The notes beneath the pieces were generated by a model, which was not told the origin of the DNA, did no database searches, and worked only from the letters and a program-made list of their open reading frames with translations. This document shows, piece by piece, positions 1-64,000 of a stretch of 64,000 nucleotides of DNA. The stretch is taken from contig NC_043010.1 in the NCBI RefSeq assembly GCF_006345805.1, positions 39,556,001-39,620,000 of the forward strand, read 5' to 3'. Every line of letters begins with the position of its first letter. The first letter of the stretch is position 1. The stretch is from Octopus sinensis. Taxonomy: Eukaryota. Both the position numbers and the translations under genes were made by a program.

Positions 1-205
1 AATCGGTTGTTAAGCGATGGATGGTGGACAGACACAGAAACAAACATACACACATACATACATGCATATATATATATATACACGACAGCCTTCTATCCGT
101 TTCGGTCTACCAAATCCACTCACAAGGCTTTGGTCGGCCCGAGGCTATAGTAGAACGCACTTGCCCGTAACCATGTGGTTCGTAAGCAACCACTTCTGCG
201 CCTAT
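1..205 (-). mobile_element. tRNA-derived SINE family A (CORE-like), partial
   Basis: Reverse complement of the family-A head (accatgtggtt...caaatccactcacaagg...) seen in full at 9548 and 12410. Confidence 0.85.
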
Positions 206-340
206 GATATATATATAAGCGCAAATTCTATAAACAAAACATTGCAAAGAAAAATTTTCATGAATTGAACAGCGACTGCTACTATCCACTGACGGTCATT
301 AGCTGACCATTCAAAATACTACTGACATGGCACTCCCACA

Positions 341-435
341 TTCTTCTTCTTCTTCTTCTTCTTCTTCTTCTTCTTCTTCTTCTTCTTCTTCTTCTTCTTC
401 TTCTTCTTCTTCTTCTTCTTCTTCTTCTTCTTCTT

Positions 436-487
<52 letters not shown>
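341..487. repeat. Compound trinucleotide microsatellite (TTC)n(TAC)n
   Basis: Directly visible; gives rise to the poly-Ser/Thr ORF 327..632. Confidence 0.98.
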
Positions 488-490
<3 letters not shown>

Positions 491-770
491 CCCTTCTCCT
501 CCTCCTTCTTCTTCTTCCCTACCAAGAATTCACAACGACCTCGAACCCACAAGAGTAAACAAGAGAGACAGAGACAGGCAAGAACAAGGAAGATGCCACT
601 TGTATTTGAACACTATACAAATATACTTTTAAGATAACTTTTCTTTTAATTTTTCTAAATTTAATTATTTAATTGTTACAGTTGAAAAAGTCTGAATGAC
701 TGAAACCAGTACTGAAATGTTTTTTATTAAATTATTTTAGCATTTTCTATCTTGACTTTTTTTTCCATAT

Positions 771-1075
771 GTGTACCGTGCTTGTGTCCTGACATCGCTT
801 CTCTACTCATGTGAGACATGGACTCTGTACAAACGTCAGGTGAGTGTCCTTGAACGTTTTCATCGGAGATGTCTCAGACACATTCTCAATGTTGGCTGGA
901 CCTCAAAAATTCCAGACACACAGATCCTGAGGACAGCTGATATCTTGAGTATTGAGGCGATGGTGCACAAGCACCGGTTGCGTTGGACTAGACACCTTAT
1001 TAGAATGAAGGATAGAATGATTCCTAAGCATATACTCTATGGAGAACTTGTGAATGGAAGGCGACTCCGGCAGAA
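771..1075 (+). mobile_element. RTE-clade LINE fragment (C-terminal to the RT domain)
   Basis: YRACVLTSLLYSCETWTLY...RFHRRCLRHIL..W...RLRWTRHLIRM...PKHILYGEL matches the RTE/BovB motifs LLYGxETW, LRWxGHxxRM and PKxxLYGEL. Confidence 0.9.
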
Positions 1076-1082
1076 ACATACA

Positions 1083-1116
<34 letters not shown>

Positions 1117-1173
1117 CATAGATTGATAGATGGAAAGATAAATAGATACATAGACTGATAGATAGAAAGATAA

Positions 1174-1258
<85 letters not shown>

Positions 1259-1260
1259 CA
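1076..1260. repeat. (ACAT)n/(GATA)n microsatellite
   Basis: Directly visible. Confidence 0.97.
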
Positions 1261-1567
1261 TGTGTATAATCATGTAATGTAAAGATATAGAGATTGGGTG
1301 ATGAGAGATGAAGGAGAGACAAACAGAAATCAATAGATGAACGAACACATTATGTAACACAGCGAAGGTATATGATTCAATTCTTTCACCATAAAGTTAC
1401 ATTTCCTGATTGGCTTCAAATCGAACGTGGTGTTGCAGCCCCTTCGAGAGGATGTGATGATATAGCAAGCAAGCGTTCATGAGTTTGACGCATTTGGGTC
1501 ATATTCAATTTCGTTGAAACTGATGTTGAAACACCGTGCTTGTTCTGACAGCATCTTGATTTGAAAT

Positions 1568-1572
1568 ATACA

Positions 1573-1608
<36 letters not shown>

Positions 1609-1630
1609 TATATGTATATGCGTATGTATG

Positions 1631-1664
<34 letters not shown>

Positions 1665-1699
1665 CATGTATATATATATATAAATGTATGTATATATAT

Positions 1700-1782
<83 letters not shown>

Positions 1783-1806
1783 GCATATATATACACATAC
1801 ATATAT

Positions 1807-1877
<71 letters not shown>

Positions 1878-1900
1878 TATAAGTATGTATGTATACATCT
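1568..1900. repeat. Compound (TACA)n/(TA)n microsatellite
   Basis: Directly visible. Confidence 0.97.
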
Positions 1901-2140
1901 ATGTCTGCACTATATGTGTTCAGAATAATGAGTTTTCGCTAAATATTTGGCATTTTGCATAGCAGCAACCTTGTGCAAAAGAATTAATTATTTCTGTATA
2001 AGAAAGTTTTCTTTCCTATCATAATTCTTTTATATATACTTGCCGATATACTAATGATCTTCATGCACGCACAGACACACACATGCATATGCATGTGCAT
2101 GTTACATTCTTCCCTTCTCATCCTTGCATATATATACGTG

Positions 2141-2178
<38 letters not shown>

Positions 2179-3671
2179 TAAAGCATCTTGTGGTATGGAC
2201 TTGTTATTTCATGCATGAGAAAATTGGCTCGAGAGAATTTACTAATTGCATATAAGTCTATTCTTCTTTAATTGTATTAGACATAAAGATGGATTTCAGA
2301 TTATTACATGTGTACCTTATAACTACGTTAATATGCGTTTGTCATAAAGGGTTTTCTTCACTACATTTCTCGCAAGAGATAGAACATAAAAAATTTATCG
2401 TTCTTTTTGACAGAGAGACTTGTTTCACGCTGATATCTATTACTCTGCTTAGAAACGTGTTTTAATGTCGACGAATTTGCCGAATTAATATTTAGGGACT
2501 AGAGTATATTAGAGGCAATTTTTAGAGAGTGTTTGAGCGAAAAAGATATGCATACCATCAAAACTATCCATCTTCCATCTGTTAATTTACAGCTAGCTTC
2601 TGATGTTCTTTAGCGTTTCCAATTATCAATGATTCCTGACTTTCCTCTTCAGATGCTACACTATTAAATATATAAATAAAAACAAATATTCGTAGAATTC
2701 CCTAAAAAAATACTTGAAGCAATGATCAATTAGATGAAGCAGTAGAACACGTATGGTGACACTTATGCCGTCGCTGGACTAGCTGTAAAAGTGGCAATTT
2801 CATCTGAAACCACGCATTGCCAGATACACAAAATGCTGTACAAATTCAGAAAATAATGAAGCTTTGGTGGAAACTCTTTCATTATAGATCTGATTGATGA
2901 AGGGTGACTTGGAGTTAAAACCACCCAACTGACTATGTTTGCCAATATAATTGTTAGATATAACGGTGATATGTATGGTATTTTCTAGATCATGGAATGA
3001 GCAAAAAAAAATAAAATAGAATTAGGGCGCTGCTATTGTCCTCTTTCTGGTCGTAATATTTGTGATCATAGTTGCTGCCACTCTTATATTACTTTTCTTA
3101 TATTATCATTATGTTTCTCAGAGTATATTTTCATTATTAACACGGTTGCTATTTCTTTTCAGGTCGAGAATTTCCTATGGTTATCCATTTAAAGTATTTT
3201 TCGTTGATTCGCCCCGAAAAGCGCAAAAAATAAGCAATAAAACGAGCAGCGGGTTACAAGGTTATGTTGCATTTTTCTGACAAACTATCAGGGAAAACGT
3301 AGTAGAGTAGGTTATAAACAATAAGAAAGAGGATCTTATTATATGAAGAAAGCCCTGTGAGTCCAAGCCAGAAGATGAAAATCGTAAAATGGGTTGGGAG
3401 ACTCAAAATCAATTAAATATCAAAATAACATAGAAAAATAATGGAGAAAAGGAAGAAACGGAATATCGATTAACTAAGAGAATGAGAAAGAATAAATACA
3501 AAGATATGGAAAATATTGACGGACAGACAAATAGTTCCAAGCATAACGTCAACTAAAGAACCTGGTAATGTAATGGGAGATTGAATAGTGCAAGTGAGAA
3601 TGAAAATTATACGAGTAAACAAACAGACATGTATGTGTATGAAAAATGCCGCAGACAATGAGACAAAGAAC

Positions 3672-3739
<68 letters not shown>

Positions 3740-4804
3740 GAATATGTTTACATACAAATAAATAAATGTAAAAATAAAGGAATTGCTTAAGAAATAGCAG
3801 AATGATACACAGGGAAGAAAGGCGGGATACTGCGAAAGACATTGAGTCTAAAAGAAATATTGAGAAATAGCGAAAGTTATACAAAGTTGACGAACGAAAC
3901 AGTGATTAAGAGAAAGGGCAGGTGGGGGGACAAAAAATGAAAAAAGAGAGACAGACAGACAAAGAGAGAAGCAAGCAGACAAACTGCATGAGAAATGGGA
4001 AAAGAAAAAGAGACTAAGATTCATGGGTTTATTTACACTTTCTTTTTGAGACAAACAAAAACGCTTTCTTTGGTCAAAGTATCAATCTAAACCAAGAATC
4101 GAATTCCGTGCACGCTTCTGAACCATTAATTCGAACATTTATTGATTGTGGTTAAACATATGTCTTCCATGTTTAAGCGCAATCTGTTACTGGTCCCGGT
4201 GTTTGTTCAACACTATTTGTCTCGTGCTAGAAGGTCGAGAGGAAATTACCGGGTGACAAAACACAACACAGAAACACTGACAAACGAATTTAAACACACC
4301 ACTGATATATTTCGGTGTTACTTTATCCTTGTTTGTTTGTTGGTCTATAATGGAGATTTATTACGGAGTTGAGTTACGAATTGTAAAAGTTCACGATTTC
4401 AGATGGGTTCGTATGATTTGTAATGACGAAGCTATTGACTTTTTCATATAAAACCCTTTTGCGAACAGAAAATATATTTTGATTGTTTATAGTAGTAATG
4501 CAGTCTATAGGTTTGGTGCTCCTATGAACATAGCTTTATTCTCCTTACCGAAGAAACGGCAACACTACCTTCTCTGTTTGACTTAGGGTCAGAGATATAT
4601 TTACAAACTGTAATAAATTAGTTTAGCAGACACAGAACACCACTGGACACCCTAGAGACAGATTAAGCAGGTTTTAAATTCAGAGTTACAAATTAGAGTT
4701 AGGAGAACAATACATATCCGTCCGCAGATATGGTATTTAATATGGCCCAGAGGATTACTTATCGTAAACAGAGTATTTAAATCTGTTTGGTAAATTTTGT
4801 ATGT

Positions 4805-4844
<40 letters not shown>

Positions 4845-5218
4845 CTGTGTGTGTGTGTGTGTGTGTGTCTGTGTCTGTGTATGTGTGTGTGTGTGTGAGT
4901 GCTTGGCCTTACCATTCACCGTCTAACAACTGAAACAATTAAAAAGATGAATAATACAGGATATTAGGAACCTTTATTTTAGTTGCATTCCTGGTATTGA
5001 AACTGTTTTTCTCTCATTCACAATTTCATTAAGCATTTCACTCTTTCTTTCTATTTTTCTAGAAAGAGCGAGATAGAGAGAGAGAGAGTGGGATAGAGAT
5101 AAAGAGAGAGACAAAGTGAACGTGGGTAAGTAGGATTTAAGTGTATTTTCTTTACGGCTGACTATATTTCTTCGTTGCCTCTTTAGATTCGTGAAGCTTA
5201 AATACTATACAAGCTGTA

Positions 5219-6417
5219 CGAGTTGTTGTCAAAATGTTCCCGGATTAGTTACGTTTAATAAAAAGTAACTTATTTTCTTGAGTTTTAACATTATCTCTGT
5301 CTACATAGTCACCTTGCGCAGCGTTCCTGCTATTTCTGGAATCCGGCCTGGTTGACGTTTTCGATAAGTCGAGGACCTTCTACGATTTACCCTTGTGGAG
5401 GCACATGGCCTAGTGGCTAGAGCAGCGGACTCGCGGTCGAGGAATCGCGTGTTCGAATCTCAGACCGGACGATGTGTGTGTTTATAAGCGAAATACCTAA
5501 GCTCCATGCGGCTCCGGCAGAAGGTAATGGCGAAACTTCTGCTGACTCTTTCGCCACAACTTTCTCTCATTCTTTCCTCCTGCATCTTGCAGCTCACCTG
5601 CGATGGACCGGCGTCTCGTCCAGGTGGGGAACCTATACGCCAAGAAACCGGGAAACCGCCCCTTATGAGCCAGGCATGGCTCGAGAAGGAACAAACAACA
5701 AAACAACAACGATTCGCTCTGGATTTCGACAACGGTTTGAAAACAGCGACCTTTCAGCTGCATTTTCCTCTTGGGGAATAGATGGAAGTCCGTGGGTTCT
5801 AAATCTGGCTAACTGGACGCTAGCGGAAGCGATACCATGATGTTTTTTAGCAAGAAACGCACGAGGGAGGAAGTTTCGGTGTAGAATCTAATTCTTCGCA
5901 CTCCACAGATCCAATGGCTTTCGCCAAATGCCCTTCCTCAGACGCTTCTAAACTTCACAGTAGAACTCTTGATTGACGGTCTTGCCCTGGGGGACGAATT
6001 CGCGATACACAAAACCACATTTCTTGGAGTGACTCGTGGCACGTCTCCCAAATCGTTCATCCTCTTCCAAGGACGCTCTTCCGCTTCCGAAGCGCCCGTT
6101 CCACTTGAAACATTGTGTAGGGCCCATTGCCTCGTCACTGTAAGCTTGCCGAAGCATGATCACGGTGTTTGTAAAAGACTTCTCAAGTTTAATTCGAAAT
6201 TTCACATTGGCTTTTTGTTGCTGTCCATGACAAAATGGCAGACTACAGCAATACACGTGATCACAAAAAACACTAATTTCACAACTTGTGAAGTAAACAC
6301 AGCGATGTCACTCGGCAGACTGCCTCACCTTGCTACCTCTCACCTCTCACACAACCATGAGCTGCCATCTATTGGTGTGCTACAGAACTAGTCCGGGAAC
6401 TTTTTGATATCACCTAG
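5219..6417 (-). mobile_element. Internally deleted mariner transposon with a nested SINE
   Basis: Imperfect TIRs: cgagttgttgtcaaaatgttcccggattagt and actagtccgggaactttttgatatcacctag. ORF 5948..6256 has the mariner HTH region (ANVKFRIKLEKS...QAYSDEAM...SLEEDERFGR) joined directly to EFVPQGKTVNQEFYCEV. Confidence 0.88.
5396..5710 (+). mobile_element. tRNA-derived SINE family B inserted in the mariner
   Basis: A-box tggcctagtgg, B-box gttcgaatc, CAA-rich tail; head shared with copies at 7126, 18105, 26090 and 36378. Confidence 0.88.
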
Positions 6418-7125
6418 AATCATATATCCAACTAGCGTGTCATCAAAAGAAAAACATTATGAAACATTCTACAGGTCAAAATGGCTTCATGGGTTTAACT
6501 AACAAATTAAGGAACAGGGTTTGTCTATTTGGCAACATCCTCTTTCCTGTGATTGAACATTCCAAATGCCCTTACGATAAGAAAGAAAAAAACTGTCCAG
6601 GCATGCTTTTTCTAAGTACATTTTTTTCCCTAGCCGACTATCTGGATTGAATTTTACTTAATTTTGCATTAACTGTTTATTCTTCAATTTCAAATTCTCT
6701 TTATATTTGCTTATATTCCGTCAGAGGAAACATATTACAAACTGAATTCCTGGGTGAAGAGTGAATAAGCCAAACAGAATGATTCTACGAAGGACAGTCA
6801 GTATGCTAGAAATAATAGGTAAACCTCATCCCAAACACGCATCAACAACTTTAAAAAATTGATAATGTAATCATTGCTAAAACAAACTCTCTTTAAATAA
6901 TGTGATAGGGACGGCTATGTTGAAAAGAATAGCAAAAGATTACTCATATATATACTGTGTATTTCTGTTCACAATGACTTCAAATTTCCGCCTTGCAAGG
7001 GCTTTTTCTGGTAGGCGAGAATTCGAAATCACTATTGACAAACTCATCTTACAAGTAACTTACATTCTTTACATTAATTTATAACATTAATGTTGTTATT
7101 TGGAATGACTGTAATTAAAATGTGT

Positions 7126-7512
7126 GGAGGCGCAGTGGCCCAGTGGTTAGGGCAGTGGACTTGCGGTCATACAATCGCGGTCTCGATTCCCAGACCGGGC
7201 GTTGTGAGTGTTTATTGAGCGAAAACACCTAAAGCCCCACGAAGCTCCGGCAGGGTTTGGTGGCGAACCTTGCTGTACTCTTTCTCCACAATTTTCTCTC
7301 ACTCTTTCTTCCCGTTTCTGTTGTACCTGTAATTCAAAGGGTCAGCCTTGTCTTACCCTGTGTCACGCTTAATCTCCCTGAGAACTACATTAAGAGTACA
7401 CTTATGTGTGGATTACTCAGCCACTTGCACGCTAATTTCACGAGCAGGCTGTTCCGTAGATCAGATCAGCTGGCACCCTCGTCATCGCAACCGACGGATT
7501 GCCACCAAATAA
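7126..7512 (+). mobile_element. tRNA-derived SINE family B
   Basis: Head ggcgcagtggcccagtggttagggcagtggacttgcggtc...tcgattcccagaccgg; body shared with 18105 and 36378. Confidence 0.9.
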
Positions 7513-8646
7513 AATGCACGTGTGTGTGTGTGTTTGTGTGTATGTAAAATAGCAAATTACAGTACTATCCTTGTTGCTCCTATATCATTTACACGAAAAA
7601 TACTGATCGGGAGAATTGCTTGAGATGAATGAAATAATTTGAGGTGTCATTTGCTTTTGTGAAATCAATATCATACAAGTTCGACTTCGTCTTTCATTCT
7701 TTCAAACGTCAATAAGCTAACTCTCAATCAAATACTAAGAGATTTTAATCGACCGTTCCCTTCCCTGGAAACCTGTGTCCTTGCATCTGTTTTTAGACAC
7801 CATTTTTTTTTAAAGATAACTTCATTACTACTCCTTTCATTCAATTATTATTAGAGTTGAGAATCTATAGGGACAGATATTTAATGCCAAGCTTCACAGA
7901 CTGCCAACTCATTATACTTGTTGGTTATTTATTTTGTACTGAAAAACCGATGTTTTAGACCTTGATTTTTTTGTATTTTTCCATAAGATGAATTATTAAG
8001 TAGGAGATAGCAGCCTTAATTTAGTGGGCAACGAAAACTTTAACGAAAAGATATTTCACGAGTAATAAAAAGAAATTAGATGTTGATAGTTCATATCTTT
8101 TCCCAGCATGCTATATAGCATGTGTGAAAATGAAATGCTAACATCTGGAGAATCGTAATTGGCTCACAAATTCAAATGACTACCGAAATAACTTCCAGCC
8201 CTTCCTTTTCATTTGAACAACTACATACTAATTATTGATTAAATTGGTGAAAATTCTTCAGAGGAAGACTCCAAAGGGAGCGTTAACATTTTTCATCTGT
8301 AAATGACGAGCAGTGTTATGGCATTAATCAAATTTGGATAATGACCATTTGCCTTCAGCTGAAAAGTTTCCAAACTTATGAAATACAGATATTTGATTTT
8401 CCACCAGACTGACGAAGGAAATTTAGCCGGTTACTTTATTAGAAATATTAGCACTGGCTTGATTAAATAGGTTTGAAAATTTATGTTCGAAGATATATGT
8501 ATATACAGAAAGACGTGGGTGAAACAGGGGAAGTGTATTTTGCCGGAACTCCCTTTAATGTTCATATTGATCTCTACTTAAATAAATACGTTCTTTCCCA
8601 ATCCTCTCTATATACAGATATACGCAAATGTGTACATATATATATA

Positions 8647-9052
8647 GGCATAGAAGTGGCTGTGTGGTAAGTAGTTTGCTTACCAACTATATGGTTCCTG
8701 GTTCACTCCCACTGCATGGCATCTTGGGCAAGTGTCTTCTAATATTGCCTCGGGCCCACCAAAGGTTTGTGAGTGGATTTGGTAGACGGAAACAGAAAGA
8801 AGACCGTCGTATATATACATATATATATGTGTGTGTGTGTATGTTTGTGTGTGTATGTTTGTCCCCCCAACATCGTTTGATAACCAATGCTGGTGTGTTT
8901 ACGTCCCCGTAACTTAGCGGTTAGGCAAAACATCCGTTGGAATAAGTACTAGACTTACAAAGAATAAGTCCTGGGGTCTTTTTGCTCGACAAAAGGCAGT
9001 GCTTCTGCATGGCCACAGTCAAATGACTGAAACAAGTAAAAGAATAAAAGAG
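8647..9052 (+). mobile_element. SINE family A, full length
   Basis: tRNA-like head (tggctgtgtggtaag...ggttcactccc), CORE-like cttgggcaagtgtctt, internal TA/TG microsatellite, conserved 3' body, taaaaga tail. Confidence 0.92.
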
Positions 9053-9331
9053 TGTATATACACTGTTCAAAGAGTTTTACATCTTCAGAAATTCTCCTTT
9101 TCCATCAGGGATTATTTCCTCTTCTAACCGTCGCTGTTCTGTTCTCGGTAGTTCTCAGTTCCATTCTTTCCGCCACAATCCTGCTAGTAGCCATGATAAG
9201 ATTATTTGTTTGTCGACGTTCTTTGTTTCCATATGTCTCGATACAAATATATATCTATCTTTGTTTTCATTAATTTTTCTACTGTAGGACTTAGTCGAAC
9301 GAATCGACCCCTGGACTTATTCTTTGTAAGC

Positions 9332-9373
<42 letters not shown>

Positions 9374-9514
9374 TGTGTGTGTGTGTGTGTGTGGTGTGTG
9401 TGTATGTGTGGGTGTGTGTGTATACACATACATATATACATACACATAGATAGATAGGTAGAAAGATAGATATCCCCATAACTTGTCGAACCGCTAAGTT
9501 ATGGGGACGTAAAT

Positions 9515-9547
<33 letters not shown>

Positions 9548-9549
<2 letters not shown>

Positions 9550-9968
9550 CGCAGGAGTGGCTGTTTGGTAAGTAGCTTGCTAACCAACCACATGGTTCCG
9601 GGTTCAGTCCCACTGCGTGGCATCTTGGGCAAGTGTCTTCTGCTATAGCCCCGGGCCGACCAATGCCTTGTGAGTGGATTTGGTAGACGGAAACTGAAAG
9701 AAGCCTGTCGTATATATGTATATATATATATAAGTGTGTGTGAATATGTTTGTGTGTCTGTGTTTGTTCCCCTAGCATTGCTTGACAACCGATGCTGGTG
9801 TGTTTATGTCCTCGTCACTTAGCGGTTCAGCAAAAGAGACCGATAGAATAAGTACTGGGCTTACAAAGAATAAGTCCCGGGGTCGATTTGCTCGACTAAA
9901 GGTGGTGCTCCAGCATGGCCACAGTCAAATGACTGAAACAAGTAAAAAGAGAAAAAGAAAGAGAAAGA
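9548..9968 (+). mobile_element. SINE family A, full length
   Basis: Same organisation as 8647. Confidence 0.92.
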
Positions 9969-10019
9969 TATATATGTGTGTATGTGTGTGTCGGTCCGAG
10001 GCTAAAGTAGAAGACACTT

Positions 10020-10095
10020 CATTACTTACAATTACCGGATATTTGTCTTCATCTTGCTTGTTGTTAACACGACTTTTCAGCTGATATACCCTCGT
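10020..10095 (-). mobile_element. PLE terminal-repeat fragment with a decayed hammerhead 3' half
   Basis: Reverse complement gagggtatatcagctgaaaagtcgtgttaacaacaagcaagatgaagacaaatatccgg matches 58668-58730 and 37530-37575. Confidence 0.6.
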
Positions 10096-10178
10096 GGCGC
10101 GCCTTGCTTCCTTCCTTTCGGGGTCGATAAATTAAGTACCACTGACGCACTGTGGTCGATGTATTATTATTATTATTG

Positions 10179-10945
10179 TTTGTCGATTGCATCACTTGCT
10201 GCACCTCTATGTTGCTGGGGTGTGTGCTGCATTGCGTGTTCTTTTCTGCTGCTGGAAGTGTGCACACTCTTCTCGGTATTGTATTGGGCCAGTTTTGGTT
10301 TTCTCTTCAGGTGTGGTGCAGTCTTTTGTTTTATTTCTGCTTGAACAGTGTGTTGAGTGTGTATTGCTGATGGGAGTTTATTTCACTGGATAATTGCCGT
10401 TTACAGTGTGTCTTGTCTTTGAGCGTTGTTTTGTTTAGGTTGCACTATTGATCTGATAGTGTCTTTTTTAGGATGTGGGCTGTTCCTAGCAGGGTTATTT
10501 ATTGGATAGTGTGTAGTTTTGAGGAGTCAGGTATAGCTTCTACGTTTTTGTTGATAGGTTTTTTATCATGCCCAATGCTCCAATTATTATTGGTATTGTT
10601 TTCACCTTCATGCCCCACATCTTAAATACTGCAATTTCGAGATCTTCGTGCTTTGAAAACTCCTATTGTTTTTGGACAATATTTTGATCAGAAGGGACTG
10701 CAATGCCAATGTGTAAGCAAGCGTTTTTTTTTTTTTGCAATCCTTGATTATTATATCTGAGTGATTAGTTTTTATTTATTTCTTTGGTTTGAACAGGCAG
10801 ATCCTAATATATTGTGGTTTGTTCGTTGCCTTCTACCTTGTTTGGCACATGTTTATACCACCTATTGTCAGTTTTTATGTTGTAGCGTTGGCATATTGTC
10901 CAGTGGATATAATTACTTACTCGGTCGTGTCTGTATATACATAAT
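10179..10945 (-). mobile_element. 5'-truncated R4/Dong-like non-LTR retrotransposon (RLE endonuclease) in (TAA)n
   Basis: Minus-strand decayed translation YKHVPNKV...NHSDIIIKD...CLHIGIAVPSDQNI...EDLEIAVFKMWGMKVKTIPIIIGALGMIKK; (TAA)n tracts lie on both sides (~10162 and ~10995-11063). Confidence 0.82.
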
Positions 10946-11026
10946 CAGAATTGGCAAGGACTGGTCTTATTATTTCTATTAATATTTCTAGTCTTATTAT
11001 CGTTATTATTATTATTATTATTATTA

Positions 11027-11064
<38 letters not shown>

Positions 11065-11441
11065 GAAATGGCCATCGAATTAGGCACACGATATCGTATC
11101 ATCTTGAACCCTAATTACGTAACATTCTATCAAGCGAAGAGAATTATAAAGCTCTGGATAAACCTCTATTTTCAAATCATATTTAATAAATGTAACTTCA
11201 AAGATTTTCTTTTACAGAATAACCTGTCATGTTTAAATTAGGTGAGCCTTTGATACACACATTAAATTTAGGGCACCGTGTCTTGTAATAAAATGTTCAG
11301 CATGCCATCCTTAAGCATTTACGATACAAATAACCCAATCTAGTGATCAGAGAGAAGGCTTTTAAATCAATCAAACGTGACATAATTACAAAGATATCTC
11401 TTTGTGATTCTAGTCATGTTTGTGATTAGCATGTGGTCCTT

Positions 11442-12041
11442 TCAATGAGTAATTCTTTGTAATTGAAATACCAGAAGTGGTGCGCAATACAATGCATGAA
11501 TATCACGGTTGATGACACGAACGACAATAATAGCAATTCCAACCAAGACGAGGAGAATAGCATCACATATATATTCGCAAATATGACAAAAGAAAATAAT
11601 AACCTTCGTGTATTTTACACTACGACGAAATAAAACAAGGAAAGCAATGCAAGGGATTAAGGTGAATAGAAAATAGCAGTTTGAAATAACTGTTATGAGC
11701 ATGCATATCAAATTTAAATATCGCGAAGGAACAGAACTCTGTATGATATGCATTACGTCATATGCAACAGAACATGCTAGTAGTAAGTCCATCAACATCC
11801 ATATCATAAAAATTGCGTCTAATAAAGTAAAATCAAAACAAACAATTCGTGACAAAATTTCGAGCAGAAAACAGACACACACAATTGCTAACGTCAATAA
11901 ATGTCACGAAAAGCTATTAAAACATAAATTGATAGCTCTTGGACGACAAATGTATTCGTGAGTTGAATGCCTCATCAAAGAGTGATTTTTCGTGCATTGA
12001 TGCATTGATAAGGTCAACACGACAGAAACAATTATAAGCAT
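11442..12041 (-). pseudogene. Possible multi-pass membrane protein exon or pseudogene
   Basis: Non-repetitive frame from ATG 12041 to TGA 11442 with a single internal TGA (11904-11906); 4-5 hydrophobic segments; ttttgctttag acceptor-like sequence just upstream; family not recognised. Confidence 0.4.
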
Positions 12042-12409
12042 ATGCTAAAGCAAAATTAATAACGTTTGCTGCATAGAAAAGAGACAATCAGTGCTAGAAT
12101 TTTCTAAAGAGAATATAAATGTATCAAGTGATGCAGAAAGAAAGGAAATGACGCTTATCTGAGGTTAAGGAATCATTGCCATACAGATAATAAATGCATA
12201 AACACAAGCATATGATCACCCGCGTCGCGTGCGTAAGATTAAAAAAACGCATACACGCACACACACACATATACACACACACACATATTTCGACAAACAA
12301 TTTTGGTGTACAGCTATGCCAGCGCAGTTAAGAAGTTCGATTCAAAAATAAAATATGCTGGTTCGTTCCGGGAACAGTCTAACTGCTCCAAATTTCCATT
12401 TTTTTCTAT

Positions 12410-12823
12410 ATGCGCTGGAGTGGCTGTGTGGTAAGTAGCTTGCTTACCAACCACATGGTTCCGGGTTCAGTCACACTGCGTGGCATCTTGGGCAAGTGTC
12501 TTCTACTATAGCCTCGGGCCGACCAAAGCGTTGTGAGTGGATTTGGTAGACGGAAACGGAAAGAAGCCCGTCGTATATTTGTATACATATATATGTGTGC
12601 GTGTATGTTTGTGTGTCTGTGTTTGTCCCCCTAGCATTGCTTGACAACCGATGCTGGTGTGTTTATGTCCCCGTAACTTAGCGGTTCGACAAAAGAAACC
12701 GATAGAATAAGTACTGGGCTTACAAAGAATAAGTGCCGGGGTCGAGTTGCTCGACTAAAGGCGGTGCAATCAAATGACAGCATGGCCGCAATGAAATGAC
12801 TGAAACAAGCAAAAGAGAAAGAG
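12410..12823 (+). mobile_element. SINE family A, full length
   Basis: Same organisation as 8647 and 9548. Confidence 0.92.
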
Positions 12824-13320
12824 TCCGCAGGTAACCTGCTTCCCGTGATTGGAATTTTGGTACGTGCTCACTGTAGATAAGACAAAGATATTCCTACCTC
12901 CCCAACGCAAACGTCAATACAGACCATATACGTGTTTGTGTGTAAATACACATATATGTATTTGCACACACACATTTATATGCATATGTATACATTCTAA
13001 CTTAGGAAGCTTGTTTGAATTAGTTCCCTTTGAAAACGTCGTAAGTGATGGACTTTGATGAAATTGCTATTATGTTAAACTGCTGTATATCCAAATTTAT
13101 CCAATATTTTCAATATTTATTTTTGCTTGAAATAGCTGGGGTTTTTTGTGGGGGGGGGGGGCAAACCATCGCATCTCCAGCAGTTTCAGATGCCAAGATA
13201 CCAGAAATTGTCAAAGTGTAGTACAAAGGTTTAGCTATGGATTGGTAAAACTATTTTTTCGTTCACTGAAAAAGTAACGTTTTGGACTTAGACTTAGGAC
13301 CCTTTTCCATAATAACAATG

Positions 13321-13376
<56 letters not shown>

Positions 13377-14461
13377 ATATATGTATGTATGTATGTATGT
13401 ATGCATGTATGTCAGAGCAAGCAGGATATTAGGTCAGGTGAACCCAAACTTGAATGAAAGAGAAAAGAAAATACACTGTATATATGTCAGATTAAAGTGA
13501 GATAACCACACAGAATAATATGAGAGTACATATGAATAATGCTGAGAAATATATGAGCATCGCATTTCTTCGGTCGAAATAGTTCTTCAATCGTCCGTAA
13601 AAATTAATGTATATTAACACTACAATTGTTTCAGATAATATGAATTTAACGGAGAATATTTATTATAAACACACATATGCGTACGTAAAAGCAATCATAC
13701 ATATGAACGCAAAAACACAGACTCTCCATCTCTCTCTCTCACACACACACATATGCGCGTGTGGCATTTGCATATGCATATCTCTTATGCATATCAGTAC
13801 ATATGTATGTATAGGTATACACATATCAATATACACACATACATATCTGTATGTTTATATATGTATATATATGTATGTGTATGTATATGCATATATTTAC
13901 TCACACACATATTTATATATACTTATACATATATGTACAAATATATACACATACATACATACATGCATACATATTCTTACTTATACAATACATACAAATA
14001 CATTGGTATAAAGAGAAGTTTTGAAAGAGGCATAAATATAGTTAATATATACACACATATACACGAGTATTTTCTTGCAATTCGTGATGATATATGTAGC
14101 TCTTCGGTCTACACGTGTGTGTATATTTGAGGCTATACACACAGGTGTATGTGAGTGTTCCTGCGTGTATACGTGTAGGTATGGATCTATATATGTATAT
14201 AATTGAAAACGGAGAAGAGAGTTGAGATTTATTCACATCCAAAAGTTTTTTATTAAACGGTTTCTACGGCATATATAACAATGAGCAGCATATGTTTCAA
14301 ATGCAGCAACTGCACATTGCTCTCTATGTTAATTATGCATCCTAGTCGCTGCAATTTCAAGGGACCAACAGTACGGGTTTTCAAAGTGAACCAATTCAAA
14401 CAAGCTTCCTGAGTTGGTATGTGCGCACGCGTTTTGTCGCGAGTGTGTGAGTGTGTGAGTA

Positions 14462-14493
<32 letters not shown>

Positions 14494-14863
14494 TGCGAGT
14501 ATGTGTGAATGAGTGTGTGTGCATGTATGCGTGTGTGTGTAGATAGAGATTCATAGATAAAGAGAGAGAGTGAGAGAAAGAAGGAGAAATATATACTTAG
14601 ATAAATAAATGTATATATATCTAGACAGATAGATATATTGACATATACATGAAGATACACACATACACACACACATAGATAAGATTTTCATACCCACATA
14701 GCAACTGTTGAGAGTGTTAGTCGGTATTTAGTGTTTGATTCCGGTCTAAAAACTCAAAATTAATTCTACCGCGGTGATCCCACCATACACACAACTTAAT
14801 CTTTTTTCAATGGAGCTCAGCCTTTGAGGCAACTTGTGGGGATATATCCCAATCAATTACTCT

Positions 14864-15257
14864 CTTTTCTCTTTTACTCTTTTACTTGTTTCAGTCATTT
14901 GACTGCGGCCATGCTGGAGCACCGCCTTTAGTCGAGCAAATCAACCCCGGGACTTATTCTTTGTAAGCCCAGTACTTATTCTATCAGTCTCTTTTGCCGA
15001 ACCGCTAAGTGACGGGGACGTAAACACACCAGCATCGGTTGTCAAGCAATGCTAGGGGGACAAACACAGACACACAAACACACACACATATACATATATA
15101 CGACAGGCTTCTTTCAGTTTCCGTCTACCAAATCCACTCACAAGGCATTGGTCGGCCCGGGGCTATAGAAGACACTTGCCCAAGATGCCACGCAGTGGGA
15201 CTGAACCCGGAACCATGTGGTTGGTTAGCAAGCTACTTACCACACAGCCACTCCTGC
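14864..15257 (-). mobile_element. SINE family A, full length
   Basis: Near-identical reverse complement of the 9548 copy. Confidence 0.92.
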
Positions 15258-16050
15258 CTTTTGCGTTGAACATTTTCATAAAAGACCCATTTTCTATCAC
15301 TTATAATGATATTCTTGAGAAGCAGGTAATTTCTCTTCCTTGACAGAAACATTATCGTTAGAGACATGCGATCTTTCCTATTCTTTTTCCTAAGAGTACG
15401 TGGAACTTGAACACCCATCTTGCTGACTTATCCTATCTCTTACGAGTATTGGCAGCTGGTGGTGACGTGTTGAGGTCAATTGCTAATTTCCGAGTAATTT
15501 TACGAGTATTGAGTTTCATTGAATTCCATTAATTCACTCGAAGTCTGATAAGCATCGTGGTCTCAGTTGGTCTCTCAACGACAAAGCTCCGGAGCGATCT
15601 GTCTTTATGTTCTGAGTTCAAATTTCGCCGAAGTTATCTTTGCTTTTCATCCTTCCGGGCTCGATAAATTCAGTACCAGTTGAATACTGGAGCCGTTCTA
15701 ATCGACTGGCCTCCTCCCCAAAAAATTTCGTGCCCTGTGCCTAGAGTAGAAAAAAATTACAAAGTTCTGGAGCGAAACTTTGATAACCAATTTCACACTT
15801 GCCATTCAGTAAAGAGTCCCTGGCCATAACCACTGCATATTTTCTTAGTTGCTTCTGTAGTGTTTTATTCCATTCTCAAACACCCACATCACATTTAATC
15901 TCGGAAGCATTTTATCGGAATTTATGTCATACTATGTGTCACTGTGTCCCAGACAGGTTTGAAGAATGTTACGTACACGAATGAACCTGTTTGAGCATTT
16001 ACGAGATTAAACAAACTAAAATATAGGTAAACTTTCGAGTGTAAACCGAA
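15258..16050 (-). mobile_element. Decayed mariner fragment, interrupted by SINE C and cut by SINE A
   Basis: Minus-strand VSKMGVQVPRTL (decayed WVPHEL) and LKNIIISDRKWVFYENVQRKRQ (ITGDEKW motif). Confidence 0.78.
15598..15758 (+). mobile_element. SINE family C (Meta/MESC-like domain), 5'-truncated
   Basis: gagttcaaatttcgccgaag...ttttcatccttccgggctcgataaattcagtacc; 17-bp imperfect TSD acaaagctccggagcga (15581) / acaaagttctggagcga (15759). Confidence 0.85.
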
Positions 16051-16732
16051 TTTGGAGCTACATATACATACGTATATATATATATATATATACGTCGGAA
16101 CTGTTTATTTATTTTTTTTTGTTTTTGCAAATGTATCAAAAAATTCTTTAGTATGTAAACTCACTTATCAATGCACAAAGATAATCTATATTTGCCTGAA
16201 TATTTACATCATCATACCACATCATTTTAGAATGTAAAATTATGTGGCATGATGTCATTTACTTCAATAGATAGATTTAATGGCATGTTTACCAGTGACT
16301 GCTCATTCGAACTTTTTTGCCGTTACGAAGAAATAGTTATTTCGTAAGACAAGCAATACATGTGCGCATTTGTTTTATCGCATTAATAATTCTTATAGGA
16401 CAAACTTTTTACATAATACTTGCAATAAAATTTTCATAGAAAAGTACATTAACTTCAGACGTTTAATAGATAGTGGATACAAAAACATCACACACACTGG
16501 TACGGACGCACACACACACACTGAGAAACACACGCAATCATACACTAACACAGGCGTAGATACCCAACACACATGCAAAATGCAAATACTGTCAGACATA
16601 TGCAATAATGTACACTTGCAAACGCAAAGTTATATGAATAAATGTGTGTATATATATGTGTGTGTTCATATATATATATATATATAATATATATATATAC
16701 ATGTATGTACATGTATATATATATATATATAT

Positions 16733-16799
<67 letters not shown>

Positions 16800-17494
16800 A
16801 CATATATATGCATACATACATATGCGTGTGTCCGCGTGTGTTTATGTGAAAATGTGTGTATGTACACATATCTTTGTCTATATATAGGTATATATGTGTG
16901 TGTCCATTTGTGTGAGTATGCGTATGTGTGTGTATATGTGTGTGTCTGTGTGTGCACATATGTTCTAAGTACTATGCTTCTTTATGCCCCGTGACCTTAG
17001 CAATTTCGCAGTAAATAAATATCTATGCAAATTCAGACACAATTATATAGTTGAATTGTAGAGGAGTGCCTTAAAATTAAGAGCCATCATCCAAGCATGG
17101 CTACATTATAAAATATGAAGCACGAAGGAGATTAACGTGATACACACAATGGTGCAGGCTTTCCCTAGTAGTAGAGAGCCTTCGTTTGCAACTATGTGTT
17201 CTCAGTCCCCTTGCGCGGGAAATTGGGTACTCGATCTCTAATATAGCCTCGCACCGACCAATTGTTTACCTGTAACTTTATTGATTGAGATGGTACTTAA
17301 GTTGAGGCAACAGAATTTAGTACGGTATTAGCCATACAATTTCAAAGTAAGGTGACAAAAATCAATATAGGCAACAAGGATATGCAGAGGTAATGCAGTA
17401 CGATCGTTTCCTGCAAATCCATTTAATTGAACAATGCAATCATTACATCAATTTAAAATGAAGAGCAATCTTTAGCTGCACAAAAATATAGAGT

Positions 17495-17995
17495 TTAATT
17501 AAATTAGAACAGAAGGAAACTTTAGTATATTTATTCCCCAAATCTCCATGAAGTTAAGGAGGTAGACAAAGAACATGCTGCCTCATTCCAGTTTAGATAA
17601 CTTTGATAGGTTTCCACGCAGTATAAGCCCAGGCTAATAGCACCACCTGGTGTAGTCTTGTATTCATACATGGGAACCATGGCCCACTCTAGCAAACAGT
17701 TATTATTGTCGGAGACATATTCGCGTGTAGGAGGTTGGTCCGGAATTATTTGAAGAAATTTGTCCAGTGAACTTTTGAATTTTATGAGATCCGTTTACGT
17801 TTTGACATATTTTAGTATGGTGTTAAAAAGGGCTGGACTGGTTAAGGTAAAGGGGTCGTGACGTAATGTTGTTATATGTCCTGAGTTTGATTTTTGTAGT
17901 TGGCGGATAGCAGGGGATCATGTCTCGAATCGATTTTAAAACTGATGCCAACATCAATTGTGCAATATTGATGGAACATATTACACATCAAACAA
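17495..17995 (-). mobile_element. CR1/L2-group LINE 3' end
   Basis: Minus-strand KFKSSLDKFLQIIPDQPPTREY, a typical CR1-group C-terminus, followed by a 3' UTR-like segment. Confidence 0.72.
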
Positions 17996-18011
17996 ATGAG
18001 ATGTATGTATG

Positions 18012-18102
<91 letters not shown>

Positions 18103-18104
18103 AT

Positions 18105-18426
18105 GCTTCCAGTTGCTCCCACCAACGAAACAGCCTGCTCGTGAAATTAACGTGCAACTGGCTGAGCACTCCACACATAAGTGTGCCCTTAAAGTAGTTC
18201 TTGGTGAAATTCAGTGCAAGACAGTGTGTGACAAGGCCTGTTCTTTGAAATTGAGGTACACCAGCAACAGAAATAAACAGTGAGAGAAAGTTCTGGTGAA
18301 GGAGTACAGCAGGGCTTGCCACCACCACCTGCCGGAACATCGTGGAGCCTTAGGTGTTTTCGTTCAATAAACATTCACAACGCCCGGTCTGGCAATCGAA
18401 ACCGCGATCCAACGACCGCCTCCACA
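18105..18426 (-). mobile_element. SINE family B
   Basis: Reverse complement of the 7126 copy, with a deletion in the head. Confidence 0.88.
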
Positions 18427-18974
18427 TGAATATATGTGTGTGTGTATGTGTGTGTGTGTGTGCGCGTGTAATGTGTAATGGTGTCTGTCTATGTGTATGT
18501 TTGGAGTTACTTTAACTCCTTCCACACCGTCCAAACCATTTTTATGATTTTTGGCACATAGGTAGATCACATGCCATGAAGTTCAAAAGACGGCGGGAAT
18601 TTTTCGAAAACTCCATAATGCTCAGTTGGCATCGATGTTTGAGAACTCAATCGGGCGTTTGACTGGAAATTCCCATAACGATAGATATAACATCTTAATG
18701 GGTAATAGTTGGCACGGGGAACGTAGAAGATATCAATACAAGGTCAGATGTGAACTTCAACACGGAAAACTCGAGCAACACGAGCAACATCGGGTCCAAC
18801 AGCTTGCCACTTAAGTTCGATATTTATATAACGATCTTATCTTTATTTATATAAATTTATATTTTTATTTCGTCATTATATTCACTGCGGTGATATATTT
18901 TACCATATCGCACGAGGAGTTTAAGGCGGGCAATTTAAACACTCGGCGTAATGAGGGATTTCGCCCACCACCAC

Positions 18975-19075
18975 TCCAAGGATTTGCACGGCTATAGAAG
19001 ACACTTACCTAAAGTGCCACGCAGTTTTACTGAACCCGGAACCGTATGGTTGGGAGCAAGCTTCATACCTCACAG
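18975..19075 (-). mobile_element. SINE family A head fragment
   Basis: ggctatagaagacacttacctaaagtgccacgcag...gaacccggaaccgtatggtt. Confidence 0.75.
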
Positions 19076-19542
19076 GTTATATATATAGATTTTTATTTTT
19101 CACTTTAATCGAGAATTCTTTTGTAAACGGTAGCTTTTAAAGCACAACTATATTTTCTTTTCATCAACTATATAACATCACGTCTACTTGTTTCAGAATG
19201 ATGACTGTTTTTAATATGTTTTGCAAAAATTTAAAGAAACATATCTACTTTACGACACGTTTGACGATCATTTGTATTTGTATCTTTAAGTAGTTTAAAA
19301 GAAGCAGTCAGATAGGAAGACAACATTCGCAGTTTACATGATTTTTTATTCGTCTAATCTAACTCTTATTCAACATAGACTTACATAATAATACTTCCGA
19401 TAAGATTTTGCTAGCTATTTACATAGACATTGAATAGGTATAATACATTGCGGAAATGAACATACAACCAACCTACACAAACATCGTAGAAAAATGTTCA
19501 AACACACGTACCCTATACACACACACACACACACACACACAT

Positions 19543-19627
<85 letters not shown>

Positions 19628-19802
19628 GTATTATGTTATATATAATATATATATGTATATATATATATAATATATATATAATATATATTATATATATATA
19701 TATATACATATAAATATATATATATATATAATATATAATATATATCTATATACATATAAATATATATATAATATATATATATAATGTATGTATGTTATAT
19801 AA

Positions 19803-19878
<76 letters not shown>

Positions 19879-19986
19879 TATATAATATTATATATATATA
19901 GTAGGTCCCGGGTTGATTCGGGGTTAACCACAGTAAATAAGGTACTCAATACATAGCAGAGTAAAATTCATTTATTATATAGAAGG

Positions 19987-20036
19987 AGCTTCTACAGACT
20001 AGAACTGTTTCATTCAAGAGAAATCTTCAGGAAGCT
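19987..20036 (-). ncRNA. Minimal type I hammerhead ribozyme
   Basis: Reverse complement agcttc-CUGAAGA-tttctcttgaat-GAAA-cag(ttctagt)ctg-UA-gaagct; stem I agcttc/gaagct, stem II ttc/gaa, stem III cag/ctg, cleavage triplet GUA. Confidence 0.85.
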
Positions 20037-21054
20037 AGTTAACAAGAATTGTATTGGCATTTTACATTTAGGCAGGTTTAACGGGGTGTTGGTGGGGGAC
20101 TTTTTGGGGGTAGGCATAGCGCAAAATATCTACTTGGGGGAGTGGTCAAGGAGTCAGTGTTAATTAGATAGAATAATAAATAAAAAAATAAAAAAATAAA
20201 AAATAAAAAAACCTATATATAAAAAAAAGGGGGAATAGAGTTTTAGGTAAATAAGGAGATTCTCACTTATACCTATGCACACATGTATACATACATACAC
20301 ACACATACAAACATATATACATATACATACACACATACATACACACACATATATATACATATATATACACTTACACATACACGTACATATACATATCTAC
20401 ACATACACATATATGTATACATACACACACTCACATGCATACACGTATACACACACGACCTCACATACATATACGCACAGAAAAATATATATACACATAC
20501 ACACACATATACTCACATACACGCATACACACACATATCCACACACACACATGCACACACAGCACACTAGTCCCTATATATACATATATATACACATACA
20601 CACACATATACACACACATACATATACATACATGTATATATATACATATGTGTACCTATGCAAACCTACACATACACACATATATATACACATACAAATA
20701 CAGACCCATTCCCTAATTTTAATTTTATTATCTTCGTTATTACTTTTGTTATCTTTGGCCGCTTGGTCACAACATCTTGGCTATGACAGCCAGTCCATTT
20801 ATCTGTCTACTGGAAAACAAGCACTCATTCACTCACGCACACTCTTTAGCACGTACTCTCACTCATTCGTACACTCATACACATACACGCACGCACGCGT
20901 TATATTCATACATACATCCATCTACATACATTCACGTATATACACATACGTACGCGTACCTACAGATTTATGTCTACACTCTTAGAAGGCTAGTCTATAT
21001 ATATACACCAATAAATATAAATACACACACATACATATACACCTACATACAAAT

Positions 21055-21088
<34 letters not shown>

Positions 21089-21487
21089 ACATTCACATAT
21101 ATATATACACATATATACACACACACACACATACACACACATACGCATACACACACATATACATATATATACACTACACGCACATACACATGTACATGCG
21201 TACCCATACACACACACACACGCGCGCATCCATATATACACATAAGTACACACATGCGTAAAAGTATACATATATCTATGCTTACACATACACACACACA
21301 CGCGCGCCTCCTTATATTCATACTTACATGCATACTCAAAAAATAAGTAAATAGTAAAATATATATACGCGCAGTTATTCGTACATGCATACTCAAAAAA
21401 TAAATAATAAATATTAAGTATATGTACGTGCAGTTACCTATTATATAGACGGTTACATACATATAACTTACACACACACATATATAT

Positions 21488-21547
<60 letters not shown>

Positions 21548-21616
21548 CAACATATATACACATACGCATACACATACATATATACATACATATATATATA
21601 CACAATATATAGATAT

Positions 21617-22518
21617 ACACAATATATAGATATTAATTCCAACCACCCCAAAAATATATTAGATAACCTAGTAAAAAGTGTCTCAATTAGAATTTCTAGC
21701 CTGTCCGCCACGGAAGATATCTTTAAGGCCGCAGCCCCCTATTACAACGAGGCCCTGGCCCGCAGTGGCTTCAAAGATAAGATTACCTATACTAGTATAG
21801 CCCCACGCCAACCCAGGAAAAATAGACGAAGACACATTAGCTGGTACAACCCCCCCTTCAACCGTGAGGTCGCTACACCTGTAAAGCAAAAATCTTCTTC
21901 ACTCTCCTACAGAACACTTCCCCACCCAACATAAGTACTACACTATCCTAAATAAGAACACTATTAGACTCTCCTACTCTACCACGCCATCTAGCCAGGA
22001 ACCTAGCCAACAACAATGTGAAAAAACTTAACATATCTACTTTTTCCGAGGCCCATCCAACGTCCGATAGCAATTGCAACTTCCCTGATAAAACCACCTG
22101 CCCCCTCAACAACAACTGCCTACAGAGGGACCTAGTATATACATGCGAGGTAAGATCAGGCCCTGACGATAAAAGAAAATCCTACGTAGGAATGACGTCA
22201 AACAGCTTTAAGACCCGTTGGTACGCACACACACACTCGTTCCGGCGACAGAATAAATCCAACCAAACTACCCTCGCCGCCCACATCTGTTACCTTAAAA
22301 GGAACTCCATCCCCTTCAAGACCAAGTGGAAACTACTACAGAAGGCGCGCTCGTACACAGGATGCCATACCTGCTGTGACCTCTGCATATCGGAGAGCCT
22401 AGAGATCTTGTTCGCCAAAGGCCCTCTCCTTAACAAAATCTCAGAACACTCCCCAAATTGTATGCATAAGAAGTATGCGAACTACAAGAACTATAGACCT
22501 ACCCGGCAACCAGATTGA
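21617..22518 (+). pseudogene. PLE polyprotein C-terminus: RT thumb/linker plus GIY-YIG endonuclease
   Basis: QYIDINSNHPKNIL...RISSLSATEDIFKAAAPYYNEALARSGF...RHISWYNPPFN...HFPTQHKYYTILNKNTIRLSYST (about 3 single-base shifts at 21885-22010), then the open frame CNFPDKTTCPLNNNCL...LVY...YVGMT...FKTRW..H...CDLCISE...LLNK...CMH. Confidence 0.92.
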
Positions 22519-23010
22519 TGACACCCCACCCACAAACCCCCCCCAAAACCCACCGTTCCCCTAGCACCCCCGATTACTTTTTCTCCTAAGACCTCTCACA
22601 TATTGTATGTGCACGCTTGTATATGTGTATCATGTGTGTATGCATATGTATGTGTATATGTATGTGTGTATGTATGTGTATGTATGTATAAAATATTATA
22701 TAATTAGGGCTTAGTGAAATGGATTGCTTTGCCGCATACTGAACCTTCTAGAAATAGCAGCCAAAAAAGTTTTTTAGCCTCTTCCACCACTTAGAGAATA
22801 TTTTCCCTCAGACATTGTTTACTCATAAAAATAATGGTCCTTTTACATACTGAATACTTGGTGAAATTGATTAATAACTAATTAATTTTACCCTCAATTG
22901 TTGATATATGTATGTGTGTGTATATATATGTGGGTGTATGTGTATATGTACATGTATGTATATGTGTATGTATGTATGTATGTATATATATGTGTGTATA
23001 TATATATGTA

Positions 23011-23064
<54 letters not shown>

Positions 23065-23326
23065 TATATGTATGTGTGTGTATATGTGTATTATGTATGT
23101 GTATGTTTATGTATATGTATGTATATGTATATGTATATGTATGTGTGTGTGTATATGTATGTATGTGTATATATATGAGTGTACGCGAGTATGTCGATGT
23201 ATATGTACGTATGTACAGTTATGTGTATGTGCAGGTATGTGAGTGTAGATACAAATTGTAGATGTGTATATATGTGTGTGTGTGTATATATACATGTATA
23301 TAGGTATATGTATGTGTGTGTATATG

Positions 23327-23365
<39 letters not shown>

Positions 23366-23454
23366 GCGAGTATGTAGAGATATAAGTATGTGCATGTGTA
23401 TATGTATATGTGTGTATATGTATGTATGGGTATGTGTATGTGTATGTATGTATG

Positions 23455-23487
<33 letters not shown>

Positions 23488-23726
23488 GTATGCATATACG
23501 TATGTATGTATGTATGTATGTATGTATATGTGTATGTATATATGTGTGTAAGTGTGTGTATATATGTAAATGTAAGTGTGTCTGCTTGTATGAGAATGTA
23601 TGTATGTTTGCACACATGTATATATGTGTGTGTATGTGTATATGTATATGTATATGTGTATATGTGTGTGTATATGTATGTATATGTGCATGTATGTGTG
23701 TACGTATGTGTGTGTGTGTGTATATA

Positions 23727-23799
<73 letters not shown>

Positions 23800-24097
23800 G
23801 CGTATATGTATGTATATATATATATATATATGTGTGTGGTGTGTATACATGTGTGTATGTGTATGTATGTATGTATATATATGCATGTGTATGTGTATGT
23901 GTATATGTACATATGCGCGTACGCTCGTGTGTTTATGCATATGTAGGTACGTAGAGTTATCTATGTTGTATTTATATGTACATGTGTGTAAGTATGTATA
24001 TATATGTATATATGTATGTGTATGTGTGTGTGTATATATATATGTTGTATATATGTATGTGTATGTGTATGTGTATATATGTATAGTTATATATATA

Positions 24098-24151
<54 letters not shown>

Positions 24152-24531
24152 TGTGTAAGTTTATATGTATGTATCCGTCTATATAATAGGTAACTGCACG
24201 TACATGTACTTAATATTTATTATTTATTTTTTGAGTATGCATGTACGAATAACTGCGCGTATATATATTTTACTATTTACTTATTTTTTGAGTATGCATG
24301 TAAGTATGAATATAAGGAGGCGCGTATGTGTGTGTGTATGTGTAAGCATAGATATATGTATACTTTTACGCATGTGTGTACTTATGTGTATATATGGATG
24401 CGCGCGTGTGTGTGTGTGTGTATGGGTACGCATGTACATGTGTATGTGCGTGTAGTGTATATATATGTATATGTGTGTGTATGCGTATGTGTGTATATGT
24501 GTGTGTGTGTATATATGTGTATATATATATG

Positions 24532-24578
<47 letters not shown>

Positions 24579-25657
24579 ATTTGTATGTAGGTGTATATGT
24601 ATGTGTGTGTATTTATATTTATTGGTGTATATATATAGACTAGCCTTCTAAGAGTGTAGACATAAATCTGTAGGTACGCGTACGTATGTGTATATACGTG
24701 AATGTATGTAGATGGATGTATGTATGAATATAACGCGTGCGTGCGTGTATGTGTATGAGTGTACGAATGAGTGAGAGTACGTGCTAAAGAGTGTGCGTGA
24801 GTGAATGAGTGCTTTTTTCCAGTAGACAGATAAATGGATTGGCTGTCATAGCCAAGATGTTTGTGACCAAGCGGCCAAAGATAACAAAAGTAATAAACGA
24901 AGATAATAAAATTAAAATTAGGGAATGGGTCTGTATTTGTATGTGTATATATATGTGTGTATGTGTAGGTTTGCATAGGTACACATATGTATATATATAC
25001 ATGTATGTATATGTATGTATGTGTGTGTATATGTGTGTGTATGTGTATATATATGTATATATAGGGACTAGTGTGCTGTGTGTGCATGTGTGTGTGTGGA
25101 TATGTGTGTGTATGCGTGTATGTGAGTATATGTGTGTGTATGTGTATATATATTTTTCTGTGCGTATATGTATGTGAGGTCGTGTGTGTATATATACATG
25201 TGTGTATACGTGTATGCATGTGAGTGTGTGTATGTATACATATATGTGTATGTGTAGATACGTATATGTATGTGTATGTGTAAGTGTATATATATGTATA
25301 TATATGTGTGTGTATGTATGTGTGTATGTATATGTATATATGTTTTTGTATGTGTGTGTATGTGTATACATGTGTGCATAGGTATAAGTGAGAATCTCCT
25401 ATTTACCTAAAACTCTATTCCTCCTTTTTTTTATATATAGGTTTTTTATATATAGGTTTTTTTATTTTTTTATTTTTTTATTTTATTTTTTTATTTTTTT
25501 ATTTTTTTATTTATTCTTCTATCTAATTTAACACTGACTCCTTGACCACTCCCCCAAGTATGATATTTTGCGCTATGCCTACCCCCAAAAAATTCCCCCA
25601 CCAACACCCCGTTAAACCTGCCTAAATGTATAAATGCCAATACAATTCTTGTTAACT

Positions 25658-25708
25658 AGCTTCCTGAAGATTTCTCTTGAATGAAACAGTTCTAGTCCTG
25701 TAGAAGCT
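25658..25708 (+). ncRNA. Minimal type I hammerhead ribozyme
   Basis: agcttc CUGAAGA tttctcttgaat GAAA cag ttctagtc ctg UA gaagct; all core nucleotides present; predicted cut after 25702. Confidence 0.85.
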
Positions 25709-25719
25709 CCTTCTATATA

Positions 25720-25764
<45 letters not shown>

Positions 25765-26089
25765 GCAACACAAGTGAGGTATGGAACAAGTGTGTGTAAC
25801 TGATGATGTTAATGCACTTGTTTTATTGGATATTGTCCGACTTTTGTCACCCGGACCAGCTACATCAATGTTCGAAGCTTACTAAATTACTAACTTTCAA
25901 CACTTTCCTATTAATGTGAACACATCAGGTTGATGTATTGAATTCCTCTGCCATGGTCACGCATGGAACCTTGTGGGTGGAGAAATGACCATACTCTCCA
26001 TAATTAATCTCAAGCACTGCTATAAACAATTGAAGTGACTAATAAGGTTATATCTTAGTATACGAATAGTATTACTTATATAAATAGTA

Positions 26090-26202
26090 GAGGCGCAATA
26101 GCCCGGTAGTTTAGGCACCGGACTCGCGTGCGTCCGATCGCGGTTTCGATTCCCAGACCGGTCGTTGAAAGTGTTTATTGAGCGAAAACGCCTAAGGCTT
26201 CA
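26090..26202 (+). mobile_element. SINE family B head
   Basis: aggcgcaatagcccggtagtttagg...ttcgattcccagaccgg...gtgtttattgagcgaaaac. Confidence 0.8.
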
Positions 26203-26534
26203 GGTTCGTGTGTCATATAGCTAGCTAGAAATCTTGTACCATGATTTTTTTTTATATCAAGACTTCTCATATACCCCTCGTATTTATATGTATGTGTGTA
26301 TAGGTATATATATATCTTCAGACAATAGCTGTCTCAAGTAGTCGCCTAAATCGAGTGGGAAACTGATTGGTAAAATGAATTAATATTTACATTTCGCTGC
26401 ACAGTAGATTTTGAAAAAGTTAGGACGCATAAACACGAGGCAAGTGGTTTTGATCGTCTCGTGTGTATATGTTTAACCCTAGGTGGGACTGCTGAAGAGG
26501 AATCACACCTATATGGTTGAAGTATAAATATCAA

Positions 26535-27181
26535 TAAAGAATGGTGGTTCAACAATGCATCAATATCTACTGGAAAGAGCAGTCGATAATATACGACATT
26601 ATAATAAAGCTTCATTGTATATACTGGCAAAGATGCGTTCGGGCGCGAAAATCAGAAATTTCATCTGACCCGGAGGAAGAACATGAAGTAACGGTCCTAA
26701 CCAGATGTCGATAATATAGTACCTTGATTTCAAACTCTTCAAGATACGTTTGCTAACGTAAACTTGATTAGTTCTCTTTTGCTAGATTTACCAGAACATA
26801 ATTTCAAATGTTGCCACATCAATGGCATTATACTCGCTTAAACGCCTAACCGCTAACAGTTAGCGAGAATAGTGAAAAAGTTTACAAAGAAAATGTGGCA
26901 TCATTTGTAATTTTGTTCTTGTAAATCCAGCTGAAGAGAACTAATCAAGTTCACGTTAACAAACATATCGTGAAGAGTTTGAAGCCTAGGTCTTAGATTA
27001 CCCACATCGGGGTTAGACATTTAAATCATTTTCTTCCTACATGTAAGATGAAATTTCTTATGGTCGCCGCCAACACACATCTTTGCCAGTATATACAGTG
27101 AAGCTTTCTTATAGCGTCGTATATTATCAACTGCTATTTCCGGTAAATATTAGTGCATTGTTCTACCACCATTCTATATTT

Positions 27182-27182
<1 letters not shown>
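26535..27182. repeat. ~650 bp imperfect palindrome (foldback or MITE-like)
   Basis: Arms ~26535-26820 and ~26890-27182 are diverged reverse complements (aacttgattagttctctt / aagagaactaatcaagtt); the mirrored ORFs MPVYTMKLY.. and MPVYTVKLS.. come from this. Confidence 0.85.
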
Positions 27183-27222
<40 letters not shown>

Positions 27223-27251
27223 ATGTATGTATGTATGTATGTATATATATA

Positions 27252-27373
<122 letters not shown>

Positions 27374-28614
27374 CGAAATTGTGGTATTTGCCATGTTTGT
27401 ATGTCTAGTGTAGGTTTCTTGAGAACACAGCTTCCGTGGTAAGGCAAGTTGACGTCTATTTTTAGCATATTAGGAATCCACATTGGTGGTCATTCCTCTT
27501 ATATATGTATGCATGTATGTATGTATGTATGTATATATATTAGATATTTGGGGTGATGTATAATATAATTATTATTTACCAAGACTACTTGTTTCTCACG
27601 AGATGATTGCAAAAGTGTTAAAATATCGAAATACTGGAATATTTGCCAACAAATGACAGCACGAAATATTCTGAGTGGTGTAATTTCGACTAGCGACTGA
27701 TGAATAAACTTGTGAATGTACAGCTTAGATAATTACTTGACATACTCGGCTCTAGTCATATTATACATCAGGTGAGCCAATATATTGTCAAAATATGTGG
27801 ACGATTTGTCAGTTTCACTAATTACCAATTTCAGTAACAGTAGTGTAAATGAAATTTGTGATTATGGGATATTGTTAAGGCGTAAAAAGCACGTCAAAGT
27901 TGTGAACCTGACTTTTGTTTTAAGTAACATCATTCTAAGATTAATTGCTCTGATACTCGAATGATCGAATAAGTAAACCACAAGGCATTAACTTCCAGAA
28001 ATACACTGCTGTTAGTGATAATGTGTTGGACTTTACAAGTAATCGAACAGAGAGTGTGAAAGACAGAGCAGAATATTTCATGCGCTATAAAAGAATGACT
28101 CTCTCTAGATTTGTAAATATGTGAAATGCCAAGTTGGAGATATTCCAGAACTAGTAATTTTTAAATGTGATATTTCATGCATTCAATAACAAATGGCGGT
28201 TTTGATAATCGAAATACATTCTTCAACTGCAGGGAATGTGGACTTCACACTTAGATAAATCCCGGGTCGTAAAATTCCGGAATTAGAAGGGGAAATTGTC
28301 AATGCGTTCAGACAGAAGGAGAAGGCTCACAATATCAGTAATTTGAGCTTATTGAGAGCTGCCTATAGTAATGCGGAAACTACTAAATTTCGATTTTCTA
28401 GACGTGTTTGAATGTATATATACCTATATATATGATTATATAGTTAAGGCTTATTTCTATGTTTGGATATAATTTAAAAAAAAACACATTTTGTATTTAT
28501 CTGAGGGGTTAATCTATATTTTTATAAGAGTACCAAATTAATTATTCTTGAATAAGAGTATTGGTGACAATGATTTCGAAATTTCTGCCAGGTAAACCAT
28601 TGCCGGATGTAACA

Positions 28615-28783
28615 CTAGCCACTACACTTTTTTCTCTGCTTGTTTTTTCTGTGTCACTTTCTGTAGAAGAGCGTAGGCTCGAAACGTAAAAGACTCTTTC
28701 TATTCCTGAGCGTTATACTAATACATCTGTTTGTTTTGTAAACCACCTGTCTTCGTCTTTTGTTTTTTTCGTAAACTCTCCCT
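28615..28783 (+). mobile_element. Short pLTR-like repeat carrying a hammerhead-like motif
   Basis: cttt CUGUAGA a gagc gtag gctc GAAA CGUA aaag at 28657-28692; homologous to 53262-53428 (-). Confidence 0.65.
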
Positions 28784-31140
28784 ATGTATATATATATGTG
28801 TGTGTGTTTGTGTGTGTGTATGTGTGTGTGTGTAAATACAAACATACATATATATGTACATAATACAAACATATACACATACATATATATATGAACACAC
28901 ACACATATACGTGTTGAAGAATGACTGACCAACCTTGCATTATTTGATAAATAATTTCTTAAAATGGTGGAGTGCTGTCAGATGGTACTCTACTTTAAAG
29001 AGAAATTATGTGAGTGACTGTTCGTGCTTGCGCGAAGTGCATAGGGAAGTGCATACTCACACACACGTGCACGTATGTATGCGTATACATAGTCTTACAT
29101 GCATAAATATACGAAAATCAATTTAACTAGTCGCACTGATATATATCCGTACATGATTTTTGGGGTGTTATATACACGCAAATGTGTGCATGTAATTTCA
29201 TACATATGTTCATATTCTCATTTATCATCGTCAACACACCCACGAACAATCATGCACACATATGTATCCATTTATACATGTATCCATACATACATGTATC
29301 CATACATACATGTATCCATGCATACACATATATATATTCGTAGGTGTGTGCGGCAATATACATATACTACAAGAAAGTTTTATGTTAGCCTCACTTGATA
29401 GTATTTTCACATTTGATTCCCAATTCTAATAATTTTCATGCTATTTTATGTCTAATTATTTCTTTGTATAATAGTGCACACTTTCTTAGTAAATATTGCT
29501 TTCATTATTTTATCACGCTCATAATCTCTCTTTTTTAAACAAGCATCACGGTAATCCAACAACAAAGGGAAAAGCAGTTTGTCAAGTGTTACCTTCTCCT
29601 GAAAGCACCATAGAGATTTCAGTTCAGTAACCCACCTGTAAGCTTTGCAGTGTGTGAGTGTGTGAGAGAGATGTGAAGAGAGAACATTGCACACAATGAA
29701 ATAAACAAACATGAAATGAAAAGATCGTATAAATGAAATGGCATTAGTACAGATGAATACGTCCTCGAATTTGTTGCCTCATAACATCCAGACAAATGGA
29801 AACCTTTTTACAAAATTTTCTACAAATACCACTTAAATGTCGTGGCTTCAGCGAGTGGGTGGAGAGAGGATTTTCGGAAAATTTACACGATCTGAATTTT
29901 TTCCCGCATAATTTTCGGGAAAATGGGCATCTTTGAATGAAAGTTTATACAAATACCTCCCAAACAACATAGATTACGATTATTACAAAACCTGTGAGGA
30001 AAATATTTTCGGGGATTTTCCCCATATTCTTAAAACCACTGCCTTCGAAATGATGGGGCTGGCGGGGGCGCATTTTTTGTATGAAGAATGTTTTGGAAAC
30101 TTTTTTTTTACACCCAACCTCTCTCATCACCCCACTCCGGAACTATTTTGGCCAAATTTGTTTGCTCTTGAAAACCATGCGAAGGGCATTTTCGGTAATA
30201 AATAAAAATAAATAGTCAACATTTTCAGAGGGAAAAGTGAGTGGTTTAAGGGCGATATGGCTGTTGTTTCTAGCACAGCCAAAGCCAACCTTCCTCCTTT
30301 CTTTATCACTCTCGCATGTATTGATGTGTTTCAATGTTTTCCCATAAATAAATTTATAAGCTATAAAAAAGAAAATTTGAGAAATTACGTAATTTTTGCA
30401 ACCCCACTGTAACCCCTGACCCCGATTGTTTCTGTTTAGAATTTAAAATATTGGAGACCCTGAGAAGGTCATTACTGGCATCTATCCCCATTGATTTTTA
30501 AAACGTTACATAAACGACAATTCATTTTAATAGCATAATTTTCTGTTAGAAAATATTTTTTTTCCTTATGCACACACACGGCTTTTCTTCATTGAGGTAG
30601 GGGTAAATATTTAGATTACAATTTAGTTTGTTGCATATAGCCCACCAATGGACCACGCGTTTGTTACTTCGGTATCACTATTCTATAAAATGTGTTTAAT
30701 GGGAGAGAAGCATTGAAAACACATCAATACATGTGAAAGTGAAAAGGGAGGGTGGTTTGGGTTGTGCTAGAAACAAGAGGGAAACCTCCCTTCAATTGTT
30801 CACCATTTCCTATGAAAATAATTGCATTTTTTTTGTTACCGAAAAGGCTTCTTACAACAGATAATAACCAAAATCGGTCCGGATAATTATTATTGTAAGG
30901 CTTATAGCGTTCCAAACAACGAAATTAGTTTTTAATGTATTTTTTAATGTTTTTAATGTATTTTTACAAAAAATTTACAGGTGCTTAAAAATATTTTCAT
31001 TCAATAAATAATGTTTTTACATTACATATACATTAATAGAATAAACTGTCGGTTTTCCAAATAGCTAATTGAAATTTGAAATGAAATTAGTGAAAGAGAA
31101 ACAGAGAGGCTTTGCAAATGAGAATGGAATACTCCGCAGG

Positions 31141-31332
31141 GAATGCAATGAATATTTAAATTTGTGAAGAACTGGACGCAGTGATTGCAATGAATGTCTG
31201 AATTTTGAAGAATAGGATGCAGTGAATGCAATGAATATTTAAATTTGTGAAGAACTGGACGCAGTGATTGCAATGAATGTCTGCATTTGTGAAGAATTAG
31301 ATGTAGTGAATGCAATGAATATTTAAATTTTC
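31141..31332. repeat. Minisatellite, ~42 bp unit with ~83 bp dimer structure
   Basis: Alternating units gaatgcaatgaatatttaaatttgtgaagaactggacgcagt and gattgcaatgaatgtctg...; about 4.5 units. Confidence 0.92.
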
Positions 31333-31505
31333 GAGAAATTCGAGTTAAAAAACTCAATTAACTTGGAAATCAAATTTATAGGAAATTTCTTAGAACTTTA
31401 AGTTATAAAAATATTTCCAGACGGTCAGCTCTTTATTAATGGCTTTCTTTTAGTACTTTTAGTAATTGTTACATACCTAATTAGTAAGGAGCTTCATCCA
31501 TTATA

Positions 31506-32752
31506 TAAGATTGTTTCACATGAAATGCCATATTTGAAAGGTAATAATAAAATGTTTCAAAAGTGTTAGAGAACTGATTTATTTAATCAAAGTAAGATCC
31601 ATGTTCATTTAAGACGTTTAACCAACGTTTTTCCAAGTTATATATACCATCTTTAAAAAATTCTTCTTTTGCTGTGATTAACAGTCCGAATGCTTCAATT
31701 ATCTCTTCTATATTTAAGAATGTTTTATTGCTTATGAAAAGCTCAGAATGCGTGAATAACTGATGATCAGTAGGAGAGTTATCAGGGGAAATGGGAGGAT
31801 GTTGCAAAATCTCATAATTCAGGCTTTGCAACTTTTGGACCGTAGCTTGAGGAATGCGAGGGCGTGCATTGTCGCGGAGCAAAATTGCGCCATCTCTATT
31901 CACTAGCCTGGGTTGCTTCTTTTTCAAATACACTTGCATACAATCAACTTCCTGGCAGTACGATGTTGCTGTTACCGATTTTCCTTGCTATAAAAAATGA
32001 ATAATGAATAACTCCCTTCGCAGACCAGCATACAGCGACCACTAACTTTTTAGGGCACAATGGTGGGTTTGGGTAGTGTTTAGGTGACATTCCTGCATTT
32101 AATCACTGTCCTGTTCTCCTGCTGTTGTCAAAGAGTATCTATTTCTCATCACAAGTAATGATTTGATGCAAAAATTGTCTTTTCCCAGTTGAGAAAGCAA
32201 TAAGGAGCACACTTCCAGGCGTCTTTTCCACTAAATCTCGCTGAATTGGTGTGGAACAAACCTACCTGTTCTTTTGATTTTCCAATTTGTAACAGGTATC
32301 CAAAAGCGGTTGCGTATGCTGTTTGGAGTTCTGATGAAAGTTTTCGGACCTTTGTTCTCAGATTTTGTTCAACCAATGCATTTAATCCATCATGCCCAAT
32401 AACTGATTTTGGCCTAACCAATGGGTTTTTTCAAGGCTGTCATGTCCTGAACGAGAGCTTTGGAACCATCTCTGAACAGTTCTGGTGTCAACAAAATCAT
32501 TACCAAAGGCTCGCTTGATATTCCGTTGAGCTTCTGCGAAGGAGTGACCCAGTCTGTACTCATACGAGAAATTCACTCAACATAGTTTGGTTGTTATCAT
32601 TTTCATAAGGTCTGTGGGTATGAATGTTGCATACCAATATTGTTGGAAAAGAAAAGGAGTCAAGAATAAATGTAAGGTATACATAATAGAGTTTTTAAAT
32701 GACTGAAATAACTAATAATTAAAAATGCGACATTTCATGTGAAACAAGCTAA
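31506..32752 (-). mobile_element. Full-length decayed mariner transposon
   Basis: TIRs taagattgtttcacatgaaatg / catttcatgtgaaacaagctaa; ~1.25 kb; transposase pieces YEYRLGHSFAEAQRNIKRAFG...QRWFQ, ILLRDNARPR, HPPISPDNSPTDHQLF and NLEKRWLNVLNEHGSYFD. Confidence 0.93.
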
Positions 32753-33505
32753 GAGTATGGAAGCACAGTTGAGTGCATAAATAAACACACTTCTAAATAA
32801 GCTTACAGGTATGGCTGCTGACCAATAACGGACATTGCCAATAGGTGTGTAACATTACGTTCGCCTAAATAAGGTTATTTACGAATTTGAGATACAAAAT
32901 AATGTAATGCCTCTATACGAGAAAACACAAGCTTGTACATACGTAATTATGAGCAGATATACGCAGACATAAACACATTCATACATTGATAGGTGTTCGT
33001 GCCATTGTATTTAAATGAAAATAATAGAGCCATCGGTGTTAACGTGCGAAAGATAAGACTGATATGTATCACTTCAGCTGTTGCAGTCTGAACGCTAAGC
33101 AGACGACGCCAAGCAGAAGATCCTGGAGGCGGAAAGGCAAACCGTCAACATCTGAAGTTTGTTCTGTGCAACTGCTATCTATCTGATTCATCAAACGCTG
33201 GTGGTGGTGTTGATATTATATTATCTACCCTGCAATATTGCTGTAACATACTAACATCTCAAAGGCATCCTAGCCCTGATCATTCTGCATTTTGTTGAAA
33301 ACATTCAAATTACGATTAGTTTATCCAGTATTTGCTTCACTTTAAAATGGCTGTGCATGAATTGTTGGTGGTCCTTTTTGTAATTTCAATCTAAACTCTC
33401 TAATTGATTTAAAACATACATATAGAGTCATGTTAAATCTCTGAACGAGTTATAAACAGTAGCAGTACGGAATCGTAACATATAATTGCCAACCAAGTGT
33501 GGCAT

Positions 33506-33647
33506 CCTATACAAAACAGTGCTACTGATGTTTATAGCTCTAGGAGGACATCTCCTCCAGCTGACTGACACAGAATGTGCGTCGTTAGCCAGTTGGAGGT
33601 GATGTCTTCCTGGGGCTATAAATATCAGTAGCACTTTCTTGTACAGG
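33506..33647. other. ~140 nt long hairpin
   Basis: cctatacaaaacagtgctactgatgtttatagctctaggaggacatctcctccagctgactgac pairs with gttagccagttggaggtgatgtcttcctggggctataaatatcagtagcactttcttgtacagg. Confidence 0.9.
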
Positions 33648-36377
33648 TTTAGCTTATTTTCACACACGTATAGCCCTGTTTCGAACAACAACTTTTTAAT
33701 AACATCTCAGATAGTGGATTGTCGTATCGCACGTTCGGATGACTTGCCTTTGCCAATAACGTACCTCTACTCAACTACCGAACTCTCACTTCCGACGGCT
33801 CGACTTAACAGGACTCGACGTCTAGTCTACCGACGGCTCTTCGACGCTTATTTCTTTATTTGGCACCACGGCCACAACACTGAGGAGGACACTACATGGA
33901 CAGACACAACACCACAATGGGGACATAAAACATAAAACGAATGAGAATGAAATGTTATATAAAAATGAAGAAAGGAAATGGCTGCATGGGCCCCATTTCC
34001 CATGCAGTACCATGTGAACGTTTACACGCACTATTTACAATGTTCTATTTTTCTATTGTTTTTTCTTAATCATCTTTTTTTTCTTTTTTTATATGAAACA
34101 CTTTTACTTTTTCCTTTCTTTTCTTTCAACAAAAGAATTTTACTTACTCTGTTTTTCCATTGTAATACCTCATGATGTCTTGCAAACAACTTGCACATGC
34201 AAGTGCTACCAGTTAAAAGCTCCGTATATCGGAAGCTAGTATGTGTATGGGGTCATCAGGAGAGAATGCGCGACGTTTCGAGGCCTACCTCTCGACGGCA
34301 TCAATGCGCACCGCTCCCGCCTCACTGATATGAGGCCCCGCTTGCTAGATCAGCTGGTTATGAAGAACTCAATATACTTCTAGCCATCGCTCATCGTCTC
34401 TTTTTAACCAAATGCAGTGGCTAGCCTTCTCCACTGTAGATTGGATATCAGTCATGGTGGTATTGACTTTACGATGAGTTAGGCCTTCTACGACTAGTCA
34501 TCACATCCACTATTTATACGTATTGGACTAGCCTACTTGTTGTCTGGGGCCTCCACACAACAGGATAAAAAAATCGCCGGTTATATAACAGATCGAGCAA
34601 TAATTTTCATTGAGACGCGGACTCAACGACCGCTTTAGTTATGCATAGTGATTTAATATTGATACTTTCATAATGTTAAATAATTCCAGGAATTTTAATA
34701 GCGAAATAAACATTCAAATGAATAAATACGGTAGCAAAACGTTTATATACTATTGAAGTATTTCTGAAGGGTGTTATTCCACCTTTGGTCACCTAAGGTA
34801 ATTGGAAATCGCTGATACTGAGGTCAATAGGGCTTCAATTTGACATGACTGCAGAAATTTTGGCTGTAATTAAGATTTTATCGAAAATTACGTTCAGTGA
34901 CGGTAGTGTTCAAAGTCATTGCAACATATGAAAGTGAATGGTTTATAACGAAATATATTATCACTTATGTAGTATCTTATAGCGCACTTCGAGTATAAAA
35001 CTTGCCAAATTAGTAAGGAAATCTATCTTGCTGGAGGAAAACTTACAAAGTCAATTAACGTTGGTTTGAAATGTGTTTATCAAAGCTAACTATCGAAATA
35101 TGAATAATAACTAGTCAATAGTGAATCATAAATGCATAAACCCGATGCATTTTTATGTGTTAATGTTAATATATTTCTCTAAGTGATTCATAATTAGATA
35201 GCGAAATATATCCTTTGTTATTAACCACAGCAGTGTATGTCTATCGTAGAAAATAATAGACATGGCAATTTGATTATTCAGTTTGCTTTATGGCTATATC
35301 AATATGGGCCTTTATTCTCTGAGATGGATTTTTCTGTTGCTGGTGAGAACTAACGAACAAGTTAGAGTGTAATTTTCTATTGCAATTATTTATTATCATT
35401 TATTATTAATATATTTAAGAAGTGTCGTATTTAGTCGATGTTATCTGAAACAATACATTGTATGCAAAAGAAATACTGGGGAAAATAAATCTCACCATCA
35501 TCCACTATGAAAATGTCCTTTTCCAATAATCTCTATGAGATTGCTTCACCTACTAAAAGCTAAATGGTTCTTCAGTTTTTATCAAAACTATATATATTCT
35601 AGATAGATCTAGGGTAGACTCTTCTGTCACGTCTGAAGTGACTGATCATAGGTTTGCTCATTCAAGCTTGACCTGTGGTTAAATAACGGCTTCAAGTGAA
35701 ATATTCAAATATTAAAACAGAAAAGAAAAAAAAAGAGGTTTGTATATATTGATTAGTGTATTTGAGTCAGTAACATTTGCAGCTCTTCCAGTCAATCCGC
35801 TACACTAATTTTATGTAAAGCTATATAATACACGGCAATTAAACGTCTCAGCGCTTAAGCTGTGTATCTTGCGATTCTGCTTCCCACTTTGAGAGGAAAT
35901 CTCAAACTTTCCAAAAATATGAACACTTCTTCATTCCATCGTATATTTATTTATTTGTTTACATATTTATTTTAGAATTTTATATTTAACTACTTTTGTT
36001 GGTAGCATAATGCAAGACTTGATACTGTTTACTAATGAAGTGTTTCAAATAAAACTGAGAGCTATTTCCCTTAGGCAGTTAACTTTCATTTCCAATTTTT
36101 TTACTGCCTGAAAGGCCACACCTTCAATACCAACAAAATTATTGCACACAGATACAGAAATATAAAAATAGAGAAGCAGAGAGATTTAGTGTTTTATCAA
36201 AATACTTCAATCGCTATGTTTATTTCAACTACCTAAAACTTTAACATTGCGCGTAACGCACACATGACGGAACGTCTATGTAGCCGCTCAGCGTGTTAGA
36301 CATTGCAGGAATTTTCTCTCTTAAAATCTCGCTTCTGCGATTTTTTTTCCTTTTCAATTAGAAGAACAATACTGGTC

Positions 36378-36875
36378 AATAGCCCAGTGGTTAGGGCAGC
36401 AGGCTCGCGGTCGGAGAATCGCGGTCTCGATTCCCAGACCGGTCATTGTGAGTGTTTATTGAGCGAAAACACCTAAAGATCCACGAGGCTCCGGCGGGGG
36501 TTGGTGATGAACCCTGCTGTACTCTTTCACCACAACTTTCTCTCACTCTTTCTCTGTTTCTGTTGTACCTGTATTTCAAAGGGCCAACCATGTCACACTG
36601 TGTGTCAAGCTGATTCTCCCCGAGAAGTACGTTAAGGCTACACGTGTCTGTGGAGTACTCAGCCACTTGCACGTTCATAAATGAGCTGCGACGTCACTGA
36701 TGCCAAGCTGTATCGGCCTTTGCTTTTCCCTTGGATAAGATCAGTGGCATGGAGAGGGGAGGCTGGTATGCATGGGCGATTGCTAGTCTTCCATAAACAA
36801 CATTGCCCAGACTTGTGCTTCGTAGGGTAACTTTCTAGATGCCATCCCATGGTCATTCATGACCGAAGGGGATCA
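36378..36875 (+). mobile_element. SINE family B, long variant
   Basis: Family-B head and body plus an extra ~190 bp 3' module. Confidence 0.85.
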
Positions 36876-37289
36876 CAACTGGTCAGCGTAAACTTGTATG
36901 TAAAGAAGTAGAAAGGTTATACAACTGACAACTGGTACTATACTTGGGCTAAACAATCACAACACTCGCTTACAACAAGGGGGCGGCAGAGGCAAAAAAC
37001 TCTTAATCGTCGAAGTAAATGTCATATGGTATTTTTTGCGACTATTTACTCTCTGGTTTCAAATCCCAACGAGAAGAATTTTGCTTTTCGTCTCTTCGCG
37101 GTTGAGAGAATATGGTGGATGTCAAGGCCTTGGATTTGACCTCTTCTCAAAGCTGCTGATTTTGTAGCAAAATCAGAAGGAATTATTTCTCCCTTATCAC
37201 ATATTGTTGTCGTTTTCCATATTCTGACGATGCAACTTCTTTCTTTTAGAACTCAACGTATGTGCTGTATATTAGCTGACTCCGTCCGT

Positions 37290-37450
37290 CAAATCGACGT
37301 TGCCTGAACAGCTTCACGGCGTGCAACGCACCTAGTGTTAGAGTGATCGCAGAGCAACGTGAGATGAAGTTTTGTGCTCACCCGGTCAAGGAGTCGAGAC
37401 CACGATCTCGCGATCGTGAGTGTAGCAGTGCAAAACCCTAACCCCCAAAC
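37290..37450 (-). mobile_element. Decayed tRNA-derived SINE (family D)
   Basis: Reverse complement ggttaggg...tcacgatcgcgagatcgtggtctcgactccttgaccggg is a tRNA-like head followed by a distinct body. Confidence 0.55.
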
Positions 37451-37464
37451 CACGCGTCCTCTCC

Positions 37465-37505
<41 letters not shown>

Positions 37506-37529
37506 GATATATATACATTTGACATCATG

Positions 37530-38770
37530 TCTCTTGTTAGCATAAAGTTTCGGCTAAAACACCATTCACCCTTCATGAGGTATCTTGGGGAAATTCCTAA
37601 GGTATTATTCAATTTTGTTGTTATTATTATTAATACCATTATAATTATTATTCAAGTCACCGCCTGGAATCGAACTCGGAATCTTGGGGTTAGTAGCCCG
37701 CGTTCTTAACCACTACGCAATTAACAGTGGGCAATAATGATGTGGATTTTAGGGCTTATAAATCTAATATTTTCCTATTCTTTCTTAATACCGTTTCCCA
37801 TATGCTACTCATATCTGCACTCGGTCTGCTTAGGACGTTGTTGTGTCCTAGCATATGTGCTGCTTCTTTTAGTTTCCGTATTTTCCAGTGGTGTTCTCTG
37901 TATGAAACAACGGAGACCACCTCCCTGCAGGGGAGGGGGAAGTGGTCTCCGTTTTTCCATACATGATCACCTATACCGGATTTATCAATATCTCCTCGTG
38001 TCACAGCTTTGCGATGTTCGTCTACCCTTATTTTGAGGAGCGGCATGTTTCGCCTTTGTATAAACTACCACAGCTGCATGGGATAGAGTATACGCAGGTT
38101 TTGGTCATATTCTCTTCTGTTGATGGGTTTTACTCGAAGGAGATATTTGCGAAGTGCTGTATTACCACTGAATACTGTCCTGATGTCACATGGGCCGCAT
38201 ATCGTTTGTATCTTTTTGGAGAGACCTTTCACATAAAGTAGACAGACTGTGGACAGTTTATCGGTTTCATCCTCTCTTTTCTCTATAATTGGAGTCGATA
38301 GTATGTTTTGGGGGTAGTTGTTACTTAATGGATTGTTACTGAGGTTGGTCATTTCTTCGTGGTGGGTATCACGATCGCTGCTTATATTCTTTGCTAGAAG
38401 TTTTTGGCACTGAGCAATCCCTCTCTTTACACTGTATGGTTGATGTGAATTGAAGTTGAGGTATCGTCCAGTGAAGATCGGTTAGCGGTATAGAGATGTC
38501 CTGAATCCATACTCGGTCCGTATTATTAATACGTGCAGGAATGCTAGCTGCTTGTCTTTTTTCCTTTTCCATTGTAAAATGTATGGATGACGTGATCTAA
38601 CAGCACTTGGACATCTTCCTGGCGGGGCCAGAGTATAAAGGTGTCATCAACATATCGCAGCAATAGGGTTGGTTTTAGTGGTGTTGGTCCTAAATGCAAA
38701 TTCTCAAAATATTCCATATATATATACATATATTGGCTATTATCGGTGATAATGGCGAACCCATAACTAC
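37530..38770 (-). mobile_element. Decayed 5'-truncated Penelope-like element (RT + GIY-YIG + 3' terminal region)
   Basis: MGSPLSPIIAN..YMEYFE...LRYVDDTF (RT); VYSIPCSCG..YKGET and KIRVDEHRKAV...GDHVW (GIY-YIG); followed by a tRNA-like segment, (TAA)n and a decayed HHR. Confidence 0.9.
37655..37725 (-). other. tRNA-like segment (Pol III A/B boxes) inside the PLE 3' end
   Basis: Reverse complement ttgcgtagtggttaagaacgcgggctactaaccccaagattccgagttcgattccaggcgg; D-arm gcgt/acgc, loop CT-ACT-AA, B-box GTTCGATTC; acceptor stem poor, so not a functional tRNA. Confidence 0.75.
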
Positions 38771-39435
38771 ATAATCATACATACACAGATTTCAGTGCAT
38801 GATATCGCCCCGAATATATATCATAATACCAAGTTATATTATACTAGTTTTGAATATATATTTAGTAAACACAGTTTACGAATTATTGTTGCAGTTCTGA
38901 ATAGGGAAACTTACTAATAGATAAAATCTCTAAGTGATAAATAACATATTTGTCGGACAGAATGTCTGTATCAAATCGGAGGCGTCCCGGGTGAAATTTC
39001 GATGGATTTTACAAATTTATAAGCAATAAAAACGTTGGATAACTATCAGAAAGTTAGTTACACGAAGAAACTGAATAACTACTCGAAGAAATTACGTTTT
39101 GAGAATAATTAAAGAGACTTGGAGACTATCATAAACTTTTAATCCGTAACACAGAACAGTTCCACAACAGGAACTTGTGAAACAAGAATTACAGCTGCTC
39201 ATAATATGTATCCTGCTAATATTAGCGATCGATCCCGAAGTGGCAAGCAGGCTGTGTAAAGTGGAAATTTGCAAATTCACATAGCTGTCATCATAATTAC
39301 TCAATGAAATATTTTAATGCATTAAATGACCATTCGAAAACATATATTAAAGTGTTTAATGTTGCCCAAAGAGACAAGCAAACAATATACCAAACAAAAT
39401 GAACTGAAAATACCGCTAAACATTTCGTTCAGCGA

Positions 39436-39665
39436 TTCCTTTCTACTCCAGGCACAAAGCCCGAAATTTTTTTATTTTTTTTTGGGTTGGTTGGGGTCGC
39501 AGTTGATTACATCAACCCCAGTACGAAACTGGTGCTTAATTTATCGACACGGAAAAGATGAAAGGTAAAGTCGACATCGGCAGAATTTGAACTCAGAACG
39601 TAAAGGCAGACGAAATACTGCTAGGCATTTTCCCCAGTGTGATAACTTTACTCCCAGCTCGCTGC
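39436..39665 (-). mobile_element. SINE family C
   Basis: ttaatttatcgac...gatgaaaggtaaagtcgac..cggcagaatttgaactcagaacg, shared with 60479 and 15598. Confidence 0.85.
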
Positions 39666-39881
39666 TTTTGTTTAAATATATATTAATACAAACTTAATCT
39701 AACTTTTTTTCATTTGTTCTCAGTGTATATTTTAAGGGAATAACTGAGATAACATTTACAGAAGGTTTGTCAATTTATTGTGTCTTCGACATGTCCTTTA
39801 TCAACAAGATATTAACCATTTTCTCACTGAGGTTCATATAAAAAGTTTAACAGAGGCAAATCAATCTATCATGAAATAATA

Positions 39882-41158
39882 CGAGGGGCGTTCAATAAGT
39901 AATGCCTCTGACCCACTTGCAGTTGTTTGATCTAGCTGAAAGTTTGCATGTGCAATTATTTATATCTCTATAGATTATTGGCAAATTACAGCTCTGAACT
40001 AATTGTGATTTCTGATTTACAGGTGTTTGAACTGAGTCAAGTGTGAAACGGAGCCTGTTGAGTGTCGAGCAGTGATGCGGTTTTTGTATTTGAAAGGACG
40101 CACACCACGGGAGACTTTTGATGAAATAAAAGTAACTTATGGTGATGATGCCCCATCATATGACCTTGTAAAACGCTGGCATCGTGAATTCAAACATGGT
40201 CGGAACTTTGTGGAAACAGCTCCCAGATCTGGTCGCCCCCTTCTGCCATTGATGAGGCATCTGTCCGTCAAGTTGAGGCTGCCATTTTGGAAGATCGACG
40301 CATAACTATTCGCCAAATAGCCCATGAGGTCAAGATTAGTACCGGGTCTGTGGAAACTATCATTCATGACCATTTGCATATGCAAAAGGTGTCTGCCAGA
40401 TGGATTCCCAGGCTGCTCACACCTTTCCAGAAGCAAGAACGCGTCGATTGCGCGAGGATGAATTTGAAGATGTGCCAAGAAGATGAGTCAAAATTTTTCA
40501 AAAGACTGATTACACAGGATGAAACCTGGGTCCATCACTATGATCCAGAGACCAAAGCCCAGTCAATGCAGTGGAAGCACCGTGACTCACCTCCTCCAAA
40601 GAAGGCAAGGGTGCAGCCCTCCGCTGGCAAGGTCATGCTCACAGTCTTCTGGGACCAGGACGGAGTAGTGATGACAGATTTCTTGGCAAAAGGTGCCACT
40701 ATTATGCTTCACTTTTGAGGAAATTAAGAGAAGCTATCAAAATCAAGAGGCGGGGCAAGATCAGCAAAGGCATCCTCCTCCTGCAGGACAACGCTCCGAT
40801 CCACAACTCGCGTGTCGCCAGATCAGAAGCATAGGCGTGCGGCTATGAACTCATCCCCCATTCTCCCTACTCTCCTGACCTGCACCCTCTGATTTTCACC
40901 TCTTCCCAGCCATGAAGTTGTTTTTGAAAGGAAAGCGTTTCCCAGATGATGCAGCCTTGATTTCTGAAATCACGTCGTGGTTGGAGGACCAAGCTGGGGT
41001 CTTCTACAAAAACGGTCTTCAGAGCTGCATCAAACGATGGGAGAAATGCGTAACTCTGGGTGGTTCCTATGTAGAATAAGACTAATAACTGTGCCAAGTT
41101 TCGTTGCTCTACTGCTATGGGAAGTGGGTCAGGGGCATTACTTATTGAACGCCCCTCG
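39882..41158 (+). mobile_element. Full-length mariner (irritans/Hsmar2-like), recently inactivated
   Basis: 1277 bp; near-perfect TIRs cgaggggcgttcaataagtaatgcc; TA TSD at both ends; transposase (T)EPVECRAVMRFLYLKG...WIPRLL...ITQDETW...QDNAP...YSPDL; start codon is ACG, a few frameshifts and a TAG. Confidence 0.97.
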
Positions 41159-41713
41159 TATATTCATAAAAGATATTCTGAATCCATGATAACTGCTACA
41201 GAAAAATTGTTCATGAGAAAATTACAATTTTTCTGTTCTCTCCCCATTAAGGTCAATATTTATGACTACATTGCGGTCAAAGCATACATATACCTTCCAT
41301 TATAAGATTTTTAACCAAATGTATCGTGCTATTTTTGTTGTTGTTAGTTTTACTCATAGAGGTGACTACAGGTTTGCTATTCGATTATTTTAACGTTTGG
41401 GTTAGAAGTATAACAGGGAATCCAAGAGGCTAATTTGCAATATATTTACGTAGATTAATCTGTTTATCATGACACCCAATTGGCATTTGTGCTCTGTCAC
41501 CAGTTTGTATACTTTGTATCTTAACCGATGGGTGACTAAATGTCTAAACACGTACGTATTTATATATTGTAAGCATAAAGTCTAAATGCACACTCCTATC
41601 TTTCACGGTTGTCATAACTGATTATATAAAGCTGTTGCTCAGTGCCAGAGTTCTAAAGGAGATATTAAAAGCCATACATTACATGCAATTAAATTAGCCG
41701 CAGATTATGCACG

Positions 41714-41747
<34 letters not shown>

Positions 41748-44700
41748 TGTATGTATGTATGTATGTATGTATGTATGTATGTATGTATGGGTGTATGTAT
41801 CTGCGTGTGTGTGTGTTTCTGTGCATGTTAATATATACATGAGATGTGACATAATGACCAAAATTATGGATTGGAGTAACGCTACCGGACTGACAGATTC
41901 ATAAGTCCCCGACAAGCAGATGTCTAGGACGGCAGGACATTTTATTCGATTCTCAAGCTGGCTGCGTTTTAGAGATAAAGCTAAGCTGGACAGATATCAA
42001 TAGTTGTAACAGGATATAAAACCCACCATCTCCCAGATATCATAAGATTTATAACACACTCAATGCCAAAGCTGACAGCAGTGAGACAGACAGTTATAGA
42101 GGATTTAGTATTAGATAGAATATTGACACTATTCGTCTGATCTTACATGTGAAAATGAGAATGTGTGTTCTTCGTGGCTTCTTAAATAATTGATGTAACT
42201 CATATCAGACTACAGTTTGACAGGAGCAAAAAGGATCGTTAATAAAGTAAAGGTCATCACATACCGCAGCGGGAGATTATACCACTGTATCGATCTGATA
42301 ACTTACTGAAGGCTGTCTGTTGAATTAAATTTGATTTTTGATTTCTTTCTTCCAGTTGTTCATCATGTAATTTGACATTTAACAGTATAGAAGATTTCTG
42401 ATGTTAAGATATTAAAAGAAAATTGTATTGATTTATTTCAAATAAATTTTAATGCTAGTCATTGGCAACCACAACAGAGAAATTCTAATTTCTGATTTCT
42501 GGTCGATTAGTGCTGCAGCCTTGAAGGCCAGTTTCGAATATTTGGCTCAAGCCAAATAATTTTATTTATTTGTGTTGCTGTTGTCTAGAAAAATATTTTG
42601 ATGCGACATAGTCTAATGAGGAGAGCATGATTGTAGTCGCACGACCGGAATAGAATGCCCTACATATGAGGTACCATTGTATTAGGAATGTGTAAACATA
42701 CATAGTATAACCTGATCATAGAATACGCTATGTCTCTTTAAAAGGCAGAGCCATCACTGCTGGGACCCGTTATTTCATAAGTCTGCTCTTTTGGGCTGGA
42801 ATTACTATGAACTTTGATGCCACATTTAATTGCTTCTCAGTTTCGTTGAAAAGAGTTTTCTGCATGCTTCTGTTTCTTTCGTCTCTCAAATGTCACATCA
42901 CATGTTACGTAATGTGCACCAAAGCCACAATATCTAGTGCAACGTTGTTGAGTAATTCTTTGGTTTGTAAATATGCATTCAGTTTATCTCACGACATAAA
43001 TCATATGCATTTAAATTACGTTCTGTGTAACCTGACAGAATTTATATATTACGAAAATATATGAGATGATGTGCTAAAAGCAGAGACAAATTAATTCGAA
43101 ATAGCTTGCCTTAATCTGTTAAGAGCAATTTCTAAGTATATTTTTCATAAAATAGAAAGAAGTGAAAATGCTATTTTATTGTTCGTGTCTTGCCAAAAGA
43201 TATGTAAAATGGACCCAGTCATGTAATCAGATGTGACCAGATTACGGTTTCACGACAATGATTACATATCGATTATTATACATCAAAAGTTCAAAAGACA
43301 TAATATTGATTTCTGCATCAGGCGATTAATTTCACGCTAAAAACATGGTGATGAATACGTATAGATGGATTAGATTGAATATGACAAGTATTTTAATTCC
43401 TTAAAGATAAATATAATATGGCGTTACGATCTTCTCGAAAGCAACAGGAGATTTCATGTTACATAGTAAACAATATTTTATTGCCTCAAGAATATAGACT
43501 ATTACACGTTTCCTTTACTATGGATTCGTCATTAAAATGGAAATTACTAGAAAGCCATAATTCAGGCGTGCTATTGCGAATTACATGAAAGGGTTCTGCT
43601 ATTTTTCACAGAATAATACTAGTTATTGGCCGGCTGATATCAATAGTTTTTCAGCACATATATATTTCCAAATAGATTTTTTAAAATATTCCATGTATAT
43701 TCACAAACGTTAGCATTAAAATACCTATTGTTTATTTCAGTTTGAAAGCTTATTTTAATGAAGATTTCGGGAGATTATTTTACATCACGTTATGAATGAT
43801 AAAAAATGCAAAATGATCCCGAATTTTGTAATTCTTGGGCATTTCGTAATTCCTACAGCAACAAATGATCAAATTCATACGTTTAATTACTGACTCATTT
43901 GCCATTATTTGAGCCTGTGAAAGGAAGACTGTCACACCATCGATGATCAGTATAATCTCAAATAAGAAAGGACCAGACATTAATTCCACACTTGGTCGCA
44001 AAATTACACAGATACACGCACATGTAAACATACATACATATATATCACAAATATTCAAACATACATTCACACATAAACACACACGCACAGACATACACAC
44101 ACATATATATATACACGCATACATATATATACGTATATATACATATATATACATATTTATTTATATATGCGCACACACATACATATGCATATCACATTCG
44201 CATTTGGTTAATTTCTTTTCTAAACATTCATTATTAGTTAACGATTTATACGCTCCATTAATACCACATCTGTATAATATTTATTAACGAATATTCTCAA
44301 TGCAACAGTAATTAATTGCTGGGAAAAAGATACTTCGAAAATATGCTGCAATAATTCAGTAATAAGTTTTAAAAATAACTGAACCCAAAATTATCATTTT
44401 CTTTGTTCCAAATGCCATAAAGCATGTAGTAACAGAACGAAACGCAGATACGTTTTCAATCAGGTTGGATTAATTTTGTTTAAATTAAGCTGAAATACAT
44501 TTGACCAACGTACGAACGTCAAAATTTCCCATTATCTCTTTTTCATGAATAGAATATCCCATTATACCTAATTAAAAGAAACCAACGTTTAATAGCTGTT
44601 GTCAGTTTGTCTGTTTGTATGCCATTTTGAATTTGTACAACGATATTACAGAGATTTAATCACATTTACTGAAGCCAAAAAGATTATTTTTGTCTCTGCA

Positions 44701-45401
44701 TACGCTCACATTCATACATAAACACAAATCACACATAAATACAACGACTCACAGATATTGCGATAGATGTAGCGTAGAAAATTAGAATGTGGAATAAAAA
44801 TAAATGGTAAAGACAACCAGAGCTTTTAATTTTTTATTTGGTTCTTTTCTAGTAGGATTCAGGAAATCTAATTTAATTTTTTTTTACCTAAATGCATTGG
44901 CGCCAATTTGCTAAAAAGACATTTCTGATATATGCGGTGATAAATTTCGGTTGGACGTGGATCAATCCTTAACAAGACATACATTTTTAATCATTCAAAA
45001 TCTTTAAATCATATTATAAATACCAATTCTTTTTCATCAAACGCAAACATAATTATACATTTGTTTGTTACAGTAATTATACGGCAATGGTTTTTTTATC
45101 GTTCTTGTTTGCATTCTGTTTGTCGTTGCTGTTGAGAAATTAGTAAGATTTCCAGATATTTGTAGATTTAAGCGAAACGCTGGTTAAAGATAATTCAATA
45201 CAATTGACGTGCTCATTTTTCTTATCTGAATATAAATAAAGCAGACGTTTGCATTATTGTCCTATAATCTTTACTTGATATTTATCTGTATACGTTTTGA
45301 ATGTATAATACATAAATACATACATACATACATGCTAGATGTGTCGAAACAATTGTCATGATTAACAAATTCTCGTAATTTCCATCTTCCATCTTTCTTT
45401 T

Positions 45402-45691
<290 letters not shown>

Positions 45692-46551
45692 CTGATGTTA
45701 TTTTGCGGATAAACAAATAAGATACATCAAATATATATATTGCAAAATATATAGACATATATATAAATGCAAAATGAAAGAAAGCAAAAAGTGGAGACTT
45801 ACAGATGATGAATATTCAAGTATAGATATTTACATATTTATATTAATACGCGCAACCTACGCAGAGTACAAACGACAGAGAAAATTAAAAGGGCGGAAGA
45901 AAAAGTGTTATAAGTCGAACAGCTGTTTCTGGAAACTCGGCGATCTATAATAATGTTTCTGTCTAAATATATGCATATTTTGTATTTCATACCCAAACCA
46001 ATACAAGTAATATATGTAATATACTTAATATAATTAATGTGTCTAATCTGCTTATGCGCATAATTGTCTCTATACCCATTTAATCAGATCCCCGCACCTT
46101 ATAGCCTTTTTTTACCTTGTGGAATAGTCCTCTGTAGAGACATCGGAGGATAAGTTTCAATTATTTGAGCAATACTGAATGGAGAATCTCGGGGTTATAT
46201 GTCTATATATTTCTGGATACACACACACACAACTAGAATTGTTGGTTGTAATCGTGGATGTAACCGTTGGCCGTAATAACAGTAGCAGCCACTGGTATTA
46301 CGGCCGACGGTCATTTACACGATTACAGCCAACGATTCCAGTCAAAGCACAAGACAGCCATTATGCTTCCACTTGCAATACACCACCACGTGGACTCTAT
46401 TGAGACAATTAAGAAATTATTGAACCTTTTTTTTTATTACACTTAACTGTTAAAGCTATTTTTGATAAGGTTTATTTTTACAAGAAGAACCGAAACAAAA
46501 TCTTTAAGAAAATATAGTATATAGTGGTGTTTTCAAACTTTTATATATATA

Positions 46552-47188
46552 CTAGCAGTATCGCCCGGCGTTGCTCGGGTTTGTAAGGGAAATAACTATA
46601 TAAGCATTTTTAGAGAGTTATAGCCAAAAAATAGTAAAAAATGCATTAAAAATGGAAAAAATATGATGGTAAATTTTTTTAAAAATCGTTGACTCATCGT
46701 AGACATTTTTAGAGAGTTACTTCCCTTATATAATAGCGAAAAAATGCATTAAAATCGAAAAAAAACGATGGTAAATTTTTTTTTAAATCGTAGACTCATG
46801 TAGACGCTTTCTTAGCCATTTCTGTTTTGGTGTCTTCAAGCCATGAAGTCGTTGTTCTAAAAGAACACTGGTCTCCTTGACAACGCATTACGACGTTGAT
46901 TTCCTTACACTCCCTTCCCCACAGGTGCAGGTGTGAGCGTGGACGCCAACTCCGCCGCCATTGACACACGAAAAATTATGCATTAAAATGGAATAAAAAA
47001 TGATGTTAAATTATTTTTAAAATCGTAGACTCATCGTAGACGCGCGCTAATATTTAGACGGGCTCGATATGAATCACGACTATAAGCTACCCGAATTTGG
47101 TTAAACTCTACCGCAACATGTGGGAGTAGTTAGGAATCTAAATCGAAGGGGACAGACACTCACACAACTACAGTTTTATATATATAGA
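46552..47188 (-). mobile_element. Non-autonomous Helitron
   Basis: Minus strand begins TC(tatatatataaaa) and ends with hairpin cccgagcaacgccggg plus CTAG; inserted between A and T with no TSD; three internal ~65 bp repeats (atgcattaaaa...gactcatcgtagac). Confidence 0.85.
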
Positions 47189-47254
47189 TATACATAGCGC
47201 AGTAGTGGTGAGATATGACAGGAAAGAAAAGCATACATTCACTCTCTGCATGCA

Positions 47255-47550
47255 ATTAGACTCGGAAAGTTCGTGAGGAACCCATTGACCCAATTTGCTG
47301 ACTTTTCCGATAGCACACAGGTGTCAATGAATGGTTGAATGACCAAATCCAAGCTTCTCTGCTAGTTCCTCAACAGTTACGATGATATTTTGTTCCACCA
47401 GGGTTTTCAGGATGTCCTTGTCGAGTTCTACATATCTTTCAGGACGAGGCTCGTCTTCTAGGCTGTAGTTTATGGCTCGGGATTTCTGGAACCACCATTG
47501 ACACTGCCTTTCGCTTATTGTCCAATCCCCATATACTGCATTAATATTTC
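47255..47550 (-). mobile_element. Mariner deletion derivative
   Basis: RNINAVYGDWTISERQCQWWFQK...SLEDEPRP...LKTLVEQN..TVEELAEKLG; TIR-like attagactcggaaagttcgtg at the left end. Confidence 0.82.
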
Positions 47551-48343
47551 TTGTAGTTTGCACACATTTATATTCTGTTATTCTTTTATATGTTTCAGCC
47601 TTGAGGTTGTGGCCATGCTGGATCATGTGTGTGTGTGTGTGTGTGTCTATCTGTCTGTCTGTCTGTATGTATATATGTATATGTATGTGTGTGAACAATA
47701 ATATTTTCAACAGATGTGTTGCAAATGTATCTGATTGTTCTCAAGCTTCAATACTGTGTGTGTGTGTATGTGTGTGTGTGTATGTATGTATGTATATGTA
47801 TGTATGTATGTATATGTATGTATGTATGTATGTGTGTATGTATGTGTGTGTGTATGTATGTGTCTGTGTATGTGTGTGTATGTATGTATGTATGTATGTA
47901 TGTATTATGTATGTATGTATGTATGAGTGTATGTTTACTTTATTACTAATTACTCTCTCCAAGAACATTTTCACTCACTCTTAGCTCTTAGCTTCCCATA
48001 CATTTTACTCATGTATCTATCAGCGTCATAGACAGAATACTTTCACTTTAGTCTTCCTCAAATCACTCTGTCGCTATTTACTTTCATTTTATTCGTTGCC
48101 CACTGTGTGTGTGCGTTTGCGTGTGGTGTAAACCAGACTAAGAAAAGCATTTGACACACACACCAGAATGTGAGTTTTCTGTAAATTTTGCTTAATTGGA
48201 GTTTAAATTTAAAAAACTGGACCTGGCATGACGCGATGCAATGTACTCTTAAAAATGCTAGGTAAATTGTAATTGAAGAAATCCTGTATTGTAGATTTGT
48301 ATAACTCCCAAAGGGAGGCAGATAAAATCTGCCTTTTATAATA

Positions 48344-48428
<85 letters not shown>

Positions 48429-48429
48429 G

Positions 48430-48547
48430 CGATTAGCTTCTTTCAGTTTCCCGTCTGAACAGATCCACTCACAAAGTAGAAAACACTTGCCATGCGGCGG
48501 AACTGAAGCTGAAACCATGTGGTTGGGAAGCAAGCTTTTTGCCACAG
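48430..48547 (-). mobile_element. SINE family A head fragment
   Basis: ttcttttcagtttccc...atccactcaca...aaccatgtggtt. Confidence 0.75.
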
Positions 48548-49079
48548 AACCAAGCGTGTGCCCACAAAGAATTTTGTAAGCAAGTGTGTATATTTAGATG
48601 TCTTCATTTTGATAGTTAGTGACAGGATGTGTAAGTGATGTAAAATGTTTGCGATTTTATTGGATTTAATCCTCTGTTTTGATAATATAAAGATCAAAGT
48701 TACGAAATCATGTATACAAATTCTTATTGGGAATTTCAACTTTTTGGCAATGGGATTTTTCAAGGGTCCACACAAGAACGGACGTAGATGGGATGTTTAA
48801 ACTGGTCAGTTTCTTTACTTTTTGTTGTGATTTAAGGTTGTTCGTGTTTTTATATAGATGGTAAGGGTTTTTAGCCAGGCATGTCATGATGTTAGTAAAG
48901 AAAGTTGGTTCTCTTATGCTCTGATGTTCACAAAAGAATTTGGGTTTGTGAAAAGTTCTTGATGTGTATGTTTCCTTCTGTATGTTTATCGTCTTATAAG
49001 CAATTTTATTAATATAAACAGATTTTAATCCCTGTGTTTGATGAAGGCAGACTTTGTGGTGCGTTTTCTTATAAACATT

Positions 49080-50980
49080 TCTTCACATTTGCTTCACGCG
49101 TGATTATTTTACAATAACGCTGCTAGAGGCATAACTACAATAAACGTCACTGCAACAGAAACAATATTACGAGGAAGGAAACCCCTCTTCTTCCACAACA
49201 ATGCTTTCTGGATCAACAAAATCACCAAAGTATTATTTCATGTCAGTATGAGATGAAAGGACTCCACAGAAATAAGCGACATCGTTGGTCTTTACTTATT
49301 AGAAAACTTACATAACACATTTCCATCCATCTCAGTAGGTCTATATTGGGACGACAGTCAACTCAGAAAATACAACCCACAAAAAACTGTTAAATGTAAG
49401 GAGGAACTATATGATTCTTCAAAAAATTGGGCTTCTCAATTTCAGTAGAACCACAACTAAAATCAATAAATTTCCTAGTGTTACTCCAGGCCAGGAATAT
49501 AATGTGTATAAACCATACAAGAAAGATAATGAAAAATTTCAGTATATACATAAGCAATCCAACCGTCACAAAATCATTACCAAAATCCAATAAAAAAACA
49601 TTTTTCTCGCGCTTTCCCATTTATCTTCAAATGAAAAAATACACGACACAATTCCATACAAGGAAGACAGTAATAACAGCTATTAAAAGAAGTGTAATAT
49701 ATAAACAACAAAAAACAATAAATGAGACAGATAAGCATAGAAACAGGAAAACTCACACCAATAACTAAATTATTTTCAAAATTGTTTAAATGTGAGAACC
49801 TAAACCACAGTCATAATAACAATCGCAATTGTGGAACAACTTCTTCCTGCTCTCTAAAATATCTCTTATAGTGCAACAGTAACCACGTTAATGACACCAA
49901 ATAGTTATACAAGATCTACAGCAACTCAGTTCCAAAACACGATAAAACTATCCCACACGCAATCCAAACAGAAGAAAATATGTCACTATCCAAAAATATT
50001 TTGTATTTAGAAAATACTCTCACACAACAAACATAACAAGATAACAAATAAATCCTGCCAAATTTGTACTAATGAATTCCACCATATTCTAGCATTCATA
50101 AACCAAATTATGAAAAGAAATTTTGAACTTGTCTCTCCATACAAGTATAAAATCTTAAATAACACTAGAATATTACAAACAAATAATCTTTTCTAACGCA
50201 TGAAAATGTTAATATTTCGCCAATTTATTCCCTTCCACCTGAAACATAAACTATTCCCATAATATACATAAAAAATCCACTTTTACAGCTTTGCCCTAAA
50301 ACGTACTCTAGAAACTTTTAAAACATTTCCAACCAAAAATCATCTCAAATTATTTTCTAACATAAGCGGACAAACCTGCATACACACATACATGAAGTAT
50401 ATATTTTTATGCCAGTTGTAAGACTCTTTTCTTTTTAATCCTCGTTAATATTTGTTTTCTTTCTTCTTTATTTCGTTTTTTAACTGTAAATTTTAAATCT
50501 GATTTTATATAAATTAGATTTCACTATTATTCCCATTTTTATGCACCAATACATTCACACTTCCCACTTTCGCACATATACAGAGGACAAAAATACTATA
50601 TTATAAGTATACTATAATATGAATTGAAGAATTATTGTTTAAGCACGTAGCATACAAAATCTTTCTTCAAGTGTTAAAGTCTCAATATACTTTTCAAATT
50701 GCTAATAGAACATAAAGGAATATATACACCACTAACCTTTACCCTTTGCATATGAATTCTAGAAAGCCCAAAATTAATCAATAATTTCTCCTATAAACAT
50801 CTGCGTAACAATTCAGCCTAACCTAATTACCACTCCACTCAAACCCACGCACCCAGGGAAGATTATAATTCAGCAGCGACAATTTAAAGCCAAAACAGAA
50901 TTCAATGCATTGCACTCCGACAAGGGCTTGATTGATCGTAACTGCGAAGTCACTGACAATAAAATTCTTGTTTAAGAATA
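49080..50980 (+). mobile_element. Heavily decayed Naiad-like PLE
   Basis: DSTEISDIVGLYLL and VGLYWDDS (decayed GAEVCELVGLY and GLYRDDG); YKPYKKDNEKFQYIHKQSNRH (YIHxxSNHP); possible dead HHR at ~50905-50960. Confidence 0.72.
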
Positions 50981-51226
50981 ATAGATTTGTACTCTAGAAA
51001 ATTCTAGAGTAACCCATGATATTAATATAAATATGTTTTTTATAATCATTCAAAATAAAAACATTTATATATGTATATGTATTTATATGTTTTGAGAAAT
51101 TTATCATAAAAAAAGAAGGAATATATTTACATTTTTATCAAAATATTTTTAAGAAAATGTAAATATTTTTCTTTTTAATATGAATTTACTCGTGTGAAAC
51201 AGATCTCCAAACATCTTCAGCATATA

Positions 51227-51270
<44 letters not shown>

Positions 51271-51303
51271 GTGTGTGTGTGTGTGCGTTTATGTGTGTGT
51301 GTG

Positions 51304-51354
<51 letters not shown>

Positions 51355-51540
51355 TTATTTATGTATGTATGTATGTATATATATATATATATATGACGTT
51401 TGTACTTGTATCTTTTGGTTTTTGAATTAAGGATAGCAACTTGAATAATTTATATATATATATGTGTGTGTGTGTCTGTGTATGTGTTGTATGTGCGTGT
51501 GAGTGTATGCATATGTGTGTGTGTACTTTTATTGTTATAT

Positions 51541-51903
51541 TGTTCCAGTTATTTTTCTGGGGCCTTGCTAGTACGCAGCCTTGACGGGTTTTAATCGAAC
51601 AAAACCCCAGGACTTTATTTCTTATGCCCAGTACTTATTTTATCCGTTCTCTTTTGCTGAACCGCTAAGATACAGGACGTAAACACACCAACACCGGCTG
51701 TCAAGAGGTGATGAGGACAGACACAAGCACAGACGCAAAGACACACGCACATATATAACCATATACAGGATAGGATTCTTTCAGTTTCCCTCTACTGAAT
51801 ACATTCGAATTCGTATGCCGGAGGCTATAGTAAAAGATACAGCGGGACTGATCTCGGACCCATGTGGTTAGGAAGCAAGCTTCTTATCACACAGCTACGC
51901 CTC
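51541..51903 (-). mobile_element. SINE family A, diverged
   Basis: Reverse complement of the family-A body and head with many substitutions. Confidence 0.8.
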
Positions 51904-52859
51904 TATATAGTATAGTATATATCCTGGTGTGTACAAATTGCTACTGTTCTGTTTAGAGCTCTACGTATATCTTTCTCATCGAGTCTGCAGCCAGAATAGT
52001 AGTGTAGCTACAACTATACTTAATAGTATTACTATTTATAATATATCGAGCGAATTTAGGAGAAATTACGATAGGCTCATATTTCTTTCATTAGTTCCTA
52101 TGTTTGTTTCACCGCTGCTGATGCTAGGGATTCTGTATTGGATGTTCCAAGGACTATTCTATGCTTAACTCAACGAATCACCTGATGTTCTAATAAATTT
52201 TAATTCGGAATCAGGGCAGATGGGGATATATTTTATAAGAGGTTTCACTAGAAAGTAGAAAGTGGGCAAAGGGAAGAGAGAGAATGAGTGAAAGAGAGAG
52301 ATAGAGAAGGAGAGAGGGAGAGAGGGAGACAGAGAGGAAAAACAAGACAAAAAGTAGAGAGAGAAAACAAGATAACGAAAAAATAGAGAGAGGAAAATAG
52401 AAAAATATGATTATAAACAAGTAAAGAAATAAAGAAAATAGAAAGAGAAGAGGGACCGTGAACTCAGCAATCATAAAAAGGGTAACAAAATAAAAATATA
52501 TAAAAGAATAAGAAATATTTAAAAGATAATAATCTAAATGAAAATAAGAAAAAGGGACAAAGAAAATAATGCTTGACAATAACTTGGATTCTTTAACATA
52601 TCTATGGAGACCAACTGAAATCGGAAATGAATGTAAATATTAATGTTCATGAATATAAAGCAGAAAGATTCATGAAAATAATTGTATGAACTTAGTGCTA
52701 CTACATACTAGAAAAATTAAGAAATAAACAACACTTGCCTCACGCGCTCAATTTGTATGAAAACATATTTATGAACAAAAGTATAGATCCATAGACAACA
52801 CCTCTCATTATGCAGGCGTGTGGTGCGCGTGCTCTCACACACACAGAAAAACTATACAT

Positions 52860-52919
<60 letters not shown>

Positions 52920-53037
52920 ATGTGTGTGTATGTGTATGCGTGTGTGTGTATGTTAAATAAAATGAGACAACAAAGGAAAGGCTGTGTGGATTTTCAGGAC
53001 GTTTGTATAGAGAAAGTTAGACTTATATATCTATAAA

Positions 53038-53106
<69 letters not shown>

Positions 53107-53170
53107 ATATATGTATATATATGTATGTATTATATGTAATACATCTTTATCTATAGTTATATATACATAC

Positions 53171-53231
<61 letters not shown>

Positions 53232-53261
53232 ATATATATAGATCGAATTTACAAAACGAAA

Positions 53262-53428
53262 AAACGAAAGACGAATACTGGTGTGCAAACAACAAACAGA
53301 TGTATTAGTTTAAGTCTCGGGAAGTGAGAAAGTCTTTTACGTTTCGAGCCTACGCTCTTCAACAGAAAGGAACATAAATGGATAAAGAGAGAGAAAATAA
53401 AAAAGTTTAAGTGGTTAGCGATCAATCA
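53262..53428 (-). mobile_element. Short pLTR-like repeat carrying a hammerhead-like motif
   Basis: Reverse complement cttt CUGUUGA a gagc gtag gctc GAAA CGUA aaag at 53334-53369; flanked by (TA)n on both sides. Confidence 0.65.
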
Positions 53429-53480
<52 letters not shown>

Positions 53481-53798
53481 AATATAGGATAAAATTTTAT
53501 GAATGGCCGGCATATAAAGAAAATACCTTTAAAGGTTAAATTTATAAATAACTTACAAAGTAAGGGCAAAAAAATTCTAATGCTAGATATGCCGAAAATA
53601 GACGAATTGTCAATAACCATTATAATTTATCACTATTAATATGCGTCTCGAAACAAGCCAATAGAAATTTCTAAAAAATTCTGTTATTACCTTATTGGTC
53701 CTAATTTCAGAGTTAATTCATAAGGATTTTCTCCTCTTCAGTGATAAATACGTAAGACATAAATGAAATAATTACTCATACTCATGGAAAAAGCAAGC

Positions 53799-53872
<74 letters not shown>

Positions 53873-53875
<3 letters not shown>

Positions 53876-53915
53876 GGTCCCGGGTTGAGTCGGGGTTAGC
53901 AGAGTAAAGTAATTT
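53873..53915 (-). mobile_element. Terminal fragment of the 19901 PLE family
   Basis: gtaggtcccgggttgagtcggggtta matches 19901 gtaggtcccgggttgattcggggtta; also abuts (TA)n. Confidence 0.75.
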
Positions 53916-53933
53916 CATGAAGTACCTTCTATA

Positions 53934-53975
<42 letters not shown>

Positions 53976-54329
53976 TAATGGCAGAATTTCGAGTTAGGAG
54001 AGTTTCTATATAAGAAAAAGAAGAATCGAACAAAAACTATTGTTCATTCCCAGCAGCGATTTAATATTTCTCTACAGTTCAATGACTCATACATACAGTA
54101 CAATCAATTATAATACAAACACCACCGTTTATATTCCAATATCTACAATTCCTGGCAACCGTTCGGCACCGATTCTTATAATTTTAACCTAATAACGCAA
54201 TCGATGGTCTTCTTTGTATTTTGCCCGTGAAAACCAAACCAATTATGCATAACTGCTATAACTGTACGATAAACAAAAGACTTTCACTAACGATTTTATG
54301 TATCATTTAGAATCTCTCTCTCTCTCTCT

Positions 54330-54389
<60 letters not shown>

Positions 54390-54438
54390 TATCATGGATA
54401 TATGCTTTTATATGTATATATATACATGCATATATATG

Positions 54439-54472
<34 letters not shown>

Positions 54473-54494
54473 GACATACATATATATACATACA

Positions 54495-54527
<33 letters not shown>

Positions 54528-54922
54528 GTGCATACATATGTATTATATAAATATATATGTATACTGTACATGAGTGTCTGGATGCATTAGGTATGATGTC
54601 TGTTCGAATTTCACATTTGGGGAATTGATAATCTGCTAACTGTCTACAGTTTGATTGATGGATGCGTCTCACATGCGAATAGAGAAAACTATATATTTGA
54701 TAATGACAGATATTCAATGATTTCCTATCGCATATATTCATACACAGACGCCCTCACATAGTCGCATTCACACACGTTTTTATATATGCTCATGAAATAT
54801 ATTTATTTGGAGTTCAGTTATCATGTAGACAACACATATTTTAACGAAATACCTACATGCACACAACTATATGGATGTGTGTGTATGTAAATGAATATAT
54901 ATATATATATATATACATGCAT

Positions 54923-54967
<45 letters not shown>

Positions 54968-55099
54968 CATAAATATGTATACACAGGTATACCATATATA
55001 AGTGTGTATATACACATATAAATAAATAAATATATATATATATACATATATTTATGTTTACATAAATATTCATATCTACATATATATCTTCTGTTTCGG

Positions 55100-56100
55100 T
55101 GTCGATAATTGCGGTCATTGTGCATGGTCCTTACAAACCTTAAAGAAGCGATACGTACAGTCCGTTCTACTGATGCGTAAAAATCTTTGATGTCAAATTA
55201 GAAAAAAAAAGGCATTCATTTTTGCGTAGAATCTTCCGAAACCAATTTATTACTTCGTCTGTATTTCTCCGGAGAGGTAATATCGGGTTTGCTTTATTGC
55301 TGACCAGTATTTATTTATCATTTCTTTGTACTAATGATGCCTAAGTTCGGGTTAGAAAAATGTATAAAGCTGATGGGAATGTTGCTATTGAAATTCATTT
55401 TCGGGTCTTTCATGTTTATTTATGTCGTATAAGTCTATTCTATTAGGTACCTACCTGTTTCGATTGTGGTGTATGTATCTTTTAAATCTGCATATCTTGT
55501 TATTTTGTATGTATTGGATAAAAGGTCTGGAAAAATGTGTGAATATGCAGTTTGACTTAAACGGTAGGTATTGTTTGTCTTGTCCGGTTCTACAGACGCA
55601 TTTGATCTTGTATTTAGGTAGTCGATTTTCTGCATCAGTTCTTTATTCTATGCCTTATTGTGCTTGTCAATTTTTTCCTTGATCGTTGACATTAGATCAC
55701 TTCAAAGTGTTTTGGTTCGGCTGGCATTTAACTATTTTAATGTAGCAGTTGTTGGTGGTCTGTACATACTTTCGGTCTTTTTTTATAGTAGCTTGCTGCA
55801 TGCTCTTGCTTGCTGCGGCAGGAGTCATCACAGGCTAGTTGTTCCAGAGACGTTATCACACTAGAGCCCACCAGGTCCACCAATGTTCTTCAGCCAAGGT
55901 GACGTTGACCCTCCAGAGATCTCTTTAAACTTGTCCAGCCATATGGTCGGGCCTTGCAGGAGACCTCTTCCAGCTTGCAGCTGCTGCGCCGAATGAGAGT
56001 GAAGCTCTAGCAGAATGATACAACGGGAGACGGAGGACATGTTAGCTTTTCGGGATTTTTTCTTTGAGCTAATGCGTTTTGGTTGGTATTGTTTATTATT
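55100..56100 (-). mobile_element. Decayed Naiad-like PLE (N-terminal part of RT)
   Basis: Minus-strand PDKTNNTY, KDPKMNF, NLGIIS, RNTDEVINWFRKI and FDIKDFYASV. Confidence 0.75.
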
Positions 56101-56113
56101 TTTCAACAAGAAT

Positions 56114-56279
56114 AGGCGTAGGAGTGGCCGTGTTGTAAGTAGCTTGCTTACGAACCACATGGTCCCGGGTTCAGTCCCACTGTGTGGCAACTTAGCCAAG
56201 TGTCTTCTACTATAGTCTCAGGCCGACCAAAGCCTTGTCAGTGGATTTGGTAGACGGATATTGAAATACGCCCGTCGTA

Positions 56280-56318
<39 letters not shown>

Positions 56319-56319
56319 T

Positions 56320-56382
<63 letters not shown>

Positions 56383-56404
56383 GTATGTGTGTATATATAC
56401 ATAC

Positions 56405-56440
<36 letters not shown>

Positions 56441-56673
56441 CTGTGTGTGTGTATATGTTTGTGTGTCTGTGTTTGTCCCCCCAATATCACTTGACAAACG
56501 ATGCTGGTGTGTTTATGTTCCTGTAACTTAGCGGTTCGGAAAAGAGACCGATAGAATAAGTACTAAGCTTACAAAGAATAAGCCCTGGGGTCGATTTGCT
56601 CGACTAAAGGCAGTGTTCCAGCATGGTCACACTCAAATGACTGAAACAAGTAAAAGAGTAAAAGAGTAAAGAA
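56114..56673 (+). mobile_element. SINE family A with an expanded internal microsatellite
   Basis: Full head and body, ~190 bp internal TA/TG tract, (taaaagag)n tail. Confidence 0.92.
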
Positions 56674-57154
56674 TAGTGTTGACTGTGAAACTTTGATGTG
56701 TAAGTATGCTATTATGTAAAGGCCATCGATGGCACCAATATTTGTTGAGTCTTTTGATTCAATGCTTACAACAAATGGATCTTTAGCGTTTTTTTAATTC
56801 AAAAAGCATTCTTCTGGAAGACGAGAGGTTTCCTTCCTTGTGATATTATTTCTATTTTAGAGTCGTTTCTTGTAGTTATTGGCTTTGTGAATTTCGAAAC
56901 AGCCATAAGAATAAATTTCGTTATTGATGCATAATAATCCATGAGGTGAAACTTGAAGAAAAGGCAAGGCATTCATTTTTCTTTAGGATCTTATTAAACC
57001 AACTTATTACTCTGCATCTTTCACTCCCGACCAGTAATGTCGTGTTAGCTCATACATACACACACAAACACGCACACACACATACACAGACACACACACA
57101 TACGCACGCACGCACACACATATGTATACATGTATATACGTATGTATATTGACA

Positions 57155-57580
57155 AAATAACGAAGGCAGCTATACGCAATATAAAATCAAATAAACAAAA
57201 ATTCAATTGTGACTAAGGGTGCCGGATAACACCTATATTGCTAGAAACGAGAGTTAAAAACTCTTAGAGCTGCAAGAAAGCGCATTTTGTTATACCGACA
57301 AGGGAGATAACTGCCCCACAGTGAAGCTAGATCACTATACTAGACTAGCTCTGTTTGAAAATCATAAACTCATTATCCACTACCCCGTCGCTGGATGGTT
57401 TCGCTAAATCATGACTGTCAGTGTATATATTTACAATTATGTCTGATTCAGCAAAATGCTAATGGGAAGATTATTAAATAACGAAGGTAGCTATGCGCAA
57501 TATAAAAACAAAAAAAGGAAAATTCGATTGTCACTAATTGTGACTGAGGGTGCTGAGAGCACCTTACATATATTGCTAGC
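57155..57580 (+). repeat. Diverged ~90-105 bp direct repeat pair
   Basis: aaataacgaaggcagctatacgcaatataaaa...ttgtgactaagggtg...tattgctag at 57155, and again at 57476. Confidence 0.8.
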
Positions 57581-57759
57581 TGCAAAAGAATCCTTTGAGC
57601 CGCAAATACATACATACATATATACATACATATATTCATACATCCATACATACATACATACATGCATACATTCATACATACATACATGCATAATACATAT
57701 ATACATACATACATACAGATATGCATACATAATACATACACACATACATACATACATAC

Positions 57760-57858
<99 letters not shown>

Positions 57859-58024
57859 AATAATAAACGGGGATTTTCAGAAAGAGAAAAAAACCGGCTG
57901 CTTCGTACATTACAAGTGCAATCTATGAGTGGAATAGTAAATATATGCAAATTCTAAATGTGAATTTTCAAATTCGAAGTGTGAATTTGTGTTAGCTGCA
58001 TCCCAAAATACATGCATACATACA

Positions 58025-58056
<32 letters not shown>

Positions 58057-58554
58057 CATACATACATACATACATACATACACACATATACCCCCACGCG
58101 CACACACACATACATATGTATATACATATTTACAGATTTTCACTGCATGAACTTGCAGGTGGGGCTCAGTTAGAATTTTCTTCTGATCGAGTAGCCCATC
58201 CCGCTCAAAAGGTCCCTGAATAAAGATTGTTTAAGAATGTTGAACGATCCACCCATGTTTCCAAAGGTGAATTATCCAAACCTACAAGAATTCCTTTCAA
58301 CACACGGATATGATACTCCCCCACTACTTCTGCTCATGATCAAAGATGCACATATCGTCAGCCAATATGGGTCATTTCCAACTGGTTATGGTCAAACAAC
58401 TGACAAGCAAATCTGGTATTGAGCAGAATATTTGCTGCAGCTCATCTTTTATACCAAGACAAAACAATGTACATGATAACACTGCCAATCAGTTATGATC
58501 ACATGCCATGAGAGCCACTGTCATGTACTACATCAGGGCAATTATCATCATCAT

Positions 58555-58581
58555 TATTATTATTATTATTATTATTATTAA

Positions 58582-58640
<59 letters not shown>

Positions 58641-58765
58641 TCACTGCCTGAAATCGAACGGAGATGGAGGCTGGAGAGTATATTAGCCGAAACGTTGAGG
58701 ACAAATATCCGTCAAATGTAAATAATATAAATAATGTAAATAATTCCTCATCTCTTAAAAATAGT
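58555..58765. mobile_element. (ATT)n plus inverted tRNA-like 3' half joined to a decayed HHR/pLTR (same family as 37530)
   Basis: ttcaggtcactgcctgaaatcgaac (minus-strand B-box) abuts gatggaggctggagagtatattagccgaaacgttg (plus-strand HHR-like). Confidence 0.65.
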
Positions 58766-59547
58766 GTTTTAATTGTGATAAATAAAAGAGAATGAAGAAA
58801 ATGTAATGATTAGTCAGAAAGGCATGGGATGTCATTTTATCCCGGTGGTTGTTGATACGTAGCTGAATACAAACATCATGCCATAATTACCACTGCTAAC
58901 GTAACTGAAGCAATGAACAAACATAATTATCTCGATAACAATTCATGCATAACATCAACAAACAGGTTTCAAGAAGTATCTGAATCAATCGAAAGCAAAT
59001 TTTTTGATCCAATGAATGAAACTAATACGGAAATAAAATAATGGGAAGTCACGAATAGGATGACCTTGAAGTAAGTTCTTACCGACCAGTTCGGACTCGG
59101 GGTCAGAAACAATAAGAACGAATCGACAAAGAGATTCTTTATAAGTCTAGATACAATATGGCTCGGCTAAAAGACATATAACCTCTCATATAGATTATCA
59201 TTTAAACATAAATCTGCTCGACCGAGTTATTTTGGGTTTAAATAGGCAGAACAAGAATGAAATACAAAGAGTATTCATTACTATCATATTGGCAACATAG
59301 ACGATGATATCAGATTATTTGAAATCCAATGCCTTTCGAAACAAGTTGTCTAACACTTATAGCAAATTGGAACTGACTGGCGTGTGTTGGCTCTTCTTCC
59401 ATTACAAAGAAAATGTTCTTCATTCTACATTTGTTTTTCTATGCAAAGTGTCTCAATTCGCTAATATTTTACTTTGTCTTTTTTCTTGTAAAGCAAAAAT
59501 CAATAAAAATAAGTGCAAGAAAATAATAAATACACACACACATATAT

Positions 59548-59600
<53 letters not shown>

Positions 59601-59992
59601 GCAGTATCGTGCTAAATTAGATGCATTCAAAAAAAAAAGAAAAGAGAACATGTGTAGAGAAAAAAAGTATCATTGATAATAAATCTTGTTCGTACGGAGC
59701 ATAGGACCAAAGAAACTGTTACAATATTATGAATTTATTTCAATATGTATTATTTGTGTTTTTCATAATATTTCTTGAAATCGATACGAGTGTAATGATA
59801 TTGTAATTTAATATCTCCCTTGTCACCAGCAAAATAAAAATCTGTAAAATGAAACCTTTTAATTTTACAATTCCGATTTTCGGTATTCCCTGTACGAAAA
59901 AAATTGTGAGGAAAATAGTATTAAAATTTTACACACTCGCACACACGTGCACACATACGCATACACACACTCATATAGAAATCATGACGAAA

Positions 59993-60220
59993 TTGATGAT
60001 GATGATATCGATGATGATGATGACGATGGTGGTGATGGTGCTTATAGTGTTACATGCAGCGATGAGTTCCATAGAGACATTGTTCCTGTAGGTGATGACG
60101 ATGTTCATATTTTAACGGTGGTGATGATTGTGAGGTTGATGATGACGACGATGACAACGATGACGATGGTTACGATGACAACGATGACGATGACAACGAT
60201 GACGATGCAGATATTGATGG
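59993..60220. repeat. Degenerate (GAT/GAC)n microsatellite
   Basis: Directly visible. Confidence 0.9.
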
Positions 60221-60478
60221 TAAGGATTATTTACATAAATTTAGTTAGGGTATACGGAATATTCCTTAGGAGGAGTCTATGATATCTTGTGTATTATTTA
60301 ACATCACGTGCTAGACACATACGAGATATATTTCTAAGAAACTTTCCCGTAACTATTATGGAGATATTACTTATGCCTTTGGTGACATTGTAGCACACTG
60401 GATGATTTTATGTTTAGTAGTTATGATCTTCTGGCAAAGCATGTGGAGAAAATGATGTATGCGTCTAAAATACAGATA

Positions 60479-60694
60479 TTTCTTTACTGCCCACAAGGGG
60501 TTAAACATAGAGGGGACGAAAAAGGACAAAGGAATCACAATGACGCCAGTTGCAAAATTGGTACTTTATTTATCGACCCCGAAGGGATGAAAGGCAAAGT
60601 CGACCTCGGCGGAATTTGAACTCAGAACATAACGACAGACGAAATACCGCTAAACATTTCGCCCGGTGCGCTAACGTTTCTGTCAGCTCGCCAT
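60479..60694 (-). mobile_element. SINE family C with a perfect 17-bp TSD
   Basis: TSD cgtctaaaatacagata at 60462-60478 and 60695-60711; tRNA-like head plus ccgaggtcgactttgcctttcatcccttcggggtcgataaataaagtacc domain. Confidence 0.92.
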
Positions 60695-60786
60695 CGTCTA
60701 AAATACAGATAGTCATTTGTTGGTGTGTTTGGACAAGACGTCGAAGTTGACCTTTGTACGCTAATAGATAGAACTTGATATTTCAG

Positions 60787-61140
60787 AATATTCTCCATCA
60801 TATGTTGGATCTATTTTCTGCACATCTTTGAATGCCGGCAACATCACTGAAAAATCCCTTGGCAGAAATATTGACTGCAGCATATATGACAATCGTGTAA
60901 TACAGAGACGGCCCATTACTTATAAGCAAAGCCCTGATAATTATTACATTGGCGGATGGAGTGGATGTTGGCAATGTGTTCGTTTTCCCCATTCTATAAG
61001 CAAATTGTCTTATGAAATTTGTCTTAGCACTTCCTAACAAATTTCCCGGACTTCTCTCCTAAGCTGTAATTACTTGGATTAACGGTGAGGATGTTCCAAT
61101 CACGATCTCAAGAACGTGCTTCTTATCCTGTCCCCGGTTG
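60787..61140 (+). pseudogene. Possible decayed cadherin-like exon
   Basis: tttcag acceptor and gtgagt donor; 354 nt, phase 1-1; EYSP...KLSYE...VLLILSPV; three in-frame stops. Confidence 0.25.
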
Positions 61141-61662
61141 GTGAGTTGTGTTCCTGTGCAAAATAATTTCATGTTGTTCCAGTTTACTCAGTTTACTCAG
61201 CTATAGAAGAGAAGCTTCGCGACATACTGGTACCCCATTTAGCGAGAGTATCGTCATCTTGAACTCTATACATCATAGAAACTGGTTAAATGCCGCGTGA
61301 ATCCTAGAACTCGATACAGTACTTCTCTACGCAGTTTGAGGCAAATCCCAAAGCAGGTATACTAAAGAAGGTCCCATCCTAGAGCGGAGGTAATTCTTCC
61401 AGATTCTGAGTAGGAAAATCAGCGGTGTCTCGGTGTTTCTGGGCAATCGCAAGTCATAAATCTACGTGAAGTAGTTTGAGGTTCTGTTGAAGAACTACAG
61501 AATAATTGATTGCAGGATATTCTTGAAAGTTCTTATTCTTTGGACCTATAAATGTGATCTCAAATAGAACAAAGAAGCAATACGATCGCTAAGGTAGAAA
61601 TACATTGGACTTGGAAAATTCCTACCATGTAGCATAACTTCTACAAATCTCGAAAAATTATC

Positions 61663-61774
61663 CCCTTCGGTATGTCTATTCAATTTGTTTTATAACATAG
61701 TATAAATGCATCTAAATTTATATATGCGTATATACATATGTTATAAAACAAATTGAATACAACATACTGAAGGG
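61663..61774. other. ~110 bp hairpin (MITE-like)
   Basis: cccttcggtatgtctattcaatttgttttataacata / tatgttataaaacaaattgaatacaacatactgaaggg. Confidence 0.88.
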
Positions 61775-62611
61775 AAGGAAACACAATTTATATATTAAAT
61801 TTGTGTTGTCTTCTGGCCTTACATGAAGGGAAAAGGAGAAATTCGCCCGTTTTCATATATGGAATATCTAAATTCAAAACAACATGATCCATGTCAGAAG
61901 AGCAAAGTTTGAAAACGATAAGAGGTGTATAATAAATATTTTCATCACAATCAGTAGGGAAATAATATTTATTATCCAGAAACAAAGTGTGATTAATATC
62001 AGTTATCCAGCCATTATATTGGGACGCCCTATAAATTCCGCCATCTCGTCAATCTCACTAAAAGCAATGTTTTAAATATGCTATCTTCGACCAAACATCT
62101 TTATAAATAATATATATGTAATTTTAATTTTATTTTATCGCCATTTACTGTTTACATATTTATTCATTTATTTTGGCTGAAACATATTGGAGATTGAATT
62201 TCGCTGCAATATTTAATAACGTTTTATGTAGAAGATATATTACATATGAGGAGAAAACTAAGTAACAATAGTCGTAGATATATTATCATTAGAAGGGCAC
62301 TTAACGGCGCAAATATATAATCGTTAAAGTTTCAACTAGGGAAATGAACGCTTGCCGCCTGCGAAGACGAGGTGATGGAAGGTTAAGAAGACCTAGAGAT
62401 TCTAATAATTACAAATTGAGAAATGAATTGTTCTGTGCTCTCACCATACACACATTTAGTGGAGTATCAAATTACATACATGGATACATGCATATATATA
62501 TATATCTGTGTGTGCGGTATATGCGATTGTGTGTATATATGCATAGTTATACGTAAAGACATATTGGAATAAACATGACGTGCATATTGATGGTCATATA
62601 CATACATACAT

Positions 62612-62652
<41 letters not shown>

Positions 62653-62802
62653 CATACATACATACATACATACATTTATATATGCACAAAAAATACACAC
62701 ACAAACACACACATATACAGGGTACGTTGAATAAATTGTCGTCTAAATTACGCAAAAATGATAACTTTGACATCTCATTAAACAGACATATTTACCAAAA
62801 TT

Positions 62803-62885
62803 CGTTCTGAGTTCAAATTCCGCCGAGGTCGAATTTACCTTCCATCCTTTCGTGGTCGACACATTAATTACCAGTTGCGTACTAA
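62803..62885 (+). mobile_element. SINE family C fragment
   Basis: cgttctgagttcaaattccgccgaggtcgaatttaccttccatcctttcgtggtcgac. Confidence 0.8.
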
Positions 62886-62915
62886 ATATCGGGCATTGTG
62901 CTTAGAATAGAATAT

Positions 62916-63007
<92 letters not shown>

Positions 63008-63019
63008 CACAGACATCTA

Positions 63020-63918
63020 TATGTGTATATTTGTGTGTGTGTCAGTGTTTGTCCGCCCTCCATCGCTTGGTAACCGATTGTGGTGTGTTCACGCCCCCGT
63101 AGCTTAGCGGTTTAGCAGAAGAGACCAATAGAATAAGTACTAAGCTTACAAAGAGCAAGTTCTGGAGTTGATTTGCTCGACTAAGGGCGGTGATCCGGCA
63201 TTGCGGCAGCCAAATGACTGAAACAATTATAAGAATAAAAGAATAAATGAAGAGATATATCGTTTTAGTCTTTATTCTTTTACTTGTTTCAGTCGTTTGA
63301 TTGTGGCCCTGCTGGAGCACCGGATGGAAGGGTTTTGGGTCGGACAAGTCGACCCCCAAGACTTATTTTTGAAGCCTAGTACTTATTCTATTGCCGAATT
63401 GCTATTATGCCGAACTGCTAAGTTATGGCGACGTAAAGACAACAACACCGGTTGTGGGGGACAACCAGAGACGGAAATATACAGACATATAAACATTTAC
63501 ATACACATAGATGGTGTGTATTGTGTACAGCAGTCCTTTTTCAGGAGTGGCTGGGTGGTAAGTTGCTTGCATACGAACCACATGGTTCTGGGTTCAGTCC
63601 CACTATGTGGCACCTTGGAAAGGTGTCTTCTACTATAGCCTCGGACCGTGCAAGGCCTTGTAAATGTATTTGGTAGACGAAAACTGAAAAGAAGCCCGTC
63701 GTATATATAATCTTTTACTTTTTTACTTGTTTCAGTCATTTGACTGCGGCCATGCTGGAGCACTGCCTTTAATCGAGCAACTCGACCCCGGGACTTATTC
63801 TTTTGTAAGCCCAGTACTTATTCTATCGGTCTCTTTTGCCGAACCGCTAAGTAACGGAGACATAAACACACCAGCATCGGTTGTCAAGCAATGCTAGGGG
63901 GACAAACACAACACGCAA

Positions 63919-63971
<53 letters not shown>

Positions 63972-64000
63972 TATGACGGGCTTCTTTTCAGTTTCCGTCT
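63020..64000. mobile_element. Cluster of four SINE-A pieces in alternating orientation
   Basis: + body 63020-63245, - body 63270-63500, + head 63542-63705, - body 63712-64000. Confidence 0.88.

What the first reader, a model, noticed from the sequence alone, without database searches (positions are those of the whole stretch)
19901..25725. Hammerhead-capped, inverted Penelope-like element whose terminal repeats are mostly microsatellite
Seen: ~1.7 kb inverted arms surround a 5'-truncated RT-thumb/GIY-YIG ORF. The complex TA/TATG/TG tracts inside the arms are copied colinearly together with unique islands (e.g. tcttagaaggctagtc / gactagccttctaaga), and the ~3 kb downstream of the stop codon is also mostly microsatellite. 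Known: PLEs form inverted 5'-truncated pLTR structures and carry HHRs. Inference: much of the 'junk' compound microsatellite here is cargo retrotransposed by this family, which would make the element a microsatellite-spreading vehicle. A read-through transcript would also form a very long dsRNA.
Basis: partly seen in the sequence, partly recalled or inferred. Interest (0 to 1): 0.75.

Follow-up and report, generated by a model that had tools for sequence, protein, structure and literature searches.

The report
Microsatellite-tailed Hydra-type Penelope retrotransposon
This is one broken copy of a young jumping-gene family (a Hydra-type Penelope retrotransposon) whose 3-kb non-coding end is about 60% microsatellite and recurs in the same order at many other sites, so the element likely does spread microsatellite DNA, but it likely supplies under 1% of the genome's total.

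Summary
Observation confirmed. The ~1.65-kb arms are 98.8% identical (gaps aside), microsatellites included; the flanks are not inverted, and the same layout recurs genome-wide, so a foldback artefact is unlikely (no read-level test obtained). The element is a new family of Hydra-clade Penelope-like elements: diagnostic protein motifs, sense hammerhead, (TA)n targets. Its unit is about 5-6 kb, twice the published Hydra size, because the 3' UTR is 43-73% compound microsatellite in 34 of 34 copies, colinear well above background. So the cargo claim holds. 'Much of the junk' does not: about 2,200 insertions carry an estimated 1.4 Mb, roughly 0.5% of genomic microsatellite (34% in this window). 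Four sibling families have microsatellite-poor UTRs, and Penelope-borne microsatellites are already reported in shrimp. By-product: 94 of 96 inverted pairs have the 70-nt tail on exactly one arm, both arms share subfamily variants, and 72 of 177 arms stop at the hammerhead's 5' edge, which fits two coordinated priming events per insertion. dsRNA is untested.

The parts
19553..19900 (.). (TA)n target tract, left flank
   Evidence: TRF; 219 of 228 element ends are followed by (TA)4 within 12 nt
19901..19969 (-). ~70-nt tail: long 3' terminus, on the left arm only; the same sequence is the 5' leader of the unit at tandem junctions
   Evidence: tandem junctions in L071, L073, L074, L082, L092
19970..21610 (-). 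Inverted, 5'-truncated copy of the distal 3' UTR (left arm), 48% microsatellite
19987..20036 (-). Predicted type I hammerhead of the left arm (1-nt deletion in loop III, found in none of the other 33 UTR copies)
21600..21633 (+). Inversion junction with a 17-nt direct duplication (21600-21616, 21617-21633)
21621..22518 (+). 5'-truncated ORF: RT thumb, CxCX5C linker (degenerate here), GIY-YIG endonuclease of Hydra type; frameshifted (indels at ~21883, ~21913, ~21989 against L061)
22519..25657 (+). 3' UTR, ~3.1 kb, 61% compound TA/TG/TATG microsatellite, G-rich on the sense strand, with unique islands (about 22695-22905, 24189-24324, 24638-24931, 25377-25424, 25513-25657)
25658..25708 (+). Predicted type I hammerhead: 6-bp stem I, CUGANGA and GAAA core, 3-bp stem II behind a U-U pair, 4-bp stem III; predicted cut after 25702
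   Evidence: sequence; common variants fall on N7, loop II and loop III
25703..25725 (+). Short 3' terminus (23 nt past the predicted cut, no tail)
25726..25764 (.). (TA)n target tract, right flank; no target-site duplication can be defined

Best explanation
The locus is a dead, 5'-truncated insertion of a young Hydra-clade Penelope-like retrotransposon whose 3' UTR is largely compound microsatellite, and it likely arose when the element's enzyme nicked both strands of a (TA)n tract and primed two cDNAs from the same source RNA. Shown: family membership, the microsatellite UTR as a fixed part of the unit, (TA)n at the ends, one tailed plus one untailed end per insertion, shared variants between arms. 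Inferred: one cDNA starts at the distal site (tail end) and the other 70 nt upstream; each runs 5'-ward through the uncleaved hammerhead into the UTR for a variable distance (here 1.65 kb and 4.1 kb); the two are joined head to head by microhomology. Microsatellite is passive cargo lying between the ORF and the cis-acting end; it changes quickly by slippage, duplication and deletion (UTR 1.6-3.9 kb) and is delivered twice when both arms are long.
For: Hydra motifs DKT, RWR (for RWK), CxCX5C, CxxC and CxH around the EN E and N, no CCHH (against PMC8557442 section 11). 34 of 34 measurable UTRs are 43-73% SSR (6 of 39 other ORF loci had no hammerhead inside the fetched stretch). SSR-internal 24-mers in colinear order: median 175, range 29-909 in 33 copies, against 12-33 in 10 blocks of unrelated SSR. 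3471 exact hammerhead-motif hits, control 0; 72 of the first 100 lie in outward-facing pairs. 94 of 96 pairs are long+short. Arms agree at N7 in 75 of 75 pairs (62% expected), loop II 74 of 77 (56%), loop III 70 of 76 (76%); 7 variants are private to one locus and shared by its two arms among 35 pairs. The longer arm is the tailed one in 21 and the untailed one in 14 of 35 clear cases out of 46. In vitro precedent: two RT start sites bounding the tail, both strands nicked and extended (PMC11167929).
Against: No read-level confirmation of this junction and no expression data. 4-5 of 33 copies score at or near the null ceiling for colinearity (29, 34, 37, 62), and the null holds only 10 blocks. 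Arm concordance could also come from one subfamily being active at a time or from conversion between arms; 46 private variants are on one arm only. Exceptions to the pairing rule: L198 (two tails), L212 (none). PMC11167929 saw no difference in start site between strands, so it does not itself predict one of each. The hammerhead is not the predicted minimum-energy fold and its cleavage is untested.
Confidence: 0.8

Rival explanations
1. One reading: this family is a main source of the genome's compound microsatellite.
For: 34% of TRF microsatellite in the window lies in this one insertion. An older subfamily copy (L118, 92.5% aa identity) also has a G-rich SSR UTR with different sequence, so the lineage has carried SSR for some time and decayed copies would be unrecognisable.
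Against: 61 insertions chosen by hammerhead motif hold 39,853 SSR bp; scaled to 3471 hits this is about 1.4 Mb, 0.05% of 2.72 Gb, against 9.5% (window outside the element) to 13% (flanks) background. About a third of insertions are ~200-bp palindromes without SSR. Four sibling families have 0-31% SSR in short UTRs.
Confidence: 0.07
2. The inverted arm is made by fold-back: one cDNA self-primes at a short palindrome and copies itself back, and the short end is made on resolution (self-priming was proposed in PMC3846280).
For: Explains arm concordance and the one-tail rule at once; 12 arm ends meet in a perfect 4-nt palindrome at the 5' edge of stem I; inverted junction palindromes are known.
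Against: If copying always began at the tail end, the tailed arm should always be the longer; it is the shorter in 14 of 35 clear cases, this locus included. Many junctions carry non-palindromic filler bases.
Confidence: 0.2
3. The inversion is an assembly or foldback chimera, or the colinear microsatellites are chance similarity of simple repeats.
For: 7 one-base deletions are private to the left arm and 2 one-base differences private to the right among the islands, as expected from long-read error; no spanning reads were examined.
Against: Flanks are unique and not inverted; the two ends differ by the tail exactly as at 93 other pairs; colinearity is far above the SSR null for most copies.
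Confidence: 0.03
4. The UTR is a piece of ordinary host DNA captured once between an ORF and a downstream hammerhead end (as for the spacer of Pen1_Av, PMC3846280), not sequence that grew inside the element.
For: Host DNA is SSR-rich; L118 has a non-colinear UTR between the same two ends; spacer capture has precedent. This concerns the origin only and is compatible with the best explanation.
Against: All UTR tracts face one way (G 14324 vs C 1705 in SSR bases; L118 441 vs 59), whereas successive host tracts keep orientation in 17 of 33 cases.
Confidence: 0.3

Closest known systems
Hydra clade of C-terminal-endonuclease Penelope-like elements (Craig et al. 2021, PMC8557442), incl. Hydra-1_Obim
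   Same: Protein motifs, sense type I hammerhead near the 3' end (stem III arms as in Hydra-1_aMil), (TA)n insertion, partial tandems, inverted 5'-truncated copy, one-sided tail.
   Different: Unit 4.9-5.8 kb against 1.1-3.0 kb for the 25 Hydra-sheet rows seen; 3' UTR of 1.6-3.9 kb, mostly microsatellite; tail 70 nt against 30-40; N-terminus and hammerhead differ from Hydra-1_Obim by eye, so a different family.
Recently transposed Penelope copies carrying syntenic SSRs in Litopenaeus vannamei (Yuan et al. 2021, PMC7878876, Fig. 2g legend and text)
   Same: SSRs inside a Penelope element move with it and change length afterwards.
   Different: There two copies, clade and SSR share not given in the passages seen; here a kilobase-scale compound tract is the bulk of the UTR across 34 copies, with a genome-wide estimate.
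Microsatellite seeding by CR1-L3 and Rex LINEs in snakes (PMC6050309)
   Same: A retrotransposon's 3' end spreads SSR.
   Different: There a single terminal motif and a large genomic effect; here internal compound tracts upstream of a unique terminus and a small effect.
Poseidon of Anolis (PAc) in vitro (Frangieh et al. 2024, PMC11167929)
   Same: Two internal RT start sites bounding the tail, downstream of a hammerhead; AT-rich targets; uncleaved template.
   Different: Other clade; no pairing rule for the two sites was described in the text read.
Pen1_Av of Adineta vaga (PMC3846280)
   Same: Long spacer between ORF and 3' pLTR.
   Different: That spacer is unrelated between copies; here it is shared within the subfamily and is microsatellite.

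Membership tests
Penelope-like elements (EN+) | Single ORF with RT and C-terminal GIY-YIG endonuclease | tested here: met
   L061 652 aa open, L073 679 aa from the ATG; YRDD motif; weak Pfam GIY-YIG E 0.043; no Pfam RT or PDB hit; 801 homologues
Penelope-like elements (EN+) | Partial tandems (pLTR), inverted 5'-truncated copy, one-sided tail | tested here: met
Hydra clade | DKT in place of DKG; RWK near the N-terminus | tested here: met
   SDKTKN and RIRWRS (RWR variant)
Hydra clade | CxCX5C linker; no CCHH in EN; CxxC and CxH around conserved E and N | tested here: met
   CNCPDKTTC, CDLC..E, N..CMH in P0001; second Cys is F in the window copy
Hydra clade | Canonical hammerhead motif | tested here: met
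   Core and stems by inspection and variation pattern in 191 arms; Rfam negative
Hydra clade | Insertion into (TA)n | tested here: met
   219 of 228 ends
Hydra clade | Generally under 3 kb (descriptive, not diagnostic) | tested here: not met
   Hammerhead-to-hammerhead units 5019 (L082), 5837 (L073), 5388 (L119), 6208 with a nested insert (L118)
Hydra clade | Placement in the RT phylogeny with reference Hydra elements | not tested
   Reference sequences were only seen in a supplement; nearest named homologue cluster holds jellyfish proteins at 41-42%
Type I hammerhead ribozyme | Self-cleavage | not testable with these tools
   Only 3 of 177 arms stop within 20 nt of the predicted cut (sampling disfavours such arms in part)
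Non-LTR retrozyme | Non-coding tandem units each with a hammerhead | tested here: not met
   Unit encodes RT-EN; short copies are inverted pairs, not tandems
SSR-seeding retrotransposon | Accounts for a large share of genomic SSR | tested here: not met
   about 0.4-0.55% by extrapolation

The most novel reading that the evidence does not exclude
Every insertion of this lineage is a coordinated double-priming event in which one RNP uses both fixed start sites once each, on opposite strands of a (TA)n target and on the same RNA; the pile-up of arm ends at the hammerhead's 5' edge marks the capped 5' end of the transcript (a G precedes stem I in 18 of 22 non-palindromic arm ends, though about half of these G's could come from the partner arm). 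The lineage keeps a strand-biased, fast-turning microsatellite UTR that plants several new (TA)n target sites per long copy, so over time it and its decayed ancestors have supplied far more of the genome's compound microsatellite than the young copies show.
Probability: 0.2. Interest if true: 0.7.

Novelty: new variant of a known kind. Interest (0 to 1): 0.42.

Why it matters
It is a clean, countable case of kilobase compound microsatellite moving as retrotransposon cargo, and it puts a size on the effect: large locally, small genome-wide. Such UTRs are easily masked as simple repeat, which splits the element in annotation and can yield multi-locus microsatellite markers (inference). The family is also a rich natural record for the open question of how Penelope elements build inverted ends and one-sided tails (named as open in PMC8557442): a near-absolute one-tail rule, same-source arms and a sharp stop site give direct predictions for the existing in vitro system.

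Tried and rejected
Rfam: no hammerhead hit; mir-297, mir-466 and similar hits are low-complexity artefacts below gathering score. The repeat finder was swamped by SSR. Run-off at the hammerhead cut site as genomic proof of cleavage: rejected; 40 tail-only loci were mostly variant-hammerhead subfamilies, and 3 of 177 arms stop within 20 nt of the cut. A-to-I editing of the RNA as the source of the G-rich sense strand: not supported; A>G vs T>C 9:7 and 3:5 in the ORF, 3:7 and 5:12 in the distal UTR, 17:12 (p 0.056) and 2:0 in 8 close UTRs. Self-targeting into its own UTR as a frequent event: 2 borderline matches among 228 flanks plus one clear case (L078); no enrichment shown. Fold-back from a fixed primary end: disfavoured. 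Expression: no RNA holder listed, only contigs; this is no evidence either way. PDB and Pfam gave nothing useful for the RT.
Full report
1. Observation. The left arm (19970-~21610) aligns to the reverse complement of ~24040-25725 with 1630 matches, 20 mismatches and 96 gap positions. The alignment runs through the unique islands and the TA/TG/TATG tracts alike. Dust-filtered self-BLAST shows no inverted match outside 19970-25725, so the flanks are not mirrored as a foldback read would mirror them. Both ends abut (TA)n. TRF (period <=12) covers 48% of the left arm, 61% of the region after the stop codon and 9.5% of the rest of the window; the element holds 2802 of 8310 such bases. The ORF fragment 21621-22518 is truncated and frameshifted. 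A type I hammerhead is readable at 25658-25708 (+) and 19987-20036 (-), although Rfam and energy folding do not recover it.

2. The family. Own-genome searches gave 1243 candidates for the 20700-20990 island, 425 for the ORF piece and 891 for the first UTR island, 40 scored each, at 94-100% identity. An exact 21-nt hammerhead motif occurs 3471 times and a 25-nt tail motif 3334 times, controls 0. Tandem junctions in L071, L073, L074, L082 and L092 define the unit: hammerhead, 23 nt, 70-nt tail, short leader, ATG, ORF, long UTR, hammerhead. Singleton substitutions number 95 over 40 ORF segments of about 920 nt, so the family is young. The protein has DKT, RWR, a CxCX5C linker, CxxC and CxH flanking the EN E and N, and no CCHH, the features listed for the Hydra clade together with hammerheads and (TA)n targets (PMC8557442 section 11, read whole). 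It differs by eye from Hydra-1_Obim (supplement passages). Published Hydra rows seen are 1.1-3.0 kb (25 rows); this unit is 4.9-5.8 kb. The host is probably an octopus, which I take from an earlier scan note and did not test.

3. Is the microsatellite cargo? Yes. Of 39 ORF-anchored loci plus the window, 34 had a complete UTR in the fetched stretch; all 34 are 43-73% SSR and 1.6-3.9 kb long. Of 1676 unique 24-mers lying wholly inside the window's SSR tracts, other copies share a median of 175 in colinear order (29-909, n=33), against 12-33 in 10 blocks of unrelated SSR turned to the same strand. The three most diverged copies (29-37) are not separable from the null. L118, an older subfamily (92.5% aa identity), keeps both ends of the UTR and a G-rich SSR body but scores 19, at background: the composition persists while the sequence turns over. 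SSR bases in the UTRs are G-rich on the sense strand (14324 G, 1705 C), while neighbouring host tracts switch orientation at random (17 of 33 same). An editing origin for this bias was tested and not supported. Four other young Hydra-like families (17 loci, 33-42% identity to ours) have UTRs of 0.4-1.9 kb with 0-31% SSR in the four examined, so the trait is lineage-specific.

4. How much does it spread? Sixty loci covering 98 of the first 100 hammerhead hits on contig C1 hold 61 insertions, 85,062 bp, of which 39,853 bp are SSR inside family sequence; 28 of 61 carry 300 bp or more. Scaling to 3471 hits gives about 2,160 insertions, 3.0 Mb, and 1.4 Mb SSR, or 0.05% of the genome. Against 9.5-13% background SSR this is about 0.4-0.55%. 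The estimate covers one motif variant and 73 Mb of one contig, and may cut single-ended copies short; the variant subfamilies sampled were mostly ~200-bp palindromes, so doubling is a generous bound. Decayed ancestors are invisible to this test.

5. Insertion anatomy. 72 of the first 100 hammerhead hits are outward-facing pairs within 8 kb. Typing the ends: 46 of 46 pairs in the hammerhead sample, 29 of 31 in the tail sample and 19 of 19 in the ORF sample have one tailed and one untailed end, 94 of 96 in all (L140 contributes a duplicated pair; an earlier, stricter script gave 39 of 40). Arms agree in subfamily variants far above expectation, and 7 locus-private variants are shared by both arms among 35 pairs, against 46 one-arm variants. 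Either arm can be the longer: tailed 21, untailed 14, 11 unclear. Of 177 arms, 72 end 40-49 nt upstream of the predicted cut, where 45 is the 5' edge of stem I; 3 end within 20 nt, 10 between 56 and 125, 63 beyond. A 4-nt palindrome at that edge can inflate the peak, and the hammerhead sample cannot contain very short arms. Within the hammerhead from the core onwards, variants above 10% fall only on N7, two loop II positions and one loop III position (191 arms); stem I's 5' strand also varies, where truncation junctions confound the count.

6. Mechanism. Most likely (overall 0.8; the double-priming step about 0.6): the RT-EN nicks both strands of (TA)n and primes two cDNAs, one at each of two fixed internal sites 70 nt apart, on the same source RNA; both pass the uncleaved hammerhead and stop at variable points; their 3' ends join by microhomology, here leaving a 17-nt duplication. 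This extends in vitro results for Anolis Poseidon, which has two start sites bounding the tail, cuts and extends both strands and does not need hammerhead cleavage (PMC11167929, parts 1-3 of 4 read). The SSR is passive cargo between ORF and cis-acting end. Fold-back self-priming (PMC3846280, passages) is the main rival. A read-through transcript would pair over 1.65 kb, but no expression evidence was obtained, and no read-level check of the junction.

7. Against what is known. [quoted passage not shown] TE-borne SSR is known in shrimp, including Penelope (PMC7878876, passages), and snakes (PMC6050309, passages). PMC3124438 (passages) and bioRxiv 10.64898/2026.07.22.740005 (part 1 of 5) added nothing on SSR UTRs in the parts seen. 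Listings of searches showed no Hydra-clade element with a kilobase SSR UTR, but subscription journals, Repbase and Dfam are not covered, and a curated octopus library with 31 recently active Penelope-like families (PMC13282606, part 1 of 3; supplements not opened) may already hold this family. Earlier scan notes report fold-back Hydra ends and a nine-in-ten one-tail rule on other DNA; none matched the SSR-UTR words or this place.

8. Verdict. Real; a new, unusually long, microsatellite-laden family of a known clade. The cargo claim holds, the scale claim does not. Interest 0.42.

Noticed in passing
L106 (G000:C3:152800300-152810225), about locus 2900-5900: A 477-bp tandem repeat with one type I hammerhead per unit, 3 units on one strand and 4 on the other, between TA tracts, downstream of a sibling Hydra copy; looks like a non-LTR retrozyme array inserted in the same inverted way.
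   Followed up: partly
L101-L117: At least four other young Hydra-like families in G000 with long open ORFs (717-899 aa); two have long low-complexity inserts between RT and EN.
   Followed up: partly
L078, oriented positions ~6860-6980 and ~7520-7640: A tiny inverted insertion of the family's own end (arms stop at the predicted hammerhead cut) sits in a (TA)n tract of the family's own UTR, present twice through a duplication.
   Followed up: partly
L127-L217 mini-palindromes: A G precedes hammerhead stem I in 18 of 22 non-palindromic arm ends, where full copies have T; possibly a copied cap, but about half could be partner-arm sequence.
   Followed up: partly
window 19901-19969; L102 tail: The tail holds a short bulged hairpin whose arms resemble those in a sibling family's tail and in the published Hydra-2_Amil end, by eye; an earlier scan note proposed this as the RT signal.
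   Followed up: partly
L118 UTR: Older subfamily copy with a ~1-kb unrelated insert with duplicated ends nested in its microsatellite UTR.
   Followed up: no
window 8609-9061, 9510-9958, 12408-12824, 14863-15257, 56112-56672, 63053-63954: Dispersed ~450-bp repeat, 80-97% alike, with an internal microsatellite; probably a SINE. Family insertions often sit in the TA tracts of such repeats.
   Followed up: no
window 7124-7473, 18109-18419, 26087-26202, 36377-36678: Second dispersed repeat of ~300 bp, 78-88% alike.
   Followed up: no
window 26533-27180: 650-bp imperfect palindrome, 78% self-complementary; fold-back or MITE-like.
   Followed up: no
window 31583-31987 (-): 134-aa fragment resembling a mariner transposase (Pfam Transposase_1 E 0.17, below cut-off), next to a 42/83-bp tandem repeat at 31135-31330.
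   Followed up: no

Follow-up and report, generated by a model that had tools for sequence, protein, structure and literature searches.

The window analysed here is a 64,000-nt stretch of Octopus sinensis DNA. On its minus strand, positions 37759-38769 hold the 3' part of a PLE open reading frame (ORF), decayed and 5'-truncated, whose translation contains the RT thumb and a GIY-YIG/CCHH endonuclease; the ORF stop codon is at 37756-37758. By its sequence, the segment that follows (37530-37756) is a terminal repeat (pLTR); it comes from a decayed member of a high-copy family of the Penelope/Poseidon type.

The stop codon is separated from a tRNA-derived head (37653-37726) by a 30-nt spacer (37727-37755), which contains a short palindrome centred on -2/-1; numbering is from +1, the first base of the head. 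In the family consensus the ORF likewise ends 30 nt ahead of the head. G-6 (37732), the putative 5' end of the RNA, lies within the spacer, 13 nt ahead of the A box; its position comes from same-direction junctions rather than from RNA mapping. The A box (37710-37720) has one mismatch in this copy, while that of the consensus fits TRGYnnARBGG at +8/+18; the B box (37667-37675), at +53, fits GWTCRAnnC. Next come a (TAA)n(CAA)n array of variable length (37614-37652), which in other copies is frequently split by a different retroelement, and the leader of the next unit with the beginning of its ORF (37585-37613), where the start codon has been lost through a 19-nt deletion. A type I minimal hammerhead in the 5' end of this ORF (37539-37584), delimited by consensus columns, stems and alignment, has its predicted cut between 37544 and 37543; the ribozyme is dead in this copy, with core G5 altered and the stems disrupted. 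The eroded 3' remainder (37518-37538) runs into (TA)n, and the usual 3' ends of the family (+245-264 and +285-290) are missing from it. The tRNA-like unit, TAA repeats and decayed hammerhead that the original prediction placed after the GIY-YIG stop are all found, on the minus strand.

The family has a second and a third locus in the window. An inversion junction had been claimed at 58636-58700; it lies within 58634-58764, where an inverted arm with the 3' part of the head and the TAA array (58634-58659, minus strand; 96% over 26 nt) is joined to a forward arm with hammerhead and tail (58663-58764, plus strand; 79% over 122 columns). The hammerhead tail reported at 10020-10095 is present as a fragment at 10020-10093 (minus strand; 88% over 74 nt), which has the 3' half of the hammerhead and the tail without the CUGAUGA half.

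Several other mobile elements have left copies in the window. One retroelement sits repeatedly inside the (TAA)n array, where it splits head from hammerhead; it occurs at 58200-58555 (minus strand) and at loci L258, L262, L268, L333 and L356, and its coding pieces are presumably of the Dong/R4 type with an REL endonuclease. Decayed transposase fragments, which we take from their motifs to be mariner-type, are located at 40188-40718 (gene on the minus strand, listed frame on the plus strand), 31583-31987 and 47324-47740, and a non-LTR ORF fragment at 756-1121 is assumed to be RTE-like. A second, younger PLE family (21500-22518, plus strand; L361-L390) has frames of up to 675 aa and a microsatellite-rich 3' region, with no tRNA head in the 420 nt past the stop; it provides the control for T-runs discussed below. 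The linker between its RT and EN domains is Cys-rich, which is Neptune-like by the accessible text of PMC8557442.

The element family

A consensus built by script from loci in this genome gives a unit length of 2,673 nt; its frame is open for 838 aa. The order of parts is head, (TAA)n, ATG, hammerhead, tail, RT, GIY-YIG, stop, 30 nt and the next head. The ATG is at +128, and the tail runs on into the ORF in tandem copies; a polymorphism in a 9-nt repeat of the tail keeps the reading frame. No intron is evident in the family consensus. The window copy is 89% identical to the consensus over 37650-38769, and its protein has 150 scored matches in this genome.

At E<=1e-20 there are 1,659 homologs of the ORF, with PF00078 on most among the matches listed. 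In the Pfam comparison, RVT_1 is found on homolog P0004 and no domain on the decayed window copy (P0001); P0004 has 474 identities over the length and shares the ribozyme-encoded PD(E/D)G..PKR start. By eye, the GIY-YIG motif reads VY..YKG. CCHH is recognisable from a CSC between the GIY and YIG equivalents and His residues downstream, and the CX2-5CxxC linker is absent; this combination is the Penelope/Poseidon layout in the part of PMC8557442 that is accessible. The pLTRs are partial-tandem or inverted, with a 30-40-nt tail on one end, as in Penelope/Poseidon EN+ PLEs. By its ORF layout, motifs, pLTR arrangement and hammerhead, the element is of the Penelope/Poseidon EN+ PLE type.

The family is abundant. 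Exact 20-25-nt family words occur in the genome 1,315 times (head 5' part), 3,919 times (head 3' part) and 9,889 times (tail); the reversed-word control is 0 for each of the three. Forty fixed-spaced 10-kb stretches (400 kb) contain 4 loci of the family, which as a rough estimate suggests tens of thousands of loci. Since this sampling gave too few loci for statistics, those used for junction statistics were gathered by exact-word anchoring, which is biased toward less-mutated copies.

Head and hammerhead of the terminal repeat

The tRNA-like head is integral to the terminal repeat of the family, as had been proposed. Starting from the ORF (58 loci, less 4 duplicates and 5 that end before the stop), the head is present in 40 of the 49 distinct copies passing the stop. 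Starting from the head (90 fetched, 4 segmental duplicates dropped), 73 of the 86 arms have pLTR body downstream, 68 of them within 500 nt and 5 farther away behind an insertion; a common SINE body was sought in the other 13 arms and none was found. The case of a unit that mostly stands alone as an independent SINE did not materialise. Contigs from four other organisms also span the ORF end to the head. One point of the original prediction needs correction: the head had been described as a 3' feature, and in function it belongs to the next ORF, as its 5' leader; the ATG of that ORF lies 127 nt past the head start.

A profile of 43 tRNA genes from this genome matches the head colinearly from +1 (nhmmer, E=9e-6). 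A and B boxes of the family consensus fit the published consensus at tRNA spacing, as given in accessible sections of PMC4333407 and PMC11547032, and such a pair appears in 0 of 2,000 shuffles of the element. The cloverleaf stems of the head are decayed. ARAGORN found no tRNA in the window with default settings, and relaxed settings gave noise. Rfam matched neither a tRNA nor a hammerhead in the window stretch or in one well-kept copy; for the whole window it gave only microsatellite-driven miRNA matches among the matches listed (150 of 343).

The best parent-tRNA scores are 60 for Arg(TCT) and 59 for Cys(GCA), within a set of 43 genes that covers only 10 anticodon types. A different tRNA-headed repeat has four copies in the window (5398-5475, 7125-7205, 26090-26168 and 36370-36448). 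Against the PLE head, the 5398 copy reaches a score of 59, level with the best tRNA; the head may therefore derive from a resident SINE. The last 14 nt of the spacer resemble an inverted copy of the first 10 nt of the head (P=0.023 against shuffles). A longer decayed inverted head copy upstream of -14 was considered and is unsupported (P=0.18).

The hammerhead is well preserved at the level of the family. In the consensus no core base is missing, helices I and II are 5 bp each, an A stands unpaired ahead of helix II, and helix III is palindromic; minimal hammerheads of PLEs are described with these same traits in the accessible text of PMC4209133. The ribozyme consensus first drawn by eye from the window copies agrees with that of the family, and the core survives in the rebuilt version. 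The hammerhead sits within codons 11-25 of the ORF, with a predicted cut at +197/198. In about 18% of copies (30/166), CUGAAGA replaces the CUGAUGA core at consensus +166, and PDEG in the protein becomes PEEG.

Junctions within copies may reflect activity of the ribozyme. Six of 34 same-direction junctions within +113..+280 fall at +196-200, the predicted cut (p=5e-4, or p=3e-3 once one doubtful row is removed), and none of the 34 falls at +159-195; over all arms the predicted cut is not significantly enriched (10/105, p=0.10). From this pattern, in vivo cleavage of some of the RNAs at +197/198 by the ribozyme is likely.

Copy architecture, probable RNA start and promoter

Most copies are short. 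Of the head-anchored arms that reach +6 (n=53), 41 come to an end at -17..+6; the other 12 are linked to the ORF. An inverted family arm lies directly upstream in 56 of the 86 arms. Among 51 two-armed loci, 31 pair an arm ending near +255 with one ending near +290. Comparison of 100 read-through copies with 9,889 exact tail words indicates that ~99% of copies go no farther than the RT start. Copies are single, inverted or two-piece partial-tandem only; multi-unit head-to-tail arrays of the short unit are absent from the 90 head-anchored, 30 tail-anchored and 90 read-through loci.

The short copies, each with boxes and ribozyme, outnumber the long ones, and a tRNA head plus hammerhead has a precedent in schistosome Sm-alpha; the original prediction had suggested a separate SINE-retrozyme hybrid. 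An independent non-autonomous family of this kind, mobilised in trans by the PLE, is very improbable. Short and ORF-linked copies share diagnostic variants, and arms ending at the head (n=28) are as diverged as ORF-linked arms (n=11), at 4.9% and 4.6% (P=0.75); multi-unit short arrays are lacking, and the ~99% of copies that stop at the RT start are without the downstream RNA that the PAc protein needs in vitro. The short SINE-like copies are by-products of the element and form no separate SINE-retrozyme, since their haplotypes and age match those of long copies. Status as an independent SINE lineage was also rejected for want of a shared alternative body, and status as an animal non-LTR retrozyme for want of head-to-tail short-unit arrays.

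The pile-up of inverted junctions at the head end is ambiguous as evidence for an RNA start because the short palindrome at -2/-1 coincides with it. In 107 ORF-selected loci, the head start was the end of an inverted partner arm only once, and 27 rows had an inverted piece inside the ORF. Same-direction joins need no palindrome and were examined for this reason. Many read-through copies (tail into ORF) are joins of this type, in which a piece from the 5' part of the ORF is linked to another pLTR piece. The read-through set comprises 100 exact matches, of which 90 were fetched, 1 was not analysable and 4 were dropped as duplicates; exclusion of 5 joins inside the TAA array leaves 44 same-direction joins.

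Ten of the 44 joins reach the head. Five are exactly at G-6 and follow A-rich linkers, two are at -5, two are at +3 and +7, and one is ambiguous through microhomology (-6 to -11). The 7 joins at -7..-5 are a strong excess (p=2e-7; 2e-5 after scanning), and counting the ambiguous one they make up 8 of the 10 head-reaching pieces. The two 5' ends within a read-through copy agree to within 10 nt in 14 of 34 cases, with 4.0 expected by permutation. This agreement, together with the peak at the ribozyme cut, suggests that same-direction joins record RNA 5' ends. G-6 is 13 nt ahead of the A box; the Alu start is taken as 12 bp ahead of it in the accessible text of PMC4333407. The A-rich linkers at jumps suggest in addition that the RNAs involved would be linear and A-tailed. 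The longest link from G-6 reaches +1008, and a copy from G-6 spanning the whole ORF was not seen among these loci.

Some joins have other origins. Another eight same-direction joins have their start within the ORF and look like internal deletions; two, which represent one event, extend to about -55. The same two internal deletions (about 325-408; 432 to -55) are found in L544 and L561, as if a small non-autonomous derivative had amplified. The same joins also recur at separate places in L564-L566 (411 to 115) and in L567, L568 and L572 (~450 to the TAA array); these are possibly short partial-tandem copies that were re-mobilised or duplicated.

The head might instead be a passively captured SINE or tRNA piece, at which ends arise through fold-back or annealing of the palindrome (-7..+5) while the promoter lies elsewhere. 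Only one hairpin of the unit is stronger than the palindrome, in RNA as in cDNA, most ends at the head are inverted junctions (the 56 of 86 arms above), the cloverleaf stems are decayed and the head scores equally well against the other tRNA-like repeat of the window (59) and the best tRNA (60). Passive capture is nonetheless improbable: same-direction junctions without any palindrome begin at G-6 after untemplated A-rich linkers and not at -7 or -14, where the stem is longest, and a palindrome of the same shape at +136 has no symmetric junction in 30 tail-anchored loci. It also leaves a depletion of T-runs unaccounted for.

This depletion concerns the sense strand of the consensus, which has 0 T4 where 2.9 are expected by synonymous shuffling (P=0.026); the opposite strand has 31. 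Five-mers with four or more T number 4, against 16 expected (P=0.0005). The control PLE of this genome is headless and equal in T content; its consensus contains 8 T4 and shows no such deficit. Among related ORFs (those of at least 330 aa from 80 metagenome loci), at least one T4 is found in 41 of 41, and five-mer ratios range from 0.48 to 1.41, compared with 0.19 here, these being single copies set against a consensus. One real decayed copy of the family has 2 T4. Most sampled tRNA genes of this genome have T4 or longer within 30 nt downstream. RNA 3' ends at jumps are TT-ending in 9 of 45 cases (background 4.7%, p=2e-4); TT ends are not enriched where copies simply end (2/21).

RNA-seq of a related organism (three unstranded runs, ~6% of each) has abundant family reads on both strands and gave no RNA start or end sites. 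Across the GIY-YIG end and the spacer (L038:1455-1720), some reads come from another subfamily that is more diverged. In 41 long-ORF related loci, many on contigs too short for a pLTR, one A/B-box pair was found (L398). It belongs to a tRNA-like element 480 nt upstream of the related ORF on a metagenome contig and was set aside as a separate insertion; the pLTR of the related PLE itself is headless.

The boxes, the junctions and the T-run depletion make it likely, with a probability of roughly two in three, that the tRNA-derived head acts as the internal Pol III promoter of the element, with the RNA probably starting at G-6; the original prediction had assigned the head this role. Genomic junctions reveal an RNA 5' end and no enzyme, and known PLE promoters are internal and Pol II-like, so a Pol II start could coincide with G-6 while the A and B boxes are relics or only TFIIIC-binding sites. 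We give this little credence: 13 nt to a perfect A box is Pol III geometry, and T-run avoidance and TT-ending 3' ends suit Pol III.

How much of the element would be transcribed from the head is a further matter. It is slightly less than an even bet that the whole 2.7-kb, 838-codon unit is Pol III-transcribed from a captured tRNA promoter and that its uncapped RNA (5'-triphosphate or ribozyme-cut) is translated. The corollary, to which we lean about as far, is that Pol III terminators would have been purged from the ORF and that internal RT priming would spawn tens of thousands of SINE-like leader copies. Pol III at the head might alternatively yield only short RNAs, which give the SINE-like copies, with the ORF mRNA supplied by Pol II, through read-through or from a Pol II promoter at another place in the tandem array. 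Several points would suit short RNAs: the RNAs that Pol III makes carry no cap, RNA 3' ends at jumps are mostly at +320-550 and a full-length copy beginning at G-6 was not found. A TATA-less, LINE-like internal promoter together with an intron is also described for Drosophila Penelope in the accessible text of PMC2377424. We consider restriction of Pol III to short RNAs unlikely; T4 and near-T4 signals are depleted across the whole ORF, which is needless for short transcripts, and one jump connects G-6 with +1008.

The life cycle of the element may run as follows. Pol III would start the RNA at G-6 from the head, 127 nt upstream of the ORF, and with T4 and near-T4 signals absent could read the whole ORF; the ribozyme would cleave part of the RNAs at +197/198. 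RT would then begin internally at two positions on the RNA, +255 and +290 (~35 nt apart), each serving one strand of the target. For the anole element PAc, the accessible text of PMC11167929 describes a pair of internal RT starts, and double-strand priming, in vitro. An RT start in the first pLTR of the G-6 RNA would run off the RNA 5' end after ~290 nt, and the two cDNAs would anneal via their self-complementary ends to give the head-to-head SINE-like dimers that dominate the family; a start at G-6 gives cDNA with such an end and would account for the palindromic dimers. More rarely, RT would jump to the A-tailed 3' end of an RNA, which would produce partial tandems. An RT start in the second pLTR of a tandem transcript would proceed through the head into the ORF and give long copies like that of the window.

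If the head is a Pol III promoter, this PLE offers a route to a coding element and SINE-like copies from one source, and it raises the possibility of cap-independent translation of a long ORF; if the whole unit is transcribed in this way, LINE and SINE would be combined in one element. Protein-coding retroelements are not known to use polymerases other than Pol II, or Pol I in the case of R2; Pol III promoters are generally a mark of non-coding parasites. The junctions yield two single-base predictions, an RNA start at G-6 and in vivo cutting by a minimal hammerhead at +197/198. There is also a consequence for annotation, as copies of this family will be misfiled as tRNA-SINEs.

Comparison with known systems

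Full-text literature searches, together with the accessible parts of the cephalopod repeat papers PMC13282606 and PMC8967140, turned up no protein-coding PLE with a tRNA-type promoter; Repbase, Dfam, supplements and subscription papers may hold the family. Its individual features are shared with several known systems, which are compared here through the accessible text of the papers cited.

The Schistosoma elements Sm-alpha and Sj-alpha (PMC6765202, PMC2770079) carry a type I hammerhead after a tRNA-derived Pol III promoter. These elements are non-coding, often tandem and non-autonomous, whereas in the octopus layout the same combination fronts a coding element and the ribozyme lies in the ORF. 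Animal non-LTR retrozymes (bioRxiv 10.64898/2026.07.22.740005) are likewise short hammerhead-bearing sequences from PLE pLTRs; the accessible retrozyme text makes no mention of 'tRNA', 'pol III' or 'promoter'. They are head-to-tail tandems with a hammerhead in each unit, while the octopus copies are single or head-to-head and form no separate lineage.

tRNA-derived SINEs and Alu (PMC4333407, PMC11547032) share A and B boxes at tRNA spacing, a start 12-13 nt before the A box and a T4-free body. In contrast to these, the octopus head belongs to an autonomous element and has no independent SINE lineage. In Drosophila virilis Penelope (PMC2377424), as would be the case here, the pLTR holds an internal promoter from which the ORF lying downstream in a tandem is expressed. 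That promoter is TATA-less and LINE-like and is accompanied by an intron; the accessible text describes no tRNA-type promoter for it.

Among Penelope/Poseidon EN+ PLEs, PAc of Anolis carolinensis (PMC11167929, PMC8557442) is the nearest counterpart of the octopus family. Both have a single ORF with RT and C-terminal GIY-YIG, CCHH and no CX2-5CxxC linker; both have partial-tandem pLTRs, inverted 5'-truncated arms and a hammerhead overlapping the ORF start, as well as two internal RT start sites 30-40 nt apart (inferred here) and a tail on one arm. Unlike PAc, the octopus family has an A/B-box head in its pLTR, a probable start 13 nt before the A box and a sense strand without T4, and it is dominated by roughly 290-nt head-to-head dimers. 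RNA-seq of PAc has no ends at the ribozyme cut, whereas the junctions of the octopus family suggest that cutting occurs in vivo.
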